DNA from: a virus
Direction: 5' to 3' (one strand)
Virus record (IMG/VR): IMGVR_UViG_3300036820_000001
Length of the DNA: 64,000 nucleotides
Both the position numbers and the translations under genes were made by a program. Position 1 is the first letter of the stretch, and every line of letters starts with the position of its first letter. Below the pieces are notes generated by a model. It made no database searches. It was not told where the DNA came from and was given only the letters and a program-made list of their open reading frames with translations. This document shows, in pieces, positions 1-64,000 of the stretch.

Positions 1-252
1 CTGAACATGCTGCCTGCATCGCCTACGCGGATCACTGGAGGGGTGCAGCCGACTGTGGGCGCTGTCAACCGCGCAACGCGCGAGCCCGCTCACACCAGGA
101 GCGCTGCGGCGCAGGCGACTGCAAGCGGCCAGGGCACCAATGTGACGTTCGGGGACATCAACATCACGAACCCGCGGCCTGAGGCGGCCAGCACGTCGCT
201 GACGCACGCGACGCAGAGGGCCACGTTCCTGGCGGGGAGGCAGCTCGGATGA
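1..252 (+). CDS. tail tape measure protein, C-terminal fragment (5' end outside window)
   Basis: Frame is open from nt 1. ATGA overlap with the next ORF at 249-252. Lies directly upstream of the Dit-like and giant tail genes. Product inferred from synteny only. Confidence 0.4.
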   Translation: MNMLPASPTRITGGVQPTVGAVNRATREPAHTRSAAAQATASGQGTNVTFGDINITNPRPEAASTSLTHATQRATFLAGRQLG

Positions 253-1130
253 CCAACACAACCGACGAGTACTGGAGCTGGAATGGCGTTAGCCTGAATC
301 AGCCCTGGTGGAATATCGCGAGCTTCGGCGGCAGCCGCCAGGACCTGCCGCTGCTGCGCGGTCAGAACTACCCTGTGGCTTACCGGGCTGGCCAGATATG
401 GAGGGCCAAGCAGCCTGACCAGCGGGTGATCACGCTGAGCATGTGGGCGGCTGGCATCGACCAGACGAGCGGCGGGCCGGCGGCTGACCAGCGGCTCGCG
501 TTCAATAACAACTTCCAGCAGCTGCGGTCGATGTTCTGGGTGCAGGGAGTGCAGGGGAGCGCGCTCGGCTTCCTCACTCGCCGCTGGTGGGTGACGCAGA
601 GCGGCAGCACCAGCCTGGTGGTGGCCAACGCGCTGGCCGAGGTCGCTGGCACGCTGGAGCCGACTATGAGCGGCCGGACCATGGCCAACCTGAGCGTGGA
701 CTTGCTGCTGCCTGACCCGTACTTCTACGGCAACCAGCAGATCAACGGCGTGGCTGCCAACGGAAGCGGCACCATCACCAACCCTGGCGATGCTGCCAAC
801 GGATTCGGGCAGGCTGCTGGCCAGGGCGGCGTCCCGTTCTTCATGAACCTGTTCGGGCCGCTGACGGCTCCCATCGTCATCACCAACCAGACGGCTGGGG
901 TGAGCTGCACGGTGGGCTACACGATCGCCGCGGGCAAGTCGCTGGTGCTGGACATCCTGAGCTACACGGCTTACGACCAGAACGGCACCAGTCAGCTGGG
1001 GAACGTCACGCACGCTGGAGCCCGGCCGTGGATGATCCTGCTGCCGGGCATCAACGTGATCTCGGTGGCCACGGGCAACGGGGGCGACTCGGGTTCAGTC
1101 GATGTTTACTTCCAGCCGCCGTACTTGTAG
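249..1130 (+). CDS. distal tail protein (Dit-like) / siphovirus tail component
   Basis: 293-aa ORF with high GC3, translationally coupled to the upstream ORF. Fits TMP-Dit-Tal synteny. Resembles phage tail family proteins by eye (unverified). Confidence 0.55.
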   Translation: MTNTTDEYWSWNGVSLNQPWWNIASFGGSRQDLPLLRGQNYPVAYRAGQIWRAKQPDQRVITLSMWAAGIDQTSGGPAADQRLAFNNNFQQLRSMFWVQGVQGSALGFLTRRWWVTQSGSTSLVVANALAEVAGTLEPTMSGRTMANLSVDLLLPDPYFYGNQQINGVAANGSGTITNPGDAANGFGQAAGQGGVPFFMNLFGPLTAPIVITNQTAGVSCTVGYTIAAGKSLVLDILSYTAYDQNGTSQLGNVTHAGARPWMILLPGINVISVATGNGGDSGSVDVYFQPPYL

Positions 1131-1138
1131 CGCAAACG

Positions 1139-1145
1139 CCGATAG
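1139..1145 (+). promoter_or_regulatory. CCGATAG motif (family B), 33 nt upstream of ATG 1179
   Basis: Intergenic. CCGATAGACT gives a TAGACT -10-like hexamer. Spacing to the ATG is the same 33 nt as the copies at 17164 and 56258. Confidence 0.35.
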
Positions 1146-1178
1146 ACTGGCGTATATCGACTAGGGAAGGGCACGCGC

Positions 1179-2192
1179 ATGAGGTACTCACCAAGGCACG
1201 TCTACCAGAGGGCCAAGGGCCTTCCGCGGCGTGTGAAGGCGACGGCGATTCTCGTAGTCGCGGCTGGCCTCGTGGTCGGCGCGACCGGTCTGGCGAGCGC
1301 GGCGAACGCGCCCAGCGGTACGACTTCCAACACCAGCGGCGAGGCTGGCTACTACGTCAATGAGGCCAACAACTGGCACATCAGGGACGCGCACGCCAAG
1401 TTCACCATCACGCAGGCAATGGAGAACATGGGCGGCGGCGCGGCTGGCGAGGTAAGCGCGGTCGGCACTGAGCTGTGCAACCCTGAGACCAGCGTGGCTG
1501 CGCAGATCGGCCTCGTCTACCTGCCTGGAGTCGGCGCGGACAGCACTCCCACGTTCGAGGTGCTGGGCAACTTCGGGACGCTCACCAGCACGGTCGGCGC
1601 GGCTGACCCATGCGTGCAGGATGGCGTTCTCGCCACCGGCCCGACCAACGGGGCCATCCAGCTAGCCGGGGCTGACGGGCTGGCGAACGGCACCACGCCT
1701 CAGGAGCTGGGCACCACTGGCGTGTACGCGACGGCTCCGTCGAGTACGGACGCGGCCAGGGACTCGATGCCGCTGGCAGTCGGTGACAGCGTGGTGGTGG
1801 ACGTCTACTATGACGCGCTGAGCAAGTCGCACCACCGGGCGCTGCAGTACACCCTGAACGTCTACAACGCGGCTGGCGCGAGCCTCGGGCAGAGGACGTT
1901 CATCCAGTACGTGACCACTGGCGTGGGCAACGGCCAGGAGCAGTTCTATGAGGCCGGGATCGGCGTCAATAGCACTGCGGCACCGACGCTCACAGCGCCC
2001 GCGGACAACCCGCTGGCGGACTTCAGCGACGCCACGTTCACCAACTACGACGACGCCAACCACAGCGCGTTGGAGAGCGGCTGGGACCTGGTGGAGGCGC
2101 AGACGGTCAACGGCGGCGGCCAGGTGACGCTGGCACCGACCGTACCGGTAGGTAACAGCTTCAACATGGTGATAGGCAGCGAGTCGTCGTAA
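1179..2192 (+). CDS. secreted protein, possible concanavalin-like / G1-peptidase-like fold
   Basis: N-terminal basic stretch plus hydrophobic helix plus ASAANA (signal-peptide-like). RBS GGGAAGGG upstream. The fold suggestion rests only on weak motif resemblance (AGYY, VGDSVVVDVYY, LADFSDATFTN). Confidence 0.6.
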   Translation: MRYSPRHVYQRAKGLPRRVKATAILVVAAGLVVGATGLASAANAPSGTTSNTSGEAGYYVNEANNWHIRDAHAKFTITQAMENMGGGAAGEVSAVGTELCNPETSVAAQIGLVYLPGVGADSTPTFEVLGNFGTLTSTVGAADPCVQDGVLATGPTNGAIQLAGADGLANGTTPQELGTTGVYATAPSSTDAARDSMPLAVGDSVVVDVYYDALSKSHHRALQYTLNVYNAAGASLGQRTFIQYVTTGVGNGQEQFYEAGIGVNSTAAPTLTAPADNPLADFSDATFTNYDDANHSALESGWDLVEAQTVNGGGQVTLAPTVPVGNSFNMVIGSESS

Positions 2193-2245
2193 TCCGCCCG
2201 TAGAGACCTGAGGAGTCCAAGCGGTGGAAGGGCAGGAGCTATCCG

Positions 2246-2280
2246 AGTGGGCTGGCCGCCATGGGGCGTGCCAGCCCACT
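2246..2280 (+). terminator. strong GC hairpin after the secreted-protein gene (factor-independent terminator candidate)
   Basis: AGTGGGCTGGC-CGCC-atgg-GGCG-t-GCCAGCCCACT, about 15 bp of stem, 54 nt after the stop. There is no clear U-tract, which is common in actinobacteria. Confidence 0.5.
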
Positions 2281-2303
2281 GGGCATTGCGTCAAACTCAT
2301 CTA

Positions 2304-2310
2304 CGATAGG
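2304..2310 (+). promoter_or_regulatory. CGATAGG motif (family B) just after the terminator hairpin
   Basis: CTACGATAGGC is an 11-mer identical to the copy at 30411-30421. It lies 19 nt upstream of ATG 2329. Confidence 0.3.
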
Positions 2311-2328
2311 CCGTGGAAGCAGGCCTGG

Positions 2329-2448
2329 ATGAGGCGCTACCACCTTGTGTGCACCCGCTGTCGCCTGCACATCGAGGAGCCGCTGTGGCTCGACCAGTCG
2401 AACCCGCAGCTGAGCAGTCTGGTGACGATCGAGCGCGGGGGAATCTGA
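2329..2448 (+). CDS. small hypothetical protein (39 aa, CxxC)
   Basis: ATG-initiated 3' part of track ORF 2224..2448. GC3 is very high from here on. The upstream part of that ORF overlaps the hairpin. Confidence 0.35.
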   Translation: MRRYHLVCTRCRLHIEEPLWLDQSNPQLSSLVTIERGGI

Positions 2449-2454
2449 CCCACG

Positions 2455-2958
2455 ATGGATCATCCGCGCTGCACGCTCAATGGATGCCAGTGGGAGGCGC
2501 TGGGCCTCAATAAATGCGCGCCTGAGTACTGCGTAGAGGTGCACACGGCGTCGGACAAGAAGATCATCGAGGCGGCTCAGAAGGACGCCCAGCAGGTGGC
2601 GGGATCGTCTGCGCAGAGGATGAGCAGCGCTGCGTTCGCGGCTGCTATGGGGCAGCACCATCTGTGCGGGATGGCGATGAACGCGCCTGAACGCCTGGTC
2701 GAATCTGCTGACGTGAGCAGAGCTGATGACTTGGGCAATGTCATCTCTGATATGACAGGGCACTTCGCGCCGTCAGACTGCTCCAGAGGTATCGCCCAAT
2801 GGGTCGAGCCGCCTGCAATTACGGTATACGAGTGCCCGAGCTGCGGTAATAGCTTCTCAGTGCCTGACAGCTACGCCACCATAGTCCTATGCCCGTGTGA
2901 CGCATCCCTGCCGACTGGCATCGTCTGTCATAGGCGGGTGACACCCGATGAGCGGTGA
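2455..2958 (+). CDS. Cys-rich hypothetical protein
   Basis: 167-aa ORF in a locally low-GC stretch (about 50% at 2701-2760). C-terminal CPSCG..CPC motifs. Stop region overlaps the tail gene start by 11 nt (2948-2958). Confidence 0.5.
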   Translation: MDHPRCTLNGCQWEALGLNKCAPEYCVEVHTASDKKIIEAAQKDAQQVAGSSAQRMSSAAFAAAMGQHHLCGMAMNAPERLVESADVSRADDLGNVISDMTGHFAPSDCSRGIAQWVEPPAITVYECPSCGNSFSVPDSYATIVLCPCDASLPTGIVCHRRVTPDER

Positions 2959-5900
2959 GGGCTGGGAGGTATACGTATACGAGGGTCCGAGCGCCAGCAA
3001 CGGCTACGGTGCCCTCCTGGCTGTAGTGCCGTACTGGCAGTCTCTGAGCGTGGCACCGCTAGGCGGGGCGCAGGGATCTCAGGGGGCCGGGCAGATCACG
3101 CTCAGCCTGCAGAACCCAGCATTGAACCAGCCGCCCTACACGCCTGACACCACGCCGGTGCTGGCGAAAGAGACGCTGTGGCAGGCAAGGCGCGACGGCG
3201 AGGTCATCTTCGAGTTCCTGAACCAGACGGCCACCAGGACCACGGTCAGCTCAGACGAGACGCGCACCGTCACGGTCACCGGGCCGGATACTTCACAGGT
3301 ACTGAACTGGGCCATGGCGATGCCGACCGGGTGGACGCCGAGCCAGACCACGTTCGTGAGCAAGACCAGCACCATCACGCAGTTCGAGACTTACGCCGCG
3401 GACGGCGTGACGCTCCTGCCTGACTTGGAGCTGTGGAACCGGACCAACAGCGCTGCGGGGCCGACCAGCCCGACCGGCTTCCCCAACTACGGCTACAACA
3501 GCGACACCAACACGCAGATAGGCACCGGGTCGGTTGCCTGCATCCCGAGCGACGGGTACGTCAACGTCGAGCTGAACCCCGGCGGCTCCTACCTCGGCGG
3601 CGGGACGTTCGACTTCAGTAACAGCTCGTTTAGCTGCAGTGTGGCTCCTGCGACGCTGAACGCGGATCAGGCTGACCAGGGGTACACCGACGTCACCAAC
3701 CTGACCGACTTCACCGAGATCATCGTCAAGGCGGGCACGGGCAGCGGCTACGCCTCCATCGCGCTGGGGTACGCGCAGTTCTACTGCCAGTACCAGGACG
3801 TCAACGGCGTCGTGACCACGCACGTCATCAGCCCCGGCCGGGTGGGCGAGGACAGCGGGTACAACCCCGCTACCGGCACGAGCACGGCTTACTCCTCCTC
3901 CACTGCGCAGTACTGGCGGCTCAGCTGCGACGTGCAGAGCGGCGGCACGCTGCTGTTCCGGTGGTGGACTTCTCCTGACGACGCGACGTGGACGCTGCAA
4001 TGGAGCCTTACTGAGGCTGCAGGGCTGTGGGACGTGACCAACGTCGATGTCTACCTCGGCGGGAGCTACAGTACTGCAAGCGCGGCTTACGCGCAGTTCA
4101 CATCGCCCAACGGCGAGGTCGAGGTCAGCCCGAACATGGGGCCGGTATACCTCTCCAAGCCGATCTTTGCGGTATACCAGGACCTGCTGTTCAGGGCGCA
4201 GGACCGGGGGACGCTGCCGTTCGTCAGCCTTAGCTTCGACCAGCTTATCGACAGCGGCGGGCAGCCGTGGACGGACGAGTGGAGCATTCAGGTCGCGGTC
4301 GGGTCTGACTTGCTGAGCCTTATCCAGAACTACGGCGGGGCGATCGACGCCGACTGGATGATGCTGCCCGGCTATGTGCTGGAGGTCGGCAACCAGGGAA
4401 CGCTGGGCACGGACTACAGCGGCACCATCGTGTTCCACGAGGGCGAGAGCACGCAGTACGGGCGGACGCAGGACCGCAGCCAGCTATACAACGTCGCTGC
4501 GGCGCAGGACGTTGACGGGCAGATCCACGGCTACACCAACCCCTCCTCGATCACGCAGTGGGGGCAGCGGGAGATCTTCGTGGCGTCCGCGGGCACCATG
4601 GATGAGGCATCGACTGCGCAGACCGCGCAGGCTGCGGTGCAGCAGTACGGGCAGGAGACCGACGCGCGGGTCTTCCAGATTCCCCCGGCCGCGCCTGGCA
4701 AGACGCCGTTCACGGACTTCGGCATCTGGGACTGGGTGGGCATCGAGCGCGGCGACTTCGGCGCCATCGAGGCGCAGCGCGTGGTCGGCATCACCTACAC
4801 GATCGACCAGGACGGGAACGAGTCCTGCGAGCTGATCATCCAGACCTACCGGCAGGTGATGATCCAGTACCTGCAGTACCTGGTGAACAAGCTCGGCGGG
4901 CAGGCGGCTTCCACGCTGGGAGCGTTCTCGCTGGGCACGACCGGGCCTATCGTCGGCACCAGCCCGGTATCGCTGCCGAGCGCGCCTGCATCCTCGATCG
5001 GCAAGGCGACCGGGGCTTCTAGTGCGGTAGGGCTTACGGTGGCTTCTCCGCTGGCTGCAGCGGTGGCTGCATCCATTCAGGGGACTGCACCTGCAACTGC
5101 ACCTGCACCGGGGCAGCCGGCGACGACTGAGGTCATCCCCGGCAGCATGCTGGTCAGCAACAGCGTGCCGCAGACTGCACTTAGCTTCACCCTCGCGACG
5201 GGCGCGCTGGTCACCTTCTCGGGTACTGCACCGGCCGACCCGAACGTGGGCGACCTGTGGTACGACTCCTCGGCTGGCAACCAGCTCTACCAGTGGACTG
5301 GCACGAGCTGGCAGCTGTACCAGTTCGGCGCGAGCGCCATAGCTTCTGGGAGCCTTACCACCACGCAGCTGAGCGCGACCGCGGGCATCACCGCCGGGCA
5401 GGTCGCGTTCCACGCCACGGACATCGGCGGCATCCAGACCTACGTGCAGAGCACGGCTCCGAGCGGCACCATCGCCGCTGGCAGCCTGTGGTACGACACC
5501 GCGTCCGCCAACGAGGTCTACATCTACGAGTCGGGCAGCTGGACCAGCTACGCGCCCGGCGCTGGCGGGGTGAACTTCACCGCTGCGCAGATCGGCGGCG
5601 TCGAGGTCTACGTGCAGGGCACGGCTCCCAGCGGCACGATCAACACGGGCAGCCTGTGGTATAACACCTCGGCTGGCAACCAGCTCTATATCTACCAGAG
5701 CGGCAGCTGGACGCTGTACCAGTTCAGCAGCGCGGCTATTGCCGCGGGCGGGGTGGCTGCTAGCAATGCTGGGTTCGTGGCGCAGTCCATCGGCGGCACT
5801 GGAGTGTTCGTTGCCTCCTCCGCGCCTTACGACTGGAGCCTGACGCCGAGCGCGGGCACGACGAGCACGTTCACCACGGCTGGGTCTGTCCTGACGAGCG

Positions 5901-8653
5901 CCACCCCGCTGGCGCTGGGCGACACGTTCACCGACGTCACCAACGCTCGCGGCGGCCCGTTCACGGTCACGAGCATCACGCCGAGCGGCAGCAACGTCAT
6001 CGTCGGCTTCACTCCGACTGCATCGTCCTCGATCAGCACCGGCGACACGCTGCACGGCAACACCAACGGCAACATGTGGTTCAACAGCGCGAGCGGCTAC
6101 CAGCTGAGCACCTGGAGCGCTGGCGTCTGGACGGCTTACCAGTACGGTACCTCCGCCATAGCTGCAGGGGCGATCACCGCCACGCAGATCGCATCGAACA
6201 CGATCACGGCCGGGCAGATCCTGGCTGGCACGATCACTGGCTCCCTCATAGCTTCGGGCACCATCCAGGCGGGCAACATCCAGAGCGGCACCATCACTGC
6301 GACGCAGATCGCCGCCAACACGATCCTGGCCGCCAACCTGGTGAGCGGCATCGTCGTGGCCGGGATCGTGGACGCGACGACGATCACTGGCGCGAGCGTG
6401 GTCGCGGACGGCGCTGCCGGGCAGCTGCTGATCTACTCGGGCACGCCGCAGACCGGCAACCTGGTGGGCAGCTGGAGCGGGCAGGCTGGCACGGACGGCT
6501 TCAGCAACCCGTATCCGGCTGGCCTGCAGGTGCTGAGCGGCGCGATCACCGGCGTTGACCTCGACTCGACCAACATCACCAACTCGTCCATGGACAGCAC
6601 GAGCACGCTGACGGGCACGGCGATCACGCAGGCTCCGATCAGCGGCGGCTCCATGATCGAGACCGAGATAACGTTCGACTCCACGGACGGGTGGCTGCTG
6701 GCTTACACGAGCACCACCACCACGATCACCGAGAGCAGCAACGGCAACTACACGTTCACGCCGCCTGCTGGGGTGACCACCTGCAGCGTCACCTGCACTG
6801 GCGCTGGGGCTGGCGGAGGCGGCGGCACCACCAGCAACGGCGGCGAGTCTGGCGGGGGCGGCGAGTGCGCCAGCAACCCGAACCTGCCGGTCGTGCCGCT
6901 GGCGACGTACGGGTACGTGGTCGGCAACGGCGGCGGAGGCGGCTCGACCGGGAACGCGGGCGGCAACGGCGGCGACTCCTACTTCAACGGCGGCCCGTAC
7001 GCGCACGGCGGCCAGGCTGGCTACGGCGGCACGGGAGGCGCTGGCGGAACGGGATCGAGCGACCCTATCCACAAGAACGGCGGGGCTGGGCAGAACTCGG
7101 GGTCTGGCACGGGCGGCGCTGGAGGCGGCGGCTCGGCTGGCACGGTGAACGGCGGCGGGCAGGCGACTGTGCCCAGCGGCTCGACCGGATCGGCTGGCGG
7201 CGTGGCTGGCACTGGAGGCGGCGCGGCTGGAGGCCATGGCGGCAACGGGGCTGCGAACGGCAGCAACGGCAACTCGCCTGGTGCGGCTGGGGGTGGCGCT
7301 GGGGCGGCGTCTGGTGTGGTCGCGTTCTCGCAGACGTTCGACGCGACCAGCAGCAAGAGCTACTACGGGTCCGACGCTTCCAACGGTGACGCCAACGGCA
7401 CGAGGGCGAGCAACAGCACCATCTGGCAGGGCGGCGAGCTGGCGACGGGGGGCAGCGCCAACGGCACGCAGAAGGCTGCCTGGCTGTTCAACAGCAGCGC
7501 CATCCAGGCTGCGTGCGTGGGCGTCACCGTCTCGCAGATCAACTGCATCATGTCCAACCAGCACAGCTGGTACGGCAGCGGCATGACCGTGCAGCTGCGC
7601 GGCTGGCCTGCTTCCAAGGGCAGCAGCCTGCCGAGCACGTGGGACGGCACCGGGGCGACTGCGCTGACGCAGTTCAACGTGGACGAGGGCGAGCGCATCA
7701 CGGTGCCGCTCTACAGCAACACGGTCGCGCCGGTCCAGTTCCCGAACGGCACGCTGATCGGGTTCACGATCGGGCCTGGCCCGAGCAGCTGGGACCTGAG
7801 CTACTACGGCTACTTCAACGGCACGGGATCGGGCAGCGAGGCTCTGCAGCTGGAGGTCATCGGCACCACCGGGTCGGCTCCGACCCAGGCGGGCGCTGGC
7901 GCTGACGGCGAGGTCGTGATCACCTACACCAGCGGGTCCACGCTGGTGGCCGCGGTCAGCCCTGAGGCGTTCACCGACCAGTACAGCAACGCCATCGCCG
8001 CGGGCATGATGAGCACCGCCTACACCCTCATCGGCGGGTCGGCTCCGAGCACGCCTGCGAGCGGCAACGCGGCGCTGTGGGCGTCGAGTGCGGGCACGGC
8101 GTCGGTCACCAGCGACAGCGGGCAGACGGGCACGCTGGACTTCTCGCAGACCGACGCGGCCACGCACAGCAACAGCAACGCTGGCACGCAGCTGCTGACC
8201 AAGGCGTGGACGATCGACGCGAATGACGCCAGCGTCGGCACGGTCTACGAGATCTTGGTCCCGTTCAACGCGCAGTACGAGTCCGAGACGATCCAGCTGC
8301 GGCCTCAGCTGAACGGCTCCAATACCTCGGGTGACAGCGGCGGCGACATCACCGGCTCGGCGTCGTGGTCGGCTGGCGCTGGCCTGACGGGCTGGGCGCG
8401 GTTGTTCGTGCAGATCATCACCACTGGCACCGGCGGCACGGCCAACTTCTTCTGGGAGGCGCACCTGGGCCTCAACAGCACGCGCTCGACCGGCACCAAC
8501 ACCAACTTCATGAACCTGAGCGCTCAGAACACGGGCGTCACGTTCAACACCACCGTGTCCAACACGATATCGCTGGTGTCGATCTTCGGCGCGTCGGCCG
8601 CCAGCCAGTTCGTGACCGGCGAGGGAAGCACGTTCACACGGAAGGGTCCGTAA
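2948..8653 (+). CDS. minor tail protein (Tal-like N-terminus, fibre repeats, glycine-rich domain)
   Basis: 1901 aa. Four copies of the G-x-(L/M)-W-(Y/F)-(D/N)..N/Y-x-L/V-(Y/S)..G-x-W motif (nt ~5249-6145). I-x-A-x-x-I beta-helix-like heptads at 6150-6400. GGxGG-rich block at ~6800-7320. Confidence 0.85.
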   Translation: MSGEGWEVYVYEGPSASNGYGALLAVVPYWQSLSVAPLGGAQGSQGAGQITLSLQNPALNQPPYTPDTTPVLAKETLWQARRDGEVIFEFLNQTATRTTVSSDETRTVTVTGPDTSQVLNWAMAMPTGWTPSQTTFVSKTSTITQFETYAADGVTLLPDLELWNRTNSAAGPTSPTGFPNYGYNSDTNTQIGTGSVACIPSDGYVNVELNPGGSYLGGGTFDFSNSSFSCSVAPATLNADQADQGYTDVTNLTDFTEIIVKAGTGSGYASIALGYAQFYCQYQDVNGVVTTHVISPGRVGEDSGYNPATGTSTAYSSSTAQYWRLSCDVQSGGTLLFRWWTSPDDATWTLQWSLTEAAGLWDVTNVDVYLGGSYSTASAAYAQFTSPNGEVEVSPNMGPVYLSKPIFAVYQDLLFRAQDRGTLPFVSLSFDQLIDSGGQPWTDEWSIQVAVGSDLLSLIQNYGGAIDADWMMLPGYVLEVGNQGTLGTDYSGTIVFHEGESTQYGRTQDRSQLYNVAAAQDVDGQIHGYTNPSSITQWGQREIFVASAGTMDEASTAQTAQAAVQQYGQETDARVFQIPPAAPGKTPFTDFGIWDWVGIERGDFGAIEAQRVVGITYTIDQDGNESCELIIQTYRQVMIQYLQYLVNKLGGQAASTLGAFSLGTTGPIVGTSPVSLPSAPASSIGKATGASSAVGLTVASPLAAAVAASIQGTAPATAPAPGQPATTEVIPGSMLVSNSVPQTALSFTLATGALVTFSGTAPADPNVGDLWYDSSAGNQLYQWTGTSWQLYQFGASAIASGSLTTTQLSATAGITAGQVAFHATDIGGIQTYVQSTAPSGTIAAGSLWYDTASANEVYIYESGSWTSYAPGAGGVNFTAAQIGGVEVYVQGTAPSGTINTGSLWYNTSAGNQLYIYQSGSWTLYQFSSAAIAAGGVAASNAGFVAQSIGGTGVFVASSAPYDWSLTPSAGTTSTFTTAGSVLTSATPLALGDTFTDVTNARGGPFTVTSITPSGSNVIVGFTPTASSSISTGDTLHGNTNGNMWFNSASGYQLSTWSAGVWTAYQYGTSAIAAGAITATQIASNTITAGQILAGTITGSLIASGTIQAGNIQSGTITATQIAANTILAANLVSGIVVAGIVDATTITGASVVADGAAGQLLIYSGTPQTGNLVGSWSGQAGTDGFSNPYPAGLQVLSGAITGVDLDSTNITNSSMDSTSTLTGTAITQAPISGGSMIETEITFDSTDGWLLAYTSTTTTITESSNGNYTFTPPAGVTTCSVTCTGAGAGGGGGTTSNGGESGGGGECASNPNLPVVPLATYGYVVGNGGGGGSTGNAGGNGGDSYFNGGPYAHGGQAGYGGTGGAGGTGSSDPIHKNGGAGQNSGSGTGGAGGGGSAGTVNGGGQATVPSGSTGSAGGVAGTGGGAAGGHGGNGAANGSNGNSPGAAGGGAGAASGVVAFSQTFDATSSKSYYGSDASNGDANGTRASNSTIWQGGELATGGSANGTQKAAWLFNSSAIQAACVGVTVSQINCIMSNQHSWYGSGMTVQLRGWPASKGSSLPSTWDGTGATALTQFNVDEGERITVPLYSNTVAPVQFPNGTLIGFTIGPGPSSWDLSYYGYFNGTGSGSEALQLEVIGTTGSAPTQAGAGADGEVVITYTSGSTLVAAVSPEAFTDQYSNAIAAGMMSTAYTLIGGSAPSTPASGNAALWASSAGTASVTSDSGQTGTLDFSQTDAATHSNSNAGTQLLTKAWTIDANDASVGTVYEILVPFNAQYESETIQLRPQLNGSNTSGDSGGDITGSASWSAGAGLTGWARLFVQIITTGTGGTANFFWEAHLGLNSTRSTGTNTNFMNLSAQNTGVTFNTTVSNTISLVSIFGASAASQFVTGEGSTFTRKGP

Positions 8654-8946
8654 TGTCGGTAGGGAACCAGGGGTCGGCTGACTCGGTGAGCCAGTCGCTG
8701 ACCAACTTCGCGCTCGGCATGAGGCAGGTCATGCAGAGCATCGCCAACCTGAACACGTTCGTCAACGGGCAGGGCACCGGGCAGGCCACGCTGGAGGCCC
8801 TGGGCTACAGCAGCGAGGACGCCACCACCGCGCTGGCCGACCTCGCGTACCTGAACACGGTGGCCGGGGTCTACTTCGGCACCGCGACGCAGGCGAGCGA
8901 GTTCAACTTCAACAACCAGCTCGCGCCGCTGTGGGGCGGGCAGTAG
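8653..8946 (+). CDS. hypothetical protein, paralog of 31992..32303 (fibre-associated, chaperone-like position)
   Basis: The ATG overlaps the TAA of the tail gene. 97 aa. Shares LE(A/T)(L/M)G(Y/F)(S/T)..DAT..(L/F)(A/T)..A with the 103-aa ORF at 31992. Confidence 0.6.
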   Translation: MSVGNQGSADSVSQSLTNFALGMRQVMQSIANLNTFVNGQGTGQATLEALGYSSEDATTALADLAYLNTVAGVYFGTATQASEFNFNNQLAPLWGGQ

Positions 8947-8959
8947 GTAGCAAAGCGCC

Positions 8960-9259
8960 ATGGCGGAGAAGTGGGAGCACTGCGACTGGCAGGGCAGCTG
9001 CATGACGATGCCGCGGTGGGTCGTGTCGGTCGGCACGCGCAGGACCGACCGGCAGCTGTCGTGCGCCCGGCACCTGAGCTACACCTGCACGGCGCTGCTG
9101 ATGGCTGAGGGCCGCGAGGGCGCGATGCTGGTCGTCAGGAGGGCGTTATGCGGGAGGCTTACGGGCGGGTGTACTGCACCGACTCTTCGCATGGCGAGGG
9201 GGAGCACAACAGGGGCTGCATCCCGCCTGCCGACCCGCTGGACGCGGCGCTGCGGCTGA
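8960..9259 (+). CDS. hypothetical protein
   Basis: Track ORF. The first ~60 aa look coding. The last 112 nt overlap the next gene. Confidence 0.4.
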   Translation: MAEKWEHCDWQGSCMTMPRWVVSVGTRRTDRQLSCARHLSYTCTALLMAEGREGAMLVVRRALCGRLTGGCTAPTLRMARGSTTGAASRLPTRWTRRCG

Positions 9260-9387
9260 TCCGCGCCATCTACGGCTTGTGCTCGCTGTGCGACGTCACG
9301 CAGGACCACGAGCACGACCAGGCCGAGTACGACCGGATGACGGGAAAGGGGCGGCGCGATGGTGTCAGACGAGACGCTGGAGACTGA
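9148..9387 (+). CDS. hypothetical protein
   Basis: ATG preceded by an AGGAGGG RBS. Confidence 0.5.
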   Translation: MREAYGRVYCTDSSHGEGEHNRGCIPPADPLDAALRLIRAIYGLCSLCDVTQDHEHDQAEYDRMTGKGRRDGVRRDAGD

Positions 9388-9628
9388 CAGCGGCGAGGGC
9401 GAGGTCCACCTCGGGTGGCTGGTGCCGGGCACGGTCGTCTGCCTGGGCGCGGGTCCGATGCGCATGCGGCTGACGATCGAGGAGGCGCGCGACCTGACCA
9501 GCCGGATGAACGCGCTGCTGCGGAACCCGGTCCACCGCGGCGGGCAGTGCGGGTGCGAGCCTCCGGCGCGGTCGGAGGTAGATGAGGCCGTCATCGCGGC
9601 CAGGCAGCAGTTCAGGGGAGGGTTCTGA
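9359..9628 (+). CDS. hypothetical protein
   Basis: 89-aa track ORF with high GC3. Confidence 0.5.
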   Translation: MVSDETLETDSGEGEVHLGWLVPGTVVCLGAGPMRMRLTIEEARDLTSRMNALLRNPVHRGGQCGCEPPARSEVDEAVIAARQQFRGGF

Positions 9629-9629
9629 G

Positions 9630-9797
9630 ATGGGCGGAGTAGGCGGGACGCTGAGCGCGGTGGCGCTGGGCGTGTTCATCGGCGGGGTGGCTGCGGCCGG
9701 GCTGCTGGCGGCCCTGTTCTGGTGGGAGCAGAAGACGCGGCGCGAGAAGATGGACGCCGAGTACCGGGAGCTGTGCGAAAAGAGCAGCGCGCGGTGA
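9630..9797 (+). CDS. small single-pass membrane protein
   Basis: The ATG lies 2 nt after the upstream stop. Has a hydrophobic helix (LSAVALGVFIGGVAAAGLLAALFWW) followed by a charged tail. Confidence 0.55.
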   Translation: MGGVGGTLSAVALGVFIGGVAAAGLLAALFWWEQKTRREKMDAEYRELCEKSSAR

Positions 9798-10060
9798 GGC
9801 GGGGGCTGCCCGCCCGGCTGCGCATCTGGTGGGGCTACCACGACCCGGCGCGCAGGTGGCGCGGGAGGGCGTCCAAGTGGCACCCCGGCCTGCCGCACCA
9901 CGAGGTGACGTGCACGTACGAAGAGGCTATCGCGGTCCTGAGCAGGCGCGAGCTGGCGTCGATGCTGGCCGAGGTGCGCCTGCCCGAGTGGGTCTTATCC
10001 CGATATCAGCAGTACCCAAACAGGAGAGGCGTCAAATGTCCATCGCAATCACGTCAGTAG
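9794..10060 (+). CDS. hypothetical protein
   Basis: GTGA overlap start inside track ORF 9722..10060. Confidence 0.4.
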   Translation: MRRGLPARLRIWWGYHDPARRWRGRASKWHPGLPHHEVTCTYEEAIAVLSRRELASMLAEVRLPEWVLSRYQQYPNRRGVKCPSQSRQ

Positions 10061-10386
10061 TGTTCAACCAGGGCGGCGCTTACAACGCCGGGGACACGAT
10101 CCAGATGACCGTTGACTACACCGAGACCGACTTCACGCCCGGCCCGGATCAGCCCGCGCAGGACACGGTGAACGTCACCGTCGCCAACGCCGCGGCGGCC
10201 ACTGCCACGGCCGACGCGCAGACCATCACCATCACGTCGGCGGGAGGACCGGTCCCGAGCACGCCAACGGTGACCGTGACCGACTCCGGGGGCAGGACGT
10301 GGACGGTGACGTCCAACACGCAGGTCGGCCCCACCGCGGACGACGGCAGCTCGGTGTGGGAGGCCGTAGTCACCGCAGTGGCGTGA
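10036..10386 (+). CDS. hypothetical protein (Thr/Val-rich, beta-sandwich-like)
   Basis: ATG after an AGGAGAGG RBS, in frame with track ORF 9829..10386. Confidence 0.55.
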   Translation: MSIAITSVVFNQGGAYNAGDTIQMTVDYTETDFTPGPDQPAQDTVNVTVANAAAATATADAQTITITSAGGPVPSTPTVTVTDSGGRTWTVTSNTQVGPTADDGSSVWEAVVTAVA

Positions 10387-10553
10387 GCGTCGCGACTGCG
10401 CGGGCCGTGTTCGAGGTCACCTCGCACCGGGTCCGGCTGTGGCACGGGCGGTGGCGCTGGTTTCCGGTCACCGCCCGGTACGAGGTGAGGGTGCGGGCGG
10501 AGAACCACCCGCACCGGGAGCATCCATGGTGGGAGAGGCATGACGATCGTTAA
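10383..10553 (+). CDS. hypothetical protein
   Basis: GTGA overlap start. 56 aa. Confidence 0.35.
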   Translation: MSVATARAVFEVTSHRVRLWHGRWRWFPVTARYEVRVRAENHPHREHPWWERHDDR

Positions 10554-10633
10554 GCGTGTCTGGGCCGGTATCAAAGCGTGGTTCGCAAAGCTGCGCTCGC
10601 AGCTGAGGGACACGGACGGAATCTAGGGGGAGC

Positions 10634-10867
10634 ATGCACATGGTGGTAGCGGCAAAGGCAGTCGTGGCGGCAGCGGTGGTGGCTGCGTCAGTGTTCGGGG
10701 GCGTCACCGTGGCGAGCGCGTCACCGGCGAGGGTGGTACCGGCCAACGGCAGCGGCGGCATGGGAGCGTCGCACTACAACCCGTACGCCGACCAGCCGAT
10801 GGGGCTTCCCGAGAAGCCTTACGTCCCGCCTCAGGTCAAGGACGTCGGCCCGAACTTCTGGAAGTAG
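10634..10867 (+). CDS. small secreted protein
   Basis: GGGGGAG RBS. Signal-peptide-like N-terminus ending ASASP. Confidence 0.6.
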   Translation: MHMVVAAKAVVAAAVVAASVFGGVTVASASPARVVPANGSGGMGASHYNPYADQPMGLPEKPYVPPQVKDVGPNFWK

Positions 10868-10874
10868 GGAAGCC

Positions 10875-11189
10875 ATGGCGGGGCTTATCGTGTGGATGGT
10901 CATCAGCACGTTCCTGGGGTTCTGCGGGTTTGTTGACTGCCTGGCGCAGCCTTCGGGCGCGTACCGGACGGCGGGGAAGTCCAAGGCCGTCTGGGCGCTG
11001 GTGACCTTCGTCGGCATGATCTCGCTGGTGGGCGGGGTCGCGACCTGGCTGCTCTACAGCTACGGCGGCACGAGGCGCGCGCTGGTGCGCAACGGCGGCT
11101 ACAACCGGCCGAGCAGGGAGAAGCGCATCCGCGAGATGCGGCGGCAGGTCAACCGCGAGGACGCGGCCCAGCGCCACTGGGACGAGTAG
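10875..11189 (+). CDS. membrane protein (DUF2516-like)
   Basis: Two hydrophobic helices flank FVDCLAQPSGAYRTAGKSKAVW, which resembles the DUF2516 signature as I recall it (unverified). Confidence 0.6.
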   Translation: MAGLIVWMVISTFLGFCGFVDCLAQPSGAYRTAGKSKAVWALVTFVGMISLVGGVATWLLYSYGGTRRALVRNGGYNRPSREKRIREMRRQVNREDAAQRHWDE

Positions 11190-11202
11190 ATCGGGGGAGT
11201 GC

Positions 11203-11586
11203 ATGATCAGGAAGGTGATCGGGCTGGCCGCCGCGGCACTGACGGCGGCTGGCCTGGCGGCGGGGCTGAGCGGGTGCGCTGGCTCGCTGGGCACGGTGTC
11301 CAAGACGTACAAGTGCACGCAGGTCGTCAACGGTAAAAAGGTCCCGGCGTACTGCATGCAGGACAGCAACGGCAACAACTTCTACGTCAGCTACCTGCTG
11401 TGGCGGCAGATGACGACGGGGCAGCCTGAGCAGCGCTACCTGCCTGCGACGTACTGGAGCGACACCTCGCACGAGCCGGCCGACGACGACGTGCCTGCAG
11501 CCGACCACGCGGTCAGCCACAGCGTGTTCGGCGGCGATGACGGGGGTGACGGCGGGGACCACGGGTTCAGCGGCGGGGACCGCTAA
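11203..11586 (+). CDS. lipoprotein
   Basis: Signal peptide with lipobox L-S-G-C (LAAGLSGCAGS). Confidence 0.7.
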   Translation: MIRKVIGLAAAALTAAGLAAGLSGCAGSLGTVSKTYKCTQVVNGKKVPAYCMQDSNGNNFYVSYLLWRQMTTGQPEQRYLPATYWSDTSHEPADDDVPAADHAVSHSVFGGDDGGDGGDHGFSGGDR

Positions 11587-11587
11587 G

Positions 11588-11797
11588 GTGACGGACGGCG
11601 GCGCTCGCGTCTGGGTGGAGGCTTACCCGGGCGCGGGCGCTTGGCATGAGACGTGGTGCCTGGTGGCGCGGCACCCCGATAATTCCAAGTGGGGCGCGGA
11701 CGGGTTCCCGTGGTGCACCTGCAGGAGGACTGGCGATGATCAAGAGGCTGCTGGCGTGGCTGCGAGCGCCGAGGATGACCAGCGCGCAGCTGGTTGA
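11588..11797 (+). CDS. hypothetical protein
   Basis: GTG start 2 nt after the upstream TAA, in frame with track ORF 11537. Confidence 0.35.
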   Translation: MTDGGARVWVEAYPGAGAWHETWCLVARHPDNSKWGADGFPWCTCRRTGDDQEAAGVAASAEDDQRAAG

Positions 11798-11876
11798 CTG
11801 GTGCTACGCGGCGGCGGACTTCGACGTGTTCGGGGGTGACGACGATGAGGAGCCTGCTGCGGAGGGTCTGGGCTAG
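11736..11876 (+). CDS. hypothetical protein
   Basis: Internal ATG of track ORF 11646. 46 aa with an acidic tail. Confidence 0.35.
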   Translation: MIKRLLAWLRAPRMTSAQLVDWCYAAADFDVFGGDDDEEPAAEGLG

Positions 11877-12078
11877 GGGCCTGTACCCGATATGGGATTA
11901 CCTCGGGTGGGCGGCGCAGCCCAAGCGCGACCCGGTGTGCCCGTGCAGGATGTGCATGATCGAGCGCGGCGAGGTCGTGCCTCTGCTGCCGCTGGAGGCG
12001 GCCAGCCTGCCCGTGACGGACCCGCGCCACCGGTGCGTGCAGGGCGTGTGCGACGATCACGCTGGACCCGCGTCGTGA
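11845..12078 (+). CDS. hypothetical protein (CPCRMC motif)
   Basis: ATG inside track ORF 11794. Confidence 0.4.
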   Translation: MRSLLRRVWARGLYPIWDYLGWAAQPKRDPVCPCRMCMIERGEVVPLLPLEAASLPVTDPRHRCVQGVCDDHAGPAS

Positions 12079-12350
12079 GCACTGCGGCCGACTGGGAGGT
12101 CTACGCGGGCGTCAACGCCAAGGGCGCGCTGGTGCTGACGTTCAAGTGCCCGGACTGCGGCGAGCAGGTGACCGCGGTCAAGAGCGGCGACGGGTCGGTG
12201 CCGCTGCACATATTGGTTAAGCAGCTGTTCATCGGCGGGATTCGCGCGGGGGACATCGTGGCGAGCGCCCAGCACCTGGACAGCGAGCACGTGTGCGACC
12301 CGTTCGCCAATGACGGCATCATCCACGTGAGCGGCGAGGACGAGCCGTGA
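12075..12350 (+). CDS. hypothetical protein (CPDC zinc-ribbon-like)
   Basis: GTGA overlap start inside track ORF 11892. Confidence 0.5.
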   Translation: MSTAADWEVYAGVNAKGALVLTFKCPDCGEQVTAVKSGDGSVPLHILVKQLFIGGIRAGDIVASAQHLDSEHVCDPFANDGIIHVSGEDEP

Positions 12351-12586
12351 CGCACTGGAATGCGACCGAGCGCAAGCTGAGCCCAGGGTCGTTCGCGTGC
12401 ATGGCGCTGGTGTGGCTGGAGCCGACTGACCGCGCTCTGGCAGGATGGGCACCGCAGACGTACCCGCAGATCAGGGACCAGAAGTCGGGCGAGGACTTGA
12501 TTCACTGGCTGGAGAACCAGGTCATGATGACGCTGGCGGAGACGGGCGACTTCGCCGGGAACAGAGTGGACACGAGGCTTAGATGA
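12347..12586 (+). CDS. hypothetical protein with EPTDRALAGW segment
   Basis: Track ORF with a GTGA overlap start. Shares a ~35-nt coding segment with 44428..44553. Confidence 0.5.
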   Translation: MTHWNATERKLSPGSFACMALVWLEPTDRALAGWAPQTYPQIRDQKSGEDLIHWLENQVMMTLAETGDFAGNRVDTRLR

Positions 12587-12750
12587 CGGCAAAGAGGACA
12601 AGGTACCCGGTGCGGTTCGACTGCAGCCACGTGCGCGTGTTCGGCGCGAGCGGGCACCCGGTGCTGGGCGAGCGGGTGTGGTGCCCGGACTGCCTGCGCA
12701 TCGTCACGGTGACGGCCATGGGCCACCAGAGCGTCCGCGTGGCGCGGTGA
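12583..12750 (+). CDS. small zinc-ribbon-like protein
   Basis: ATGA overlap start. 55 aa with C..H..CPDC. Below the track length cutoff. Confidence 0.4.
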   Translation: MTAKRTRYPVRFDCSHVRVFGASGHPVLGERVWCPDCLRIVTVTAMGHQSVRVAR

Positions 12751-12908
12751 CCAAGGCCGAGCTGAGGCGGCTGTACGTGGCCGCTCGTAGTGCGTACGCG
12801 AGTGACGAGTGCGCCGAGACCACCGAGTACGCCAACGCCCTCGACACGATGCTGTGCAACTACTTCGGGATGCCGCTGGCCGACCTGGTGCCTGAAGACG
12901 GCTTCTAG
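12747..12908 (+). CDS. hypothetical protein
   Basis: GTGA overlap start inside track ORF 12678. Confidence 0.4.
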   Translation: MTKAELRRLYVAARSAYASDECAETTEYANALDTMLCNYFGMPLADLVPEDGF

Positions 12909-12955
12909 CGGTATAAGTATGCGGTACACGTACTGACATACCGTAGGGGGAGCTT

Positions 12956-13756
12956 ATGCCACTCAAGACCAGCGTCTACCTGAACGATGACATCGTGGAG
13001 CGGTGGAAAGCGACCGGGGTCAGCCTGGCCGAGCTGGTGAGACGGGGGCTGGACGCGGGAGGGCCGCTGCCGGGGCTTACTCCGCCGATGGCCGCGACCG
13101 AGATCAACCTGGCGCTGCCTGACCACGTGACGCAGCAGGTCGAGGCGCTGGTCGAGTCGGCGCAGCGCGTGCGGGACGCCAACCTGGACGTCTGCCACGC
13201 CACCGAGGAGACCGGCAAGGCGGTGAACACGGCCACCGAGCAGCTCGGCACGCTGCTGGGGCTGCTGCGCGACCAGGGCTACGTCATCGTCCCGAAAGCG
13301 GAGCTTACGGCGCAGCTGCAGTCGCTGATGACGATGGCGGCGTCGGGCCTGCAGGCGGGGGACTACCGGCTGGTGAAGATAGAGCAGGACGACGGCGCTG
13401 AGCGCAGGGCTGCCATGACGGCGGACATCGAGGAGCGCTACGGGCCGGGGTGCGAGACTGACTCCCCGGCTTACGCGCACCTGGTGTCAGGTGCTCCGGA
13501 GTTCGAGGTGCACGGCACCATGACGGGTCATATGGACGTGGCGGCCGACGCTGAGGCGATCCGCAACCTGGCTGCGGACAAGGCCGAGACCGACCGCAAG
13601 TGGGCCGCGGTTCACCCGGACGTCCCTGGCGTGTCGTTCGCGCCTGGAGGAGTCGTCGGCGGCCCGCCGTTCACGCACACCACTGACGACGGGCGCGAGT
13701 TCCGGAGCGACTGGGAACAGCCTGAGCTGCCGATGCGCGGGGGGATCGAGCCGTGA
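12956..13756 (+). CDS. ribbon-helix-helix (CopG/Arc-like) N-terminal domain protein
   Basis: MPLKTSVYLNDDIVERWKATGVSLAELVRRGL fits the RHH beta-alpha-alpha pattern. Preceded by an AT-rich 47-nt gap. Confidence 0.6.
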   Translation: MPLKTSVYLNDDIVERWKATGVSLAELVRRGLDAGGPLPGLTPPMAATEINLALPDHVTQQVEALVESAQRVRDANLDVCHATEETGKAVNTATEQLGTLLGLLRDQGYVIVPKAELTAQLQSLMTMAASGLQAGDYRLVKIEQDDGAERRAAMTADIEERYGPGCETDSPAYAHLVSGAPEFEVHGTMTGHMDVAADAEAIRNLAADKAETDRKWAAVHPDVPGVSFAPGGVVGGPPFTHTTDDGREFRSDWEQPELPMRGGIEP

Positions 13757-14325
13757 CGGCCAAGCAGGGGGAGGGCCGGTGCCCGCACCCGCTCAAGGAA
13801 CGGCGTCCGGCTGGACCGGGCAAGGTCAAGTGCCGCAAGTGCAGCCGGGTGTTCAGGCCGCGCGGGGCGCGGGTCACGCACGGCACCTACCAGGGCTACA
13901 GCCGCCATCTGCGCGAGCGGGCGGGGAAGTGGATGTTCCCCATCGAGGGCGACTGCGGGTGCGCTGAGGCCGCCACCGCGTGGCGGCGCGAGTACACCCG
14001 GCGGCCGGAGGCTCTGCAGGCGGTCCGGGTCCGCGGGCTGGCGAGGGCTGAGGCGCTGGCGCGGCTGCGGCGGATTCACCCTGGGATGTACGCGCAGTTC
14101 TACCGCGAGGAGATCGAGAAGCGCGGCGGGGCCGAGATCAGGCAGCACCATAGCATCCCGTCGTGGGAGGACCTGCTGGGGCGGCTGGTCAAGGCGTCGC
14201 TGGAGCGCGACCTCGATAGCATGAACGAGCGCATCGCGCACGGGTGGGCCACGGCGCGGGAGCTGGAGGTCATGCGGCTGATCACGCGGCTGCGGGTGCT
14301 GCTGGCCAACGGCGGCAGGGTATAA
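13753..14325 (+). CDS. hypothetical protein, Cys-rich N-terminus (HGTYQGYSRH motif)
   Basis: GTGA-coupled. CPHP..CRKC..HGTxxGY..H motifs are common in actinophage DNA-binding-like proteins (from memory). Confidence 0.6.
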   Translation: MTAKQGEGRCPHPLKERRPAGPGKVKCRKCSRVFRPRGARVTHGTYQGYSRHLRERAGKWMFPIEGDCGCAEAATAWRREYTRRPEALQAVRVRGLARAEALARLRRIHPGMYAQFYREEIEKRGGAEIRQHHSIPSWEDLLGRLVKASLERDLDSMNERIAHGWATARELEVMRLITRLRVLLANGGRV

Positions 14326-14370
14326 ATAGGAGAACGCCGCAGGGGTGGCCCCCGTAACCTCAGCGGCGGC

Positions 14371-14402
14371 CCCGGTCGCGTACCCCCCGTATCGCGGCCG
14401 GG
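14371..14402 (+). terminator. hairpin, terminator candidate
   Basis: CCCGGTCGCG / CGCGGCCGGG, a 10-bp stem (one G-U pair) with a 12-nt loop, followed by CACCTTACTTTC. Confidence 0.4.
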
Positions 14403-14426
14403 GCACCTTACTTTCAGGAGAGGGCA

Positions 14427-15152
14427 ATGAGCTTCAGCTGGGACAGGCAGCGCGAGATCGAGATGCTGCGGATGGCTCTGGCGAGTGAGCGGGACCGGAT
14501 GCGGGCCTGGGACTACCAGGATCACCGGCGGTGGGACCGCGAGGACAACCCGTTCCGGCTGGCGTCGGAGAACCGCCTTCTGACCGGCGAGACGCCGGGC
14601 GTGTGGGCGGCGTTCGGGACCATGGCGTCGGATATCGCGGCGCAGGGGTTCTACCTCGGCAACGTGGTGCACCAGCACGAGGACGTCGAGGTCGGCACGT
14701 ATGTCATCAGCGAGCCTGAGCGGCCGCCGGCCAGCACGGTGCAGCATCACGAGGGCAGGCCGGACAGCGAGATCGTCGGCGCGGACGAGAACGGGGATGC
14801 GGTCTACGCTGAGAAGCGGGAGTCGGAGCTGCGCCTGATCGAGATGGGCATGATCAGGCGGCTGGGCGAGGCTGGTTATGAGTCGCCGTGGTACATCGGC
14901 CCGGCTGGCGGCGTGGACGGCGGGGCCGAGGAGTACTGGCGCTGGCGCAAGGCGCGGGACGCGTACGTCGTGGACCCCACTGACGACAAGCGGGACGCGA
15001 TGCTGGCCGCGGTGACCATGGAGACGCCGCCGCTGGCGAGCGACTTCGGGTGGCCGCGGCGCAGGAGGTCGGACAAGTCGGCGGCCATGCTCGCGGTCGC
15101 TGTGCTGGCGGTCGTGTTCACGGTCATGTCGCTGGCGATGGTGATCGGATGA
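14427..15152 (+). CDS. tail-anchored membrane protein
   Basis: AGGAGAGGG RBS. C-terminal helix AAMLAVAVLAVVFTVMSLAMVIG. Confidence 0.6.
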   Translation: MSFSWDRQREIEMLRMALASERDRMRAWDYQDHRRWDREDNPFRLASENRLLTGETPGVWAAFGTMASDIAAQGFYLGNVVHQHEDVEVGTYVISEPERPPASTVQHHEGRPDSEIVGADENGDAVYAEKRESELRLIEMGMIRRLGEAGYESPWYIGPAGGVDGGAEEYWRWRKARDAYVVDPTDDKRDAMLAAVTMETPPLASDFGWPRRRRSDKSAAMLAVAVLAVVFTVMSLAMVIG

Positions 15153-15772
15153 CGTCGATCTCGCGCACGATACGGAACGTCGGCGCTGCGGCGGCGATCT
15201 CGGCGCAGGCGATGAAGCTGGGCGCGTCGCAGAACTACGGCGAGATGCGCGAGGCTCTGGCGCTGGTCATGGCCGAGCGGCCGCGGGTGATGGCAGAGAT
15301 CGGGTGCGACCGCGGAGGCACGCTGTTCGCGTGGACGCGGGTGTGCCCGGAGGTGTACGGGATCACCCTGGAGGCCAACGCCGACTCGGGCGGCGCGCGG
15401 TGCGAGGAGCACGGGGCGTTCGTGCGCTACGGGGACAGCCACGACCAGCGGCAGATCGACTGGCTGCGGGACAGCATCGGCCTCGAGAAGCTGGACATCC
15501 TGGTCATCGACGGCGATCACCACCTGGAGGGGGTGCTGGCTGACCTCGGCGCGTACGGGCCTATGGTGCGGGCTGGCGGCCTGATCATGATGCACGACGT
15601 GGCGGCGACGCAGTTCCCCGAGGTTCACGTGCACAAGGCGTGGGGGCTGTTGCGGGCGCGGCTGCGCACCACGCAGATCGGGGACGTTCTCGGCTGGGGG
15701 ATCATCAAGGTGCGCGAGGACGATGACATCGCCGCTGCGGCGGCGGAGGTGGCGGGGGAGCTGGGTGTCTAG
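15149..15772 (+). CDS. class I SAM-dependent methyltransferase (CmcI/Methyltransf_24-like)
   Basis: ATGA-coupled. Motifs EIGCDRGGTLFAW, LVIDGDHHLEGVLADL and GGLIMMHD. Confidence 0.75.
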   Translation: MTSISRTIRNVGAAAAISAQAMKLGASQNYGEMREALALVMAERPRVMAEIGCDRGGTLFAWTRVCPEVYGITLEANADSGGARCEEHGAFVRYGDSHDQRQIDWLRDSIGLEKLDILVIDGDHHLEGVLADLGAYGPMVRAGGLIMMHDVAATQFPEVHVHKAWGLLRARLRTTQIGDVLGWGIIKVREDDDIAAAAAEVAGELGV

Positions 15773-15873
15773 GCACGACCCGCGCCACCCTGGCTACTGC
15801 TGGTGCCGGTGGGCGTGGTCAGGCGGCAGATGGTCACCGGCGGCGCGGGACGCGGACAGCCCGGACGGGGTTG

Positions 15874-15880
15874 CCGATAG
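15874..15880 (+). promoter_or_regulatory. CCGATAG motif (family B), 8 nt upstream of ATG 15889
   Basis: CCGATAGGTA-cggcc-ATG. The 10-mer and the spacing are the same as at 31977. Confidence 0.35.
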
Positions 15881-15888
15881 GTACGGCC

Positions 15889-16911
15889 ATGACGACGATT
15901 AGCCCTCCGGTCCACCCGGAGCTTGACTACTCTGGGAGGCCGTTCGCGGCTCCCAACCCGGCGCTGCTCAGCAGGAGCTGGCGGCTGAAGCGCGGCGGGC
16001 TGCTCGCGCCGGCTGCGTACTCGGTCGTTACGACGGACCTGAGCACGTCGGCGGCGGTGCTGTTCGGGCAGGACTCCACGCAGGTGTCCGAGCTGACGGC
16101 CGGGCTGGCTGTCTACGCGGGGTACAACTTCGGCGGGTTCGCCAACTGGCAGGAGCTGGTGGCGCGGTTCCTCAAGAGCGGCGCGCGGCTGGTGTCGATC
16201 ACCCCGGCCGTGACCAGCGGGAGCGCGGTGCTGGACATCGAGCCCGGTAACGCGAGCCCATCGGCGGCTCCGTCCTTCCAGCGCATCCACTTCACCGGCG
16301 AGATCACCAGGCCGACGTACTACTGCTCGGCCGGGGACACGCAGGCGGTCATCAACGCGCTGAGCGGGGCCGGGTTCGCGCGGGACACGTACTACATCTG
16401 GAGCGCGCACTGGATTGGCGAGCACATCTGCTCCCCGGCCACGTGCGGCTACCCGCAGGCGGACGCCACCCAGTACGACAGCATCAGCGCGTACGATAGT
16501 GACGCGTTCTACGCGTACATGTTCGCCGCGGTCAAGCCGCCTGCTCCGCCGACGCCGCCCAAGCCACCGGCCCCGGCTGCCTGGAGCTACCCGGCTCCGC
16601 AGCACCTGACCGCGACCGGCGGGGAGACGAGCGTCCGGCTGAACTGGGTGCGCAACCTCGGCGGCCACCCCATCCCGGATCACTACGTCGTGTGGATCTA
16701 CAAGCCGGGGCCGACCACGGCGGCGAACCTGGCTGGCACCGGCACGTCCAAGTACCCGCGCAGCTCGATCGCCGGGGACGCGGTGACGTGGGAGGGCGGC
16801 GGCCTGGAGCGGAACGTCAAGGGCTACACGGTGCACCTGAGCGCGTCGGGCGAGGGCGGCGAGCACCTCGGCAAGGACGTGTTCGCTAAGGCCACGTTCG
16901 ACACCAACTAG
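15889..16911 (+). CDS. putative cell-wall hydrolase (glycoside-hydrolase-like TIM barrel) with Pro-rich linker and FN3-like domain
   Basis: VLDIEPGN, YYIWSAHW and ADATQY resemble GH25/DUF1906-type lysins. PPAPPTPPKPPAP linker. SVRLNW..YVVWIY is FN3-like. Start chosen at the ATG (a TTG at 15871 is possible). Confidence 0.55.
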   Translation: MTTISPPVHPELDYSGRPFAAPNPALLSRSWRLKRGGLLAPAAYSVVTTDLSTSAAVLFGQDSTQVSELTAGLAVYAGYNFGGFANWQELVARFLKSGARLVSITPAVTSGSAVLDIEPGNASPSAAPSFQRIHFTGEITRPTYYCSAGDTQAVINALSGAGFARDTYYIWSAHWIGEHICSPATCGYPQADATQYDSISAYDSDAFYAYMFAAVKPPAPPTPPKPPAPAAWSYPAPQHLTATGGETSVRLNWVRNLGGHPIPDHYVVWIYKPGPTTAANLAGTGTSKYPRSSIAGDAVTWEGGGLERNVKGYTVHLSASGEGGEHLGKDVFAKATFDTN

Positions 16912-17126
16912 CCGGTGTGCGAGTCCCTGCCCTTGGCTCCGTCCGACGACTGGATGACGGCCTTGAGCAGGGTCGGCCGGACGTACTGGTACCACTCCCA
17001 GCTGACGACGACGGCCGCGGGCATGCCGTGGTAGGTGATCAGCGAGGGCGACTCTGCGGCGGCGTCGCTGATGATCGTTCCGAGGTGGGCGCGGGCGGCT
17101 TCGGTGGTGTAGGTGTTCATGCTCAT
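16908..17126 (-). CDS. type II antitoxin, Phd/YefM family (no cognate toxin gene found)
   Basis: MSMNTYTTEAARAHLGTIISDAAAESPSLITYHGMPAAVVVSWEWYQ matches the Phd/YefM N-terminal fold pattern. High GC3 on the minus strand. Stop shares CTAG with the converging gene. Confidence 0.75.
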   Translation of the reverse strand: MSMNTYTTEAARAHLGTIISDAAAESPSLITYHGMPAAVVVSWEWYQYVRPTLLKAVIQSSDGAKGRDSHTG

Positions 17127-17145
17127 GGGCTACAGGCTAGCTTAA

Positions 17146-17165
17146 GGAAGTGCTGCCGTACTTCC
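17146..17165. promoter_or_regulatory. inverted repeat in divergent intergenic region
   Basis: GGAAGT-gctgccgt-ACTTCC between the antitoxin start (17126) and the + gene start (17204). Possible operator. Confidence 0.3.
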
Positions 17166-17170
17166 GATAG
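17164..17170 (+). promoter_or_regulatory. CCGATAG motif (family B), 33 nt upstream of ATG 17204
   Basis: CTTCCGATAGGG is a 12-mer identical to 56255-56266. Confidence 0.35.
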
Positions 17171-17203
17171 GGACGGGTGACTTCGGAGACCGCGGGAGAG
17201 ACC

Positions 17204-17983
17204 ATGCCACTGACCAAGGATGACATCGCTCAGATCCAGCAGGCGTACAAGGCTGGCGTGAGGCGCGGCCGGATGGACATCGGGGCTGACGTGCAGGGGG
17301 CTACCGGCTTCTCGATCGCCCACGTCGCCAAGTACTCGCCCGACCAGACCGCGTACGCCATGCGGAGGTTCGAGGCTGATGTGTCGAACCGGCGCGGCCG
17401 GGACGTGCGGTCGCTGCTGAAGGGCAGCCGCAAGCCGGTGCTGAAGCTGACCGGGGCCGAGTTCGACCGGTACTTCCCGCGCGGCCCGGAGGACGGCGAG
17501 GTCACCAACGCGGGCAACATCTTCGTGGCGCAGGGCCTCACGAACCTGGTGTCACTGTGGATGGGTCTCACTGGCACGGCAATCAACCCGCTCGGTGTCA
17601 CCACGGCGACGCCGGTGTGCGGTGTCGGCACCGGCACCTCGACACCGGCCACCTCGGACACGGCGTTGCTGGGCAACGGCACGGCGGTCGGCGCGTACTA
17701 CCAGATCTTCGACTCCACCGTGCTGGCCACCACGACCACCAACGGCGTCCTGGTGGGCACGTCCACCTACGCGTCGGCCAACGCCAACTTCGCGTGGAAC
17801 GAGTGGTGCTGGGCGACCGGCCGCGGCCTGGTCACCGCGGGCGACAACCTCACCGCTACGTCGGGATCGCCGTTCGCCACCGCGTCTAGCAACGCGATGG
17901 TCAACCACAAGACCGGCGTCGCGCTCGGCACCAAGGCGTCCGGGTCCAGCTGGGTCTTCTCCACCACGTTCACCATCAGCTAG
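17204..17983 (+). CDS. putative virion/tail fibre-like structural protein
   Basis: GGGAGAG RBS. C-terminal two-thirds is Thr/Gly/Ala/Asn-rich, as in fibre proteins. The structural assignment is an inference. Confidence 0.6.
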   Translation: MPLTKDDIAQIQQAYKAGVRRGRMDIGADVQGATGFSIAHVAKYSPDQTAYAMRRFEADVSNRRGRDVRSLLKGSRKPVLKLTGAEFDRYFPRGPEDGEVTNAGNIFVAQGLTNLVSLWMGLTGTAINPLGVTTATPVCGVGTGTSTPATSDTALLGNGTAVGAYYQIFDSTVLATTTTNGVLVGTSTYASANANFAWNEWCWATGRGLVTAGDNLTATSGSPFATASSNAMVNHKTGVALGTKASGSSWVFSTTFTIS

Positions 17984-18015
17984 GGGCACGCGGCTGAGCC
18001 CAGGGAGGCCGCGCT

Positions 18016-19590
18016 GTGCCGATCACTGAGGACATATCACAGCCGGGCGAGGTGCACGGCGTCGGCGTCAGCCCGTCATGCGTGACGCTGAAGTTCAGCC
18101 CGCCTGGCAAGTCGCTGATGCTGGCGCTGGTCACGGCGTACACGCAGAGCGCGGGCGCACCGTCATTGTCTGTGTCTGATAGCGGCAGCCACACCTGGAC
18201 GCTCGGCCCGTCGCGTGCCAACGGGCGGCTGCTGTCGGCCATCTACTACACGTACCTGACGTCGGCCCCTGGCAGTATCACCATGACCGCGACGGACTCA
18301 TCGGGGCAGGAGTGCGTCATCCACCTGACGCCGCGGGTGCTGAACGGCTGCACGAGCACACAGTCCGGGCAGAAGGTGAACAACAACGGCTACTCGCGCG
18401 TCCCGCAGGAGCCGATCACGCCGGGGTCCAAGCTGTCCACGGTCTACATCGCGGCTCTGATGGACGCCCAGCAGGCGACGGTGACGCCGCTGAGCACCAC
18501 GTTCCCCAGCCATACGTACAACATCTCCGAGATCCCCACCTGTCACCTGGCCGGGCGGTCGCTGACGGGCACTGCCTCGGCTGAGAACCTGGGGTGGACG
18601 GTCAGCGGCGCGGCCAACTGGGCACTGTCGGCCATGGAGATCCAGAACGCCGACGTTCCCATCAGCAGTGCTGACACCGGTACCGGCGGAGATACGAGCG
18701 GCGTGACGGTTAAAGCGCGGGTGCCGTCATCGGACGCTGGGACGGGCCTGGAGCTGATCAGGGGCGCGACTGGGACGGGCGCGGCCTTGTTCATGTTCTC
18801 GACCGACACCGGGCACGGCACGGACGCCACTGGCGTAATTACGCAGGTGTACCACGACCTCGGCAGCACGGACGCGGGCGCTGGCGTTGAGGGGTCGGTG
18901 CCGCCGCCGCTGGTGCGCCTGCCGACGCAGTTCGAGTTCGGCACCGGCAGCGAGTTCAGCTTGTACCCGCCCCTGGCTGAATACCCGTCGCTGGGCAACT
19001 TCGGCCCGCTGATGGAAGGGTTCAGCCTCGACCGGGCGGCCATGCTGAACGGCGCGACCGGAGTCGAGAGCGGGCAGCTATATGCCGCGCAGCAGATCAC
19101 CATCACGCCGGACATGACGGTCACGGACCTGATGTCAGATGACTATCACTACGGCATGTGGGTCAACCTGAACAAGGCGGCGCTGCAGGTGACCGAGGGG
19201 TTCCTGCCGTTCACGACGCTGGCGTCCATGACTGGGCTGTCGATCTCCAGCTTCGGCGCGAGCCCGCTGGACTACTACGCGATGCCACTGTGGACGCAGT
19301 ACCAGCACAACCGCAAGGCGGTGCCCATGGCGTTCCGCATGCAGTCACGGGACGGGTACGGCCACTCGCGGGCGCTGGTGTTCGTGCTGTACGCGGTCCA
19401 GCTGGCGGTCATGGACTTCACCGGCACGGTCTACAAGACTGGCCTGGGCGTGAGCTACAGCGGCACGGTGGTGTTCAGCAGCGTCGATGAGGTCGGCAAC
19501 GCGCTGGGGCGGCAGCAGATCGGGCGCATCGTGTCGCAGGCGGGCAACCAGGTCGGCGCGCTGTCGGGCATCCAGTTCCAGGGCAGCTAG
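18016..19590 (+). CDS. fibre-family protein (N-domain shared with 32330 ORF, four S-x-D-x-G-T-G repeats)
   Basis: 524 aa. SSADTGTGGD, SSDAGTGLE, STDTGHGTD and STDAGAGVE cores. The N-terminal ~190 aa resemble the duplicated N-domains of the 1477-aa ORF. Confidence 0.7.
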   Translation: MPITEDISQPGEVHGVGVSPSCVTLKFSPPGKSLMLALVTAYTQSAGAPSLSVSDSGSHTWTLGPSRANGRLLSAIYYTYLTSAPGSITMTATDSSGQECVIHLTPRVLNGCTSTQSGQKVNNNGYSRVPQEPITPGSKLSTVYIAALMDAQQATVTPLSTTFPSHTYNISEIPTCHLAGRSLTGTASAENLGWTVSGAANWALSAMEIQNADVPISSADTGTGGDTSGVTVKARVPSSDAGTGLELIRGATGTGAALFMFSTDTGHGTDATGVITQVYHDLGSTDAGAGVEGSVPPPLVRLPTQFEFGTGSEFSLYPPLAEYPSLGNFGPLMEGFSLDRAAMLNGATGVESGQLYAAQQITITPDMTVTDLMSDDYHYGMWVNLNKAALQVTEGFLPFTTLASMTGLSISSFGASPLDYYAMPLWTQYQHNRKAVPMAFRMQSRDGYGHSRALVFVLYAVQLAVMDFTGTVYKTGLGVSYSGTVVFSSVDEVGNALGRQQIGRIVSQAGNQVGALSGIQFQGS

Positions 19591-19651
19591 CCAGCTGGAA
19601 TACCTGACGGTCGTCAAGGGTTATACGTAGTGCAAGGCCGCGGGGGCGGCC
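19591..19651 (+). promoter_or_regulatory. family A promoter/operator element, copy 1, plus leader hairpin
   Basis: CCAGCTGGAATACCTGACGGTCGTCAAGGGTTATACGTAGTGCAAGG followed by the GGCCGC-gggg-GCGGCC hairpin. Starts right after the TAG at 19588-19590. Confidence 0.6.
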
Positions 19652-19665
19652 GGATCGGGGGAGAC

Positions 19666-19794
19666 ATGCTGAGCGTCCTGCACCGGGTTCACGAGAGCGT
19701 CTGCAACGTCGTTGACCGCGTTCTCTACGCCATCGAGGGCGACACCTCGGGTCTCCCGGCCGAGCTGGGGCAGCTCGCTGCGGCGGCGCTATGA
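19666..19794 (+). CDS. hypothetical protein (42 aa)
   Basis: GGGGGAG RBS and ATG. Ends in an ATGA overlap. Below the track cutoff. Confidence 0.4.
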   Translation: MLSVLHRVHESVCNVVDRVLYAIEGDTSGLPAELGQLAAAAL

Positions 19795-19958
19795 CCGCCA
19801 GGTTCACGGCGCTGATGACCGCGGACGGACGCAAGTACGGCGTCTGGGACTCCGAGCGGAAGGAGTACCGGGGCGATCTCGCGTTCTTCACCGAGTCCGA
19901 GGCGGACACCGCCGCGGACCTACTGAATGAGGTTCTATGCCAAGGGGGAACGGTATGA
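19791..19958 (+). CDS. hypothetical protein (55 aa)
   Basis: ATGA-coupled at both ends. Confidence 0.45.
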   Translation: MTARFTALMTADGRKYGVWDSERKEYRGDLAFFTESEADTAADLLNEVLCQGGTV

Positions 19959-20167
19959 CTGCTTACCTGACGGAAGAGGTCGCTGAGGTGCCTGTGCGCA
20001 AGGGCGCGCTCGTCACCGAGCTACCGCCGGACAACCCGGAGGTGTGCGACGCGTGCCAGGCACCGGCGGCGTTCCGCGTGACGGTGACGGCCGGCGACCT
20101 GACGTTCTGCGGCCATCACGCCCAGGCGCACGGGTTCACGCAGTCGCACGCCAGCTGGAATACCTGA
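19955..20167 (+). CDS. hypothetical protein (CDAC..FCGHH motif, DUF7455-like)
   Basis: ATG inside track ORF 19937. The stop lies inside family A copy 2. Confidence 0.55.
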   Translation: MTAYLTEEVAEVPVRKGALVTELPPDNPEVCDACQAPAAFRVTVTAGDLTFCGHHAQAHGFTQSHASWNT

Positions 20168-20197
20168 CGGTCGTCAGGCGTTACACTAGACGCAGGG
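20151..20197 (+). promoter_or_regulatory. family A promoter/operator element, copy 2
   Basis: CCAGCTGGAATACCTGACGGTCGTCAGGCGTTACACTAGACGCAGGG. Contains a perfect CTGACG-gt-CGTCAG inverted repeat. Confidence 0.6.
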
Positions 20198-20290
20198 GGC
20201 AACAGAACAGCGGAGAAACCGGCGGAATCGCAACCACAGCGCCACATAAGTCATAACCAGCGCAAAGTGGGACGCCCGCCGGAAGATGGC

Positions 20291-20366
20291 GGCGATCGGG
20301 AGCGGTCTCCTGGTCAATGGCCGGCGCTAGGGTACGCGCCATCCGGTTCGACACCGGCGTTCGCCA
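20291..20366 (+). ncRNA. tRNA-like structured element (non-canonical; speculative)
   Basis: Acceptor-like stem GGCGATC/GTTCGCC (6 of 7 bp). A T-arm, CCGG-TTCGACA-CCGG. The D-arm and anticodon-arm equivalents have wrong loop sizes. Confidence 0.15.
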
Positions 20367-20370
20367 CTGA

Positions 20371-20400
20371 GGGGAGGGCGTACAGCCCTCCCCGGGGAGG
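20371..20400 (+). promoter_or_regulatory. three-part SD / anti-SD hairpin ahead of ATG 20406
   Basis: GGGGAGGGC-gtaca-GCCCTCCCC-GGGGAGG. The middle arm can pair either with the upstream copy or with the real RBS. Confidence 0.4.
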
Positions 20401-20405
20401 TAGTC

Positions 20406-20717
20406 ATGCGGGATCTCGACATGTCCGACGTGGAAGGGGACGCGCAGCGGATGAGGGACGGGTGGACGACGTTCACGACGGTCAACGGGGTCCGGCACGC
20501 GGTGCCGCCGACCGGGCCGTGCGCGACGTGCGGGAAGGGGCACTGCCGGGAGAGCCACCAGGGGTCGTTCTGCGGCGGGTACCACTGCCCCAACTGCGAC
20601 GCGCGGTCGGAGGTGCCGTTCGACTGCCGGTGCGGGGCCGGGCGGGCCAACCACGTGCTCCTGATCCCCTGCGAGGTCAAAGAGTGCGACTGTCATCTAC
20701 CCAGCTGGAATACCTGA
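20406..20717 (+). CDS. Cys/His-rich (zinc-binding-like) protein
   Basis: 103-aa track ORF with several CxxC and CxC pairs. The stop lies inside family A copy 3. Confidence 0.6.
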   Translation: MRDLDMSDVEGDAQRMRDGWTTFTTVNGVRHAVPPTGPCATCGKGHCRESHQGSFCGGYHCPNCDARSEVPFDCRCGAGRANHVLLIPCEVKECDCHLPSWNT

Positions 20718-20763
20718 CGGTCGTCAAGGGTTATACATAGTGCAAGGGGGTCGCGGGGACCCC
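20701..20763 (+). promoter_or_regulatory. family A promoter/operator element, copy 3, plus leader hairpin
   Basis: CCAGCTGGAATACCTGACGGTCGTCAAGGGTTATACATAGTGCAAGG followed by the GGGGTC-gcggg-GACCCC hairpin. Confidence 0.6.
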
Positions 20764-20783
20764 AGCAGACGGGGGAAACAGAG

Positions 20784-21044
20784 ATGATCGGCTTCACCGC
20801 CACCGCCCAGGATGTCAATCTCCAGGCCGCGTTCGCGCGACTGCCGGGCCGGTTCGAGGGCTTCCTCGCCAGCCTGCAGCAGGCGGCGGATGAAGAGGCG
20901 CTGCGCCAGCTGGTGCCGTTCGGGTTCACCTCGACCACCCGCCGCATCGTCATCGCCAAGTTAGGGGGCCAAAGATGTTCAGTCACAGCCCGTACGTTGC
21001 GGGATACAGCTTCTGCGCCGACATTTACTGCCCGGCGTGCCTGA
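20784..21044 (+). CDS. hypothetical protein
   Basis: GGGGGAAACAGAG RBS region and ATG. The last 70 nt overlap the next gene. Confidence 0.45.
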   Translation: MIGFTATAQDVNLQAAFARLPGRFEGFLASLQQAADEEALRQLVPFGFTSTTRRIVIAKLGGQRCSVTARTLRDTASAPTFTARRA

Positions 21045-21412
21045 TCGACTCGATGATCGCACGGGGCAAGGCGAGCCCGGCGGCACGGGACATGGACGCC
21101 GAGGACGCGCTCGACATGATCGCCGCGGCCATCCCCGGACTCGACCGGATGGACGAGAAGTCGTTCGACAGCGGTGACTTCCCCAAGGCGATCCTGTCCA
21201 GCAGCGCGCACGGCGACTGCACCCCCGAGGACGGGTGCAGCGACCGGTGCTGCGGGTGCGGCGGGTTCCTGGGGACCGACTCGTGCTACCCGCAGCCGTC
21301 CTACGACGACTACGACCCCCACTCGGCCGAGAACGAACCGGAGTGGGATGATGCCTTCAGCGCGCGGTGGAGCACCGCGGGCACGCTGAGCGACGACGGG
21401 AGGCCGTTCTGA
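20975..21412 (+). CDS. hypothetical protein (Cys-rich, acidic)
   Basis: 145-aa track ORF after a GGGGGC RBS. Confidence 0.6.
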   Translation: MFSHSPYVAGYSFCADIYCPACLIDSMIARGKASPAARDMDAEDALDMIAAAIPGLDRMDEKSFDSGDFPKAILSSSAHGDCTPEDGCSDRCCGCGGFLGTDSCYPQPSYDDYDPHSAENEPEWDDAFSARWSTAGTLSDDGRPF

Positions 21413-21621
21413 TGTCGGAGAAGGACACACGGCGCGTGTTCGTCGCGCTGATGAACTACGCGGACCTGAAGACGCGCGAGTCGCGGCGGCGCACGTACGC
21501 GGGGCCGGACATGGCCGAGACGCGCAAGGGTCTGCGGCAGGACGCCAGGGCGGCCGAGAACCTGGCTCGCGACATTCGCGCCGGTCACATCGCGCTAGTG
21601 GACCTGAGGGAGTTGTTATGA
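21412..21621 (+). CDS. hypothetical protein
   Basis: TGATG overlap start inside track ORF 21367. Confidence 0.55.
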   Translation: MSEKDTRRVFVALMNYADLKTRESRRRTYAGPDMAETRKGLRQDARAAENLARDIRAGHIALVDLRELL

Positions 21622-21803
21622 CGCGCAGGCGGAGGATGGGGTGCGGCTACTACGTCGCCCTGTGGATCATGTCGTGGGTGCTGTGCATGGTGCTGGCACC
21701 GGTGGTGTGGGGACTGTGGGCGATGGGGGTGCCCATCATGTGGGGGGCCACGATCGTGGTGGCGACGGTGTTCCTGACGGTGGCGTTCCGGCGGAAGCGG
21801 TAG
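21618..21803 (+). CDS. small membrane protein (two helices)
   Basis: ATGA-coupled. Hydrophobic segments YYVALWIMSWVLCMVLAPVVWGLWAMGVPIMWGATIVVATVFL. Confidence 0.6.
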   Translation: MTRRRRMGCGYYVALWIMSWVLCMVLAPVVWGLWAMGVPIMWGATIVVATVFLTVAFRRKR

Positions 21804-21849
21804 CCTGGGGAATGCTTGACAGTCGTCAGGAGTTATAGATAGCGTAGGG
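21804..21849 (+). promoter_or_regulatory. family A promoter/operator element, copy 4 (diverged)
   Basis: CCTGGGGAATGCTTGACAGTCGTCAGGAGTTATAGATAGCGTAGGG. TTGACA, then an 18-nt spacer, then TAGCGT. Confidence 0.55.
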
Positions 21850-21871
21850 CGCAACAGAGAGGTGGGGGAAC

Positions 21872-22099
21872 ATGGAGCGCGACGACAGGCCGGTGCGGAC
21901 CGCGGTCATCCAGCGGAGCGACGCGGGCTACCCGTCCGCGGAGACGGTGGAACGGTACATGCCCAGCGGCTACCAGGTCAGCGGCGTCTCGGACACCGAG
22001 GTGGTCATCAGCGGGAAGGACTACGCCGGGTGGACGATGGACAGCTACGTCATCCCGCGCCTGGCGTCGGGCATGATCTTCGCCAGGGAGGTGCTCTGA
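21872..22099 (+). CDS. hypothetical protein
   Basis: GAGGTGGGGG RBS. 75 aa. Confidence 0.6.
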   Translation: MERDDRPVRTAVIQRSDAGYPSAETVERYMPSGYQVSGVSDTEVVISGKDYAGWTMDSYVIPRLASGMIFAREVL

Positions 22100-22329
22100 T
22101 GACCGACTTCATCGACGCCATCATGGCGTTCGAGAGCGGCGAACTGGATGACGCGGGCATCATCGAGCTATTCCAGCACCTGGTGGACAGCGGCGTGGCG
22201 TGGCAGCTGCAGGGCAGCTACGGGCGCACTGCGACGGCGCTGGTCGAGGCCGGCCTGGTCACGTGGCCGGAGCCTGAGGGCGCTGGCGAGCACGATCCGG
22301 CTGGCCACGGCATGGGGGGAACGTCTTGA
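22099..22329 (+). CDS. hypothetical protein (conserved phage ESGELDD..LFQHLVDSG motif)
   Basis: TGATG-coupled. I recall this motif from small actinophage proteins (unverified). Confidence 0.6.
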   Translation: MTDFIDAIMAFESGELDDAGIIELFQHLVDSGVAWQLQGSYGRTATALVEAGLVTWPEPEGAGEHDPAGHGMGGTS

Positions 22330-22808
22330 GCATCATCGAGAGTGTCTACGTCATCTACGATGCGGACGTCGAGGGCGAGCACTCGGAGCAGCTGATCGAG
22401 CAGATGAGCCCGGAGCACCATCTGCCCGCTGGCTACGGCGACGGCGAGGGTCCGTACGGGCGCGAGGGCAGGGAGCCGCGGCAGGCGGTCGGGGCCAAGT
22501 TCAAGCGCACCGAGGGCAACGACCAGTTCGAGTACGAGGTGCCCGAGGGCACCGTCACCGCGCACGCAAAGTGGGTGGCGGAGCTGACCGAGGCCGAGTG
22601 GCGGCTGTTCGCGGACGCGTACCTCATCGAGCTAGACGAGCACGGCGCACCGGCCGAGTGTGAGCAGACGCTGGGGTCGCTGACCGAGTACGGCATCATC
22701 CCGGCTGTGTCGGTGGATCTGGCTGAGGGGTGGCAGGACGGGCGCACGCATGCCGAGGTGGTCCACGCGGGCGCGTACGTCAGCATCTCGGGGGAGGAGC
22801 CGGAATGA
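22326..22808 (+). CDS. hypothetical acidic protein
   Basis: TTGA overlap start. 160 aa. Confidence 0.55.
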   Translation: MSIIESVYVIYDADVEGEHSEQLIEQMSPEHHLPAGYGDGEGPYGREGREPRQAVGAKFKRTEGNDQFEYEVPEGTVTAHAKWVAELTEAEWRLFADAYLIELDEHGAPAECEQTLGSLTEYGIIPAVSVDLAEGWQDGRTHAEVVHAGAYVSISGEEPE

Positions 22809-23236
22809 CCAACAGGGTGACGCTGACCGGGGTCCTGGTCAAGCACGTCGGGCACTCGCTGCGGCCGGGCACGGAGTACGCCGTCCCGGCTGGCCGGGTG
22901 TACGGTACGCCGCGGCTGCAGTTGTGGTGCGAGAATTGCAAGGCGCGGGTGTGGGACGAGCCTGTGGGCGCGCAGCGCGAGAGCAGCAGGAGCAACCGGG
23001 TTGACGGGCCGGTGGCCGTGGGCGATCTTGAGTTCGCCCGGGGCGACAAGGTGACCGGCGTGTCCAACGACGGCCGGACGGTCGTGACTGGGCACATCGC
23101 CCACTTCGAGCGCGACGGCGGTGTCATTTACGCCTGCGTGGGCTACGAGCGGCAGCGGGTCGGCATGTTCGCGACCTTGCTGGACGTGACCCGGCTGTCG
23201 ATCGCCCACCCGGAACTGCCGTGCGGGCGGGCATGA
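22805..23236 (+). CDS. hypothetical protein
   Basis: ATGA-coupled start inside track ORF 22730. Confidence 0.6.
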   Translation: MTNRVTLTGVLVKHVGHSLRPGTEYAVPAGRVYGTPRLQLWCENCKARVWDEPVGAQRESSRSNRVDGPVAVGDLEFARGDKVTGVSNDGRTVVTGHIAHFERDGGVIYACVGYERQRVGMFATLLDVTRLSIAHPELPCGRA

Positions 23237-23709
23237 GGACCGAGGCCGACCGCGAGCGCCGCAAGAGGTTCTTGTGGGACATTATCGCGGCTGGGTGGAC
23301 GACGGGCAGCGTGTCGGACGAGTACGCAGAGCTATGCGGAAGGGGCAGGGCGGCAGTGGACATGGGATACGAGAACGGCGACTCGATCGTCTACGCGGAA
23401 TCGGTGGACAAGCGGATTGACGCCATCCAGAGTGCCGACGTGATCGATGACGATGAGGCCGACGAACTGCAGTGGCTGCTGCAGTTCCGGCAGGACGCAC
23501 GCGACGCGGTGCACGTGTGGGAGCCGCCGGTCAGCTTCGTCTGCGAGACGTACTGGGACAAGTACGCCGAGGAGAAGGCTGTTGACATCTACGGGCGCGA
23601 GGCGGTGGAGTCGGTCTACTTCAACCTGGCGGGGTACTCGGCTGACCTCATGGAGGGTTACGAGGAGATCGACTTCAACGGCACCACGTACTACGGGGAC
23701 GGCCGCTAG
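23233..23709 (+). CDS. possible ArdA-like anti-restriction protein
   Basis: Acidic 158-aa protein. The C-terminus (YFNLAGYSADLMEGYEEIDFNGTTYYG) resembles the ArdA C-terminal pattern. Low-confidence product call. Confidence 0.55.
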   Translation: MRTEADRERRKRFLWDIIAAGWTTGSVSDEYAELCGRGRAAVDMGYENGDSIVYAESVDKRIDAIQSADVIDDDEADELQWLLQFRQDARDAVHVWEPPVSFVCETYWDKYAEEKAVDIYGREAVESVYFNLAGYSADLMEGYEEIDFNGTTYYGDGR

Positions 23710-23756
23710 CCAGCTGGAATACCTGACGGCCGTCAACCGTTATACCTAGTGCAAGG
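23710..23756 (+). promoter_or_regulatory. family A promoter/operator element, copy 5
   Basis: CCAGCTGGAATACCTGACGGCCGTCAACCGTTATACCTAGTGCAAGG. The core TGACGGCCGTCA is a perfect 12-bp palindrome. Confidence 0.6.
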
Positions 23757-23787
23757 CCGCGGGGGGTCCGGGGCCGGGGGAGGGAAA

Positions 23788-24153
23788 ATGACCGACCGCT
23801 TCTTCTACATCATGAGCGAGGCGCACACGTCGGCTGTGGTCTACCGGAAGTCCGGCCCGTTCGTCGTCGCCCAGTCGGCTGAGTACCAGACCGCGCGGAA
23901 CATCGCCCGGAGCGAGTCGCGCGAGACTTCTGGCAGCTACACGGTCATTCCGCCCGCCGACTCTAAGATCCAGCCCGAGACGTTCGGCAACGGCGTGTCG
24001 GAGGGCTACGTGGCGGAACTGGCCGAGGACGCCCTGCGGGTGCTGGCGGAGGTGACGCGGTTATGGCCCGGAGCATCGAGGAGGTCAGGGAGCAGCTGGA
24101 GCGGGAGGCCGCGGCCGGGTTCGCGGCCATGGGGCTGGACCCGGAGACCATGA
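23788..24153 (+). CDS. hypothetical protein
   Basis: GGGGGAGGGAAA RBS. The last 91 nt overlap the next ORF and look non-coding. Confidence 0.5.
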   Translation: MTDRFFYIMSEAHTSAVVYRKSGPFVVAQSAEYQTARNIARSESRETSGSYTVIPPADSKIQPETFGNGVSEGYVAELAEDALRVLAEVTRLWPGASRRSGSSWSGRPRPGSRPWGWTRRP

Positions 24154-24430
24154 TGTACCCGTTCGGGCGCGAGCAGGCGGAGGAGACGGACCGGGATGTC
24201 TACGGTCGCTGCCGGATGCGCCTGGGGGCGAGTCAGCGGAAGAATACTGCGAGACGCTGCCCCAGTTCATCTGCAGTGACGGGCTGATCGGGTGCAACGA
24301 CTGCTGCCAGCCCATGTATTACTGCCTGAACGACGACAACTGGCACCACGTGGACCCGGAGCAGGAGTGCTTTCTAATAGCGTGCGAGTGCAAGGAATGC
24401 CTCGCTGAGATGATGGGGGAAATGGCATGA
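24063..24430 (+). pseudogene. Cys-rich protein gene split over two frames (frame break at G5 run 24224-24228)
   Basis: Frame 0 has high GC3 up to ~24230. After that, frame -1 carries the coding signal (AEEYCETLPQFICSDGLIGCNDCCQP...CECKEC) but has no start codon upstream of Met 24314. Confidence 0.4.
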
Positions 24431-25020
24431 CGCAGCGAACAGAGCAGTTCCCGATCCAGCCGAGCCCGGAGCCGCCGCCACGGCGGCACTGGAAGCGGTG
24501 GGTAGCGGGCGGGGCGGTCGGCGTGGTCGTCCTGGTGGCGGGCATCTCGATCGCCAACGCGGGCAGCCACCCGGCAGCGCCAGCAGCGCCGAGGGCGACT
24601 ACATCGGCCCCGGCCATGCCTTCGGCCACGCTAGCGGCACCAGTGCCGTCCACGGCGGCACCAGCGCCCGCTGCGCCTCCGCCACCGGCCAACACGGCAC
24701 CGGCGATGACGAGCGACCAGCAGCAGGCTGTGCAGTCGGCGCAGGGCTACCTGACGGACGGCGAGGGGTTCAGCTACGCAGGTCTCCTGCAGCAGCTGAC
24801 TTCGGCCGCGGGCGACGGGTTCAGCAACGCCGACGCGACGTTCGCCATCAACTACCTCAACCCCAACTGGGATCAGCAGGCGGTCGAGTCGGCCCAGGGC
24901 TACCTGGACGACGGCGAGGGGTTCAGCAAGTCCAGCCTGCTCCAGCAGCTGACCTCCACCTACGGCGAGGGCTTCACCAACGCCCAGGCCGAGTACGCCA
25001 TCAGCAAGACGATGGGCTAG
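24427..25020 (+). CDS. membrane-anchored protein with two Ltp-like (host cell surface-exposed lipoprotein) repeats
   Basis: N-terminal TM helix, Pro/Ala linker, then two units Q-Q-A-V-x-S-A-Q-G-Y-L..GEGFS..LLQQLTS..G(D/E)GF(S/T)NA(D/Q)A.(F/Y)AI matching the Ltp repeat pattern. Confidence 0.75.
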   Translation: MTQRTEQFPIQPSPEPPPRRHWKRWVAGGAVGVVVLVAGISIANAGSHPAAPAAPRATTSAPAMPSATLAAPVPSTAAPAPAAPPPPANTAPAMTSDQQQAVQSAQGYLTDGEGFSYAGLLQQLTSAAGDGFSNADATFAINYLNPNWDQQAVESAQGYLDDGEGFSKSSLLQQLTSTYGEGFTNAQAEYAISKTMG

Positions 25021-25029
25021 GAGACGCAG

Positions 25030-25164
25030 GTGAGGACGCGGTACCGGTTCGTGGCCCGTATCGGCAGGCACTACGTGTGGGAGAGCGTCCTGCCGATCGG
25101 GCCGAGGGAGTCGCGGCACGAGCGGATCGTGTGCGGCGTGGATTGGTTCTGGGGGCGACGGTGA
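25030..25164 (+). CDS. hypothetical protein (44 aa)
   Basis: GTG start. Ends in a GTGA overlap with the next gene. Confidence 0.3.
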   Translation: MRTRYRFVARIGRHYVWESVLPIGPRESRHERIVCGVDWFWGRR

Positions 25165-25574
25165 GCGAGCAGTACGCGCCTCACCACGGGGCGAGGCCGC
25201 ACCGCGGCGCGCGGCAGCGGTGGTCGTGGCAGAAGAAACTGATCGCGTGGGCGGTGGCGGTCTTCATCGCGCTCATTGTCATCACGGTGATCGGGGCCAA
25301 CGTGTCCCCGGCTAAGCCCGCGCCGCGGCCGGTGACGCACTCAGGCCCGGTGCTGGACACGGTGCGGGTGCCGGACGTAATCGGCATGCCCCAGGCGATT
25401 GCGCAGCGGGTGCTGAAGGACGACGGGTTCAGCATCGGGCTGGTCACGCCGGTCATCTGCGGCAAGATCCTCTGGGTGCAGCGACAGAGCCCGGCGGCGG
25501 GGATGATGATGCCGGCCGGGATGGCGGTGAGCGTGGCGTCGTCGGTCACGCCGCCGCACTGCAAGTGCGCTTAG
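25161..25574 (+). CDS. PASTA-domain membrane protein
   Basis: TM helix LIAWAVAVFIALIVITVIG, then VRVPDVIGMPQAIAQRVLKDDGFSIGLV..VQRQSPAAG..GMAVSV, which is the PASTA pattern. Confidence 0.65.
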   Translation: MSEQYAPHHGARPHRGARQRWSWQKKLIAWAVAVFIALIVITVIGANVSPAKPAPRPVTHSGPVLDTVRVPDVIGMPQAIAQRVLKDDGFSIGLVTPVICGKILWVQRQSPAAGMMMPAGMAVSVASSVTPPHCKCA

Positions 25575-25589
25575 GCGGTACCTCCGGGC

Positions 25590-25691
25590 ATGACAGTGGA
25601 GGACTGGAAGTCGCTGGAGCCGCTGATCTGGTGGGCGTCGTTCGCGCTGATGGCGCTGGCGACGTGGCTGTACTTCAGGAGCCACCGGTGA
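25590..25691 (+). CDS. small membrane protein (33 aa)
   Basis: ATG. Hydrophobic segment LIWWASFALMALATWLYF. Confidence 0.3.
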   Translation: MTVEDWKSLEPLIWWASFALMALATWLYFRSHR

Positions 25692-25705
25692 CCGAAAGTA
25701 AAGGT

Positions 25706-25867
25706 ATGAGGCAGCAGCAGGCCCGGAAGGGCCAGCGAGCCACCAGGCGATCGTCGGCTGACAGGGATGCCGAGGAGAGCGAGCGCCCGGTGTTCTACGA
25801 CCCGCAGATACGGGCCGCGAGGCAGGCCAGGAAGCGACGGCGGCAGGAGCATTCCCCGATTACATAA
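25706..25867 (+). CDS. small highly basic protein
   Basis: ATG after AAAGG, in frame with track ORF 25565. Confidence 0.35.
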   Translation: MRQQQARKGQRATRRSSADRDAEESERPVFYDPQIRAARQARKRRRQEHSPIT

Positions 25868-25900
25868 GGGGAGGGGCAGTCTGCTGGGAGGTGAGCCTCC

Positions 25901-26476
25901 GTGCTCATCACCGACTCAGACCTCGGTCGCGGCCAGGAGGGCGACACCGAGGGCGCGGTTGACTCCGACGCTGCCACCGGGGCGGACACCGAGTCGCGTC
26001 AGATCATCGTGGCGGACGCGGACAGCGGCGTCGCCATCTCCGGGTCGGCCAGCGTCTTCGTCCTGGCTTACATCGCGTCGGACATCGACGGCGGCACCGG
26101 GGCCGAGGCCTGGAGCACGGCGGCGGGCAAGAGCGACGCGGACGCTGGCACCGGGGCGGACGTGCACGCGCTGCTGTACGCGCCAGCGGACGTGGACGCG
26201 GCCACCGGGGCTGAGGAGCAGTGGTACGCCATCGGGGTGTTCCCGTTCCCGCCACCGTGGCTGTTCGGCCCCAGTGGCGGGCTGCGCGTCGTCTGGCACT
26301 ACGAGATGCGGCGGGACATGGCCACGCTGGAGTTCCCGTCCGACTCGGACGCGGGCGGCGGGGCTGAGGGCAACGGGCCGACCGCCGTCGTCACGCAGCT
26401 GGTAGCCGGGGTCGAGGTGACCTGCGCCAAGGCCAGGGAGGCTGCGCTGGTGCTCCTGGTCGAGGAGATGGCGTGA
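25901..26476 (+). CDS. stand-alone copy of the C-terminal module of the following 1311-aa protein
   Basis: 191 aa that align along their whole length with aa ~1098-1311 of 26473..30408 (QEGDTE, DIDGGTGAE, LYAPA, FPPPWLF.PSGGLRVVWH). Confidence 0.65.
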   Translation: MLITDSDLGRGQEGDTEGAVDSDAATGADTESRQIIVADADSGVAISGSASVFVLAYIASDIDGGTGAEAWSTAAGKSDADAGTGADVHALLYAPADVDAATGAEEQWYAIGVFPFPPPWLFGPSGGLRVVWHYEMRRDMATLEFPSDSDAGGGAEGNGPTAVVTQLVAGVEVTCAKAREAALVLLVEEMA

Positions 26477-29400
26477 CAACCAGGGTCGGGGCGTTCCTCA
26501 ACCCGTCTGCGATGGGGTTCGCGGCGTTCACCGACTGGACGAGCGCGGCCAGCACATGGAGCGGCTGGACGGGCACCGGCACCCCCACGGTCACCCGGTC
26601 GTACCAGGGCACTGGACCCTGGACCATCGGCTCTGATATGACGGCGATGATCGCGGCCGGGTGCAAGATCCTCATCAGCATGACCCCGGCCTACAACCCG
26701 GTCAGCTCGACCGACTACGCCAATATCCAGTCGTTCATGGAGGCGCTGGTTGCGGCCGGGGCCGACTGCGACGTGTGCATCTGGTCGGAGCCGTACTACA
26801 ACGGGCTGACGTCGGCCCAGTACATCGCCGCGGTGCAGTACTACGGGCCTGCGATCCGGCCGTATTACCCAATGTCATTCCAGACCGCCAACGGGTCGGT
26901 GGTGCACAACAGCGAGGCTTCGTACTATCCCGGTGACGCTTACGTGGATAAGGTCAGCACGGACTACTACGCGTCTGGCTACGTGGCCGGGGACAGGCTC
27001 ACGACCATTGCTGCTGTCGCGTCGGGGGCGTCGCCGCCCAAGCCGTTCTGCCTGTGGGAGATCAACGGGTCACCGGCCAGCACAGGCCAGTCGCAGGCTA
27101 ATGTCACCGCGTTCTTCGAGTACGTGCAGTCGTTCATGCTGGGGCAGGTCGCGGCGCAGCTTCCGATCGGTGATATCTGCCTGTTTAACGGCGCGCCTGG
27201 TGAGAGCGTGTTCGGCTGCGACGCCATCGAGGAGGCGAGCTTCGAGGGCGGCAACGGCAACTGGCTGGCGGCAGGCAACACCTCGGTTGCCAACAGCTCT
27301 GCGCAGCATCATTCTGGTGCTGACTGCCTGGCGGTCACCTGCACGGGATCGACCCCGGCTCAGATCGCGTCGTGCATCGCCACCGCCTACGCCACCGAGA
27401 TGCTGCCGGTCGCGGTCGGGGACAGCGTTGACGGCGCTATATGGGTGCGCGCAGCGGCCACGTCGCGCACGGTCACCTGCCAGGTCCAGTGGTACACATC
27501 GACCGGCACGGAGATCAGCGTCACGGCTGGGACTGGCGTGGCGGACTCCACCTCGGCGTGGACGCAGGCTGTCATATCCGGGGCGGTCGCTCCGGCGACG
27601 GCGGCTTGGGCGCGCCTGTTCCCGGCTATCGCTAGCGCCGCCGCGAGCGAGGTCCACTACTTTGACGACGCCGAGCTGCGGGACGTCGAGGGGGACAACC
27701 CCAATAACACGACCACCATCGAGTTCGGCTGGGACTACCGGATCGCCTTGTTCCAAGCGCTGTACGAGGCGCTGAACACGCAGCCGCCGCTGGCGCAGAC
27801 GCCGGCGTCCCCTGGCAGGGCTGTCCCTGGCGCGGCCACTCCTGGGCTTATTCCGTCGTCGTCCAAGTCCAGCTCGGACAGCGGCACCGGGGCTGAGTCG
27901 CAGCGGATAGCCACCGAGCGCCTGTTCAGCTCGGACAGCGGCACCGGGGCTGAGACGGGGATTATCCCGCTGCCCAAGATGGCGACGCTGGTCGAGAACT
28001 TCAGGGCCAACGACTTCAGCGCGGTGTGGGGCAACTCGTACGGCACGTACAGCTGGTCACCGGGCAGCGCGGCCATCCAGTGCGACACGGGCTACAGCTC
28101 TGCCCTGGGCAGCACCGTCAACTACGACCTGACCAGCTCATCGATCTACGTGGGCATCGCTCCGTACATCGCGACCAGCTCAGCGACGTTCCTGTTCCTG
28201 ACCAGCAGCACCGGCAACGCGATTATGTTCGGGCAGACGGGCGTTAACCTGGCTGTCTACAAGGCAGTCGCTGGCGTCCAGACGTCGCTATTCACGACCA
28301 CGTACAACGCGACTAGCCATGCCTGGTGGCGGATCAGGGAGTCCGCGGGCACGGTGTTCTTCGACACCGCGCCGGACGGGGCGACATGGACCAACCAGTA
28401 CAGCACGGCGGACACCACGTTCTCTGGGACGGTCCTCACCGCGCTGCAGGTTGACATCCAGCCTGGCGACTACGGGTCGGACCCGACTGGCACCACGTAC
28501 CTGTACGCGGTCAACTCGCCCAGGCTGCAAGCATCGACGGACGCGGGCACCGGGGCGGAGACTTACGTCCTGACGGCTCGCACGCCGAGCGCGGACAGCG
28601 GCACCGGGGCTGACGCGCAGAGCATGACCGCCAGGGTGCCCAGCGCTGACGCTGGCACTGGTCTGGAGGCGCAGAGCCTGATCGCCAAGGTGCCCAACCC
28701 GGACAGCGGCACCGGGGCCGAGACGCAGACGGTCATCGAGTCCCTGGCCAGCGCCGACGCTGGCACTGGCTTGGAGGCGCTGGCGCTGACGGCTAGCCTG
28801 GCCAGCGCAGACGCTGGCACCGGGGCCGAGCTGCAGGCGCTGACGATTCCCAGCGCAGACGCGGGCGCTGGTACGGAGACGCAGGCGCTTACGGCCAGGC
28901 TGCCCAGTTCCGACGCGGGCACCGGTGCGGACGCGCAGAGCGTCCGGCTGCCCAGCTCTGATATTGGTACCGGGGCCGAGCTGCAGGTGCTCACGGCGAG
29001 GGTGCCCAGCTCTGATAGCGGTACTGGGGCCGAGCAGCAGGGCATCGCGCTGGCCAGCTCGGACAGCGGCACTGGGGCTGAGGCCCAGGCTGTGGCTGCC
29101 ACCGCGCTCGTGTCCGACGTGGACAGCGGCGTGGGCGTTGACACGGAGAGTGTCAGCAGCGGCTCGATGCTCGTCAGCGACACGGACGCGAGCTTCACCA
29201 GTTACGAGGTGGAGTCGGGCCTCGGGCGCATCCCCAGCTCGGACGCGGCCACTGGAGCTGAGGTCCTGGCGATTCGCGTCGTCGTGTTCGACGGCGGCAC
29301 CGGGTCCGAGTCGCAGTCGTCTCGGGCGTCGATGTCCAACGCGGACTCCGGCACCGGCGCGGACGCTCAGGTCCTGACGCTGGCGTCGTCGGACACTGGC

Positions 29401-30408
29401 ACCGGGTCTGAGCTGCAGGCCACTGCCGACTCCATATCCGATGTGGACGCCGGGACCGGCGCGGACGTGCAGGTTCTCCGGCTGGCCGACGTGGACGCTG
29501 GCACGGGTGCGGACACTGGCCTGCTGACGGCGCTGGCGCGAGACACGGACGCGGGGCTGGGCGCGGACGCGGATACGCTGATGGCGCTGGAGACTGGCGC
29601 TGACGCCGGGCTGGGCGTGGACGCTGGCTTGCTGCGCGCGCTGGAGTCCGACCTTGACGCCGGGCTGGGCGCGGACGCGGCCACGCTGCCGGCTGTGCGG
29701 GTCAGGGACGCCGACGCGGGTACCGGTACGGAGACGCAGTTCTACGAGCCGTCCGGCACGATGTTCATCGTCAGCGCCGACTCGGGGCGCGTGCAGGAGG
29801 GCGACACTGAGGCCGCGGTCGGCTCGGACTTCGCCACCGGGGCGGACGCGCAGTCCCCCATGGTCGTGGTCCCGCCACCGGGCGCGGACCTGGCTACGGG
29901 GGCTGAGTCGGGCAGCTTCGTCGTCCTGGTCAACGCGCTGGCGGACATCGACGGCGGGACCGGGGCTGAGTCGTGGGCCACTGCGGGAGGCAGGGCTGAC
30001 CTCGATAGCGGCGATGGCGCGGACTCGCAGCTGTCGCTTTACGCACCGGCTGGCGCGGACGGCGGCACTGGCGGCGAGCCCGGCGCTTACCAGCTGGGGA
30101 TCTGGGCGTTCCCGCCGCCGTGGCTGTTCAATCCGAGCGGCGGGCTGCGGGTCGTCTGGCACGAGGGGCAGCCGGATGAGGTGGTGGTCCGCGAGTGGGA
30201 GGGCGAGTTCACCCGCCACCTGGACGCGGCGCAGCGGTTCTACGAGATCATCAGGGACTCGGACTCGCTGGAGTTCGTGTCGGACGCCGACGCGGCGGCT
30301 GGGAGCGACGTGAGCGGGCGGACGGCCAACGTCGCGGTGTGCGTGTTCGGGCCTGATATGGTGCAGCTGGTCAGCGGCGTGCGGATCGTCTGCGGGGTGC
30401 CCAGCTAG
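26473..30408 (+). CDS. fibre/depolymerase-like protein: GH26-like hydrolase + CBM4_9-like + LamG-like + S-x-D-x-G-T-G repeats + C-module
   Basis: YYPGDAYVDKVSTDYY and LWEINGS are GH26-like. FEGGNGNW..VHYFDDAEL is CBM-like. HAWWRIRESAGTVFFDTAPDGATW is LamG-like. About 30 repeat cores. Confidence 0.85.
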   Translation: MTTRVGAFLNPSAMGFAAFTDWTSAASTWSGWTGTGTPTVTRSYQGTGPWTIGSDMTAMIAAGCKILISMTPAYNPVSSTDYANIQSFMEALVAAGADCDVCIWSEPYYNGLTSAQYIAAVQYYGPAIRPYYPMSFQTANGSVVHNSEASYYPGDAYVDKVSTDYYASGYVAGDRLTTIAAVASGASPPKPFCLWEINGSPASTGQSQANVTAFFEYVQSFMLGQVAAQLPIGDICLFNGAPGESVFGCDAIEEASFEGGNGNWLAAGNTSVANSSAQHHSGADCLAVTCTGSTPAQIASCIATAYATEMLPVAVGDSVDGAIWVRAAATSRTVTCQVQWYTSTGTEISVTAGTGVADSTSAWTQAVISGAVAPATAAWARLFPAIASAAASEVHYFDDAELRDVEGDNPNNTTTIEFGWDYRIALFQALYEALNTQPPLAQTPASPGRAVPGAATPGLIPSSSKSSSDSGTGAESQRIATERLFSSDSGTGAETGIIPLPKMATLVENFRANDFSAVWGNSYGTYSWSPGSAAIQCDTGYSSALGSTVNYDLTSSSIYVGIAPYIATSSATFLFLTSSTGNAIMFGQTGVNLAVYKAVAGVQTSLFTTTYNATSHAWWRIRESAGTVFFDTAPDGATWTNQYSTADTTFSGTVLTALQVDIQPGDYGSDPTGTTYLYAVNSPRLQASTDAGTGAETYVLTARTPSADSGTGADAQSMTARVPSADAGTGLEAQSLIAKVPNPDSGTGAETQTVIESLASADAGTGLEALALTASLASADAGTGAELQALTIPSADAGAGTETQALTARLPSSDAGTGADAQSVRLPSSDIGTGAELQVLTARVPSSDSGTGAEQQGIALASSDSGTGAEAQAVAATALVSDVDSGVGVDTESVSSGSMLVSDTDASFTSYEVESGLGRIPSSDAATGAEVLAIRVVVFDGGTGSESQSSRASMSNADSGTGADAQVLTLASSDTGTGSELQATADSISDVDAGTGADVQVLRLADVDAGTGADTGLLTALARDTDAGLGADADTLMALETGADAGLGVDAGLLRALESDLDAGLGADAATLPAVRVRDADAGTGTETQFYEPSGTMFIVSADSGRVQEGDTEAAVGSDFATGADAQSPMVVVPPPGADLATGAESGSFVVLVNALADIDGGTGAESWATAGGRADLDSGDGADSQLSLYAPAGADGGTGGEPGAYQLGIWAFPPPWLFNPSGGLRVVWHEGQPDEVVVREWEGEFTRHLDAAQRFYEIIRDSDSLEFVSDADAAAGSDVSGRTANVAVCVFGPDMVQLVSGVRIVCGVPS
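28531..29735 (+). repeat. in-frame tandem array of S-x-D-x-G-T-G-x-E/D units (approximate bounds)
   Basis: Periodic GAC-GCN-GGC-ACC-GGG-GCN-GAG cores every ~39-48 nt. Imperfect and coding. Confidence 0.8.
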
Positions 30409-30414
30409 TGGCTA

Positions 30415-30421
30415 CGATAGG
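30415..30421 (+). promoter_or_regulatory. CGATAGG motif (family B), 8 nt upstream of ATG 30429
   Basis: CTACGATAGGC-tgagat-ATG in the 20-nt gap after the 1311-aa ORF. Confidence 0.35.
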
Positions 30422-30428
30422 CTGAGAT

Positions 30429-31373
30429 ATGGCGCTTACGGCAACTCTGGAGATCTTCGGCAACCAGTGCTCCTGCGTGGCCACGGGCACATATGGCACC
30501 ACTACGCCGGCCGCTGGTACCAGTGAGAGCTGGGTCATGGGGACTGGGTACACGACGTTCCCGACGCCGCAGGACAGTGTGTTTCCGAACACGTTCTTCC
30601 GAATCGTGGACCCGGCCGCGCCATCGGAGATTATGGCGGTGGTCACGGGGGGCGGCGGGTCTTCGTCGTGGACGGTGATTCGTGGGGTTGAGGGTACTGT
30701 CGTCGCGCACTCGGCTCTGGCCACTTATGACATGGTGATCAGCGCAGGTACGCTGCAGAACCTGAAGCAAGCGTCTAATGCGGTGACGACACCAGTGACG
30801 ATCACGACCAGCACTACGGAGACTGTGCTGGCTACATATACTCCCACGGCTAATGACCTTGAACTCGGGGCTACATTCGAGGCGCTGGCGTTTGGATCGA
30901 TTACCGCGCATGGTGGCACGGCACGCGGGAACCTGGGGTTCAATCTTTACTGGGGCGGGTCTGGATCGGCTGGCGGTGCGTTTACATCTACGGGGTCTAC
31001 CAAGCTGGCCAGCCTGGTGCAAGGCACCAATATGCCCTTGTTCACTGTGACTACGGTGGTGGCTGGAGCTAGTTTTGATGTTAACGGGCAGGTTACTATC
31101 CAGGGCCTCTCAGCAGGTGTGGTGACATCGGCCGCGGCTAACATCAACTGCTTCTACGGGCCGTATAACTCTAGTAATAGCCTGGTTGCGGCCAGTGGTA
31201 TGCAGAGTGCTGTGGCGTCTAATAATGGCGCAGCTGCGGCCAGCTCTGGCTCGGCGGTGACGGTCAGCGGGGCCAGCTCGACGTCTCCTCTAATTCTTAC
31301 TGCGGTGTGGACGTCTGGGTTCACTGTCTATGGAATTACGGCTACTGCGCCGGTTATCTACAGGGTGGCGTGA
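30429..31373 (+). CDS. tail fibre-like protein (low-GC island)
   Basis: 314 aa, Thr/Ser/Gly/Ala-rich. Local GC is about 52% (31 of 60 at 30721-30780). Confidence 0.7.
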   Translation: MALTATLEIFGNQCSCVATGTYGTTTPAAGTSESWVMGTGYTTFPTPQDSVFPNTFFRIVDPAAPSEIMAVVTGGGGSSSWTVIRGVEGTVVAHSALATYDMVISAGTLQNLKQASNAVTTPVTITTSTTETVLATYTPTANDLELGATFEALAFGSITAHGGTARGNLGFNLYWGGSGSAGGAFTSTGSTKLASLVQGTNMPLFTVTTVVAGASFDVNGQVTIQGLSAGVVTSAAANINCFYGPYNSSNSLVAASGMQSAVASNNGAAAASSGSAVTVSGASSTSPLILTAVWTSGFTVYGITATAPVIYRVA

Positions 31374-31987
31374 TGACTCGTCTGGTATGTATGTATGGTG
31401 GTGACTATCCGTTCGAGTCGGATCTGGACCCGAGGGTGAAGGCGGCGCTGGAGAAGTACGCTCCCCAGGTGGGGTTGGAGGTCGAGTGGGTTGACACAAA
31501 GCCCAGTAGACAGATATACGCTGATGAGATGGAAAAGCGGTGGAACGGCACCGAGGACCTGATTATCGTTGAGCAGGACAAAGAGATATTCATGGATACT
31601 CTGCCTAGTTTGCTAGGATGCCGTGAGCCGTGGTGCGGGTACACGTTCTGGCAGAACCCGGAGCCGCACACTAACTTGGTGATCGGCGGGTTCGGGGTGA
31701 CTAAGTTCAGCGCGCAAGTGCAGACGTGGTTCCCGGTGTCGGCGTTCCGTGGTAAGGATCAGGTTGGCATTGACCGGAGGTTCTACGATTACCTCATCAA
31801 GAATCACCGGTTTGGCATCCACTTGCACGGCAGCGTGGTGCATCACCATGTCTACGAGCCGCGGCCGGAGTCGGTGCGCCGTTATGTCCGTATGTTGCGC
31901 GAGCGTGGAGTGATCGCTCCGTCTCTCGCGCCACCGGCGCTAGACCCCGGTCTGCTGCCTGGTAGCTATCGTCTGCCCGATAGGTAG
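31373..31987 (+). CDS. possible GT-A-type glycosyltransferase
   Basis: TGATG-coupled. DLIIVEQDKEIFMDTLPSLL resembles the GT2 DxD-region pattern. Low-confidence product call. Confidence 0.6.
   Translation: MTRLVCMYGGDYPFESDLDPRVKAALEKYAPQVGLEVEWVDTKPSRQIYADEMEKRWNGTEDLIIVEQDKEIFMDTLPSLLGCREPWCGYTFWQNPEPHTNLVIGGFGVTKFSAQVQTWFPVSAFRGKDQVGIDRRFYDYLIKNHRFGIHLHGSVVHHHVYEPRPESVRRYVRMLRERGVIAPSLAPPALDPGLLPGSYRLPDR
31977..31983 (+). promoter_or_regulatory. CCGATAG motif (family B), 8 nt upstream of ATG 31992
   Basis: CCGATAGGTA-gaggc-ATG. Overlaps the last codons of the upstream gene. Confidence 0.35.
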
Positions 31988-31991
31988 AGGC

Positions 31992-32303
31992 ATGGCGATC
32001 TTCACCTCTGGCATCACGCAGGCGTACGTGACCAACAACGCCCAGGCCAAGCTGGCGGCGCTGCGCAATGCCCTGGAGGATGTGGAGAACTTCTACGAGT
32101 GGCTGTCGGCGTACGCAGAGTCTGACCTGGAGACGATGGGGTTCACCACGGCTGACGCGACGGCGATATTCACGGCGTTCGCTGACGCCAACGCGCTGTA
32201 CCAGATCTACACCACCGGGCTGCCGCCGGGGACGTACCCGCAGCCGGCCAGTGCCTACGTGTACGCGGCGAGCCAGCGGGTGATCATCGGGCCGCTGAGC
32301 TAG
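31992..32303 (+). CDS. hypothetical protein, paralog of 8653..8946
   Basis: 103 aa. Shares the LETMGFTTADATAIFTAFADANAL-type segment with the 97-aa ORF at 8653. Confidence 0.65.
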   Translation: MAIFTSGITQAYVTNNAQAKLAALRNALEDVENFYEWLSAYAESDLETMGFTTADATAIFTAFADANALYQIYTTGLPPGTYPQPASAYVYAASQRVIIGPLS

Positions 32304-32329
32304 GGCTTCCAATCTGACGGGAGGCCGCC

Positions 32330-35300
32330 ATGGCGTGGTCACGCCTCCAGTCCAACAGCGCGACCAACAGCAGCGGGAACGCGTCGGTCGCGTATACCAG
32401 CAACCTGACGTCCGGCTCGGTGATGATCGCCATCGTCGGCCTCAACAGCGATGATGCGGTTCTTGGTACTGCGTGCACGGTCAAGGATAGTAACAACAAT
32501 GCATTCACGTTCCTTGGCGGTAACGTAGCGGCTGGGTGGGACTTCCTCGGGGTGTATGTGCTGGCCACCCCGTCCGGGGACGCTGGTACTAAGCCGACTA
32601 TTACCGGCACATTCAATGTCACGGATAACTTCGGCTGGGTTATCCTCGTGCAGGAGATATCAGGGATTAGCGTCACACCGGACGGCACCCTGGCAGGCAA
32701 TAGCGGGAGCGGAACGCCTGCGACGCTGGGTGCGTACTCGGACACCGCGTCTAATGAATACCTGCTCGTGGTCTACGGTGACGCGGCTGGTAACGCGACG
32801 GCGACTACGCCGACTGGCTACACGGCTGACCCATCCAATAACAGCGGCAGCTTCAACTTCGACCTGTTTGTGTTTTATAAGAACTCGACCGGTGGCACTG
32901 AGTCCGCGTCCATTACCACGAACACGTCTGGTGACTGGTCTACCACGGTCGTGGCTCTTAAGCTGGCTGGCGGGACGTCCATCTCCAGCTCGGATAGCGG
33001 GACTGGGTCTGAGCTAGGCACCGTGTCTGGCCCGGTTGATGTCACGTGGAAGCCGACGACGCTTAACGGCACCAACACTCTGACGTCCACGTCGTTCACG
33101 CCCAGCCCTAATGTGCTGCTGGTCGCCATCGGCGCGGTATGTAACGGCAACGGACTGACCACTACCAGCTTCACGCTGACGGGGACGGGGCCTCAGACAT
33201 GGACCCAGCTTCTGTTTGCTAACGATGGGTCCGGTGCAGGTGGCGGGTCAGCCGTATGGGTGTCGGACTCGGGGTCTTCCCCGGCCAGCCAGACTGTTAC
33301 TGTTACTGCGCTGCCGTCCACGGTCACGGACTGTGACGTCATGATCTTCGAGGCTGTGGGCGCTGCTGACGCGGCTGCGCAGATAGCTCAGGCGGCGCTG
33401 AATGGGCAGACTGCGACTGGCACGCAGTCCGGTATCACCATTACCCCGGCGCAGACGGGATCGATGCTGGTGGGTGCCTGTGGTCAGGCACCGGCGACTG
33501 CGTTTGTGGTGGATGGCGTAATCACTGACACTTTTGCCGCGCCTGCCAAGGGCGCCAATAACGGGTATGCGACGGCGTTCTACGCCATAGCCAGGACGAC
33601 GGCCGGGGTTGCGGTTACCTTTGGCGCGACCGCTACTCGTAATAAGTCAGCCTTCACTGGCGTAGAGATCATCCCGCCGGCTCCGTCGCCATTGCCGATG
33701 ACGGCGGCGAGTCCTGGCAAGGCTGTGCCTGGCGCAGTTAGCCCGGGAGTTATCCCGGTGTCAGGCGGCGGATCGACTCCCAAGTCCAGCTCGGATGCGA
33801 GTGCCGCGGGGGCGGACGCGCAGGCGCTGACCGCGAGGGTGCCGAGCGCGGATACGGGCACCGGGGCCGAGCTGCAGGGCGTTCACGAGATCATCCCGGA
33901 AGCTGGGCTGGACACCGGCGCTGGCCTGGAGACGCAGGCGCTCACGGCCAGGGTGCCCAGTACGGACGCTGGCACTGGGACCGAGCTGCAGGCGCTCACG
34001 GCGTTCGTGCACGACTCGGACAGCGGCACGGGCCTGGAGACGCAGAGCGTCGTCCAGTTTAACCAGGTGGCATCGCCTGACTCTGGGGCCGGGCTAGAGG
34101 CGCAGGGCGTCATAGCATCCGTATCCGGCTCGGACACGGGCACTGGAGCGGACGCGCAGGCGCTGGGCGTCGCTGGGGCGGACAGCGGGTCGGGCGCTGA
34201 CGCCGGGCAGGTGCGAGCAGCCCTGTTGTCGGCTGACGTTGGCACTGGAGCTGACGCCCAGCAGATCGGCGTGGCGAGTTCTGACAGCGGAGCGGGGGCG
34301 GATGGTACCGGGACGGTATCTGCCCGGCTGAGTTCGGCTGACACCGGCACCGGTGCTGAGGCGCAGTACGTGCTGGTCACCTCGGCTGATGCTGGGACGG
34401 GGGCTGAGACTGGCGTTATCGTTGCGACGCTGGCCGGTGCCGACTCTGGGTCTGGGACTGAGGCTCAGTACGTCGGGGTGGCCAGCGCTGACGCAGGCAC
34501 CGGCCAGGAGGCTGGGCAGGCTAACGCAGTCGTGCTGGCCGCGGACTCGGGTACCGGGGCTGAGGCGCAGATCATCGCGGTGGCTTCGTCTGACGCTGGG
34601 CTGGGTGGTGACGCTGGCACTGCGACTGAGACCATCCCGGTGGCCAGCGCCGATACTGGGCACGGTGCTGAGACCGGCGTTGCCGCGGCCAGCCTGGCGG
34701 GATCGGACAGTGGCACCGGGGCGGACGCCCAGGGCATCGGCCTGTCTGCGCTGGACGCTGGCACTGGGGCTGAGACTGGCGTCGTCACGGCTGCCCTGGC
34801 TGGCCAGGACGCGGGCACCGGATCTGATGCGCAGGCAGTATTGCTGGCGTCGGCTGACGCGGGCACTGGCGCTGACGCCGGGCAGTCGTCGGCCAGGCTG
34901 GCGGCAGCGGACAGCGGGTCGGGCGCTGAGCTGCAGATCGTCGGGGTGTCCTCGGCCGACGCTGGGTCTGGGCTGGACGCTGGCGCTGAGGTCAGCACCA
35001 CACCGGTGTCTGGCAGCGACGCGGGGTCTGGGGCTGAGGCGCAGTTTGTCGGCGTCAGCGGGCTGGACGCGGGCACCGGGGTGGAGGCGGTCAGCGACCT
35101 CGACCGGCTGAACTCGCTGGACACCGGGCAGGGCACGGAGGCGCAGTTCGTCGGCGTCCGTGGGCTGGACGCGGGGACTGGAGCGGACGCGGGCTCTGTC
35201 TTCGAGACCATCCCGGTGGCCGGGTCGGATACCGGCGCTGGCGCTGAGGCTCAGGTCATCCTGGTGGCTAGCGCGGACGCTGGCACGGGTGCGGACGCGG

Positions 35301-36763
35301 GCAGCCCGTTCGAGATCATTCCGGTGGCTGGGTCCGATACGGGTAGCGGCAGTGCAGCTCAGACTGTTCGGGTTAACGCGAGTGACGCTGGCACTGGCCA
35401 GGAGGCGTCCAGCGTCGCAGCGGCGGCGGCGGGGGCCGACGCGGGCACCGGGGCGGACCAGGGCGTCCAGCTTGGCCTGGCAGGGCTGGAGGCGGCATCC
35501 GGGGCCGACGCTGGCACTGTCGTCGCATCGGCCGCTAGCGCGGACGCGGGCACTGGCGGCGAGGCCTGGAGTGTCATCCTGCCGCTGGCCGACGCAGGCA
35601 CCGGGGCGGAGTCTCAGGCGCTGCTCGCCCGGCTGGCGGACAGCGACCTCGGCACGGGCGCGGACAGCGGGACGGCCAACAGGTCGGGCAGCCCGTCCGA
35701 CAGTGACCACGGCACCGGCGCTGAGGCGCAGACGGTCACCGCCCGGCTGGCGGACAGCGACCTCGGCATGGGTGCTGAGGCCCAGCAGACTGGCGTGATG
35801 GTCACCGGTGCTGACGCTGGCATCGGGGCTGAGGCACAGCACGAGGCGGTGGCCGCGGCCGACTCCGGGTCCGGCTCCGAATCGCAGTTCACGCGGGTCA
35901 GTTCGGCCGACGCTGGGTCTGGCGCTGAGGCGCAGACGGTCGTCGAGCAGATGGCCGGATCGGACAGCGGCACCGGAGCCGAGTTGCAGAGCGTCCGGCT
36001 GCCGAGCGCAGACGCTGGGACTGGCGCTGAGGCGCAGTCGCTGGCGGCTAGGCTGGCTGACTACGACCTCGGCCAGGGCACGGACACCGGGCAGGTGATC
36101 GGGCAGTCCGTGCAGGTGTCCTCCTCGGACGCGGGCACTGGCGCTGACCTGACTGGCCAGCTGGGGCTGGCATCAGCGGACGTAGGGTCCGGGGCTGAGG
36201 CTCAGGTCATGCTGGGCCGCCCGGCTGACGCCGACACTGGCACCGGCACGGACGCGGGGCAGCAGACGGGCCACCCGGCGGACGCGGATCACGGAGCTGG
36301 CGGCGACCTGACTGGCGCGGTCGGGCTGGCGTCGGCTGACACGGGCACTGGGGCCATGGCGCAGGCGATCGGCCTCGCGGGGTCCGACGCGGCGGCCGGG
36401 CTGGAGTTCTGGGGCATCGTTGCGCACCTGTTCGACCTGGACAGCGGGGCGGACACGGAGTTCGGGTTCGTCCCTGGGCTTATCCAGTTCGTGTCCGACT
36501 CGGACGCTGGCACCGGGGCGCAGGGCTACGCCATCGGGCTGCGATTGTCGGACGCGGGCACCGGGGCGAGCACGGAGGCGGTGCCCGGCCAGTCTCTGGA
36601 TGTGGGCGATTTCGACTCCGGTCACGGTGTGGATGGCCTCTGGTACACGTGGGGGACTGGCTGGGGGGCCATCATCTTTGACCTGCAGATCGTGGCGGCG
36701 CAGATCAGCCAGGATGCGGCTGGTGAGGCGCAGCTGGTGATGCTGGCTGAGCCACCGTCCTAG
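32330..36763 (+). CDS. giant fibre-family protein (two N-domains + ~55 S-x-D-x-G-T-G-x-E repeats)
   Basis: 1477 aa. The N-terminal ~450 aa are a tandem duplication of a domain also found in 18016..19590. The rest is the repeat array. Confidence 0.85.
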   Translation: MAWSRLQSNSATNSSGNASVAYTSNLTSGSVMIAIVGLNSDDAVLGTACTVKDSNNNAFTFLGGNVAAGWDFLGVYVLATPSGDAGTKPTITGTFNVTDNFGWVILVQEISGISVTPDGTLAGNSGSGTPATLGAYSDTASNEYLLVVYGDAAGNATATTPTGYTADPSNNSGSFNFDLFVFYKNSTGGTESASITTNTSGDWSTTVVALKLAGGTSISSSDSGTGSELGTVSGPVDVTWKPTTLNGTNTLTSTSFTPSPNVLLVAIGAVCNGNGLTTTSFTLTGTGPQTWTQLLFANDGSGAGGGSAVWVSDSGSSPASQTVTVTALPSTVTDCDVMIFEAVGAADAAAQIAQAALNGQTATGTQSGITITPAQTGSMLVGACGQAPATAFVVDGVITDTFAAPAKGANNGYATAFYAIARTTAGVAVTFGATATRNKSAFTGVEIIPPAPSPLPMTAASPGKAVPGAVSPGVIPVSGGGSTPKSSSDASAAGADAQALTARVPSADTGTGAELQGVHEIIPEAGLDTGAGLETQALTARVPSTDAGTGTELQALTAFVHDSDSGTGLETQSVVQFNQVASPDSGAGLEAQGVIASVSGSDTGTGADAQALGVAGADSGSGADAGQVRAALLSADVGTGADAQQIGVASSDSGAGADGTGTVSARLSSADTGTGAEAQYVLVTSADAGTGAETGVIVATLAGADSGSGTEAQYVGVASADAGTGQEAGQANAVVLAADSGTGAEAQIIAVASSDAGLGGDAGTATETIPVASADTGHGAETGVAAASLAGSDSGTGADAQGIGLSALDAGTGAETGVVTAALAGQDAGTGSDAQAVLLASADAGTGADAGQSSARLAAADSGSGAELQIVGVSSADAGSGLDAGAEVSTTPVSGSDAGSGAEAQFVGVSGLDAGTGVEAVSDLDRLNSLDTGQGTEAQFVGVRGLDAGTGADAGSVFETIPVAGSDTGAGAEAQVILVASADAGTGADAGSPFEIIPVAGSDTGSGSAAQTVRVNASDAGTGQEASSVAAAAAGADAGTGADQGVQLGLAGLEAASGADAGTVVASAASADAGTGGEAWSVILPLADAGTGAESQALLARLADSDLGTGADSGTANRSGSPSDSDHGTGAEAQTVTARLADSDLGMGAEAQQTGVMVTGADAGIGAEAQHEAVAAADSGSGSESQFTRVSSADAGSGAEAQTVVEQMAGSDSGTGAELQSVRLPSADAGTGAEAQSLAARLADYDLGQGTDTGQVIGQSVQVSSSDAGTGADLTGQLGLASADVGSGAEAQVMLGRPADADTGTGTDAGQQTGHPADADHGAGGDLTGAVGLASADTGTGAMAQAIGLAGSDAAAGLEFWGIVAHLFDLDSGADTEFGFVPGLIQFVSDSDAGTGAQGYAIGLRLSDAGTGASTEAVPGQSLDVGDFDSGHGVDGLWYTWGTGWGAIIFDLQIVAAQISQDAAGEAQLVMLAEPPS
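33785..36636 (+). repeat. in-frame tandem array of S-x-D-x-G-T-G-x-E/D units with a ~33-35-aa super-repeat (approximate bounds)
   Basis: Cores such as SADAGTGAE, GSDSGTGAD and SADTGTGAE. Two flavours alternate at 34380-35480. Confidence 0.85.
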
Positions 36764-36780
36764 CACCCGATTGCAGAGAC

Positions 36781-37095
36781 GTGACGCTCTACGTCGGGAT
36801 GAACATAGACCTCAAGGTCCGCGGCACGGACGGCTTCACGCGGAAGATCATCGCGGACGCCGGGTGCACCATTAACCTGTTCGCTCCGCCCAAGAACCCG
36901 CAGGAGAACCCGGCCGACCGGGAGGACCCTGACTACGTGGCCACGGCGACATACGACACGCCCAGTCGCTACTACATCGCCACCGTCCCCACGACTGGGT
37001 GGGTACCGGGAACGTGGTGGATGCAGGGCATCATTTCGGGCGGGTCGGAGAACTACTACGCGTTCGACTTCGAGAGCTTCACGCTAGAGCCCTGA
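36781..37095 (+). CDS. hypothetical protein (beta-sandwich-like)
   Basis: 104-aa track ORF with a GTG start. Confidence 0.55.
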   Translation: MTLYVGMNIDLKVRGTDGFTRKIIADAGCTINLFAPPKNPQENPADREDPDYVATATYDTPSRYYIATVPTTGWVPGTWWMQGIISGGSENYYAFDFESFTLEP

Positions 37096-37217
37096 CAGTT
37101 GCCAGAGGTGTGCCTATCGGCGTACCATCCGTTTAACCGTGCGTGCACGAGCAGCCTGTTGATGCCGCGGCGCGGCCTTCCCCCAGAGCCACCGCATGCA
37201 CGTCAGGAGTACGTTTA

Positions 37218-37580
37218 ATGGGCCTCGTCCGTCGTGAGCCGGTACTGATGGTGGGGGCTGGGCTTAACGGCCTCATCCTCATGTTCTTCGCGTTCTTCCC
37301 TGGGTTCCACCTGACGTCGGCTGAGCTGGCGGCGATCGGGACCATCTCCACGGCGCTGTGCGCGCTGGTCGGGGCGTTCCTGACCACCCCTCCCAACCAG
37401 GGGATCATCTCGGCATCCATATCTACGATACTGGTGGCGGCTGCGGCGTTCGGGCTGCACCTGAGCCCGCACACCATCGCCGTGGTGGCGGCCGGGATCG
37501 TCACGGTGATGAGCTACTTGCTGCGGCACAACGTGTCGCCGGTGGTCGGGCAGGCACCCGCCCCGGCCGGGAAGCTGTAG
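37218..37580 (+). CDS. multi-pass membrane protein (holin-like candidate)
   Basis: CAGGAG RBS 8 nt upstream of the ATG. Three to four hydrophobic helices. The holin role is an inference. Confidence 0.6.
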   Translation: MGLVRREPVLMVGAGLNGLILMFFAFFPGFHLTSAELAAIGTISTALCALVGAFLTTPPNQGIISASISTILVAAAAFGLHLSPHTIAVVAAGIVTVMSYLLRHNVSPVVGQAPAPAGKL

Positions 37581-37590
37581 GCGGCGCGGC

Positions 37591-38304
37591 ATGTCCCAGC
37601 CAGCGATTAGCGCTATTCCGCTTGCCGTGCCTGAGCAGGAGCAGGTGTTCCTGGTGGTCGGCGGCGTGATGCTCAGCGTCAACATGGTCACCGAGGCGCG
37701 CGAGATACTGACCGAGGCACCGGGCCTGATGGTGCGGCAGCCTCTCGCCCGATACCGCAACCCGCTCGCGCTGTGCGACTACCACAGCGAGGCCGCGCCG
37801 TACCGGGGCAAGTTCTACGCGTCGCTGACGTTCACCGGGCGCGGCGCGGCGGGCCGACCGGCCACCAAGCACGCGTTCATGCACGCGCTGCGGGTGCGAT
37901 CGGAAGAGGCGATGCGGGACGCGCCGCTGATAGCGGCGATGCCCATGGCTGCAAGGGCTTACGAGGCGATGGCCACGGACGTCAGCTACGTGATGGCCAT
38001 GTCCAAGATGGCGGTCGGCATCCTCCAGAAGCAGCACTCGTGGCGGCTGCGGTCGGAGCTGCGGCAGGCGCAGCAGACGGCGGCGGCGGAGTGCGCCAAG
38101 CAGGCCGGTGAGTTCAGCTGCGATAACAAATCAGCGTGCGGCACGGGCGCTTGCCGGTTCGCGTGCGGCATCTACAAGTCCGTGACAGCGCCCGCTGGAG
38201 ACGGGAAGACGGCCCGCCCTGCCAACCACGGGGGCGGGCCGTACGCGTCGGACACGGCGCTGGCCGAGCTGGAGCGGCTGCAGCCGTTCCGGCTGCCGGC
38301 GTGA
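37591..38304 (+). CDS. hypothetical protein
   Basis: 237-aa track ORF. Confidence 0.6.
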   Translation: MSQPAISAIPLAVPEQEQVFLVVGGVMLSVNMVTEAREILTEAPGLMVRQPLARYRNPLALCDYHSEAAPYRGKFYASLTFTGRGAAGRPATKHAFMHALRVRSEEAMRDAPLIAAMPMAARAYEAMATDVSYVMAMSKMAVGILQKQHSWRLRSELRQAQQTAAAECAKQAGEFSCDNKSACGTGACRFACGIYKSVTAPAGDGKTARPANHGGGPYASDTALAELERLQPFRLPA

Positions 38305-38396
38305 GCGAGACGGTAGAAAACCCTCGTGGTGCCCTCCGTGGTTTACACCGAATACGAGTCGGCGGAAACGGGGGCAAAGAGGGTGGGGGAAGCTGC

Positions 38397-38735
38397 ATGG
38401 TGACTTATAACTACTACGTGGACCGGACGGACGGCAGCAAGCACACCGGCCTCTACAACGGGCCGGACGCCGCGGACGCGATGGCGGCCTGGAGCAGGGC
38501 CGTCACGGCTGGCCACGAGTACGTGATGATCGAGGCGCTGCGCGAGAAGCCTCCGCTGCCGCCCCCGGAGTTCGCTGAGACGGCTGCGCAGACGCTGGAC
38601 ATCGAGCCGGTGAAGGACAAGCTGCTGAGCGCGCACCACGCCACGACGCGGGACGGAGACCCCATGAACATCGTCTGCAGCTGCGGGTACGACGGGTGGC
38701 CGTGCCCCTATAAGAGCCCGGCGGCGACGCCATGA
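38397..38735 (+). CDS. hypothetical protein
   Basis: ATG after the GGGTGGGGGAAG RBS region, in frame with track ORF 38136. Confidence 0.55.
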   Translation: MVTYNYYVDRTDGSKHTGLYNGPDAADAMAAWSRAVTAGHEYVMIEALREKPPLPPPEFAETAAQTLDIEPVKDKLLSAHHATTRDGDPMNIVCSCGYDGWPCPYKSPAATP

Positions 38736-38932
38736 CGCTGGATGAGGCCAAGGCGGCGGTCGAGCGGGACATCCGGCGCAAGATTGAGGCGGGCGAGCCG
38801 CTGGCCGGGGAGCTGCTGCCGAAGGACCCGGTGCGGATCGACGTGGTTGGCCGGGCACCATGGGACATGCAGGTGCGGGTCGTGTACGCCGACCGCGCGC
38901 CGTTCTACTTCGACGTCACGGAGGCGCGCTGA
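38732..38932 (+). CDS. hypothetical protein
   Basis: ATGA-coupled track ORF. Confidence 0.5.
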   Translation: MTLDEAKAAVERDIRRKIEAGEPLAGELLPKDPVRIDVVGRAPWDMQVRVVYADRAPFYFDVTEAR

Positions 38933-39375
38933 TGGAAGAGGGATCGCACGGGGTCGAGACTGAGGCGGTCGAGAAGTTCGGCCCGGACGGGCAGCCGCTG
39001 ACCGACGTCGGGGACCTGACGTCGGAGCAGATCAGCTCGCTGATCAAGCGGGCGCAGGCCATGTCGGTGATGAGCCGGGTGAAGTCGCGGAAGCTGCTGC
39101 GGTTCGCGCCGCCCGACCGGAACATCCTGCCGCCCCCGGAGATGGACCCGCTGCCGCCCCGGCTGCTGGGCACGACGCCGTTCACCACGCAGGCGGAGCC
39201 GCCGGAACCGGAGCGCGGGGGCACGTTCTTCTACTGCCCGTGGGCGGAGGACCGGACCGAGCACGGCCGGGTGACCCACTGGGCGTGCGGCGTCCTCAAG
39301 CCCGGCTGGGCCACCGGCACCCGGTTCCGCACCGAGGCTGCCTACCGGCGGCACTGGAGGCGTCAGCATGCCTGA
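38932..39375 (+). CDS. hypothetical protein
   Basis: TGATG-coupled start inside track ORF 38860. Confidence 0.55.
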   Translation: MEEGSHGVETEAVEKFGPDGQPLTDVGDLTSEQISSLIKRAQAMSVMSRVKSRKLLRFAPPDRNILPPPEMDPLPPRLLGTTPFTTQAEPPEPERGGTFFYCPWAEDRTEHGRVTHWACGVLKPGWATGTRFRTEAAYRRHWRRQHA

Positions 39376-39829
39376 GACGATGCCCGAGGCCGGGAGCAGC
39401 GGGCCGAACCCGTGCGGGCACCACCGGCCGTGCCGGATGGCAGCGCATGACCCGAACCCGCCAGCGCGGCTAGACCGGGAGCACGGTGTCTCGTTCAGCG
39501 GGCAGCCCATCAGCTACCCGGCGACGGTTCCCGGCGAGGTCGAGGTGCGGCGGGATCTCCCGGCGGTCCCTGAGTACGACCAGAGCCCGCAGTGGGTGCT
39601 GGTCGGGATAGACCTGGGGAATCAGGTAGGGGTGCTGGCGTCATCGTCGCTGACGACGGCGCAGCTGACCCGGAAACGGGACATGGTGATGAAGAAATCG
39701 CCCTGGGGCACGATGCGGGTGGAGGAGACGCACTGCGCGCTGGTGACCCAGTTCACCGACTTCACGTTCATCCGCGGCGACTCGTTCATCGATGTGATGC
39801 GGACGGTGGCGGAGGTGTGGCACCCGTGA
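39368..39829 (+). CDS. hypothetical protein
   Basis: 153-aa track ORF. Confidence 0.55.
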   Translation: MPETMPEAGSSGPNPCGHHRPCRMAAHDPNPPARLDREHGVSFSGQPISYPATVPGEVEVRRDLPAVPEYDQSPQWVLVGIDLGNQVGVLASSSLTTAQLTRKRDMVMKKSPWGTMRVEETHCALVTQFTDFTFIRGDSFIDVMRTVAEVWHP

Positions 39830-39951
39830 AGATCAAGATCACCATCAACATGAAATGGCCCAGGCTGCTGCGCAGGCGGCCCAAGCGGCGGTGCTGCGGC
39901 GAGTGCCCGGCCGGGGCGTGCTGGAAGTTCGACCGCGGGGAGAGGCCGTGA
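39826..39951 (+). CDS. small basic Cys-rich protein
   Basis: GTGA overlap start. 41 aa. Confidence 0.3.
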   Translation: MKIKITINMKWPRLLRRRPKRRCCGECPAGACWKFDRGERP

Positions 39952-40058
39952 GGGCCTGGACGGACTGGACCGGGCACGACTGGGAGGCCTGCTACCCCAA
40001 GCCATGCGAGTGCGGATGCCCTGGGTGCACGGACCTGCGAGAGCGGGGGGTTCACTGA
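39948..40058 (+). CDS. small Cys-rich protein
   Basis: GTGA overlap start. 36 aa (CECGCPGC). Confidence 0.3.
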   Translation: MRAWTDWTGHDWEACYPKPCECGCPGCTDLRERGVH

Positions 40059-40537
40059 TGACCATCCCTGGCGAGACGGGGCGGCAGATGAACTCGGCGG
40101 TCAGCTGGGCGCTGCGGAACCTGCAGCAGTTCGGGGTCGAGCAGGAGGGGTCGCGCACCGCGGCCGACGTGCTGTTCGAGCTGTGGCGGCACGGCTACGC
40201 GGCCGGGACGCGGGACGAGAAGTCGGCTGAGAACAAGATCCGGCGCGCTCAGCCGCCTGGTGCGGTGCGGGCGGCGATGAGCGGGGCGCAGGCCGAGGCG
40301 GCGGCCGAAGAGGGCTGGGAGTGGGGCACTGGCCTGGGGCTGAAGCCGGGGCAGGCGTTCCGGTTCGGCGGGTGCGACACGGGGCGGCCGACCGTGGACC
40401 GCCACGCGGTAGTGTCCAGCGTCGCGCCGCACTTGCGGATGTGCCTGTCGGACACTGGCGAGCGGGTGCGGGTGCCGGTGATGTTCTGGATGAACACGGA
40501 GGGGGCGGAGGATGACAACGGACCAGCGGCCGCCTGA
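40058..40537 (+). CDS. hypothetical protein
   Basis: TGATG-coupled start inside track ORF 40004. Confidence 0.55.
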   Translation: MTIPGETGRQMNSAVSWALRNLQQFGVEQEGSRTAADVLFELWRHGYAAGTRDEKSAENKIRRAQPPGAVRAAMSGAQAEAAAEEGWEWGTGLGLKPGQAFRFGGCDTGRPTVDRHAVVSSVAPHLRMCLSDTGERVRVPVMFWMNTEGAEDDNGPAAA

Positions 40538-40606
40538 GGCCGAAGAGGACAAGCAGGAGCGCGAGCCGCTGCGGTGGCCCGACCGGATCGGCCTGGTGCA
40601 CGGCGA

Positions 40607-40849
40607 GTGAGCGCGGACACGGAGTTCAACGCGCTGGGAAAGCCGGTGCCGACGATACGCCAGGTGGCGGCGCTCGACTGTGCGGTGGACGTGATGGGGG
40701 TGGACCCCAAGCTGGCCGACCCGGTGATCAGGGACGCGGCGCGCTACATCGAGCTGGACAAGCCGTGGCAGGCGCTGCAGGTCCTGCGCAACATCGTGGA
40801 CCTGACCGGCGCTTACCGGCTGATGGCGGTGATGTGCACGGATGCCTGA
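40607..40849 (+). CDS. hypothetical protein
   Basis: GTG start inside track ORF 40574. A 32-aa ORF at 40512..40610 may precede it. Confidence 0.45.
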   Translation: MSADTEFNALGKPVPTIRQVAALDCAVDVMGVDPKLADPVIRDAARYIELDKPWQALQVLRNIVDLTGAYRLMAVMCTDA

Positions 40850-41120
40850 GTGCAAGCACGAGATCGATATAGCCACCTGCGGGGACTGCACGCCGCGCCA
40901 CGGGGCTGAGCCCGCGACGGTCGGTCCCCGCAGGTCGGGTTACGGGCGGGGCACGCTGGGGCCGTGGTTCACGGCCAGCCTGGACGGCGACTGCTCCGGC
41001 CCGTGCGGCGGGGAGATCTGGGAGGGCGACCGGATCAGGTCGGACGGCGAGGGCGGGTGGCTGTGCTCGGACTGCGGGCGCGACGCCGAGGACGACGAGA
41101 GGGTGCCGAGACTGTGGTGA
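40842..41120 (+). CDS. zinc-finger-like protein
   Basis: Track ORF with CGDC..CSGPCGG..CSDCG motifs. Confidence 0.55.
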   Translation: MPECKHEIDIATCGDCTPRHGAEPATVGPRRSGYGRGTLGPWFTASLDGDCSGPCGGEIWEGDRIRSDGEGGWLCSDCGRDAEDDERVPRLW

Positions 41121-41320
41121 GGTTCTGGTGGCGGCTGACGGTGGTCGCGTCGATCCCGGTGTTCGCGGTCGCGTACGCCGCCTGCGCGGCCCTCATGCTG
41201 CCGCTGGCGGTGGCTGGGTTCCTGGCCATGGCGGACGCGATGCTGGGCATGGCGCTGTGGTTCGCGGTGTCGGACACCTGGGACGCGATGACGGAGCGGG
41301 CGAGGGGGGAGCGGTGGTGA
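41117..41320 (+). CDS. small membrane protein
   Basis: GTGA overlap start. Two hydrophobic helices. Confidence 0.5.
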   Translation: MRFWWRLTVVASIPVFAVAYAACAALMLPLAVAGFLAMADAMLGMALWFAVSDTWDAMTERARGERW

Positions 41321-41814
41321 GCGGGGAGCCGTACGACTACGGGGACTATGCGCGGCTGGCGGCGGCCGGGGAGCGGGCTAGCCTTGCGGACTCGTTCACG
41401 GAGGCTGCTGACGCGGACCGGCTGTGGGCGGCGTCTACGGCGCTGCCGTCGCACGAGCAGATCATGACCATGGCGCACGCGGCTGCGTCGGCGCAGAGCC
41501 AGCTGGAGTACTACGCGCACATGACCGAGCAGATGGGCTTGGCCGCGGTCGCGATGGACGGGTTCGCGGGCACGTTCGCGACGCAGGACGAGCTGGCGCA
41601 GTTCTGCGAGCCGCTGCCGGAGCCGAATCCGGGCGACACCGCCGAGGAGCGCTACTACCGGGCTGCGTCGCGGTGGGAGACGCGGTGCTCACAGAGACAG
41701 CGGTGGCGGGTGAAGTGGCACGGGATGTCCTGCGTCTGCCGCGGGTGCCTGGACGCCGACTTCATCGTCTACATCTACGAGGACATCGAGCAGCTGGAGG
41801 TGCGGGGCTTGTGA
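41317..41814 (+). CDS. hypothetical protein
   Basis: GTGA overlap start inside track ORF 41128. Confidence 0.55.
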   Translation: MSGEPYDYGDYARLAAAGERASLADSFTEAADADRLWAASTALPSHEQIMTMAHAAASAQSQLEYYAHMTEQMGLAAVAMDGFAGTFATQDELAQFCEPLPEPNPGDTAEERYYRAASRWETRCSQRQRWRVKWHGMSCVCRGCLDADFIVYIYEDIEQLEVRGL

Positions 41815-42374
41815 CCCAGATGGACCTGGACATGTATACCAAGGCCGTCTACGCGATCAACGTGTCGAACGGCTGGCGGGACAACCCGGAGGAGAAGGAC
41901 CCCACCTTCGCTGAGGCGATGATGCTGCTGGTCACCGAGATGGCCGAGGCGTGCGACGCGTGGCGGAGGTGGGGGTTCGATGACGCCACCGAGCCGGGCT
42001 GGATCTACGCCAAGGGCAAGCCGCCGCCTAAGCCCGAGGGGGTCGGGTCGGAGTTCGCGGACATCCTCATCCGGCTGCTGGACGACTGCCACCTGTTCGG
42101 GTTCAAGCTCTCCAACGGGGTGCCGTGGGCACCGGTCGAGGGGACGCGGGCGTCGCTGATGGGGGCCATGTGGAACCTGACCGGGCTGGCGGTCAAGGCG
42201 GGCGAGGCGCACACGTTCGGCAGCCAGGCTGAGGTGGCGGGCCTGATGACCACGCTCTACCGGCACCTGGCCGGGTACGCGCAGGTCTACGGGATCGACC
42301 TCCGGGCCGAGGTCGATCGCAAGCTGGAGTACAACGCGACCAGGGGGTGGCGGCATGGAGGCAAGAGGATGTGA
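41811..42374 (+). CDS. MazG-like nucleotide pyrophosphohydrolase
   Basis: LLVTEMAEACDAWRR, EFADILIRLLD and DRKLEYNATRGWRHGGK fit the MazG all-alpha NTP-PPase pattern. Confidence 0.7.
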   Translation: MTQMDLDMYTKAVYAINVSNGWRDNPEEKDPTFAEAMMLLVTEMAEACDAWRRWGFDDATEPGWIYAKGKPPPKPEGVGSEFADILIRLLDDCHLFGFKLSNGVPWAPVEGTRASLMGAMWNLTGLAVKAGEAHTFGSQAEVAGLMTTLYRHLAGYAQVYGIDLRAEVDRKLEYNATRGWRHGGKRM

Positions 42375-42666
42375 GCTGGACCCGGCTGCGCTGTGGTTCT
42401 CGCAGTTCATCCCGTACAAGCCGGCTGGCTGGGAGCACGACCAGTGGTGCTGGCGGCACTGGGCACCGTGCCCGCTCTACGACGCCAACGGCATCGCGGC
42501 CAGCCTGGAGGTGATGGCCACCTGGCGGAGCGCGCACGTTCCCCTGGGCACGACGTTCGCTGAGGCCAACGTGCTGATGGCGGAGGCCGGGAAGCTGTGC
42601 TGCGCGCTGGGGGACGACGCCATGTTCCGGGTCTGGGGGCGGAACGGGCCTGAGAGGTCATCGTGA
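42355..42666 (+). CDS. hypothetical protein
   Basis: Track ORF. Confidence 0.5.
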   Translation: MEARGCELDPAALWFSQFIPYKPAGWEHDQWCWRHWAPCPLYDANGIAASLEVMATWRSAHVPLGTTFAEANVLMAEAGKLCCALGDDAMFRVWGRNGPERSS

Positions 42667-42971
42667 GGCCGATGCCGTCTGAGTGGTTCACGCCCGGCGA
42701 GCCCGCGGAGCGGGTGGTGGCCATGCTGGCGGAGGGGTTCTGCCCGTTCGAGAAGATGACGGCGCTGGACGGCACCGGCCTGTGCCGCGACTGCGGCGGG
42801 TGCTGGGAGCTGGTGCGCTCGCCGGGTGACCGGGTGACGGGGTTCTCGGTATGCTGGCGGGACACGCGGCTGCCGGACGAGAGGTCCACGACGATCTCGG
42901 CCTACCCGTTCGGCTGGCTGGCGCAGGCGCGGCTGGATCAGGAGGGGGCGCGGCGGGCATGGGACCGGTGA
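42663..42971 (+). CDS. hypothetical protein
   Basis: Track ORF with a GTGA overlap start. Confidence 0.5.
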   Translation: MRPMPSEWFTPGEPAERVVAMLAEGFCPFEKMTALDGTGLCRDCGGCWELVRSPGDRVTGFSVCWRDTRLPDERSTTISAYPFGWLAQARLDQEGARRAWDR

Positions 42972-43219
42972 GGCGGCACGACTGCCCCGCGTGCGGGCGC
43001 AGCCATCCGGACGAGAGGCAGCGCGAGCGGCTGCCGGACGGGAAGCGGACGCCGGGCACCAGCGACTGGTGCGAGTACGCTGGGTGCCATCACCCGGCGC
43101 TGGGCGAGCTGCGCGCGCACTACTCCGGCCACCCGCTGCCGTGGTCGATGTGCGCTGACCACATCCGCCCGGCCGCGCACCCGTCCGACCTGAGGAGATG
43201 GCTGGTGCTGTGGCGATGA
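42959..43219 (+). CDS. hypothetical protein (CPACG motif)
   Basis: ATG after a GGAGGGGG RBS. A GTG at 42968 is an alternative start. Confidence 0.45.
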   Translation: MGPVRRHDCPACGRSHPDERQRERLPDGKRTPGTSDWCEYAGCHHPALGELRAHYSGHPLPWSMCADHIRPAAHPSDLRRWLVLWR

Positions 43220-43455
43220 CGGCCTGCCTGTGCACGGCCAACGCGACGGTGACGGTGGAGTGGGAGTGCCGCCACGGGCACAAGGGCTATGCTGCTCTGT
43301 GCAGGGAGCACGGGGCCATCCACGTGGCCGCGCTGATGTCCGGGGACATCCGGTGCGGGGCGTGCAGGAAGCGGGACGGGACAGAGGCCGCGGTCGTGCT
43401 CCGGAAGATCAACGGCAAGCCGGTGGGGAACCGGGCGGGGAGGCAGGTCTTGTGA
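43216..43455 (+). CDS. hypothetical Cys-rich protein
   Basis: ATGA overlap start inside track ORF 43198. Confidence 0.5.
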   Translation: MTACLCTANATVTVEWECRHGHKGYAALCREHGAIHVAALMSGDIRCGACRKRDGTEAAVVLRKINGKPVGNRAGRQVL

Positions 43456-43598
43456 AGCAGGTCTACGTGGCCAAGGGGTCTGAGGTGCTGGCGCTGCGGA
43501 GGCGGGTGCGTGACCTCGAGAAGTCGATGGCGGAGCTGGAGGACCGGGTGGCCGACCTGGAGCTGTCGCAGGACGGTAAAGTGGAGGACGGGACTTAG
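43452..43598 (+). CDS. small coiled-coil protein
   Basis: GTGA overlap start. 48 aa. Confidence 0.4.
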   Translation: MKQVYVAKGSEVLALRRRVRDLEKSMAELEDRVADLELSQDGKVEDGT

Positions 43599-43613
43599 CT
43601 GCAGGGTGGGGAC

Positions 43614-43811
43614 ATGGGCATGTCATGGCGTCAGGCGCGCGAGGCGCTGACGGACTCCGGGCGCGGAGCGAACGAGGCGCAGGACATTCTTGACGACCTG
43701 GCTCACTTCCCCGATAGGTCGTTCAGCTACGCCGCGGACGGCGGCGTGCGCTGGCTGTCGTACGCGGGCCTGGAAGCCGGGCAGCCGGTCTACGCGTCGG
43801 CCGGGCGCTGA
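43614..43811 (+). CDS. hypothetical protein
   Basis: Track ORF. Confidence 0.5.
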   Translation: MGMSWRQAREALTDSGRGANEAQDILDDLAHFPDRSFSYAADGGVRWLSYAGLEAGQPVYASAGR

Positions 43812-44018
43812 GGTGGTAGCACTGTGGTGTGCCCGGGTGTGGTGCCAGGGGATAGCCCTGGACGAGGTTCTGGCGGTCTGCGCGACTCCGGCCGTCACAT
43901 GGAGGGTCTCGTTGAAGTACCGGGCACCGGCGATGAGGGAGGGGCGGCGCACTGCTGGCCGCGCTTGCAGGGGCGTGGCTGAGCCGCTTACCGTCCCTCC
44001 CGATTCGCGGGGGGCGCC

Positions 44019-44417
44019 ATGCCGCTAGCGCACCTGTGGTTCTTCGAGTGCGACGTGATCAACTGCGGGCAGGAGTTCATGTCCTACCGCGGCACCGCGC
44101 TGGCGGCGCGCTACGAGGCCCGGCACGCGGGGTGGTCATCGACCGACTGGCGGACCGAGAACGGCCTGTGGTTCTGCGAGAAGCACGCCGACGTGGGCGC
44201 GCTGATGGTGTGGGAAGAGGAGCGCTACAACCCGGCTGACCACGAGACGTGGTGCCCGCGGCGGCGCGGCAGCAGCTGCCAGTGCAAGGCGCACACCCCC
44301 AGCCTGCATGACCGGGCGCTGGGGGTGTCGCTGGACCGGAACATCGTGAACGTGCCGCTGCCGGACGTGATCAAGCTGCCCCCGGAGGCGGTGGAGGAGA
44401 TCGGTGAACAGCACTAA
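44019..44417 (+). CDS. hypothetical Cys-rich protein
   Basis: 132-aa track ORF. Confidence 0.6.
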   Translation: MPLAHLWFFECDVINCGQEFMSYRGTALAARYEARHAGWSSTDWRTENGLWFCEKHADVGALMVWEEERYNPADHETWCPRRRGSSCQCKAHTPSLHDRALGVSLDRNIVNVPLPDVIKLPPEAVEEIGEQH

Positions 44418-44427
44418 GGCGGTGGTC

Positions 44428-44553
44428 ATGCTGATGACGGTCGAGCCGACTGACCGGGCGCTGGCCGGGTGGCAGCCGTTCGACCGCACCTGGCTGACGC
44501 AGCACTACCACGGTGAGGACACGCTGCACCTGGTGGAGGTGAGGGGCGGATGA
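44428..44553 (+). CDS. small protein with EPTDRALAGW segment
   Basis: 41 aa, ending in an ATGA overlap with the helicase gene. Segment paralogous to 12347..12586. Confidence 0.4.
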   Translation: MLMTVEPTDRALAGWQPFDRTWLTQHYHGEDTLHLVEVRGG

Positions 44554-46328
44554 CGACGGCGCTGGACCCGAGGCGGATGCGGCCGGACATGATGCAGGGC
44601 GTCGCCAACGTCGTGCAGTCCAGCTACGATATAGAGCTGCCGCACATGGAGCCGTGGAACGACCGGCCCTGCCCGGCCCACGCCGAGCTGACGGCCGGGT
44701 GCAGGCGGTGCGGGGTGAAGCCACGGCGGCACCAGCGCATCGGGATCACCTGGCTGTACCTGACGCCGCGGGCGGGGCTGTTCGACTCGACCGGGCTGGG
44801 CAAGACGGTGCAGTGCGCGGGGCTGCTGTCGCTGCTGCTGGGGAACGGCGAGATCGGCACCTTCGCCCAGCACTCGCGCAAGGGCCTGATCATCGCGCGG
44901 GCGGCCACCATCGCGCAGTGGCAGGCCGAGCTGGCGCGGATGGTCCCCGACCTCATCACCATCGCCGTCACCGGCACGGCGGCCGAGCGCGGGCGCAAGC
45001 TGGCGCGCGATGAGTGGGAGGTGGCGCTGATCGGCCCGGAGATGCTGGCGTCCAAGGTGGCCAAGGGAGCCGACCAGCTGTCGCATCATGACATCGGCAC
45101 GGTCATCTGCGACGACATCGACTGCCTGCGCAACGCCAACAAAACCTCGCGTACGATAAAGGAAATCTGCGACAAGGCCGACCGGGTGGTGATCGCCACC
45201 GCGACGCCGCTGGACAAGAAACTGACCCAGCTGTACGACCTCGGCACGATCCTCGGCTGGCGCAGCTCGCTCGGCTCGCGGCAGGAGTTCCAGCACCGCT
45301 ACGTCAACATGGAGCGGGTCTACTACACGCCCAAGCTGAAGCCGACGCGGTGCCGGTGGTGCAAGGCGTTCCTGGTGGCCGACCACGCCAACAAGCTGTG
45401 GGTGGACTCCAAGACAAAGGCGTCCGGGCCGTGCCCGGCGCGGCCGACCGACGCGCACTTCCCGCTGAGCAGGATCACGCCCGGCCCAAAGTTCACCGAG
45501 CAGGAGAAGGGCGTCAACCCGGAGCGGGTGGCCGAGTTCCGGCAGCGCATCGCGCCGCTGGTGCTGCGGCGGACGGCCGACCAGTGTGATGACATCCAGA
45601 TGCCGGGCGTTATCGCCTCGCAGGTCTGGCTGACGCTGGGGCCTGAGCAGGCGCTGCGGTACATGGAGCTGCGCAAGGGCGTCCTCACGCGGATGGACCA
45701 GACCGGGAACAAGGTCAGCACCACCGAGGCGCAGGCGGCGTTCATGCGGGCGCGGCAGATCGTGAGCGGGCTGGCCACCCTCGATACTGGCAGGACCGGT
45801 GAGTCGGCCAAGCTGGATTGGGTCACGGAGGCGCTGAGCGGCGATCTGAGCGGTGAGCCGGTCGTGGTCTACAACTACTTCAGGCCGACGCTGGCGGACC
45901 TGTCAGCGCGCCTGACGGCGGCCGGGATCGCCAACGTGCGGATCTGGGGGGAGCAGCACGCGAGCGAGCAGGCGCACGCCATCGCTGCGTTCAACTCCGG
46001 GGCGGCCAACGTCATCCTCATCACTGACGCGGGCGGGATGGGGCTGAACCTGCAGAAGGCTCGGCGGCTGGTCATCTGCGACCCGCCGGTCAGCGCCGGG
46101 CGGCAGAGCCAGCTCATCGGGCGGATCAAGCGGGACTCCAGTGCGCACGAGACGGTCTACGTGCAGCAGCTGCTGTGCGAGGACGCGCCGGTGGACAAGG
46201 CCATGGCCGAGATGCTGGCGGGCGAGGCGGTGATGTCCGCCGCGGTGCTGGACGCGGGCACCCTGGCCAGCGAGTGGGACTGGGCCGACGACCCGGAGTG
46301 GATGATGCGGGCGGTGGCCGGTGCCTGA
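44550..46328 (+). CDS. SNF2-family (DEAD/DEAH-like) helicase/ATPase
   Basis: Motifs DSTGLGKTVQ (I), VICDDID (II), ATATPL (III), GGMGLNLQ (V) and QLIGRIKR (VI). Confidence 0.85.
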   Translation: MTTALDPRRMRPDMMQGVANVVQSSYDIELPHMEPWNDRPCPAHAELTAGCRRCGVKPRRHQRIGITWLYLTPRAGLFDSTGLGKTVQCAGLLSLLLGNGEIGTFAQHSRKGLIIARAATIAQWQAELARMVPDLITIAVTGTAAERGRKLARDEWEVALIGPEMLASKVAKGADQLSHHDIGTVICDDIDCLRNANKTSRTIKEICDKADRVVIATATPLDKKLTQLYDLGTILGWRSSLGSRQEFQHRYVNMERVYYTPKLKPTRCRWCKAFLVADHANKLWVDSKTKASGPCPARPTDAHFPLSRITPGPKFTEQEKGVNPERVAEFRQRIAPLVLRRTADQCDDIQMPGVIASQVWLTLGPEQALRYMELRKGVLTRMDQTGNKVSTTEAQAAFMRARQIVSGLATLDTGRTGESAKLDWVTEALSGDLSGEPVVVYNYFRPTLADLSARLTAAGIANVRIWGEQHASEQAHAIAAFNSGAANVILITDAGGMGLNLQKARRLVICDPPVSAGRQSQLIGRIKRDSSAHETVYVQQLLCEDAPVDKAMAEMLAGEAVMSAAVLDAGTLASEWDWADDPEWMMRAVAGA

Positions 46329-47034
46329 CGAGAAGCCCATCGACCCGCCGATCGACCAGCTGATGCAGCAGCTCATCGTGCAGGCGCGGGCTGTCGCGTG
46401 GCGGCACTGGCACGGAGCGCCGTACGTGCTGGAGTTCGAGGAGCTGGTCAGCCTGGCTTACAAGGGGCTGACCGAGGCGGCGGCGCGGTGGGAGGTCTAC
46501 TGCGAGAAGAACGGCTACGACCCCTCCTGCACGAGGTACTTCAGCGCGTACTGCCTGCGTAGGATGAACGGGAGCATCCTCGACTACATGCGCGGCCAGG
46601 ACTGGGTGTCGCGCACCGTCCGCAACCGCGCTCGCGCGCTGCGGGAGGCGGGCCAGGACCAGGGCGCGTCGGAGGCGCAGCTGTCGGAGGGCAGCGGGCT
46701 GACGCGCGAGCAGGTGAACGACACCCTGGCCGCCATGAACAGGCGGCCGGTCGGGTTCGACCCCATCGAGCACGACGTCACCGACGCGGCGGACACCGAG
46801 TCGCACGCGGTGGTGGACGACCTGCTGGCGGGGGCGGTGCAGGTCATGGAGGGCATGCCGCTGGCGACGCAGTTCAGCATGTGCCTGACCTTCTACTACG
46901 GGATGACAGTGCGGCAGGCGGCTGAGACGATGGGGATGGCACCGGAAGAGGTGACGGTGCTGCAGCAGCAGGGCGTGCTGGCGGTGCACGAGGCGCTGGC
47001 GCGGGCGGCGAGGGGCCGGGATGAATTACCCTGA
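46321..47034 (+). CDS. sigma-70 family sigma factor (group 3, SigF/FliA/WhiG-like)
   Basis: Region 2: LAYKGLTEAAARWE..YFSAYCLRRMNGSILDYMRGQDWVSRTVR. Region 4 HTH: LTFYYGMTVRQAAETMGMAPEEVTVLQQQGV. Confidence 0.75.
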   Translation: MPDEKPIDPPIDQLMQQLIVQARAVAWRHWHGAPYVLEFEELVSLAYKGLTEAAARWEVYCEKNGYDPSCTRYFSAYCLRRMNGSILDYMRGQDWVSRTVRNRARALREAGQDQGASEAQLSEGSGLTREQVNDTLAAMNRRPVGFDPIEHDVTDAADTESHAVVDDLLAGAVQVMEGMPLATQFSMCLTFYYGMTVRQAAETMGMAPEEVTVLQQQGVLAVHEALARAARGRDELP

Positions 47035-47182
47035 GCGCGAGCGGCTGCCGGTGCCGCAGAAGGTCTACTGCCTGGGGTGCGGGGCCGAGACGTACTCGGT
47101 CAGCTTCATCTGCGGCACGTGCACGATCACGGGCATGACTGAGACGGGATGGATGATGCCACATGGGCCTGACGCAGACTGA
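47021..47182 (+). CDS. small zinc-ribbon protein
   Basis: ATG. 53 aa with CLGC..CGTC. Below the track cutoff. Confidence 0.4.
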   Translation: MNYPERERLPVPQKVYCLGCGAETYSVSFICGTCTITGMTETGWMMPHGPDAD

Positions 47183-47666
47183 CCGGGCGGCCGGGGCACA
47201 GTTCAAGTTCCGGGCGCAGCACGCGCTCGACTGTCTGTGGGTGGAGAACCGGGCGGCGGCGCAGTGCAGCCCGCAGGTGCGGTTCTACCGGCACGAGTGC
47301 CCGGCGGTGGACGGGCGCACCCGGTCGGTCCGGCTGGAGGACAGGACGTACACCAGCCCGGAGATGTGGGTGGACTGGAATAAGGGGAACCCCCAGGTCT
47401 ACAGCGAGGCGCAGGCGAACGAGCGGCTGGCGCGCGGCATGGTGGCCGAGTACGAGACGGTGCTCGCGGGCCGGTTCGCGTTCACCTGGAAGACCGGGGA
47501 GTGCAAGCACTGCCACCTGACGGTGATGTCCCGTGAGGGGGTGCTGAAGGACCTGCGCCCGGCGGTACGAGACAAGGACAAGGCGGGGGACCTGGCGGTC
47601 TTCGCGCAGGGTCCGCTGGACGTGACGCTTACCCCGGCCATTAAGAGGGAGCACGACCTCATATGA
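47163..47666 (+). CDS. hypothetical protein
   Basis: 167-aa track ORF. Confidence 0.55.
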   Translation: MGLTQTDRAAGAQFKFRAQHALDCLWVENRAAAQCSPQVRFYRHECPAVDGRTRSVRLEDRTYTSPEMWVDWNKGNPQVYSEAQANERLARGMVAEYETVLAGRFAFTWKTGECKHCHLTVMSREGVLKDLRPAVRDKDKAGDLAVFAQGPLDVTLTPAIKREHDLI

Positions 47667-47950
47667 ATAAGTACCTGAGCATGGCCATCTGGTACACGGC
47701 GCTGGTGCTGTTCCTCGGATCGTTGTACGTGTTCGGGGTGGCGTCGGTGAACCTGACGGCGGTCCTGGTGTGGGTGGGAACCACGCTTATGGCCGGGCTT
47801 GCGGCGTACTCGGCTCAGGCTCGGGCGGCGCGGATTGAGAAGCGCTACCGTGAGCTGTGGAGTGAGCGGTGCGAGCTGTCGAACCAGATTCCCGTGCTGC
47901 GGCACGAGCTGGGCGAGATGCAGAAGCAGCTGGACGGAGGAGAGCTGTGA
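47663..47950 (+). CDS. membrane protein with coiled-coil tail
   Basis: ATGA-coupled. Two hydrophobic helices. Confidence 0.55.
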   Translation: MNKYLSMAIWYTALVLFLGSLYVFGVASVNLTAVLVWVGTTLMAGLAAYSAQARAARIEKRYRELWSERCELSNQIPVLRHELGEMQKQLDGGEL

Positions 47951-48537
47951 ACCGGTGGGACCCGGACGCGCGGCCGAACAAGGACGCTGAGGCGGCCGTC
48001 AACGAGCACGGCGAGAACATCGTCCCCATCGAGGCGGTGATCAGCGACAAGAACTCCAAGAGCCTGCACAAGCAGGCCGAGCTGACTGAGCAGATCCTGG
48101 CCGAGCGGCGCTCGCGGGCCAAGGAGCCGGTCCACATGGAGGGCCTGAAGCCGATCCCGGACGCGCTGCGGTCCACCCTGCCCGGCGCGGGCGTCATCCC
48201 CGGCGGGCCGGAGGCCATGGGCCTGGCACCGTCGATGCGGCGGGCCATCCCGGCTCCCTACCAGCGGGACCGGATCTCGATCGACCACCACGGCAAGACG
48301 TGGGGCTACATGAAAGCGTCGGACGTGCAGCCGGGGGACATCGTGGTGGACTTCGGCAAGATCCACATGGCAACGGGGTTCGTCGAGCACGACACGGATT
48401 TCAGCAGCCGCGGGCGGCCGATCGTGGCCACCCGCGAGGGGATCAAGCTGACCAACATCGCTGGGGACTTCCGCGACTTCGACTCGCAGGAGCAGCTGCG
48501 GGTGTTCCGGGTGCACGACGCCGCGGAAGACACGTAG
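47947..48537 (+). CDS. hypothetical protein
   Basis: GTGA overlap start inside track ORF 47869. Confidence 0.55.
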   Translation: MNRWDPDARPNKDAEAAVNEHGENIVPIEAVISDKNSKSLHKQAELTEQILAERRSRAKEPVHMEGLKPIPDALRSTLPGAGVIPGGPEAMGLAPSMRRAIPAPYQRDRISIDHHGKTWGYMKASDVQPGDIVVDFGKIHMATGFVEHDTDFSSRGRPIVATREGIKLTNIAGDFRDFDSQEQLRVFRVHDAAEDT

Positions 48538-48750
48538 GTGTGGCCGTACTTCCTTGACCGCGTGCTGCCGGGGCTGATCACCTCGGCTATCGCGATCTTC
48601 GGGTTCAACACGCTGCAGGGGCGGATGTTCCGGCGCGACCTGCGCGACCAGACTAACGAGCTGAAGAGACATATGAGCGGGGAGGGCGATGACGACTCCT
48701 CAGGAGCCGGGGACGACGGTCCTGGCGGCGATCCTGCCGGGGAGGGCTGA
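48538..48750 (+). CDS. hypothetical protein (N-terminal TM helix)
   Basis: Track ORF. The last 62 nt overlap the helicase gene. Confidence 0.45.
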   Translation: MWPYFLDRVLPGLITSAIAIFGFNTLQGRMFRRDLRDQTNELKRHMSGEGDDDSSGAGDDGPGGDPAGEG

Positions 48751-50176
48751 CCTGCTGGAGTCGGCCATGCGGCGGCTGCGGCCGGTGCACTTCGGCGGGC
48801 AGGTCAACCCTCAGCTGTTCGCGCTGCTGGGGCGCTACCTGGACATGACCGGCGAGGTGATGACCAGGGCGGCGCTGCAGGGGTTCCTTGAGCAGCAGCG
48901 GTCGCAGGCGGGCACCGTGGCGATGTACCTGGAGGTCTACGACCAGCTGGCGGGCACGCAGGCCACGGACGGCGAGTTCGGGTGGGCGGTCGAGCGGCTG
49001 CGCGAGGTGGCGTCGGAGCAGGCCACTGGCGAGGCGCTGAGCGCGGCGTACGAGATCCTGACGCGCGGCGTGGAGGACAAGAACGGCGAGCGCGTGGTAG
49101 GCCCGGAGGCGGCCCGCCTGCACGTCCTGGAGCGGTTCGCGGCGATTGACGTGGAGCTGAACCAGTCCGAGTCCCCCGAGGGGGACATCCGGCAGGAGCA
49201 GAGCCAGATCATCGGGCGGTTCATGAAGTCGGTCGAGGGCCGCAAGCGGCAGGGCGGGCGGACCGGAATCGGCACCGGGGTGGCGGCGATCGATGACCTG
49301 CTCGGCGGCGGGCTGGGGAACGGGGAGCTGGCCCTGGTGGCCGGGTTCAGCAGCTCGGGCAAGACCAGCCTGTGCGTGTCCACCGCGTGGCATGCGTGCG
49401 TGGCGCAGGGTAAGAACGTCGTGTTCTTCACCAGCGAGACGCTGCGGCCCCAGGTCGTTAACAAGCTGATCGCCCGGCACAGCCGCCATCCGCAGTTCGA
49501 TATGGAGCTGCCGGACGGGATCGACAGCAAGCGGATCAGGGAGGGGTCGCTGAGCGGCCCCGAGATCGCCGCCTACAGCGAAGTGCTGCGCGACTTCACC
49601 GATAACCCCGCTTACGGAAAGTGCTACGTGGCGCAGGTGCCGTGGGGCGCGACCATCGGGCAGGTGCGGTCCCGGCTGAGCCGGATCGGCCACCTGTTCG
49701 AGGTGCACCTGTGTATCATCGACTACCTCGGCCTGCTCAACTCTGATAGGAAGCGCGACACCTCGCACGAGGAGACGGCGCAGATCGTCAAGGACACCAA
49801 GGCGATGGCGGCCACGCACGAGGGCGGCACCGGGGTGCCGTGTATCAGCCCGTGGCAGGTCAACCGGCCTGGCCGGGACCGGGCGCTCAAGGAGGGCAGC
49901 TACGCGGGCATCGACCTGGCCGGGTCGGCCGAGGCGTTCAACACGCCGGACGTGGTGCTCACGCTGCTGGAGCCGGCCAAGATCGAGAACCCGCGGGCGT
50001 GCCCGGTCAAGGGTGAGCTGCTGAAGAACCGGGACGGGCCGCGCGGCGCGGTCATCCCGCTCAAGATCGACTACGCGACCAGCTTCTTCCGGTGCGAGGA
50101 CGGGGGGTCCGTCTCCGCGCCTGGGGAGGTAATGATGAACAGCGCGGCTGACATCGGCACGCTGATGGGGGGATGA
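48689..50176 (+). CDS. DnaB-like replicative DNA helicase
   Basis: Walker A GFSSSGKTS and Walker B LCIIDYLGLL. Has a RecA-like C-terminal domain and a DnaB-like N-terminal domain. Confidence 0.85.
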   Translation: MTTPQEPGTTVLAAILPGRADLLESAMRRLRPVHFGGQVNPQLFALLGRYLDMTGEVMTRAALQGFLEQQRSQAGTVAMYLEVYDQLAGTQATDGEFGWAVERLREVASEQATGEALSAAYEILTRGVEDKNGERVVGPEAARLHVLERFAAIDVELNQSESPEGDIRQEQSQIIGRFMKSVEGRKRQGGRTGIGTGVAAIDDLLGGGLGNGELALVAGFSSSGKTSLCVSTAWHACVAQGKNVVFFTSETLRPQVVNKLIARHSRHPQFDMELPDGIDSKRIREGSLSGPEIAAYSEVLRDFTDNPAYGKCYVAQVPWGATIGQVRSRLSRIGHLFEVHLCIIDYLGLLNSDRKRDTSHEETAQIVKDTKAMAATHEGGTGVPCISPWQVNRPGRDRALKEGSYAGIDLAGSAEAFNTPDVVLTLLEPAKIENPRACPVKGELLKNRDGPRGAVIPLKIDYATSFFRCEDGGSVSAPGEVMMNSAADIGTLMGG

Positions 50177-50177
50177 C

Positions 50178-50408
50178 ATGCGCAGGACGTGGAAGCTGGC
50201 GGCTGACCCGATCCGCCGCCGCGGGAGCGAGAGCAGGCGCGAGATCGTGGAGTTCGACGGGGACCGGCGGTCGGTGGTGGCCGTGGTGAGCGACTCGGAC
50301 GCCATGGACGTGCTGGACCTGATCAAGCGGGTGTACCAGGACGGGCGGGAGGACCTGGCCGAGGACCTCGAGAACGAGCGCCGCATGCGGGACGCCGAGC
50401 GCGCCTGA
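50178..50408 (+). CDS. hypothetical protein
   Basis: Track ORF. Confidence 0.5.
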   Translation: MRRTWKLAADPIRRRGSESRREIVEFDGDRRSVVAVVSDSDAMDVLDLIKRVYQDGREDLAEDLENERRMRDAERA

Positions 50409-50956
50409 TGCCGGGCATGATCCAGGCAGCCAACGACGGCGTGACCATGGAGCAGGCGTGCCGGTGGGCGGAGGTGGAGATCCCGGAGGGGTTCGGCAAT
50501 CGCAAGACGTGGTGTCCGTTCGGTCACATCGCCCACCCGGACGGCGGCACCGAGGCGGCGCTGCGGATCTACGAGGACACCAACAGCTGCTACTGCTTCG
50601 CCTGCGGCCGGGCGTGGCGGCCGGTCAGCCTGCTGGCGGAGTACTGGGACTGCACCCGGACTGAGGCGGCCGAGCGGATGATGAAGATGGCGGGGATCAC
50701 CCTGCCTGACTGGCGCGACCGGTGGGCGGCGCTGCAGTACGAGCCGCCGCCCGGCACCGACACCCTGGCCGAGGCGCTGAAGACGTGGTGCGCGCGAATG
50801 CGCGGGCCGTCGTGGGAGAGGGAGCAGTTCGAGGAGCGGTTCGCGGCTCCGCTGGCAGCCTGTTTCGGTGTGCTCCCGGCGGTTTCAGACGCGCGGGACG
50901 CGGTAGAGTGGCTTGACGGTTGTAAATTGATTATGGAGCCACTGCTAAGGGGCTGA
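50408..50956 (+). CDS. primase-type CHC2 zinc-finger protein (no TOPRIM domain recognised)
   Basis: WCPFGH..(19 aa)..CYCFACG fits the CHC2 zinc-finger pattern of DnaG-type primases. Confidence 0.6.
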   Translation: MPGMIQAANDGVTMEQACRWAEVEIPEGFGNRKTWCPFGHIAHPDGGTEAALRIYEDTNSCYCFACGRAWRPVSLLAEYWDCTRTEAAERMMKMAGITLPDWRDRWAALQYEPPPGTDTLAEALKTWCARMRGPSWEREQFEERFAAPLAACFGVLPAVSDARDAVEWLDGCKLIMEPLLRG

Positions 50957-50962
50957 GGTTGA

Positions 50963-51232
50963 GTGCCAACGGACACAGCAGACGCGCTGCCCGATCTTCC
51001 CGGGGTGGTATCAATTTCGCTGGCGGCGGAGATGCTGGAGGTAAGCCGGCAGACGGCGCACCAGATGGTCAAGAGCGGCCAGCTGAAGGCGTGGCGGGTG
51101 AGGTCGGCCGGGAACGATCGGCCGGTGGTGGTAGACGAGAGCGACGTGAAGAAAATGCGCCGCAAGCGCACGCGGGTGGTGGCGGTTATCCCAACCGTCC
51201 ACGACATGCCCGGCCTGGACGAGATGAGCTGA
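50963..51232 (+). CDS. helix-turn-helix DNA-binding protein (MerR/excisionase-type HTH)
   Basis: ISLAAEMLEVSRQTAHQMVKSGQLKAWRV matches the HTH_17 pattern. Confidence 0.6.
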   Translation: MPTDTADALPDLPGVVSISLAAEMLEVSRQTAHQMVKSGQLKAWRVRSAGNDRPVVVDESDVKKMRRKRTRVVAVIPTVHDMPGLDEMS

Positions 51233-51404
51233 GCGACCCGGCTGAGGTGTTCGCGGCGACGCCCATCATGGCGCAGCTGGCGCGGGAGTGGTCCCGGCGC
51301 GACGAGACGGGGACCAGGACGGTGGTCGGGCTGGCCAACCGGGTGCCGTTCGATGAGACGCTCGGGCGCGGTCAGGACCCGACCATGCCGGACATCCCGG
51401 CTGT

Positions 51405-52124
51405 CTAGAGCAGCGAGAAGATCGAGTCGGCCACGCTGGCGCGCACGTCGGAGTCGGTGACGGCCGGGCGCTCAAACTCCTGCGAGTAGTAGTCGGCCGC
51501 GGCCACCGCGCTCGGGATGATGTTGAGGGTGCTGACGGCGCTGCCGAACCTGCTGTTGTAGACCAGGATCTCGCTCAGCTGCTTGTTCAGGTCGGCGGTC
51601 GGGTTGCCGGTCACGTACCCGGCCGGGAGCGGGGTCCAGCCGATCAGGCCGCCTCCGCCGTCGCCCTCGGACTCCGGGTTCCCGGCTGACTCCCCGGCGA
51701 TGCAGGCCACGATCCCGGCTGCGGCGGCGCGAGAGTACCCGTGCGCGACCAGGAACTTGGCGATCGTCAGGTAGTTGTCGCTGCTGGCGACCACGGCGGC
51801 TGAGCTGGCGGTCGCGGGGACGATCACCACGGCGGCCTTGGCTGGTGCTTTGCAGCTGAGGCTGAGGCGCTGGCCGGTGAGGATCAGGTTGGGGTCGGAG
51901 CCGATCACCTTGCGGTTGGCGGCGTAGATGCCCTGCCAGTCGGATGCCTTGCCGCAGTGCGACTGGGCGATCTGGGACAGGGTGTCGCCGCTGTGCACGG
52001 TGTAGGTGGAGGCCAGCGCTGGCACCGACCCGGCGATGACGGCTCCGGTGGCGATCACTCCGGTGGCGGCGGTCTTGGAGACCTTGCTGGGCGGCTTCGG
52101 CTTCGCGTGTCGTCCGCGGTACAT
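51405..52124 (-). CDS. secreted LysM-domain peptidoglycan hydrolase (phage-tail-lysozyme-like C-domain)
   Basis: AAGGAG RBS. Signal peptide. LysM segment YTVHSGDTLSQIAQ..ILTGQRLSL. C-domain IACIAGESAGNPESEG..GGGLIGW. Start trimmed to the MYRGRH methionine. Confidence 0.8.
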   Translation of the reverse strand: MYRGRHAKPKPPSKVSKTAATGVIATGAVIAGSVPALASTYTVHSGDTLSQIAQSHCGKASDWQGIYAANRKVIGSDPNLILTGQRLSLSCKAPAKAAVVIVPATASSAAVVASSDNYLTIAKFLVAHGYSRAAAAGIVACIAGESAGNPESEGDGGGGLIGWTPLPAGYVTGNPTADLNKQLSEILVYNSRFGSAVSTLNIIPSAVAAADYYSQEFERPAVTDSDVRASVADSIFSLL

Positions 52125-52231
52125 CGGTACTCCTTGTGGGAGGGCCGTTTCGGGGGCATGGAGACGGCAGGGGAGAATTATGTTTGACATGAGTTATATC
52201 GGCTAGCGGGAGAACTGACTTGCGCTTCACG

Positions 52232-52516
52232 ATGCCGGTCACGCCGGACTGGAATGAGCTGTGCCTGACGGTGGCGTCGTCGCGCGGTGGCGACCCCTAC
52301 CCGGTAGTGCTAGGTACTGAGGGGTGGGCGTGTCCGTGCCGCGGGTTCCAGTACCACCGCCGATGCCGTCACACGGTGACGTGCGCAGGCTGGTGGACCG
52401 CGGTCATCCCTCCATGTCGACTGCCTGAATTATTTGACGACTGTCAGGCGTTGGTGGTAACGTTCTGTCCTGTAACTAGTTCAGAAGGTGGGGGGCATGA
52501 CACGGGAAATCTTTAA
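52232..52516 (+). CDS. SWIM zinc-finger protein
   Basis: CPCRGFQYHRRCRH is the SWIM signature CxCx(n)CxH. The 3' end runs through family A copy 6. Confidence 0.55.
   Translation: MPVTPDWNELCLTVASSRGGDPYPVVLGTEGWACPCRGFQYHRRCRHTVTCAGWWTAVIPPCRLPELFDDCQALVVTFCPVTSSEGGGHDTGNL
52424..52466 (+). promoter_or_regulatory. family A-related promoter/operator element, copy 6 (diverged)
   Basis: CCTGAATTATTTGACGACTGTCAGGCGTTGGTGGTAACGT. TTGACG, 18-nt spacer, TAACGT. The core TGACGACTGTCA is the exact reverse complement of the copy 4 core. Confidence 0.5.
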
Positions 52517-52805
52517 GGTCAGCGAGGTCGCGCCTGACCCTGGCCGGGTGTTCTACACCATCACGGCGGAGGACGTCAACAAGACGCACATCAGCACGTC
52601 GGTGGGCAAGATCCCGGTGGGCGAGGTCATGGGGCGGGTGCTCAAGGTGGACGTGGGCAAGCGGCTGTACCGGGTGCCCAACAACGCGCGGGACTCGTGG
52701 TTCTGGCAGGTCGAGAACGACCGGCAGCTGAGGGAGCGGCTGGCGCGGGGGCGGATGGCTGACGGGCCGCGCTCTGGCCCTGACGGCGCGGGCGGCCATC
52801 CGTGA
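52497..52805 (+). CDS. hypothetical protein
   Basis: GGTGGGGGG RBS and ATG, inside track ORF 52488. Confidence 0.55.
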   Translation: MTREIFKVSEVAPDPGRVFYTITAEDVNKTHISTSVGKIPVGEVMGRVLKVDVGKRLYRVPNNARDSWFWQVENDRQLRERLARGRMADGPRSGPDGAGGHP

Positions 52806-53413
52806 CCAACATGACGGTCCGGCCCAACGGACCATGCGCGCAGTGCCCGTACCGGCGCGACTGCCCCAGCGGCGTCTGGGACAAGTCCGAGTACGACAAG
52901 CTGCGCAAGTACGACGGGACCATCGCGCAGCAGGCGATGGCGGGCGCGCACCAGGTGTTCATGTGCCACCAGTCGGACGGGAGGATATGCGCGGGCTGGG
53001 CTGGGTGCCACGACATGCGCGAGACTCTGGCCATGCGGCTGCACTGGCTGAGCGTGGAGGGGTCGGTGTTCACCTACGAGTCGCCGGTCCCGCTGTTCGC
53101 GTCGGGGGCCGAGGCCGCGGATCACGGGCAGCGTGAGATCGACGCGCCTGGTATTGAGGCTGAGGCGGCCATCGAGAAGATCGTCAAGGTGCGCGAGGCG
53201 CGGGGGAACCCGGTCAAGTTCAAGGAGGACGTGGTGTACGAGGGCCTGCTGCGCAGCTACGAGAACGGACCTCGGATCTGGGACGCGGTGGCGGTCCTGC
53301 CGGGTGTATACGAACTGGAGGACCGGGGACTCATCGAGCCGGTCGGGTGCAGCGGGGCGTACCAGCTGACCGGGGCTGGGCGCAAGGCGCTGCGGAATAG
53401 TTCACAATTGTAA
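52802..53413 (+). CDS. hypothetical protein with Cys-rich N-domain (CAQCPYRRDC..CH..CAGW)
   Basis: 203-aa track ORF. Confidence 0.6.
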   Translation: MTNMTVRPNGPCAQCPYRRDCPSGVWDKSEYDKLRKYDGTIAQQAMAGAHQVFMCHQSDGRICAGWAGCHDMRETLAMRLHWLSVEGSVFTYESPVPLFASGAEAADHGQREIDAPGIEAEAAIEKIVKVREARGNPVKFKEDVVYEGLLRSYENGPRIWDAVAVLPGVYELEDRGLIEPVGCSGAYQLTGAGRKALRNSSQL

Positions 53414-53440
53414 AGCGTTCTAGTCGGTGGAGGGGGCAGG

Positions 53441-53710
53441 ATGACAGACATGATTTACCTGTGCGATTGGCTGCAGGAGAATGGGTTCCAGCTACGCACT
53501 GCGCTGAATGGCTGGGATATGTACGACTGCGGGCATGTCCGCGTCCTCATCGAGGACACCGACGTCACGGTGTGCGTGTTCGAGCCGGGGCGGGCGCGGA
53601 TACCCGACTGGGAGGCGCGGTTCAGAGGAGCGCCTGCGCAGCCGGTGATCATTCCAACCATCCAGCTGGCGCTGGACACGGTGCGGGCAGCGATGCTCCC
53701 GCAGGACTAG
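53441..53710 (+). CDS. hypothetical protein
   Basis: GGAGGGGG RBS. 89 aa. Confidence 0.55.
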   Translation: MTDMIYLCDWLQENGFQLRTALNGWDMYDCGHVRVLIEDTDVTVCVFEPGRARIPDWEARFRGAPAQPVIIPTIQLALDTVRAAMLPQD

Positions 53711-53723
53711 GAGGGGTAAGCAC

Positions 53724-54056
53724 ATGCAGGAGATGGACCTGGACCCGACCCTGGCGTTCACGGCTCTGATAGAGCTGGCCCCGGAGCTGAGCGGGGAGCG
53801 GTCGGCGCAGTGGAAGCGCGACTTGATGGCGGCGTGGTACGCCCAGGATCGGGTCACGAACTTCTGGAAGTTCGCCCGGCAGTGGGCGTTCGAGCGCAAG
53901 ATGCACGAGGCCACCGACCGGCTGACCACGGACCTCGCCGCGGCGGGGGACGTCGAGGAGAAGCGCAACCGGGCGTGGGGCAAGTACTCCGCGGAGCGGC
54001 TGGAGGCGGCGGAGTCGTGCTTCGGGCCGCAGCCGGTCAGGATGCAGCCCTCATGA
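53724..54056 (+). CDS. hypothetical protein
   Basis: GGAGGGG RBS. 110 aa. Confidence 0.55.
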   Translation: MQEMDLDPTLAFTALIELAPELSGERSAQWKRDLMAAWYAQDRVTNFWKFARQWAFERKMHEATDRLTTDLAAAGDVEEKRNRAWGKYSAERLEAAESCFGPQPVRMQPS

Positions 54057-54169
54057 TCGTCATATGGCTCATCGTCTGGTGGATCCAGAAATTCCCGCAC
54101 GTGGAGTGGTTCGGCCCGGTGTGGAATACCTGGGGCATCACTCTCCTGATCTCGATCTGCCTGCTATGA
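54053..54169 (+). CDS. small membrane protein (38 aa)
   Basis: ATGA-coupled. MIVIWLIVWW..ITLLISICLL. Confidence 0.35.
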   Translation: MIVIWLIVWWIQKFPHVEWFGPVWNTWGITLLISICLL

Positions 54170-54444
54170 GCCAGGGCAGGTGCGCGGGATGCGGCGCGAC
54201 GGGCAGCGTGGCGCTGATGCGCGAGCACACGCGGTACTGCCCGGAGTACGCGGATCTGTTCAAGGCCGAGCCAATGCGCGCGCTGGAGCCTGGGGTAGAG
54301 TACGCCCGGTGGGCGGACGAGCAGCGGGCGGACGACCGGGCGGAGCACCGCGAGGGGGCCATCGCTGAGGCCGACCGGCGGCGGGCGGTGCAGGCCGAAC
54401 GGTGGAAGACGCCGGATGATTTGCTGGGGGGACCTGATGCCTGA
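54166..54444 (+). CDS. hypothetical protein
   Basis: ATGA-coupled start inside track ORF 54064. Confidence 0.5.
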   Translation: MSQGRCAGCGATGSVALMREHTRYCPEYADLFKAEPMRALEPGVEYARWADEQRADDRAEHREGAIAEADRRRAVQAERWKTPDDLLGGPDA

Positions 54445-54613
54445 TGAGAGCCGGGTGGTGAGCCGCTACCATCCGCCGGACACGTCGGACAAGCGCGACG
54501 ACGAGTCCTACTTGGAGTACTGGGACCGCAGGCGCGCTGAGATGCATGGCCCGGACTGCGACTGCGTGGTCTGCCGGCTGGCAGCCTGGGGTATTGGGGA
54601 TGAGGGGCTATGA
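54437..54613 (+). CDS. hypothetical protein
   Basis: ATG inside track ORF 54416. Confidence 0.45.
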   Translation: MPDESRVVSRYHPPDTSDKRDDESYLEYWDRRRAEMHGPDCDCVVCRLAAWGIGDEGL

Positions 54614-55017
54614 CAGACGAGACTCCGCGCAGCGCGGCTCTGCACGCGGCGCGGGAGCGCCGGATGGCTGAGTGGTTCAAGGACCGGCGCTGGCGGGTGT
54701 GCACGGAGCTGGGCTTCGAGCATGACGACATGGTGGTGCGCAACGGCGAGCTGTGGGTCAAGAACGGCAAGGTCTTCAAGACGCCGTTCGGGAACAAGGG
54801 CACTCACGGCTACATCCTGCAGGAGGTCAACCCTGACACGGGGCTGGACGTGTGGGACGACAAAAAGCACGAGCCCAGCAGGGCGCCGTTCGGCTGGGTT
54901 ACCATCAAGCACGCGGACGAGATGTTCCCCGGCTCCATAGTCGAGGTGCCACCCCGGCCGTACGGAAAGCGCGGCGGAGTGTCCGCGGCGCGGGACACAG
55001 AAGGTGGGGACAAATGA
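54610..55017 (+). CDS. hypothetical protein
   Basis: ATGA-coupled track ORF. Confidence 0.55.
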   Translation: MTDETPRSAALHAARERRMAEWFKDRRWRVCTELGFEHDDMVVRNGELWVKNGKVFKTPFGNKGTHGYILQEVNPDTGLDVWDDKKHEPSRAPFGWVTIKHADEMFPGSIVEVPPRPYGKRGGVSAARDTEGGDK

Positions 55018-55187
55018 CCAACGGAGAGCTGATCGCGGAACTGTCCAAGCTGGACGCGGACCTGCCGGTCACGGCGGGAGAGGACGGCGTGGACGTCACC
55101 GGCGCGGTCAAGTCGGACTACTCCGACGACGCGGGCAGTCATGACTGCGTGTACCTGTACCTAGCGGATGGAGATGAAGAACTGTGA
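55014..55187 (+). CDS. small acidic protein
   Basis: ATGA-coupled. 57 aa. Confidence 0.45.
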   Translation: MTNGELIAELSKLDADLPVTAGEDGVDVTGAVKSDYSDDAGSHDCVYLYLADGDEEL

Positions 55188-55594
55188 GCAGCAACGCCGA
55201 GAACCCGGCAGTGGTCGAACTGCACGGGAAGGGGGTCTCTGAGGGCGAGATCGTCAAGACGCTGGGCCTGACCCGGCACGTCGTGCGGACGGCGATCGTC
55301 TACGAGCAAGGCCGCCTGGCTGGCCGGGAGGAGATGATCAAGGCTGCGGCTGAGGCCGTGCCCGCGGAGGTCGTGGCCGCGGCCGAGACGGGGGCGCGCG
55401 ACGTGGCGCAGGCGGCCACCGGCAAGTCCCCCTGGGAGACGCACATCGAGGCGCTCATCAGGGAGATCCAGCAGCACATCGAGGCGGGCGAGCACGTGCC
55501 CGAGGCGGAGCTGCGGAAAAAGTTCAGCGTCAGCAGCACGGCGCTCTACAAGTACCGGGCGGTCGCTGCTGACCGCGCGCACCGGGGGGCCTGA
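55184..55594 (+). CDS. helix-turn-helix DNA-binding protein
   Basis: GVSEGEIVKTLGLTRHVVRTAI (resolvase-type HTH), plus a second HTH-like segment KFSVSSTALYKYR. Confidence 0.55.
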   Translation: MSSNAENPAVVELHGKGVSEGEIVKTLGLTRHVVRTAIVYEQGRLAGREEMIKAAAEAVPAEVVAAAETGARDVAQAATGKSPWETHIEALIREIQQHIEAGEHVPEAELRKKFSVSSTALYKYRAVAADRAHRGA

Positions 55595-56091
55595 TGGAAA
55601 ACCTGGGCCTGGACTTCACGGTCGGCAGCGTGCGGTGGTCTGCCTGGGTGGACGCGGACGGCCGGTTCGTCGCCAGCACCTCGGCTGACATCGGGGACGT
55701 GCGCGCGGACACCTACGCGCAGCTGAAGGAAACCGCCAAGGTCCGGGTCAGCCAGGCCAAGACCAAGGTCGATGTGCCCTACGCGTACCTGAGCCGCAGC
55801 AGCGGCAGGATCAAGCACGGCTCGGCTACCGGCATCCACGGGTCCAACAAGAACATCCTGGCTGTCGAGGGCGGGGTGAAAAAGCAGCTGGACCGGTACG
55901 CGGGCAAGGAGTACTTCAAGCCGCCGTCGCCGGAGGACGCCGCGGACCTGGAGCAGGCTGTCAAGACCAGGGACGCGGCCCAGGCCGAGATGGCCCGGAT
56001 CATGCAGAAGTACCAGTTCTCGCAGGGCATGCGGACGGCGGTCGAGAATGCCGTCACCGAGGCCATGCAGCCGAAGGCTCCGGAGGAGTGA
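55594..56091 (+). CDS. hypothetical protein
   Basis: TGATG-coupled track ORF. Confidence 0.55.
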   Translation: MENLGLDFTVGSVRWSAWVDADGRFVASTSADIGDVRADTYAQLKETAKVRVSQAKTKVDVPYAYLSRSSGRIKHGSATGIHGSNKNILAVEGGVKKQLDRYAGKEYFKPPSPEDAADLEQAVKTRDAAQAEMARIMQKYQFSQGMRTAVENAVTEAMQPKAPEE

Positions 56092-56264
56092 GCCGGGAGC
56101 TTCAGTGGCAGGTGCACGCCACATCCCCCACCGGCGCGGTCATGGTATTCGGGGTGCCCGCGCCGGATGGCGACCAGGCCATGGCGCTGGCCATGGAGCG
56201 GCTGCCGTTTGATCCGAGCGCTATCAGCGTCACGCAGATACCCGACCGCCCGCGCTTCCGATAG
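56088..56264 (+). CDS. hypothetical protein (58 aa)
   Basis: GTGA overlap start. The stop TAG lies inside the CCGATAG motif. Confidence 0.4.
   Translation: MSRELQWQVHATSPTGAVMVFGVPAPDGDQAMALAMERLPFDPSAISVTQIPDRPRFR
56258..56264 (+). promoter_or_regulatory. CCGATAG motif (family B), 33 nt upstream of ATG 56298
   Basis: CTTCCGATAGGG is a 12-mer identical to 17161-17172. Confidence 0.35.
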
Positions 56265-56297
56265 GGCACGGCACAACGCAGCTACGCGACAGGTGGG

Positions 56298-57215
56298 ATG
56301 ACGTCAATGATCGATGACGGTGTTCTGGCTCCAGCCAGCACGGACGAGATGTTCAGGCAGTATTACGGCTACGTCAGGCGGATCGTGGCCAACACTCCGG
56401 CGATCCCGGCGCAGGACGCCGAGGACGTGGCCATGGAGATCATGACCCGGCTGGTGGAGCGCGACGTGCTCGGGATGTTCGACCCCCAGATGAAGTTCGC
56501 GCACGAGGGCCAGCAGATGCAGGCCAAGTTCCGGACCTTCCTCACGGCGCAGGTGGCGCTGTACGTCAAGGGGCAGCGGGACCGGCTGGGCAGGCAGCGC
56601 AAGCATGAGGCGGTCGTGCTGGACGCGCCGGTGCCGGGGGCGGAGGGCACCCACCTGCTGGACCTGTTCGGCGGGGCTGAGGACGACATGGCCGACCTGG
56701 ACGCGGCTGAGTGGATCAGGCAGGCGCGTGGGTTCCTGGCCACTGTCCCGCCGCGGTCGGCGCAGGACCGGTGCGACCTGGTGCGGCTGTTTGACGCGCT
56801 GATTGACCAGATGTCCCGCACGGGGCGGGTGAGCACGTCGGAGACGGCGCAGTCGCTCGGCGTCACCTCGGCTGTGACCAGCCGGTGGCTGCAGTGGATG
56901 CGGCAGAACCTCCGGCAGCAGGCGGTGTTGTCGGCGCGGGTCACGATCGACGGCGAGACGTACACTATGGCGCACTGCCGCCAGGCGGCGGCGCTGCTGC
57001 GGGCGCGCAAGGGGGCTCCGCACGTCAGGCAGCCGCTGGCGGCGGCGGGTAACCCGCTGGCGCTGATGAACTACCACAAGATCGCCCGGTACGAGCGGGC
57101 CACCTATCCGGAGTGCGAGGTGCCCCCCATGCACAAGGGGAAGGGCCACTACGCGCCGCACGTGCTGAACGCTGTGGTGCACCACCTGGAGCGCGTGGCA
57201 CCGGCTCCCGCGTGA
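56298..57215 (+). CDS. second sigma-70-family (ECF-like) protein with C-terminal extension
   Basis: Region 2-like: FRQYYGYVRRIV..DAEDVAMEIMTRLVE..FRTFLTAQVALYVKGQRDR. Region 4-like HTH: VSTSETAQSLGVTSAVTSRWLQWMRQNL. An ATG at 56307 is an alternative start. Confidence 0.55.
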   Translation: MTSMIDDGVLAPASTDEMFRQYYGYVRRIVANTPAIPAQDAEDVAMEIMTRLVERDVLGMFDPQMKFAHEGQQMQAKFRTFLTAQVALYVKGQRDRLGRQRKHEAVVLDAPVPGAEGTHLLDLFGGAEDDMADLDAAEWIRQARGFLATVPPRSAQDRCDLVRLFDALIDQMSRTGRVSTSETAQSLGVTSAVTSRWLQWMRQNLRQQAVLSARVTIDGETYTMAHCRQAAALLRARKGAPHVRQPLAAAGNPLALMNYHKIARYERATYPECEVPPMHKGKGHYAPHVLNAVVHHLERVAPAPA

Positions 57216-58063
57216 CGTTCGTGGGCGGTGAGGTGACCTGCCCCAAGATCGGCCATGACCGGTGCCGGGAGGCGCTGCAGCTGGAGCTACCGGCGCAGCC
57301 CGTGCTGATGCTTGGGCCCGAGTCGATTGGCAAGTGGCTGATGGCCACCTGGCTGGCCAGCTACCACGCGCCGTGGTTCAACCAGTGGGTGCGGGCCGAG
57401 CCGCGGATCTCGCATATACGCGAGCTGCGCAAGTTTCTGACCACGCACCCGACGCCCAGCTCTCTGGGGTCCGGGTGCAAGGTCATCGTGGTCAACCTGG
57501 ACGGGGCGAGGACGCCGGCGGTGCAGAACGCGCTGCTCAAGGAGCTGGAGGAGCCGCCGGACTTCGCCCGGTTCCTGCTGGTCAGCTCGACGTCGCCGCT
57601 GCCCACGATATCGAGCCGGTGCATCATCTGGAGGCTGGGCGAGCTGACTGACGCCGAGGTGTCGCGGGTGCTGGTCATGCGCGGCATGTCCGAGAAGGAC
57701 GCCGCGGTCATTGCTCCGGCTGGCCGCGGGCGGGTGAAACCGGCGCTGGACGTGGCTGAGCGGTTCCGACCGGCGCGGGCGGCGGTGCTCGGCGTGGTGC
57801 GGGCCATCAACGGGAGGGACCGGGACCTGCTGGAGCGGGTGGTCAAGGGCTGGGGGGACACGGAGGACTGGATGCTGCGCGAGCTGTTCGGCGCTGCGGC
57901 GTCGGGGCGGCCCACTCCCCTGTTCAGTAGCACTGAGAGGCAGCTGATCGGCCGCACCGTGGCGCGCAAGGGCATAGCCTTGCTGGCGGCTAGCGGGCAG
58001 GCGAGGCCGGCGGCTTCGGTTCGCGCCCTGGCGGGCGTGCTGATGACGGAGGGCAGGACATGA
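57212..58063 (+). CDS. DNA polymerase III delta'-like clamp-loader subunit
   Basis: NALLKELEEPP, LPTISSRC (SRC motif) and a degenerate P-loop LGPESIGKW. GTGA overlap start inside track ORF 57113. Confidence 0.7.
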   Translation: MTFVGGEVTCPKIGHDRCREALQLELPAQPVLMLGPESIGKWLMATWLASYHAPWFNQWVRAEPRISHIRELRKFLTTHPTPSSLGSGCKVIVVNLDGARTPAVQNALLKELEEPPDFARFLLVSSTSPLPTISSRCIIWRLGELTDAEVSRVLVMRGMSEKDAAVIAPAGRGRVKPALDVAERFRPARAAVLGVVRAINGRDRDLLERVVKGWGDTEDWMLRELFGAAASGRPTPLFSSTERQLIGRTVARKGIALLAASGQARPAASVRALAGVLMTEGRT

Positions 58064-58470
58064 CGGATCAGCCAGAGCAGCAGGAGCCGGATTACGCGGC
58101 GGACATCGCGGAGCTGGAGGCCAAGCACGCCCAGCTTGCGTGGCAGAACGTGCAGGAGGTCGAGGCCATCGCCCAGTTCGGCGTGATGGTGGACCCGTCC
58201 AGCATCAACCGGCTGCGCATCGACACGTTCATCGCGTACGTGTTCCGGCGGATGGGCAACGTGAACGAGGACATCCGCAAGATCCTCACCTGGCAGTTCG
58301 AGATCGACTTCGAGGAGAAGTTCGGGGAGCAGCTCAAGGAGGTCAAGGGCGAGGCGCGCAAGGCGGTGCTGGGGATGGGCGGGCAGGTGTCCCCGGAGCA
58401 GATGCAGAAGATGTGGGGCAACGGAAACGGACACGGCGAGCCCGGCCCGGGCGGCCTGTTCCGGGGGTGA
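58060..58470 (+). CDS. hypothetical protein
   Basis: ATGA-coupled track ORF. Confidence 0.55.
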   Translation: MTDQPEQQEPDYAADIAELEAKHAQLAWQNVQEVEAIAQFGVMVDPSSINRLRIDTFIAYVFRRMGNVNEDIRKILTWQFEIDFEEKFGEQLKEVKGEARKAVLGMGGQVSPEQMQKMWGNGNGHGEPGPGGLFRG

Positions 58471-58473
58471 GCT

Positions 58474-59424
58474 ATGGGCAGTTACAAGCAGTGGGCTGCG
58501 TCGTTCGCCAAGAACGGCCCGGCGCGCGTGACGTGGGTGTGCGGGCGGGAGCGGGTGCTGGTCAGCGAGGTCGTTGACTCGGTGGTCCGCGGCGTGTCCC
58601 CGGACTACGTGGAGGTGTACGCGGCCGGGCGGGACCGGGAGCCGGATATCTGGGAGGCGGCGCTGTCCAGCTTGTCGGTGCAGACGCGCGTGGTCATCGT
58701 GCGCAACGTCGCCGCGCTCAAGGCGTGGGGGCACCTGCACGCCTGGCTGCGGGAGCGGCCGAGGCACATCTACCTGGTGTTCGATGACGACCGCGAGGAC
58801 TTCCCGCGCGATGACGGGCAGCTCGGCGTGCCGCTGACCTGGCTGCGGGACACGACTCTGGGCCAGCTGGTGCGGTGCTCAGCGCTGGACCCGGTGGACG
58901 CGGTGGCGTGGGCGCAGCGGCAGCTGCCTGGCCTGGAGGACTGGCAGGCGCGGCGGCTGCTGGAGCGGGCGTCGGGCAGCCTGTCTGAGGTGCGCACGGT
59001 GCTGGCCAAGGCGCGCATGCTCGGCGGGATCAACGACGCGGCCATCGACATGCTGTGCAGCGAGCTGCCGGGCGACTTCGCTGACCGACTGATTCTGGGG
59101 GACCGGCGCGGGGCGATGCTGGCGGCGGACTCCATGGGGCAGGACGGGCTCGGGTTCTCCCTGGGCCTGCTGGCGTCGCGGCTGGAGACCCTGGGCACAC
59201 TGCACCGGGCGGCGCGGGACAACGTGAGCCGGCGTGACGTGACGGCCAAGCTAGGCGTCCCGGCCTTCCTGGCGCAGAAGTACGCGGGCGTCGCCAAGGA
59301 CTACGGGGAGGAGCGCGTGGCGCGGTGCTGGGTCACGCTGGTGGCGGTCGAGGACGCGTACCGGTCGGGTAAAGCGACGGGCGCTGCTGAGGTCCTGGTC
59401 GTGTCGTGGTTAGGTAGTACCTGA
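58474..59424 (+). CDS. possible DNA polymerase III delta (HolA)-like protein
   Basis: Size, position next to the delta'-like gene and overall helical-domain pattern only. No sharp motif. Confidence 0.45.
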   Translation: MGSYKQWAASFAKNGPARVTWVCGRERVLVSEVVDSVVRGVSPDYVEVYAAGRDREPDIWEAALSSLSVQTRVVIVRNVAALKAWGHLHAWLRERPRHIYLVFDDDREDFPRDDGQLGVPLTWLRDTTLGQLVRCSALDPVDAVAWAQRQLPGLEDWQARRLLERASGSLSEVRTVLAKARMLGGINDAAIDMLCSELPGDFADRLILGDRRGAMLAADSMGQDGLGFSLGLLASRLETLGTLHRAARDNVSRRDVTAKLGVPAFLAQKYAGVAKDYGEERVARCWVTLVAVEDAYRSGKATGAAEVLVVSWLGST

Positions 59425-59425
59425 T

Positions 59426-59767
59426 ATGACAGTAACTAGCGACGATTCCAGGTTCTGGCGTGTCTACCGGACTGAGTGGTCGGTGGTGTACGTCAGCGAT
59501 AGTGATGGCGAGGCCGGGAAGCAGGAGTGCCTCAAGAGGTTCGAGGAGTCTTTCCGCGACTCGGGCCATTTCATGGACTGGAGGGTGGTGGCGTGGAGCG
59601 AGTCCGACCCGGACGGCTGGGCGTACATGCTGGAGCTGCAGCAGCCTGTGCTCAAAGGCGAGTACCGCGACCGCCCCACTGCGCTGATCCATGCGCGAGA
59701 GATCGGGGGCAAGGCGATCATGGAGGGGAGCCGGGAAGACACGAAGATCAGGCGGAAGACCGGGTGA
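59426..59767 (+). CDS. hypothetical protein
   Basis: Track ORF. Confidence 0.55.
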   Translation: MTVTSDDSRFWRVYRTEWSVVYVSDSDGEAGKQECLKRFEESFRDSGHFMDWRVVAWSESDPDGWAYMLELQQPVLKGEYRDRPTALIHAREIGGKAIMEGSREDTKIRRKTG

Positions 59768-60117
59768 GTTTGCGCCGGTGGGTGCAGCGCGCACGTCGCG
59801 CTGAGCGGAGGGTGTCTGAGCTGGAGCGGGAGTGCGGTATGACAGCGGAGCTGTCCGCTCGGGCGATGAGCATGCTGTCTGATGAGCAGCTGCTCTTGCT
59901 GCGGGTCGAGATGATGACGGCCCCGGACAGCCAGCCTGCGACGGTAGGAGAGCTGCGCATCCTGCGAGAGGAGATTGACGAGTCCAATGAGCGAGAATTA
60001 CGGGTGGTCACGCAAGTGCCCGGTGTGCTCGGCTCCGCCTGCGCTGCGTGGCGACGGCTACCGGTGCAGGTGCTCGCTGGCGGCGCGAATGAACGCGGTG
60101 CGCAGGTCCCGGCCTGA
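59764..60117 (+). CDS. hypothetical protein (3' part doubtful)
   Basis: GTGA overlap start inside track ORF 59527. The tail overlaps the next small ORF. Confidence 0.4.
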   Translation: MSLRRWVQRARRAERRVSELERECGMTAELSARAMSMLSDEQLLLLRVEMMTAPDSQPATVGELRILREEIDESNERELRVVTQVPGVLGSACAAWRRLPVQVLAGGANERGAQVPA

Positions 60118-60154
60118 GGGAGCGCGGCGCAAGCGGCGACGGCTGGCCGCGTGA
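59987..60154 (+). CDS. small zinc-ribbon, basic protein
   Basis: ATG. 55 aa with CPVC..CRC. Ends in a GTGA overlap with the polymerase start. Confidence 0.4.
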   Translation: MSENYGWSRKCPVCSAPPALRGDGYRCRCSLAARMNAVRRSRPEGARRKRRRLAA

Positions 60155-62802
60155 CCGCGGCGGCCAACACCGGCTACGTCACCAGCTCGGAGGAGCTGTC
60201 GGCCATGGCGGTCAAGATGGTCAGCGTCGGGCGGCCGATCTCCCTCGACTGCGAGACGGGGTACGAGGGCGAGGCGCGCAGCTACAAGAACACCAGCCCG
60301 TCGCTGCACCCGGAGGAGTCCGTCCTGGCCGGGTTCAACTTCACCAACGCGGCGAGCTGGGCCAGGTATGCGCCGGTGTTCCATGACGAGACGCGCTACA
60401 ACCTGGACCCGCGGCGGGCGGCGGAGGCGCTGTGGCTGATATGCAGGTCGGGCCTGGTGGTCGTACACAACGCGGACATGGAGGAGCGCACGCTGTCGCG
60501 GTTCCTGCTGCGCTACCTGGGCGACCACCCGGAGTATGGGTCTGCGGTGCGCGCGAGCAGGGGCTACTTCCCGCTGCGGTCGGACACCATGATGGAATGC
60601 CACGCCCTGGCGCAGTGGCGGTCGATCGCCCTGAAGTCGCTTAGCTGGGACGTGTTCGGCTACAAGCAGACTGAGCTGATCGAGCTGTTCAACGAGGTGG
60701 TGTACGGGCAGCAGGGCAAGAAACTACCGGCGAACAAGCGCTACCAGCTGCGGTTCAACCTGCTGGACCCGTCTGACCCCAGGGTGTTCGGCTACGCGTG
60801 CGATGACGCCATCCAGACCTGGCGGCTGCACGACCGGCACTACGAGTCGGTCAAGGACAACTTCATCTACTGGCTGGAGATGAACGTCTGGCCGATCGTG
60901 TGGGCCATGGAGGATGAGGGCCTGGAGGTTGACTGGGACTTCCTCGATGAGGCCAAGGTGCGGGCCAGGGTGTTCCACGCGCGGATGCAGGGCGGCATGC
61001 AGACGCACCTGACCGAGCGGCTCGACCGGATCGTCAAGTTCAACCCGAACAGCTTCCAGCAGATCGGCAAGATTCTGTACTCGCCAGCGCCTGAGGGCCT
61101 GGGCCTGCGCACGCACATCATGACCAAGGGCAAAAAGGACGGCTCTGATAAGAAAATGTCCACCAGCGCCATCGCGCTCAAGGGACTCGGGGCCGACACG
61201 TTCGTCAAGCGGCTGCAGGACTACCGGGGTATGTCCAAGCTGCTGGGCACCTACCTGGAGACGTTCCGGCGCGAGTTCGGCTGGTGCGAGTGCGGGCGGG
61301 CGCACTGCCACCTGCTGCCGCACGGCACCTTCACCGGCCGGTTCAGCTCGTCCGACTTCAACTACCAGAACCTGCCCAAGAAATACCACTACGAGTGCGA
61401 CGGCGAGACGTTCGACTTCAACTTCCGCGACTGCGTGACGGTGCCGGACGGCTGGTGGGGGATGGGGTTCGACATCAGCCAGGGGGAGCTGCGGATCATC
61501 GCGGCCGAGGCGGGCGAGCAGGCGATGCTGGAGGCGTTCGGCCGCGGCGAGGACCTGCACGCCCTGACGGCTTCGCGGCTGCTGCACATCACCGTGGATG
61601 AGGTCTACGCGGGGGGCGAGCTGTTCGGCAAGCCGTGGAACCCGGACAGCGGCGGGTTCCGGCCGTTCGGCAAGACGATGAACTTCGCGCTGGGCTACCA
61701 GCTGACGGTGCAGGGCCTGGCCGACCGGCTCGCGTGCGAGGTCGATGAGGCGCAGGAGGCGTGGGACGGGTACTTCGCCGCCTACCCGGCCATCGCCGCG
61801 TGGACGCGGATGACGGTGGCGGACTCCAAGGTCAACGGCTACACCATGAGCCGGCTGGGGCGGCGCCATCCGATCTGGGCGTACGGGGCGGGCAAGGACT
61901 GCAAGTGGTGCCGCCCTGGGTACATGTGCAAGCAGCACCGGGCCGAGTACGCGGGCGGCGAGCGCACCGCGGGCAACGCGCCCATCCAGGGGGCGCTGGC
62001 GGACATGATGAAGCTGATCATGATCCGCTGCCACGCGGCTCTCAAGGCGGCCGGGCTGCTGGACAGCGTGCGCCTGGTCATGAACATCCACGACGCGCTG
62101 GAGTTCTACGTCCGTAAGGACGTGGCTCCGCAGCTGGTGATCGACGTGCTGACCCCGGCCATCGTCGCCAAAACTGAGTGGACGGCGCACTGGCCGGTGA
62201 TGCAGCCTGACTGGCACATGTTCCAACGGTGGGGGTCGCAGACTGAGCTGAAGCTGGACGAGAACAACCAGCTGATCGGGCTCGGGGCTGTCCTCGATAT
62301 CGGGATGCAGGAAGAGGATGATGAAGAGGATGACGCGGATGCGCCCTTGGCTCCCGCTACGCCGGGCACGCTGGCTGACGCGGCGTCGGCGGCGCATGTA
62401 ACCGACCTGCCCACGGCCGGCGAGGCGGCTTCCCGGGCGGCGCGCGCTCCGCACGTCGGCATGGTGGTCATCCGGGTGGCGGAGATGCCGGACATGGCGT
62501 CATGGCAGCGGTTCCTGCTGCTGATGGCGGAGTCCCCTGGCCCGAACGTCCTGCTCTTGCAGACGCCGGCTGGCTCCACCACGATCAGCTCCGGGTCATC
62601 GCTGTCCCCGGACGACTCGGCCAGGATCAGCGTCGTGCTCGGCGGGGCTGAGGTGTTCTGGGACACCGCGACGGTAGACAATGATGCGCTGGCCGATGGG
62701 CTGTCGCTGTTACGGGAGGTGGGGGCATGGAAGTCAGGCAGGGGATCGCCACGCAGTACGGGGCGGAGAAGTTCGACGTCACGCTTGACGAGACGGATCT
62801 AG
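60151..62802 (+). CDS. family A DNA polymerase (Pol I-like) with 3'-5' exonuclease domain and acidic C-terminal extension
   Basis: Exo motifs ISLDCET, VVHNADMEE and YACDDA. Pol motif A DISQGELRIIA, motif B RPFGKTMNFALGYQ, motif C VMNIHDALEF. Confidence 0.9.
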   Translation: MTAAANTGYVTSSEELSAMAVKMVSVGRPISLDCETGYEGEARSYKNTSPSLHPEESVLAGFNFTNAASWARYAPVFHDETRYNLDPRRAAEALWLICRSGLVVVHNADMEERTLSRFLLRYLGDHPEYGSAVRASRGYFPLRSDTMMECHALAQWRSIALKSLSWDVFGYKQTELIELFNEVVYGQQGKKLPANKRYQLRFNLLDPSDPRVFGYACDDAIQTWRLHDRHYESVKDNFIYWLEMNVWPIVWAMEDEGLEVDWDFLDEAKVRARVFHARMQGGMQTHLTERLDRIVKFNPNSFQQIGKILYSPAPEGLGLRTHIMTKGKKDGSDKKMSTSAIALKGLGADTFVKRLQDYRGMSKLLGTYLETFRREFGWCECGRAHCHLLPHGTFTGRFSSSDFNYQNLPKKYHYECDGETFDFNFRDCVTVPDGWWGMGFDISQGELRIIAAEAGEQAMLEAFGRGEDLHALTASRLLHITVDEVYAGGELFGKPWNPDSGGFRPFGKTMNFALGYQLTVQGLADRLACEVDEAQEAWDGYFAAYPAIAAWTRMTVADSKVNGYTMSRLGRRHPIWAYGAGKDCKWCRPGYMCKQHRAEYAGGERTAGNAPIQGALADMMKLIMIRCHAALKAAGLLDSVRLVMNIHDALEFYVRKDVAPQLVIDVLTPAIVAKTEWTAHWPVMQPDWHMFQRWGSQTELKLDENNQLIGLGAVLDIGMQEEDDEEDDADAPLAPATPGTLADAASAAHVTDLPTAGEAASRAARAPHVGMVVIRVAEMPDMASWQRFLLLMAESPGPNVLLLQTPAGSTTISSGSSLSPDDSARISVVLGGAEVFWDTATVDNDALADGLSLLREVGAWKSGRGSPRSTGRRSSTSRLTRRI

Positions 62803-63047
62803 TGCGGCTGGCCAACGAGTACGGGTTCTACGCCACGCCAGGTGAGAACGGGATCGACATCAAGAGTGCGTTCGTGCTGCTCACGCTGGAGGCGGAGCGG
62901 TTCGTGCTGGTGCAGTCCCCCAAGTTCGGCCGGGACGTGGCGGTGGTTCGCAGCCAGCTGGTGGACAACCGGGAGCAGTTCGCGCAGGTCCTGGTCGGTG
63001 TCACCGGCCTGGAGCTGGAGGAGTGCAGGAAGCGGGCTGGTCTGTGA
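62727..63047 (+). CDS. hypothetical protein
   Basis: Track ORF with a GGGAGGTGGGGG RBS. Overlaps the last 76 nt of the polymerase gene. Confidence 0.5.
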   Translation: MEVRQGIATQYGAEKFDVTLDETDLVRLANEYGFYATPGENGIDIKSAFVLLTLEAERFVLVQSPKFGRDVAVVRSQLVDNREQFAQVLVGVTGLELEECRKRAGL

Positions 63048-63562
63048 CCGAGCCTGCACCGCCGCCGTCGCTGGAGGAGCAGGCGGCCAACTGCAAGGCC
63101 AACGCCGAGCACTGGCGCGGCCTGGTCAAGGCGGCGTTCGCGCAGGCGCGCGAGACGGGAACGCTGATGGCCTACCGGCAGGCGCTGGAGTACGTGCGCG
63201 CGGTGCAGGACAACATGGAGGAGTACGTCTCGCTGGCCATATCGGTCCGGGGCGCGCTCGGCCGGGGGGCGATGGACGCCCAGCTCACCTACGATGAGGC
63301 GTGGGCGCAGCAGGCCGACCTCCACAGCAGGACCGGCGTGCGCCGCGGCGAGGAGATGGAAGGGCCGCGCGAGCGCTACGCCCGGTGGGACGTTAAGGTG
63401 TTCGCGCAGCTGCGGGCGGCCCGGCAGGCGGAGAAGCAGAAGGCTCTGGCGCAGGAGCTGCTGGACGACATGTGGCTGCGGTACCGTGCTATCAACGCGA
63501 CGCGCGAGGACATCGCCCAGGTGCTGCGCAGCTACGCGTTCGAGTCCAGCTTGGAGCGGTGA
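63044..63562 (+). CDS. hypothetical protein
   Basis: GTGA overlap start inside track ORF 63023. Confidence 0.55.
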   Translation: MTEPAPPPSLEEQAANCKANAEHWRGLVKAAFAQARETGTLMAYRQALEYVRAVQDNMEEYVSLAISVRGALGRGAMDAQLTYDEAWAQQADLHSRTGVRRGEEMEGPRERYARWDVKVFAQLRAARQAEKQKALAQELLDDMWLRYRAINATREDIAQVLRSYAFESSLER

Positions 63563-63729
63563 TGGACGTACGGAGCACGGTGGACCTGCCTAACGGCGGG
63601 ACGATGACGGTCGGGCTGGACAACGGGACGATGAGCGCGCACTACACCGGGCCGGTGTCGCGGGCGGTGGCGCTGATGATCATCCGGGAGAACTCGGCCA
63701 AGGCACCGACCGACCTGGTTGAGGGATGA
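63562..63729 (+). CDS. hypothetical protein (55 aa)
   Basis: TGATG-coupled start inside track ORF 63472. Confidence 0.4.
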   Translation: MDVRSTVDLPNGGTMTVGLDNGTMSAHYTGPVSRAVALMIIRENSAKAPTDLVEG

Positions 63730-64000
63730 AGTGCGCCGAGTGTAAGCGGGACATCCGCCGCGGCGTGGAAGAGGCCAAGCGGGTGGAGTACCGGCGGCAG
63801 CCTGACCAGACGGTCAAGGTGTTCGGCTACCAGATGCCGGACGGCTCGCTGGAGGCGGCGACGGGCATCCTGGTCAAGGTCATCCACTCCAAGCACTACT
63901 GGGCGCAGCACAAGGCGCAGCAGCGCGGCGGGCCGCACGCGGGCGGGGCGATCACGGCGTACGAGGACGACGACTCGATAGAAAAGCCATTATGGGAGAC
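63726..64000 (+). CDS. hypothetical protein, 3' end outside window (CAEC zinc-ribbon-like N-terminus)
   Basis: ATGA-coupled ATG. The frame stays open to the window edge. Confidence 0.5.
   Translation, partial: MKCAECKRDIRRGVEEAKRVEYRRQPDQTVKVFGYQMPDGSLEAATGILVKVIHSKHYWAQHKAQQRGGPHAGGAITAYEDDDSIEKPLWE

What the first reader, a model, noticed from the sequence alone, without database searches (positions are those of the whole stretch)
33785..36636. About 2.8 kb in-frame array of a short S-x-D-x-G-T-G-x-E/D repeat that I cannot assign to any named repeat family
Seen: from about aa 485 onward, ORF 32330..36763 consists almost entirely of 13-19-aa units. Each unit is built round the core [SGA]-[ASL]-D-[AST]-G-[TS]-G-[AL]-[ED], for example SADAGTGAE, GSDSGTGAD and SADTGTGAE. 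I count about 55 cores by hand. In the centre (~34380-35480) two unit flavours alternate (DAGTGAE-TGVIVATLAG and DSGSGTE-AQYVGVA), giving a 33-35-aa super-repeat. The DNA core is GAC-GCN-GGC-ACC-GGN-GCN-GAG. Inference: the D/G/E spacing recalls Ca-binding beta-roll or solenoid repeats such as RTX GGxGxD, but it is not the same pattern. It could be an undescribed fibre or stalk repeat. An array like this is also prone to recombination, which could tune fibre length.
Basis: partly seen in the sequence, partly recalled or inferred. Interest (0 to 1): 0.8.

Follow-up and report, generated by a model that had tools for sequence, protein, structure and literature searches.

The report
Undescribed acidic beta-repeat phage fibre
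A 1477-residue protein of an uncultured high-GC phage carries about 52 copies of a 16-18-residue "beta-strand plus acidic glycine turn" unit that matches no named repeat family; it is most likely the shaft of an accessory tail fibre, which makes it a new sequence family of a familiar kind of phage part, not a new kind of system.

Summary
ORF 32330..36763 (+, 1477 aa) has 50 D-x-G-x-G cores between aa 506 and 1446, against 2.75 expected by shuffling. Units are 16-21 aa, and 16- and 18-residue flavours alternate significantly. The array is not an assembly artefact: three assemblies give identical DNA. It is old: units are 60-77% identical and TRF finds nothing.

Nothing in Pfam, NCBIfam, PHROGs or PDB sequences covers the repeat. 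It is nevertheless a real family. A unit profile finds 443 protein clusters among 1.84 billion, nearly all metagenomic and unnamed. Three Rhodococcus phage "hypothetical proteins" and a Tsukamurella prophage gene also carry it.

The N-terminal domain of the flagged protein folds confidently (pLDDT 89.8). It matches predicted structures of many actinophage "minor tail proteins" (TM 0.7-0.8).

Best reading: a modular accessory tail fibre whose acidic all-beta repeat forms the shaft. Calcium binding, strand topology and oligomeric state remain untested. The "recombination-prone" idea is not supported.

Verdict: new variant of a known kind, moderate interest.

The parts
32319..32324 (+). Shine-Dalgarno GGGAGG of the flagged gene
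   Evidence: Read directly from the sequence; lies 6 nt upstream of the ATG at 32330.
32330..36763 (+). ORF A: 1477-aa repeat protein, the flagged gene. Predicted accessory tail fibre / minor tail protein.
   Evidence: ORF list. The exact protein and DNA occur on two further assemblies.
32363..32974 (+). N-dom copy 1 (aa 12-215): all-beta domain with the fold of actinophage 'minor tail proteins'
   Evidence: AF2 pLDDT 89.8, pTM 0.89. BFVD Foldseek E 1e-11 to 1e-7, TM 0.6-0.8, to minor tail proteins of phages Hawkeye, PP, Tweety, Gaia, Beyoncage and others. No significant PDB match. Domain limits from the iterated HMM.
32987..33034 (+). Single isolated repeat unit (SSDSGTGSELGTVSGP) between the two N-doms
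   Evidence: Regex and translation.
33056..33646 (+). N-dom copy 2 (aa 243-439)
   Evidence: Iterated HMM of N-dom, domain E 2.8e-30.
33668..33844 (+). Pro/Gly/Ser linker (aa 447-505) ending in one degenerate unit. The 'ASPGKAVPGAVSPGVIP' segment is shared with ORF B.
   Evidence: Translations.
33845..36667 (+). Main array, aa 506-1446: about 52 units of S-x-D-x-G-T-G-x-E-x-Q-x-hydrophobic-x-hydrophobic-x, 16-21 aa each, with 16/18 flavours alternating. 125 D+E against 15 R, and no K or C.
   Evidence: AF2 on aa 669-874 gives 11-13-residue strands separated by 5-residue x-G-x-G-x turns, at low confidence (pLDDT 57.7).
36626..36760 (+). C-terminal cap (aa 1433-1477, W..WGAI.F.LQ...Q.A.GEA.LV.LAE), shared with metagenomic protein P0010
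   Evidence: BLASTP alignment through the C-terminus; motif search.
26473..30408 (+). ORF B (1311 aa), a paralogous repeat protein. Order of parts: weakly GH26-like head plus putative carbohydrate-binding region, 2 units (27871-27987), inserted globular domain (27988-28533), about 27 units (28534-30051 and beyond), then a conserved C-terminal module (29707-30405).
   Evidence: A homologue of the head lies inside a post-tape-measure tail protein of an IMG/VR contig.
25901..26476 (+). ORF D (191 aa): a stand-alone copy of ORF B's C-terminal module (about 6 degenerate units plus FPFPPPWLFGPSGGLRVVW). Its stop overlaps the start of ORF B.
18016..19590 (+). ORF C (524 aa): N-dom (18076-18651), 4 repeat units (18667-18924), then a C-terminal globular domain (18925-19587, phrog_36442)

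Best explanation
ORF A most likely encodes an accessory tail fibre (a 'minor tail protein') of a large, deep-branching siphovirus-like phage of a high-GC Gram-positive (actinobacterial) host.

Shown: the protein is modular. It has two N-terminal beta-sandwich domains of the fold seen in actinophage minor tail proteins, a Pro-rich linker, about 52 tandem 16-18-residue units, and a 45-residue cap.

Inferred from a low-confidence model and the residue pattern: each unit is one beta-strand of about 11-13 residues with hydrophobic side chains on one face (family positions 13, 15, 17 and 1'). It is followed by a tight x-G-x-G-x turn bracketed by an invariant Asp and an Asp/Glu. Two successive units (34-36 aa) form one structural period. 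That period is either one coil of a flat two-sheet beta-solenoid or one beta-hairpin, which would explain the alternating 16/18 flavours. Stacked, the units would give a stiff, strongly acidic rod roughly 12-25 nm long. The rod acts as a shaft that sets how far the globular parts reach from the tail.

Shown: the same shaft module is reused by at least four proteins of this phage and by hundreds of metagenomic phage proteins. These combine it with different heads (LamG, glycosidase-like, discoidin, GDSL).

Speculative: the paired acidic residues at every turn bind divalent cations and make folding or stiffness cation-dependent.

Unresolved: which end docks on the virion. The N-dom is the more likely anchor, because N-dom-only proteins are annotated as minor tail proteins.
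For: - Repeat reality and periodicity.
- Family: the unit profile finds 443 clusters (150 at E<=1e-10) among 1.84e9 representatives, all with an 18 (16-19)-residue period.
- Tail association, fold: N-dom pLDDT 89.8, with TM 0.6-0.8 and E down to 1e-11 to many 'Minor tail protein' models. The N-dom directly precedes the array in at least 56 of 150 family members, and also in ORFs A (twice) and C.
- Tail association, isolated phages: the non-repeat parts of Madraxi gp8 and REQ1 Orf64 hit tail, minor-tail and virion-structural PHROGs.
- Tail association, context: family genes lie in structural modules. In a Tsukamurella prophage the gene lies directly upstream of the LysA/LysB lysis cassette. The window itself starts with Dit and a 1901-aa tail protein.
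- Heads typical of receptor-binding or depolymerase proteins: Laminin_G_3 in 8 of 61 homologues, plus apiosidase-like, Spherulin4, F5_F8_type_C, GDSL and DUF4082. A homologue of the ORF B head is embedded in a post-tape-measure tail protein elsewhere.
- Beta structure: AF2 gives 12 strands of 11-13 residues separated by 5-residue turns. Its Foldseek neighbours, none significant, are almost all beta-helices or solenoids: SufB/D, ice-binding proteins, RTX, CsgA, FapC. Hydrophobic residues sit at alternate positions. Positions 1 and 11, symmetric about the turn, covary.
- Acidity: 125 D+E against 15 R in 941 aa; family-wide 12.8% acidic against 1.5% basic.
Against: - No direct evidence that the protein is in virions.
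- The repeat model has low confidence (pLDDT 57.7) and was built from a 7-row self-alignment. I could not inspect its coordinates, so solenoid versus hairpin ribbon is undecided and the oligomeric state is unknown.
- 'Minor tail protein' labels in BFVD/GenBank are mostly positional annotations.
- ORF A lies about 24 kb downstream of the Dit/Tal genes. Between them are non-structural-looking genes (Ltp lipoprotein, PASTA), so this is not a classical tail operon position.
- The composition (A+G+S+T+D = 67%) would also suit a disordered region.
- ORF B lacks the N-dom, so the anchoring rule cannot be general.
Confidence: 0.6

Rival explanations
1. The array is itself the adhesin rather than a passive shaft. 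Dozens of identical acidic Gly-turn loops would form a multivalent surface, perhaps cation-bridged, that binds a repetitive cell-envelope polymer (arabinogalactan, lipoglycan or teichoic-type). The N-dom would anchor the protein on the tail.
For: - In ORF A, and in most family members, the array runs almost to the C-terminus with only a 40-70-residue cap. No obvious distal receptor-binding domain exists.
- The turn residues are the most conserved positions across the family: D 100%, G 87-95%, D/E 99%. This is more than a spacer would seem to need.
- The N-dom is N-terminal and conserved, as anchors of phage fibres usually are.
Against: - Conserved turns are equally expected for purely structural reasons.
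- Other members carry clear C-terminal or inserted globular domains: ORF C, ORF B, and the LamG-bearing proteins.
- No binding data exist.
Confidence: 0.2
2. The region is an intrinsically disordered, highly acidic low-complexity linker (an entropic spacer or bristle), not a folded repeat.
For: - Composition: A 21%, G 18%, S 10%, D 9%, T 8.5%, with a net charge of about -110.
- AF2 confidence is only 57.7.
- No structural homologue was found.
Against: - Strict 16/18-residue periodicity with conserved alternating V/I/L positions holds across hundreds of diverged proteins. Disordered linkers do not keep register or hydrophobic phase.
- AF2 predicts regular long strands at pLDDT 55-64 throughout, not the <50 coil typical of disorder.
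- Synonymous sites are scrambled while the protein pattern is kept, which points to selection on the fold.
Confidence: 0.1
3. The protein is not part of the tail. It could be a capsid decoration or head fibre, or a secreted or cell-surface protein made during infection or lysogeny, for example to act on the host envelope or for exclusion.
For: - The gene cluster lies between the tail genes and the replication genes, next to an Ltp-type superinfection-exclusion lipoprotein and a PASTA-domain gene.
- In Madraxi and REQ1 the gene lies upstream of the terminase gene, not after the tape measure gene.
- Two PHROG hits are filed under 'head and packaging: virion structural protein'.
Against: - The N-dom fold matches many minor tail proteins.
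- N-dom and the ORF B head occur fused into bona fide post-tape-measure tail proteins.
- The Tsukamurella prophage copy is the last gene before the lysis cassette.
- I did not run a signal-peptide predictor on ORF A, so secretion is untested.
Confidence: 0.1

Closest known systems
RTX beta-roll (GGxGxDxUx nonapeptide; Pfam HemolysinCabind)
   Same: Tandem Gly/Asp-rich turns alternate with short beta-strands. Two turns and two strands per structural period is a plausible reading here (18 aa per coil in RTX, 34-36 aa here). Both are strongly acidic, and Ca-dependence is conceivable.
   Different: No GGxGxD motif occurs (0 matches) and there is no Pfam hit. The unit is twice as long (16-18 aa against 9). 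Acidic residues bracket the turn (D-xGxGx-E) instead of following it. The context is a phage structural protein, not a T1SS-secreted toxin. Ca binding is untested.
Marinomonas primoryensis ice-binding adhesin region IV (19-residue repeat xGTGNDxuxuGGxuxGxux, Ca2+-bound right-handed beta-helix; PMC3492233, PDB 3P4G)
   Same: Similar period (19 against 16-18 aa). Both have a G-T-G turn next to acidic residues and alternating hydrophobic strand positions. 3P4G appears among the non-significant Foldseek neighbours of the repeat model.
   Different: The consensus differs: no GND and no second GG turn. There is no sequence or profile match. One coil there is one 19-residue repeat, whereas here the period is two units.
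Shaft repeats of viral fibres (adenovirus / reovirus sigma1 triple beta-spiral, 15-20-residue pseudo-repeats; T4-type triple beta-helices) - comparison from general knowledge
   Same: Many short beta-rich pseudo-repeats with a conserved Gly/Pro turn build the shaft of a receptor-binding fibre. Repeat number sets fibre length and varies between relatives.
   Different: There is no sequence relationship and no Pfam Adeno_shaft hit. Those shafts are obligate trimers, whereas the oligomeric state here is unknown. The acidic D...E bracket has no counterpart there.
Actinobacteriophage 'minor tail proteins' with the N-dom fold (e.g. Mycobacterium phages Hawkeye, Tweety, Gaia, Zenon; Gordonia phages Beyoncage, GodonK)
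   Same: The N-terminal 220 residues of ORF A have the same predicted fold (TM 0.6-0.8, E down to 1e-11).
   Different: Sequence identity is only 13-22%. Many of those matches (about 190-330 aa) are little longer than the N-dom, so they have little room for an array. The long matches (650-900 aa) were not examined. None of these proteins has a solved structure.
Rhodococcus phage proteins Madraxi gp8, Jflix2 gp6 and REQ1 Orf64 (all annotated 'hypothetical protein')
   Same: True family members. They carry about 14 tandem 17-18-residue units (K-P-S-D-T-G-T-G-T-E-x-x-x-T-T-A-L-V) after tail-protein-like N-terminal domains.
   Different: They have far fewer units and different heads and C-termini, and share only about 32% identity with the ORF A array. 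They lie upstream of the terminase gene.

Membership tests
RTX / HemolysinCabind beta-roll | Tandem nonapeptide GGxGxDxUx | tested here: not met
   0 matches to GG.G.[DN] in the whole protein.
RTX / HemolysinCabind beta-roll | Match to Pfam PF00353 profile | tested here: not met
   No Pfam family at E<=1 for ORF A. None among 61 homologues.
RTX / HemolysinCabind beta-roll | Ca2+ bound in the turns; Ca-dependent folding | not testable with these tools
   Only an inference, from the net charge of about -110 and the D/E bracket at each turn.
MpIBP region-IV type 19-residue Ca-bound beta-helix | Consensus xGTGNDxuxuGGxuxGxux (PMC3492233) | tested here: not met
   0 matches to G.G[ND]D. No PDB sequence or profile hit.
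Ice-nucleation protein 16-residue repeat | AGYGSTxTAxxxSxLx octapeptide-based repeat (from general knowledge) | tested here: not met
   0 GYGS motifs; no Pfam hit.
Collagen-like phage fibre | Runs of G-x-y triplets | tested here: not met
   0 runs of four or more G-x-y triplets.
Adenovirus/reovirus triple beta-spiral shaft | Profile match to the shaft repeat; obligate trimer | tested here: inconclusive
   No Pfam hit. Trimerisation cannot be tested with a monomer prediction.
Beta-solenoid (generic structural class) | Parallel stacking of successive coils, each made of a fixed number of strand-turn units | tested here: inconclusive
   The AF2 model shows a regular strand(11-13)/turn(5) pattern, but pLDDT is 57.7. 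Foldseek neighbours are nearly all beta-helices, but none is significant and TM is <=0.31. The coupling of positions 1 and 11 fits either an arch or a hairpin.
Actinophage minor tail protein (N-dom fold) | Structural match of a domain to proteins annotated as minor tail protein | tested here: met
   Foldseek against BFVD: 69 matches at E<=1e-3. The top ones reach TM 0.7-0.8 and include at least 12 'Minor tail protein' entries. The query model has pLDDT 89.8.
Actinophage minor tail protein (N-dom fold) | Physical presence in the virion tail | not testable with these tools
   Needs proteomics or EM.
New 'D-x-G-x-G 18-mer' repeat family (defined here) | At least 4 tandem units of x-[STA]-D-[TSA]-G-[TSA]-G-[TAS]-[DE]-[AST]-x-[STA]-[VLI]-x-[AV]-x-[VLI]-[SPT], with a period of 16-19 residues | tested here: met
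   ORF A has about 52 units, ORF B about 29, ORF C 4 and ORF D about 6. 150 representatives at E<=1e-10 share the same period.

The most novel reading that the evidence does not exclude
The unit defines a new structural class of cation-stabilised beta-solenoid. Each coil would be two 16-18-residue strand-turn units, with ladders of Asp and Glu at both edges. Phages would use it as a universal plug-in stalk. One ~140-kb phage would then display several different enzymatic or lectin heads (ORFs A, B, C) on shafts of very different length. These would dock through shared C-terminal modules (ORF D, and the C-end of ORF B), which is the reverse of the usual fibre polarity. Ca2+-dependent stiffening of such shafts could contribute to the divalent-cation requirement reported for adsorption of some actinophages.
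Probability: 0.2. Interest if true: 0.6.

Novelty: new variant of a known kind. Interest (0 to 1): 0.4.

Why it matters
Receptor-binding and accessory fibres decide phage host range, and they are the least annotated part of actinobacteriophage genomes. This finding defines a repeat that current libraries miss, together with a consensus and a searchable profile. About 440 protein clusters now labelled hypothetical, including proteins of three cultured Rhodococcus phages, could then be recognised as fibre or minor-tail proteins. The finding also shows one phage reusing a single shaft module with different heads and very different lengths (4 to about 52 units). That is a compact natural example of modular fibre design, useful for host-range engineering. 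If the shaft proves to be a cation-dependent beta-solenoid, it would add a new repeat architecture to that structural class. It does not reveal a new biological mechanism.

Tried and rejected
- Tandem Repeats Finder on 32.0-37.5 kb found no array. The units are too diverged at DNA level, so protein-level analysis was needed.
- Megablast of the gene, and tblastn of the N-terminal half and of ORF B's C-terminal module, against 50,697 phage records gave no match.
- Pfam, PHROGs and NCBIfam on ORF A gave nothing. The only NCBIfam rows were sub-threshold compositional matches of ORFs B and D to staphylococcal SD-repeat adhesins. I reject these as low-complexity noise.
- The PDB sequence search gave one chance-level hit, dHax3 at E 0.015. 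The profile search gave thiazole synthase at E 0.75. Both are rejected.
- A first pseudo-alignment of overlapping slices (A2) was useless, because MAFFT aligned the overlaps by identity. It was replaced by non-overlapping slices (A3).
With ORF A as a single query it found no relative in IMG/VR.
Only 1 of those (Tsukamurella sp. 1534) carries a real array when checked with the A1 HMM. The taxonomic list from that scan must therefore not be used.
- Clustering the non-repeat segments by all-against-all phmmer merged N- and C-terminal pieces through residual units. It was replaced by an iterated N-dom HMM.
- Mutual information between units was dominated by lineage effects (a diagonal signal). Only the coupling of positions 1 and 11 stood out, and it cannot separate hairpin from arch.
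- I tested whether the neighbouring 204-aa gene (31373-31987) is the glycosyltransferase seen next to an N-dom protein on another contig. There is no similarity, so the idea is dropped.
- Literature searches for the motif, for REQ1 and for repeats in minor tail proteins found no description of this repeat.

Full report

ORF 32330..36763 (+) is open for 1477 codons. A GGGAGG ribosome-binding site lies 6 nt upstream of its ATG.

D-x-G-x-G occurs 51 times in the protein. Fifty of these lie between aa 506 and 1446, spaced 16-21 residues apart. Shuffling the array's own composition gives 2.75 such motifs on average and never more than 11 in 2000 trials. A six-frame scan finds the motif only on the + strand and only in the frames of real ORFs.

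Short (16-17) and long (18 or more) units alternate in 34 of 47 neighbour pairs, and only 17 of 10,000 shuffles reach that. DNA repeat families are spaced 102/108 nt.

In ORF A the 16-residue unit reads [GS]-[AS]-D-[TSA]-G-[TS]-G-A-[ED]-A-Q-x-[VI]-x-[VL]-[AS]. The 18-residue unit reads S-A-D-A-G-T-G-A-E-[AT]-[QG]-x-[VL]-x-A-x-[LV]-A.

Tandem Repeats Finder reports nothing. Units are only 60-77% identical at DNA level, and the longest exact direct repeat in the array is 29 nt.

The same DNA, base for base over 15-24 kb, is present in two Logan assemblies from different runs. The parent IMG contig is 139,587 bp. The array is therefore old, under selection at the protein level, and not an assembly artefact.

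**2.

The unit is not confined to this gene.

- ORF B (26473..30408, 1311 aa) has two units, an inserted globular domain, and then about 27 more units.
- ORF C (18016..19590) has four units between an N-terminal and a C-terminal globular domain.
- ORF D (25901..26476, 191 aa) has about six degenerate units plus an FPFPPPWLFGPSGGLRVVW motif. That motif also ends ORF B. ORF D's stop overlaps ORF B's start.

ORFs A and B share a Pro-rich linker just before the array. The repeat is thus a module used by several proteins of this phage.

**3. Is it a known repeat?**

- Pfam, PHROGs and NCBIfam give no family for ORF A.
- PDB gives only chance-level rows, both for the protein sequence and for a profile of 64 double units.
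- Pfam scanned over 61 homologues covers the repeat in none of them.
- Regular expressions for RTX (GGxGxD), the MpIBP region-IV repeat, collagen and ice-nucleation repeats give zero matches.
- Full-text searches find no paper describing the motif.
- One PHROG of unknown function (phrog_18371) matches the array of one homologue. The repeat has therefore been clustered before, but never characterised.

**4. How widespread is it?**

An exhaustive hmmsearch of the 36-position unit profile against 1.84 billion cluster representatives gives 443 proteins at E<=1e-3. Of these, 150 are at E<=1e-10 and 15 at E<=1e-30.

All 150 best hits show the same period, mostly 18 residues with a range of 16-19. 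They carry a median of about 10 units and at most about 31-36, depending on the counting rule. ORF A's roughly 52 units is the largest array seen.

The family consensus is x-[STA]-D-[TSA]-G-[TSA]-G-[TAS]-[DE]-[AST]-x-[STA]-[VLI]-x-[AV]-x-[VLI]-[SPT]. D is 100% conserved, the two G are 87-95%, and D/E is 99%. Family arrays are 12.8% acidic against 1.5% basic.

Word-indexed searches return only unnamed metagenomic proteins. Among 50,697 phage records, only Rhodococcus phages Madraxi (gp8), Jflix2 (gp6) and REQ1 (Orf64) carry the repeat, and all three proteins are annotated 'hypothetical protein'. One prophage copy was found in Tsukamurella sp. 1534.

**5. What kind of protein is it?**

The window begins with a Dit homologue and a 1901-aa tail protein. 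It continues to replication genes: SNF2 helicase, DnaB and PolA. PolA is only 33% identical to its best match among phage records, Microbacterium phage Magritte.

ORF A's first 220 residues fold with high confidence into an all-beta domain (pLDDT 89.8). This domain has no significant PDB neighbour. It does match many predicted structures of actinophage 'Minor tail protein', with E down to 1e-11 and TM 0.6-0.8.

An iterated HMM finds this 'N-dom' twice in ORF A (aa 12-215 and 243-439) and once in ORF C. It also finds it immediately before the array in at least 56 of the 150 best family members. The N-dom also occurs as stand-alone proteins of about 250 residues. In P0003 it is fused to the N-terminus of a large tail protein (phrog_5313).

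Madraxi gp8 and REQ1 Orf64 hit tail, minor-tail and virion-structural PHROGs through their non-repeat parts.

Other family members carry Laminin_G_3 (8 of 61), apiosidase-like, Spherulin4, discoidin, GDSL, He_PIG, DUF4082 and fn3 domains. This is the typical repertoire of receptor-binding and depolymerase proteins.

ORF B's head is weakly GH26-like (E 0.023). Its 56%-identical homologue in an IMG/VR contig is embedded in the tail protein that follows the tape-measure gene.

Family genes sit in structural modules. In the Tsukamurella prophage the gene sits directly before the LysA/LysB cassette.

Together this makes a tail-associated fibre or minor tail protein the best-supported identity. No experiment shows it.

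**6. How the array probably works**

AF2 on aa 669-874, with a 7-row alignment of non-overlapping slices, predicts twelve strands of 11-13 residues. They are separated by 5-residue x-G-x-G-x turns, with the conserved D ending one strand and the conserved E starting the next. Confidence is low (pLDDT 57.7, pTM 0.51).

The model's Foldseek neighbours are all non-significant. They are nevertheless almost exclusively parallel beta-helices or solenoids: SufB/D, ice-binding proteins, RTX blocks, CsgA and FapC fibrils.

Hydrophobic residues occupy alternate positions (13, 15, 17 and 1'), in the same phase as D3 and D/E9. Positions 1 and 11, which are symmetric about the turn, covary.

My reading is as follows. 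One unit is one strand plus one turn. Two units make one structural period, either a coil of a flat two-sheet solenoid or a hairpin. This accounts for the 16/18 alternation. About 52 units would then give a rod of roughly 12 nm (solenoid, 0.48 nm per coil) to 25 nm (ribbon). These lengths are my own estimates from standard beta-sheet geometry.

ORF A's array has 125 D+E against 15 R, and no Lys or Cys. Acidic residues bracket every turn, so cation binding is plausible, by analogy with RTX and with the Ca-bound MpIBP region IV (PMC3492233). The defining motifs of those families are absent, however, and nothing here tests metal binding.

Which end docks on the virion is unresolved. The N-dom is the likelier anchor, because N-dom-only proteins are annotated as minor tail proteins. 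ORF B lacks the N-dom and instead shares a C-terminal module with stand-alone ORF D.

**7. The 'length-tuning by recombination' idea**

Between family members the unit number ranges from 4 to about 52. The nearest relative sharing ORF A's C-terminal cap, P0010, has 27 units. Length has therefore changed during evolution.

Within this gene, synonymous sites are scrambled, the longest exact repeat is 29 nt, and all three assemblies agree. There is no sign of an actively unstable locus.

**8. Verdict**

The finding is real and somewhat larger than reported. It is an undescribed, rare but widespread 16-18-residue acidic beta-repeat that serves as a shared module of phage minor-tail or fibre proteins, with an exceptionally long array in ORF A. 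It is a new sequence and probably structural variant of a familiar kind of part, the phage fibre shaft, not a new kind of system. Interest is moderate (0.4). It would rise if the shaft proves to be a new cation-dependent solenoid class with reversed anchoring polarity (probability about 0.2).

Noticed in passing
window 18016-19590, 25901-26476, 26473-30408: Three further ORFs carry the same repeat unit (4, about 6 and about 29 units). ORF D is a stand-alone copy of ORF B's C-terminal module, and its stop overlaps ORF B's start, which suggests co-translation and possibly co-assembly.
   Followed up: partly
window 30400-33800: Low-GC island: GC is 0.58-0.61 against 0.68 for the window, and GC3 is 0.66-0.75 against 0.87-0.93 elsewhere. 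It covers ORFs 30429-31373 and 31373-31987 and the N-terminal half of ORF A (the small ORF 31992-32303 between them keeps GC3 0.91). The ORF A array also has lower GC3 (0.80) than ORF B (0.87). This looks like a horizontally acquired head cassette fused to a shaft.
   Followed up: partly
window 26473-27870; L007 about 9900-11390: ORF B's N-terminal 440 residues look like a TIM-barrel glycosidase plus a carbohydrate-binding region. The only support is a weak GH26 hit (E 0.023). A 56%-identical copy is embedded in the post-tape-measure tail protein of IMG/VR contig 3300036790_000276. The same head is thus mounted in two different ways in different phages.
   Followed up: partly
window 24427-25020 and about 25160-25575: An Ltp-type surface lipoprotein (Pfam Lipoprotein_Ltp, E 1.5e-29; PHROG 'superinfection exclusion') and a PASTA-domain gene lie between the tail genes and the repeat-protein genes. 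An exclusion lipoprotein hints at a temperate lifestyle or a moron cluster.
   Followed up: no
window 2948-8653: A 1901-aa tail protein has repeated 'GSLWYDT..GN.LY.Y..GSW' segments and a very Gly-rich block (GGGGTTSNGGESGGGG...). It gives only weak Sipho_Gp37 and unknown-function PHROG hits.
   Followed up: no
window 30429-31373: A 314-aa Thr/Ser/Ala/Gly-rich ORF directly after ORF B has no hit in any library. It may be another fibre-like component.
   Followed up: no
whole window: All confident genes are on the + strand and there are no tRNAs. The parent contig is 139.6 kb. PolA is only 33% identical to its best match among 50,697 phage records (Microbacterium phage Magritte, 133 kb). This is a deep-branching, large actinophage-like genome.
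   Followed up: partly
window 33883-35973, minus strand: Long minus-strand ORFs (up to 582 aa) overlap the array. They are by-products of the GC-rich repeat: their GC3 is no higher than their other codon positions, and the motif is absent from that strand. They are not genes.
   Followed up: yes
L078 386-1258 (Tsukamurella sp. 1534, NZ_HE997629.1): A prophage copy of the family has about 8 units of the form 'TDTGTGSDSAVLLAHLLA'. It is followed by a small beta domain and lies immediately upstream of a cutinase-like LysB and an amidase LysA.
   Followed up: partly
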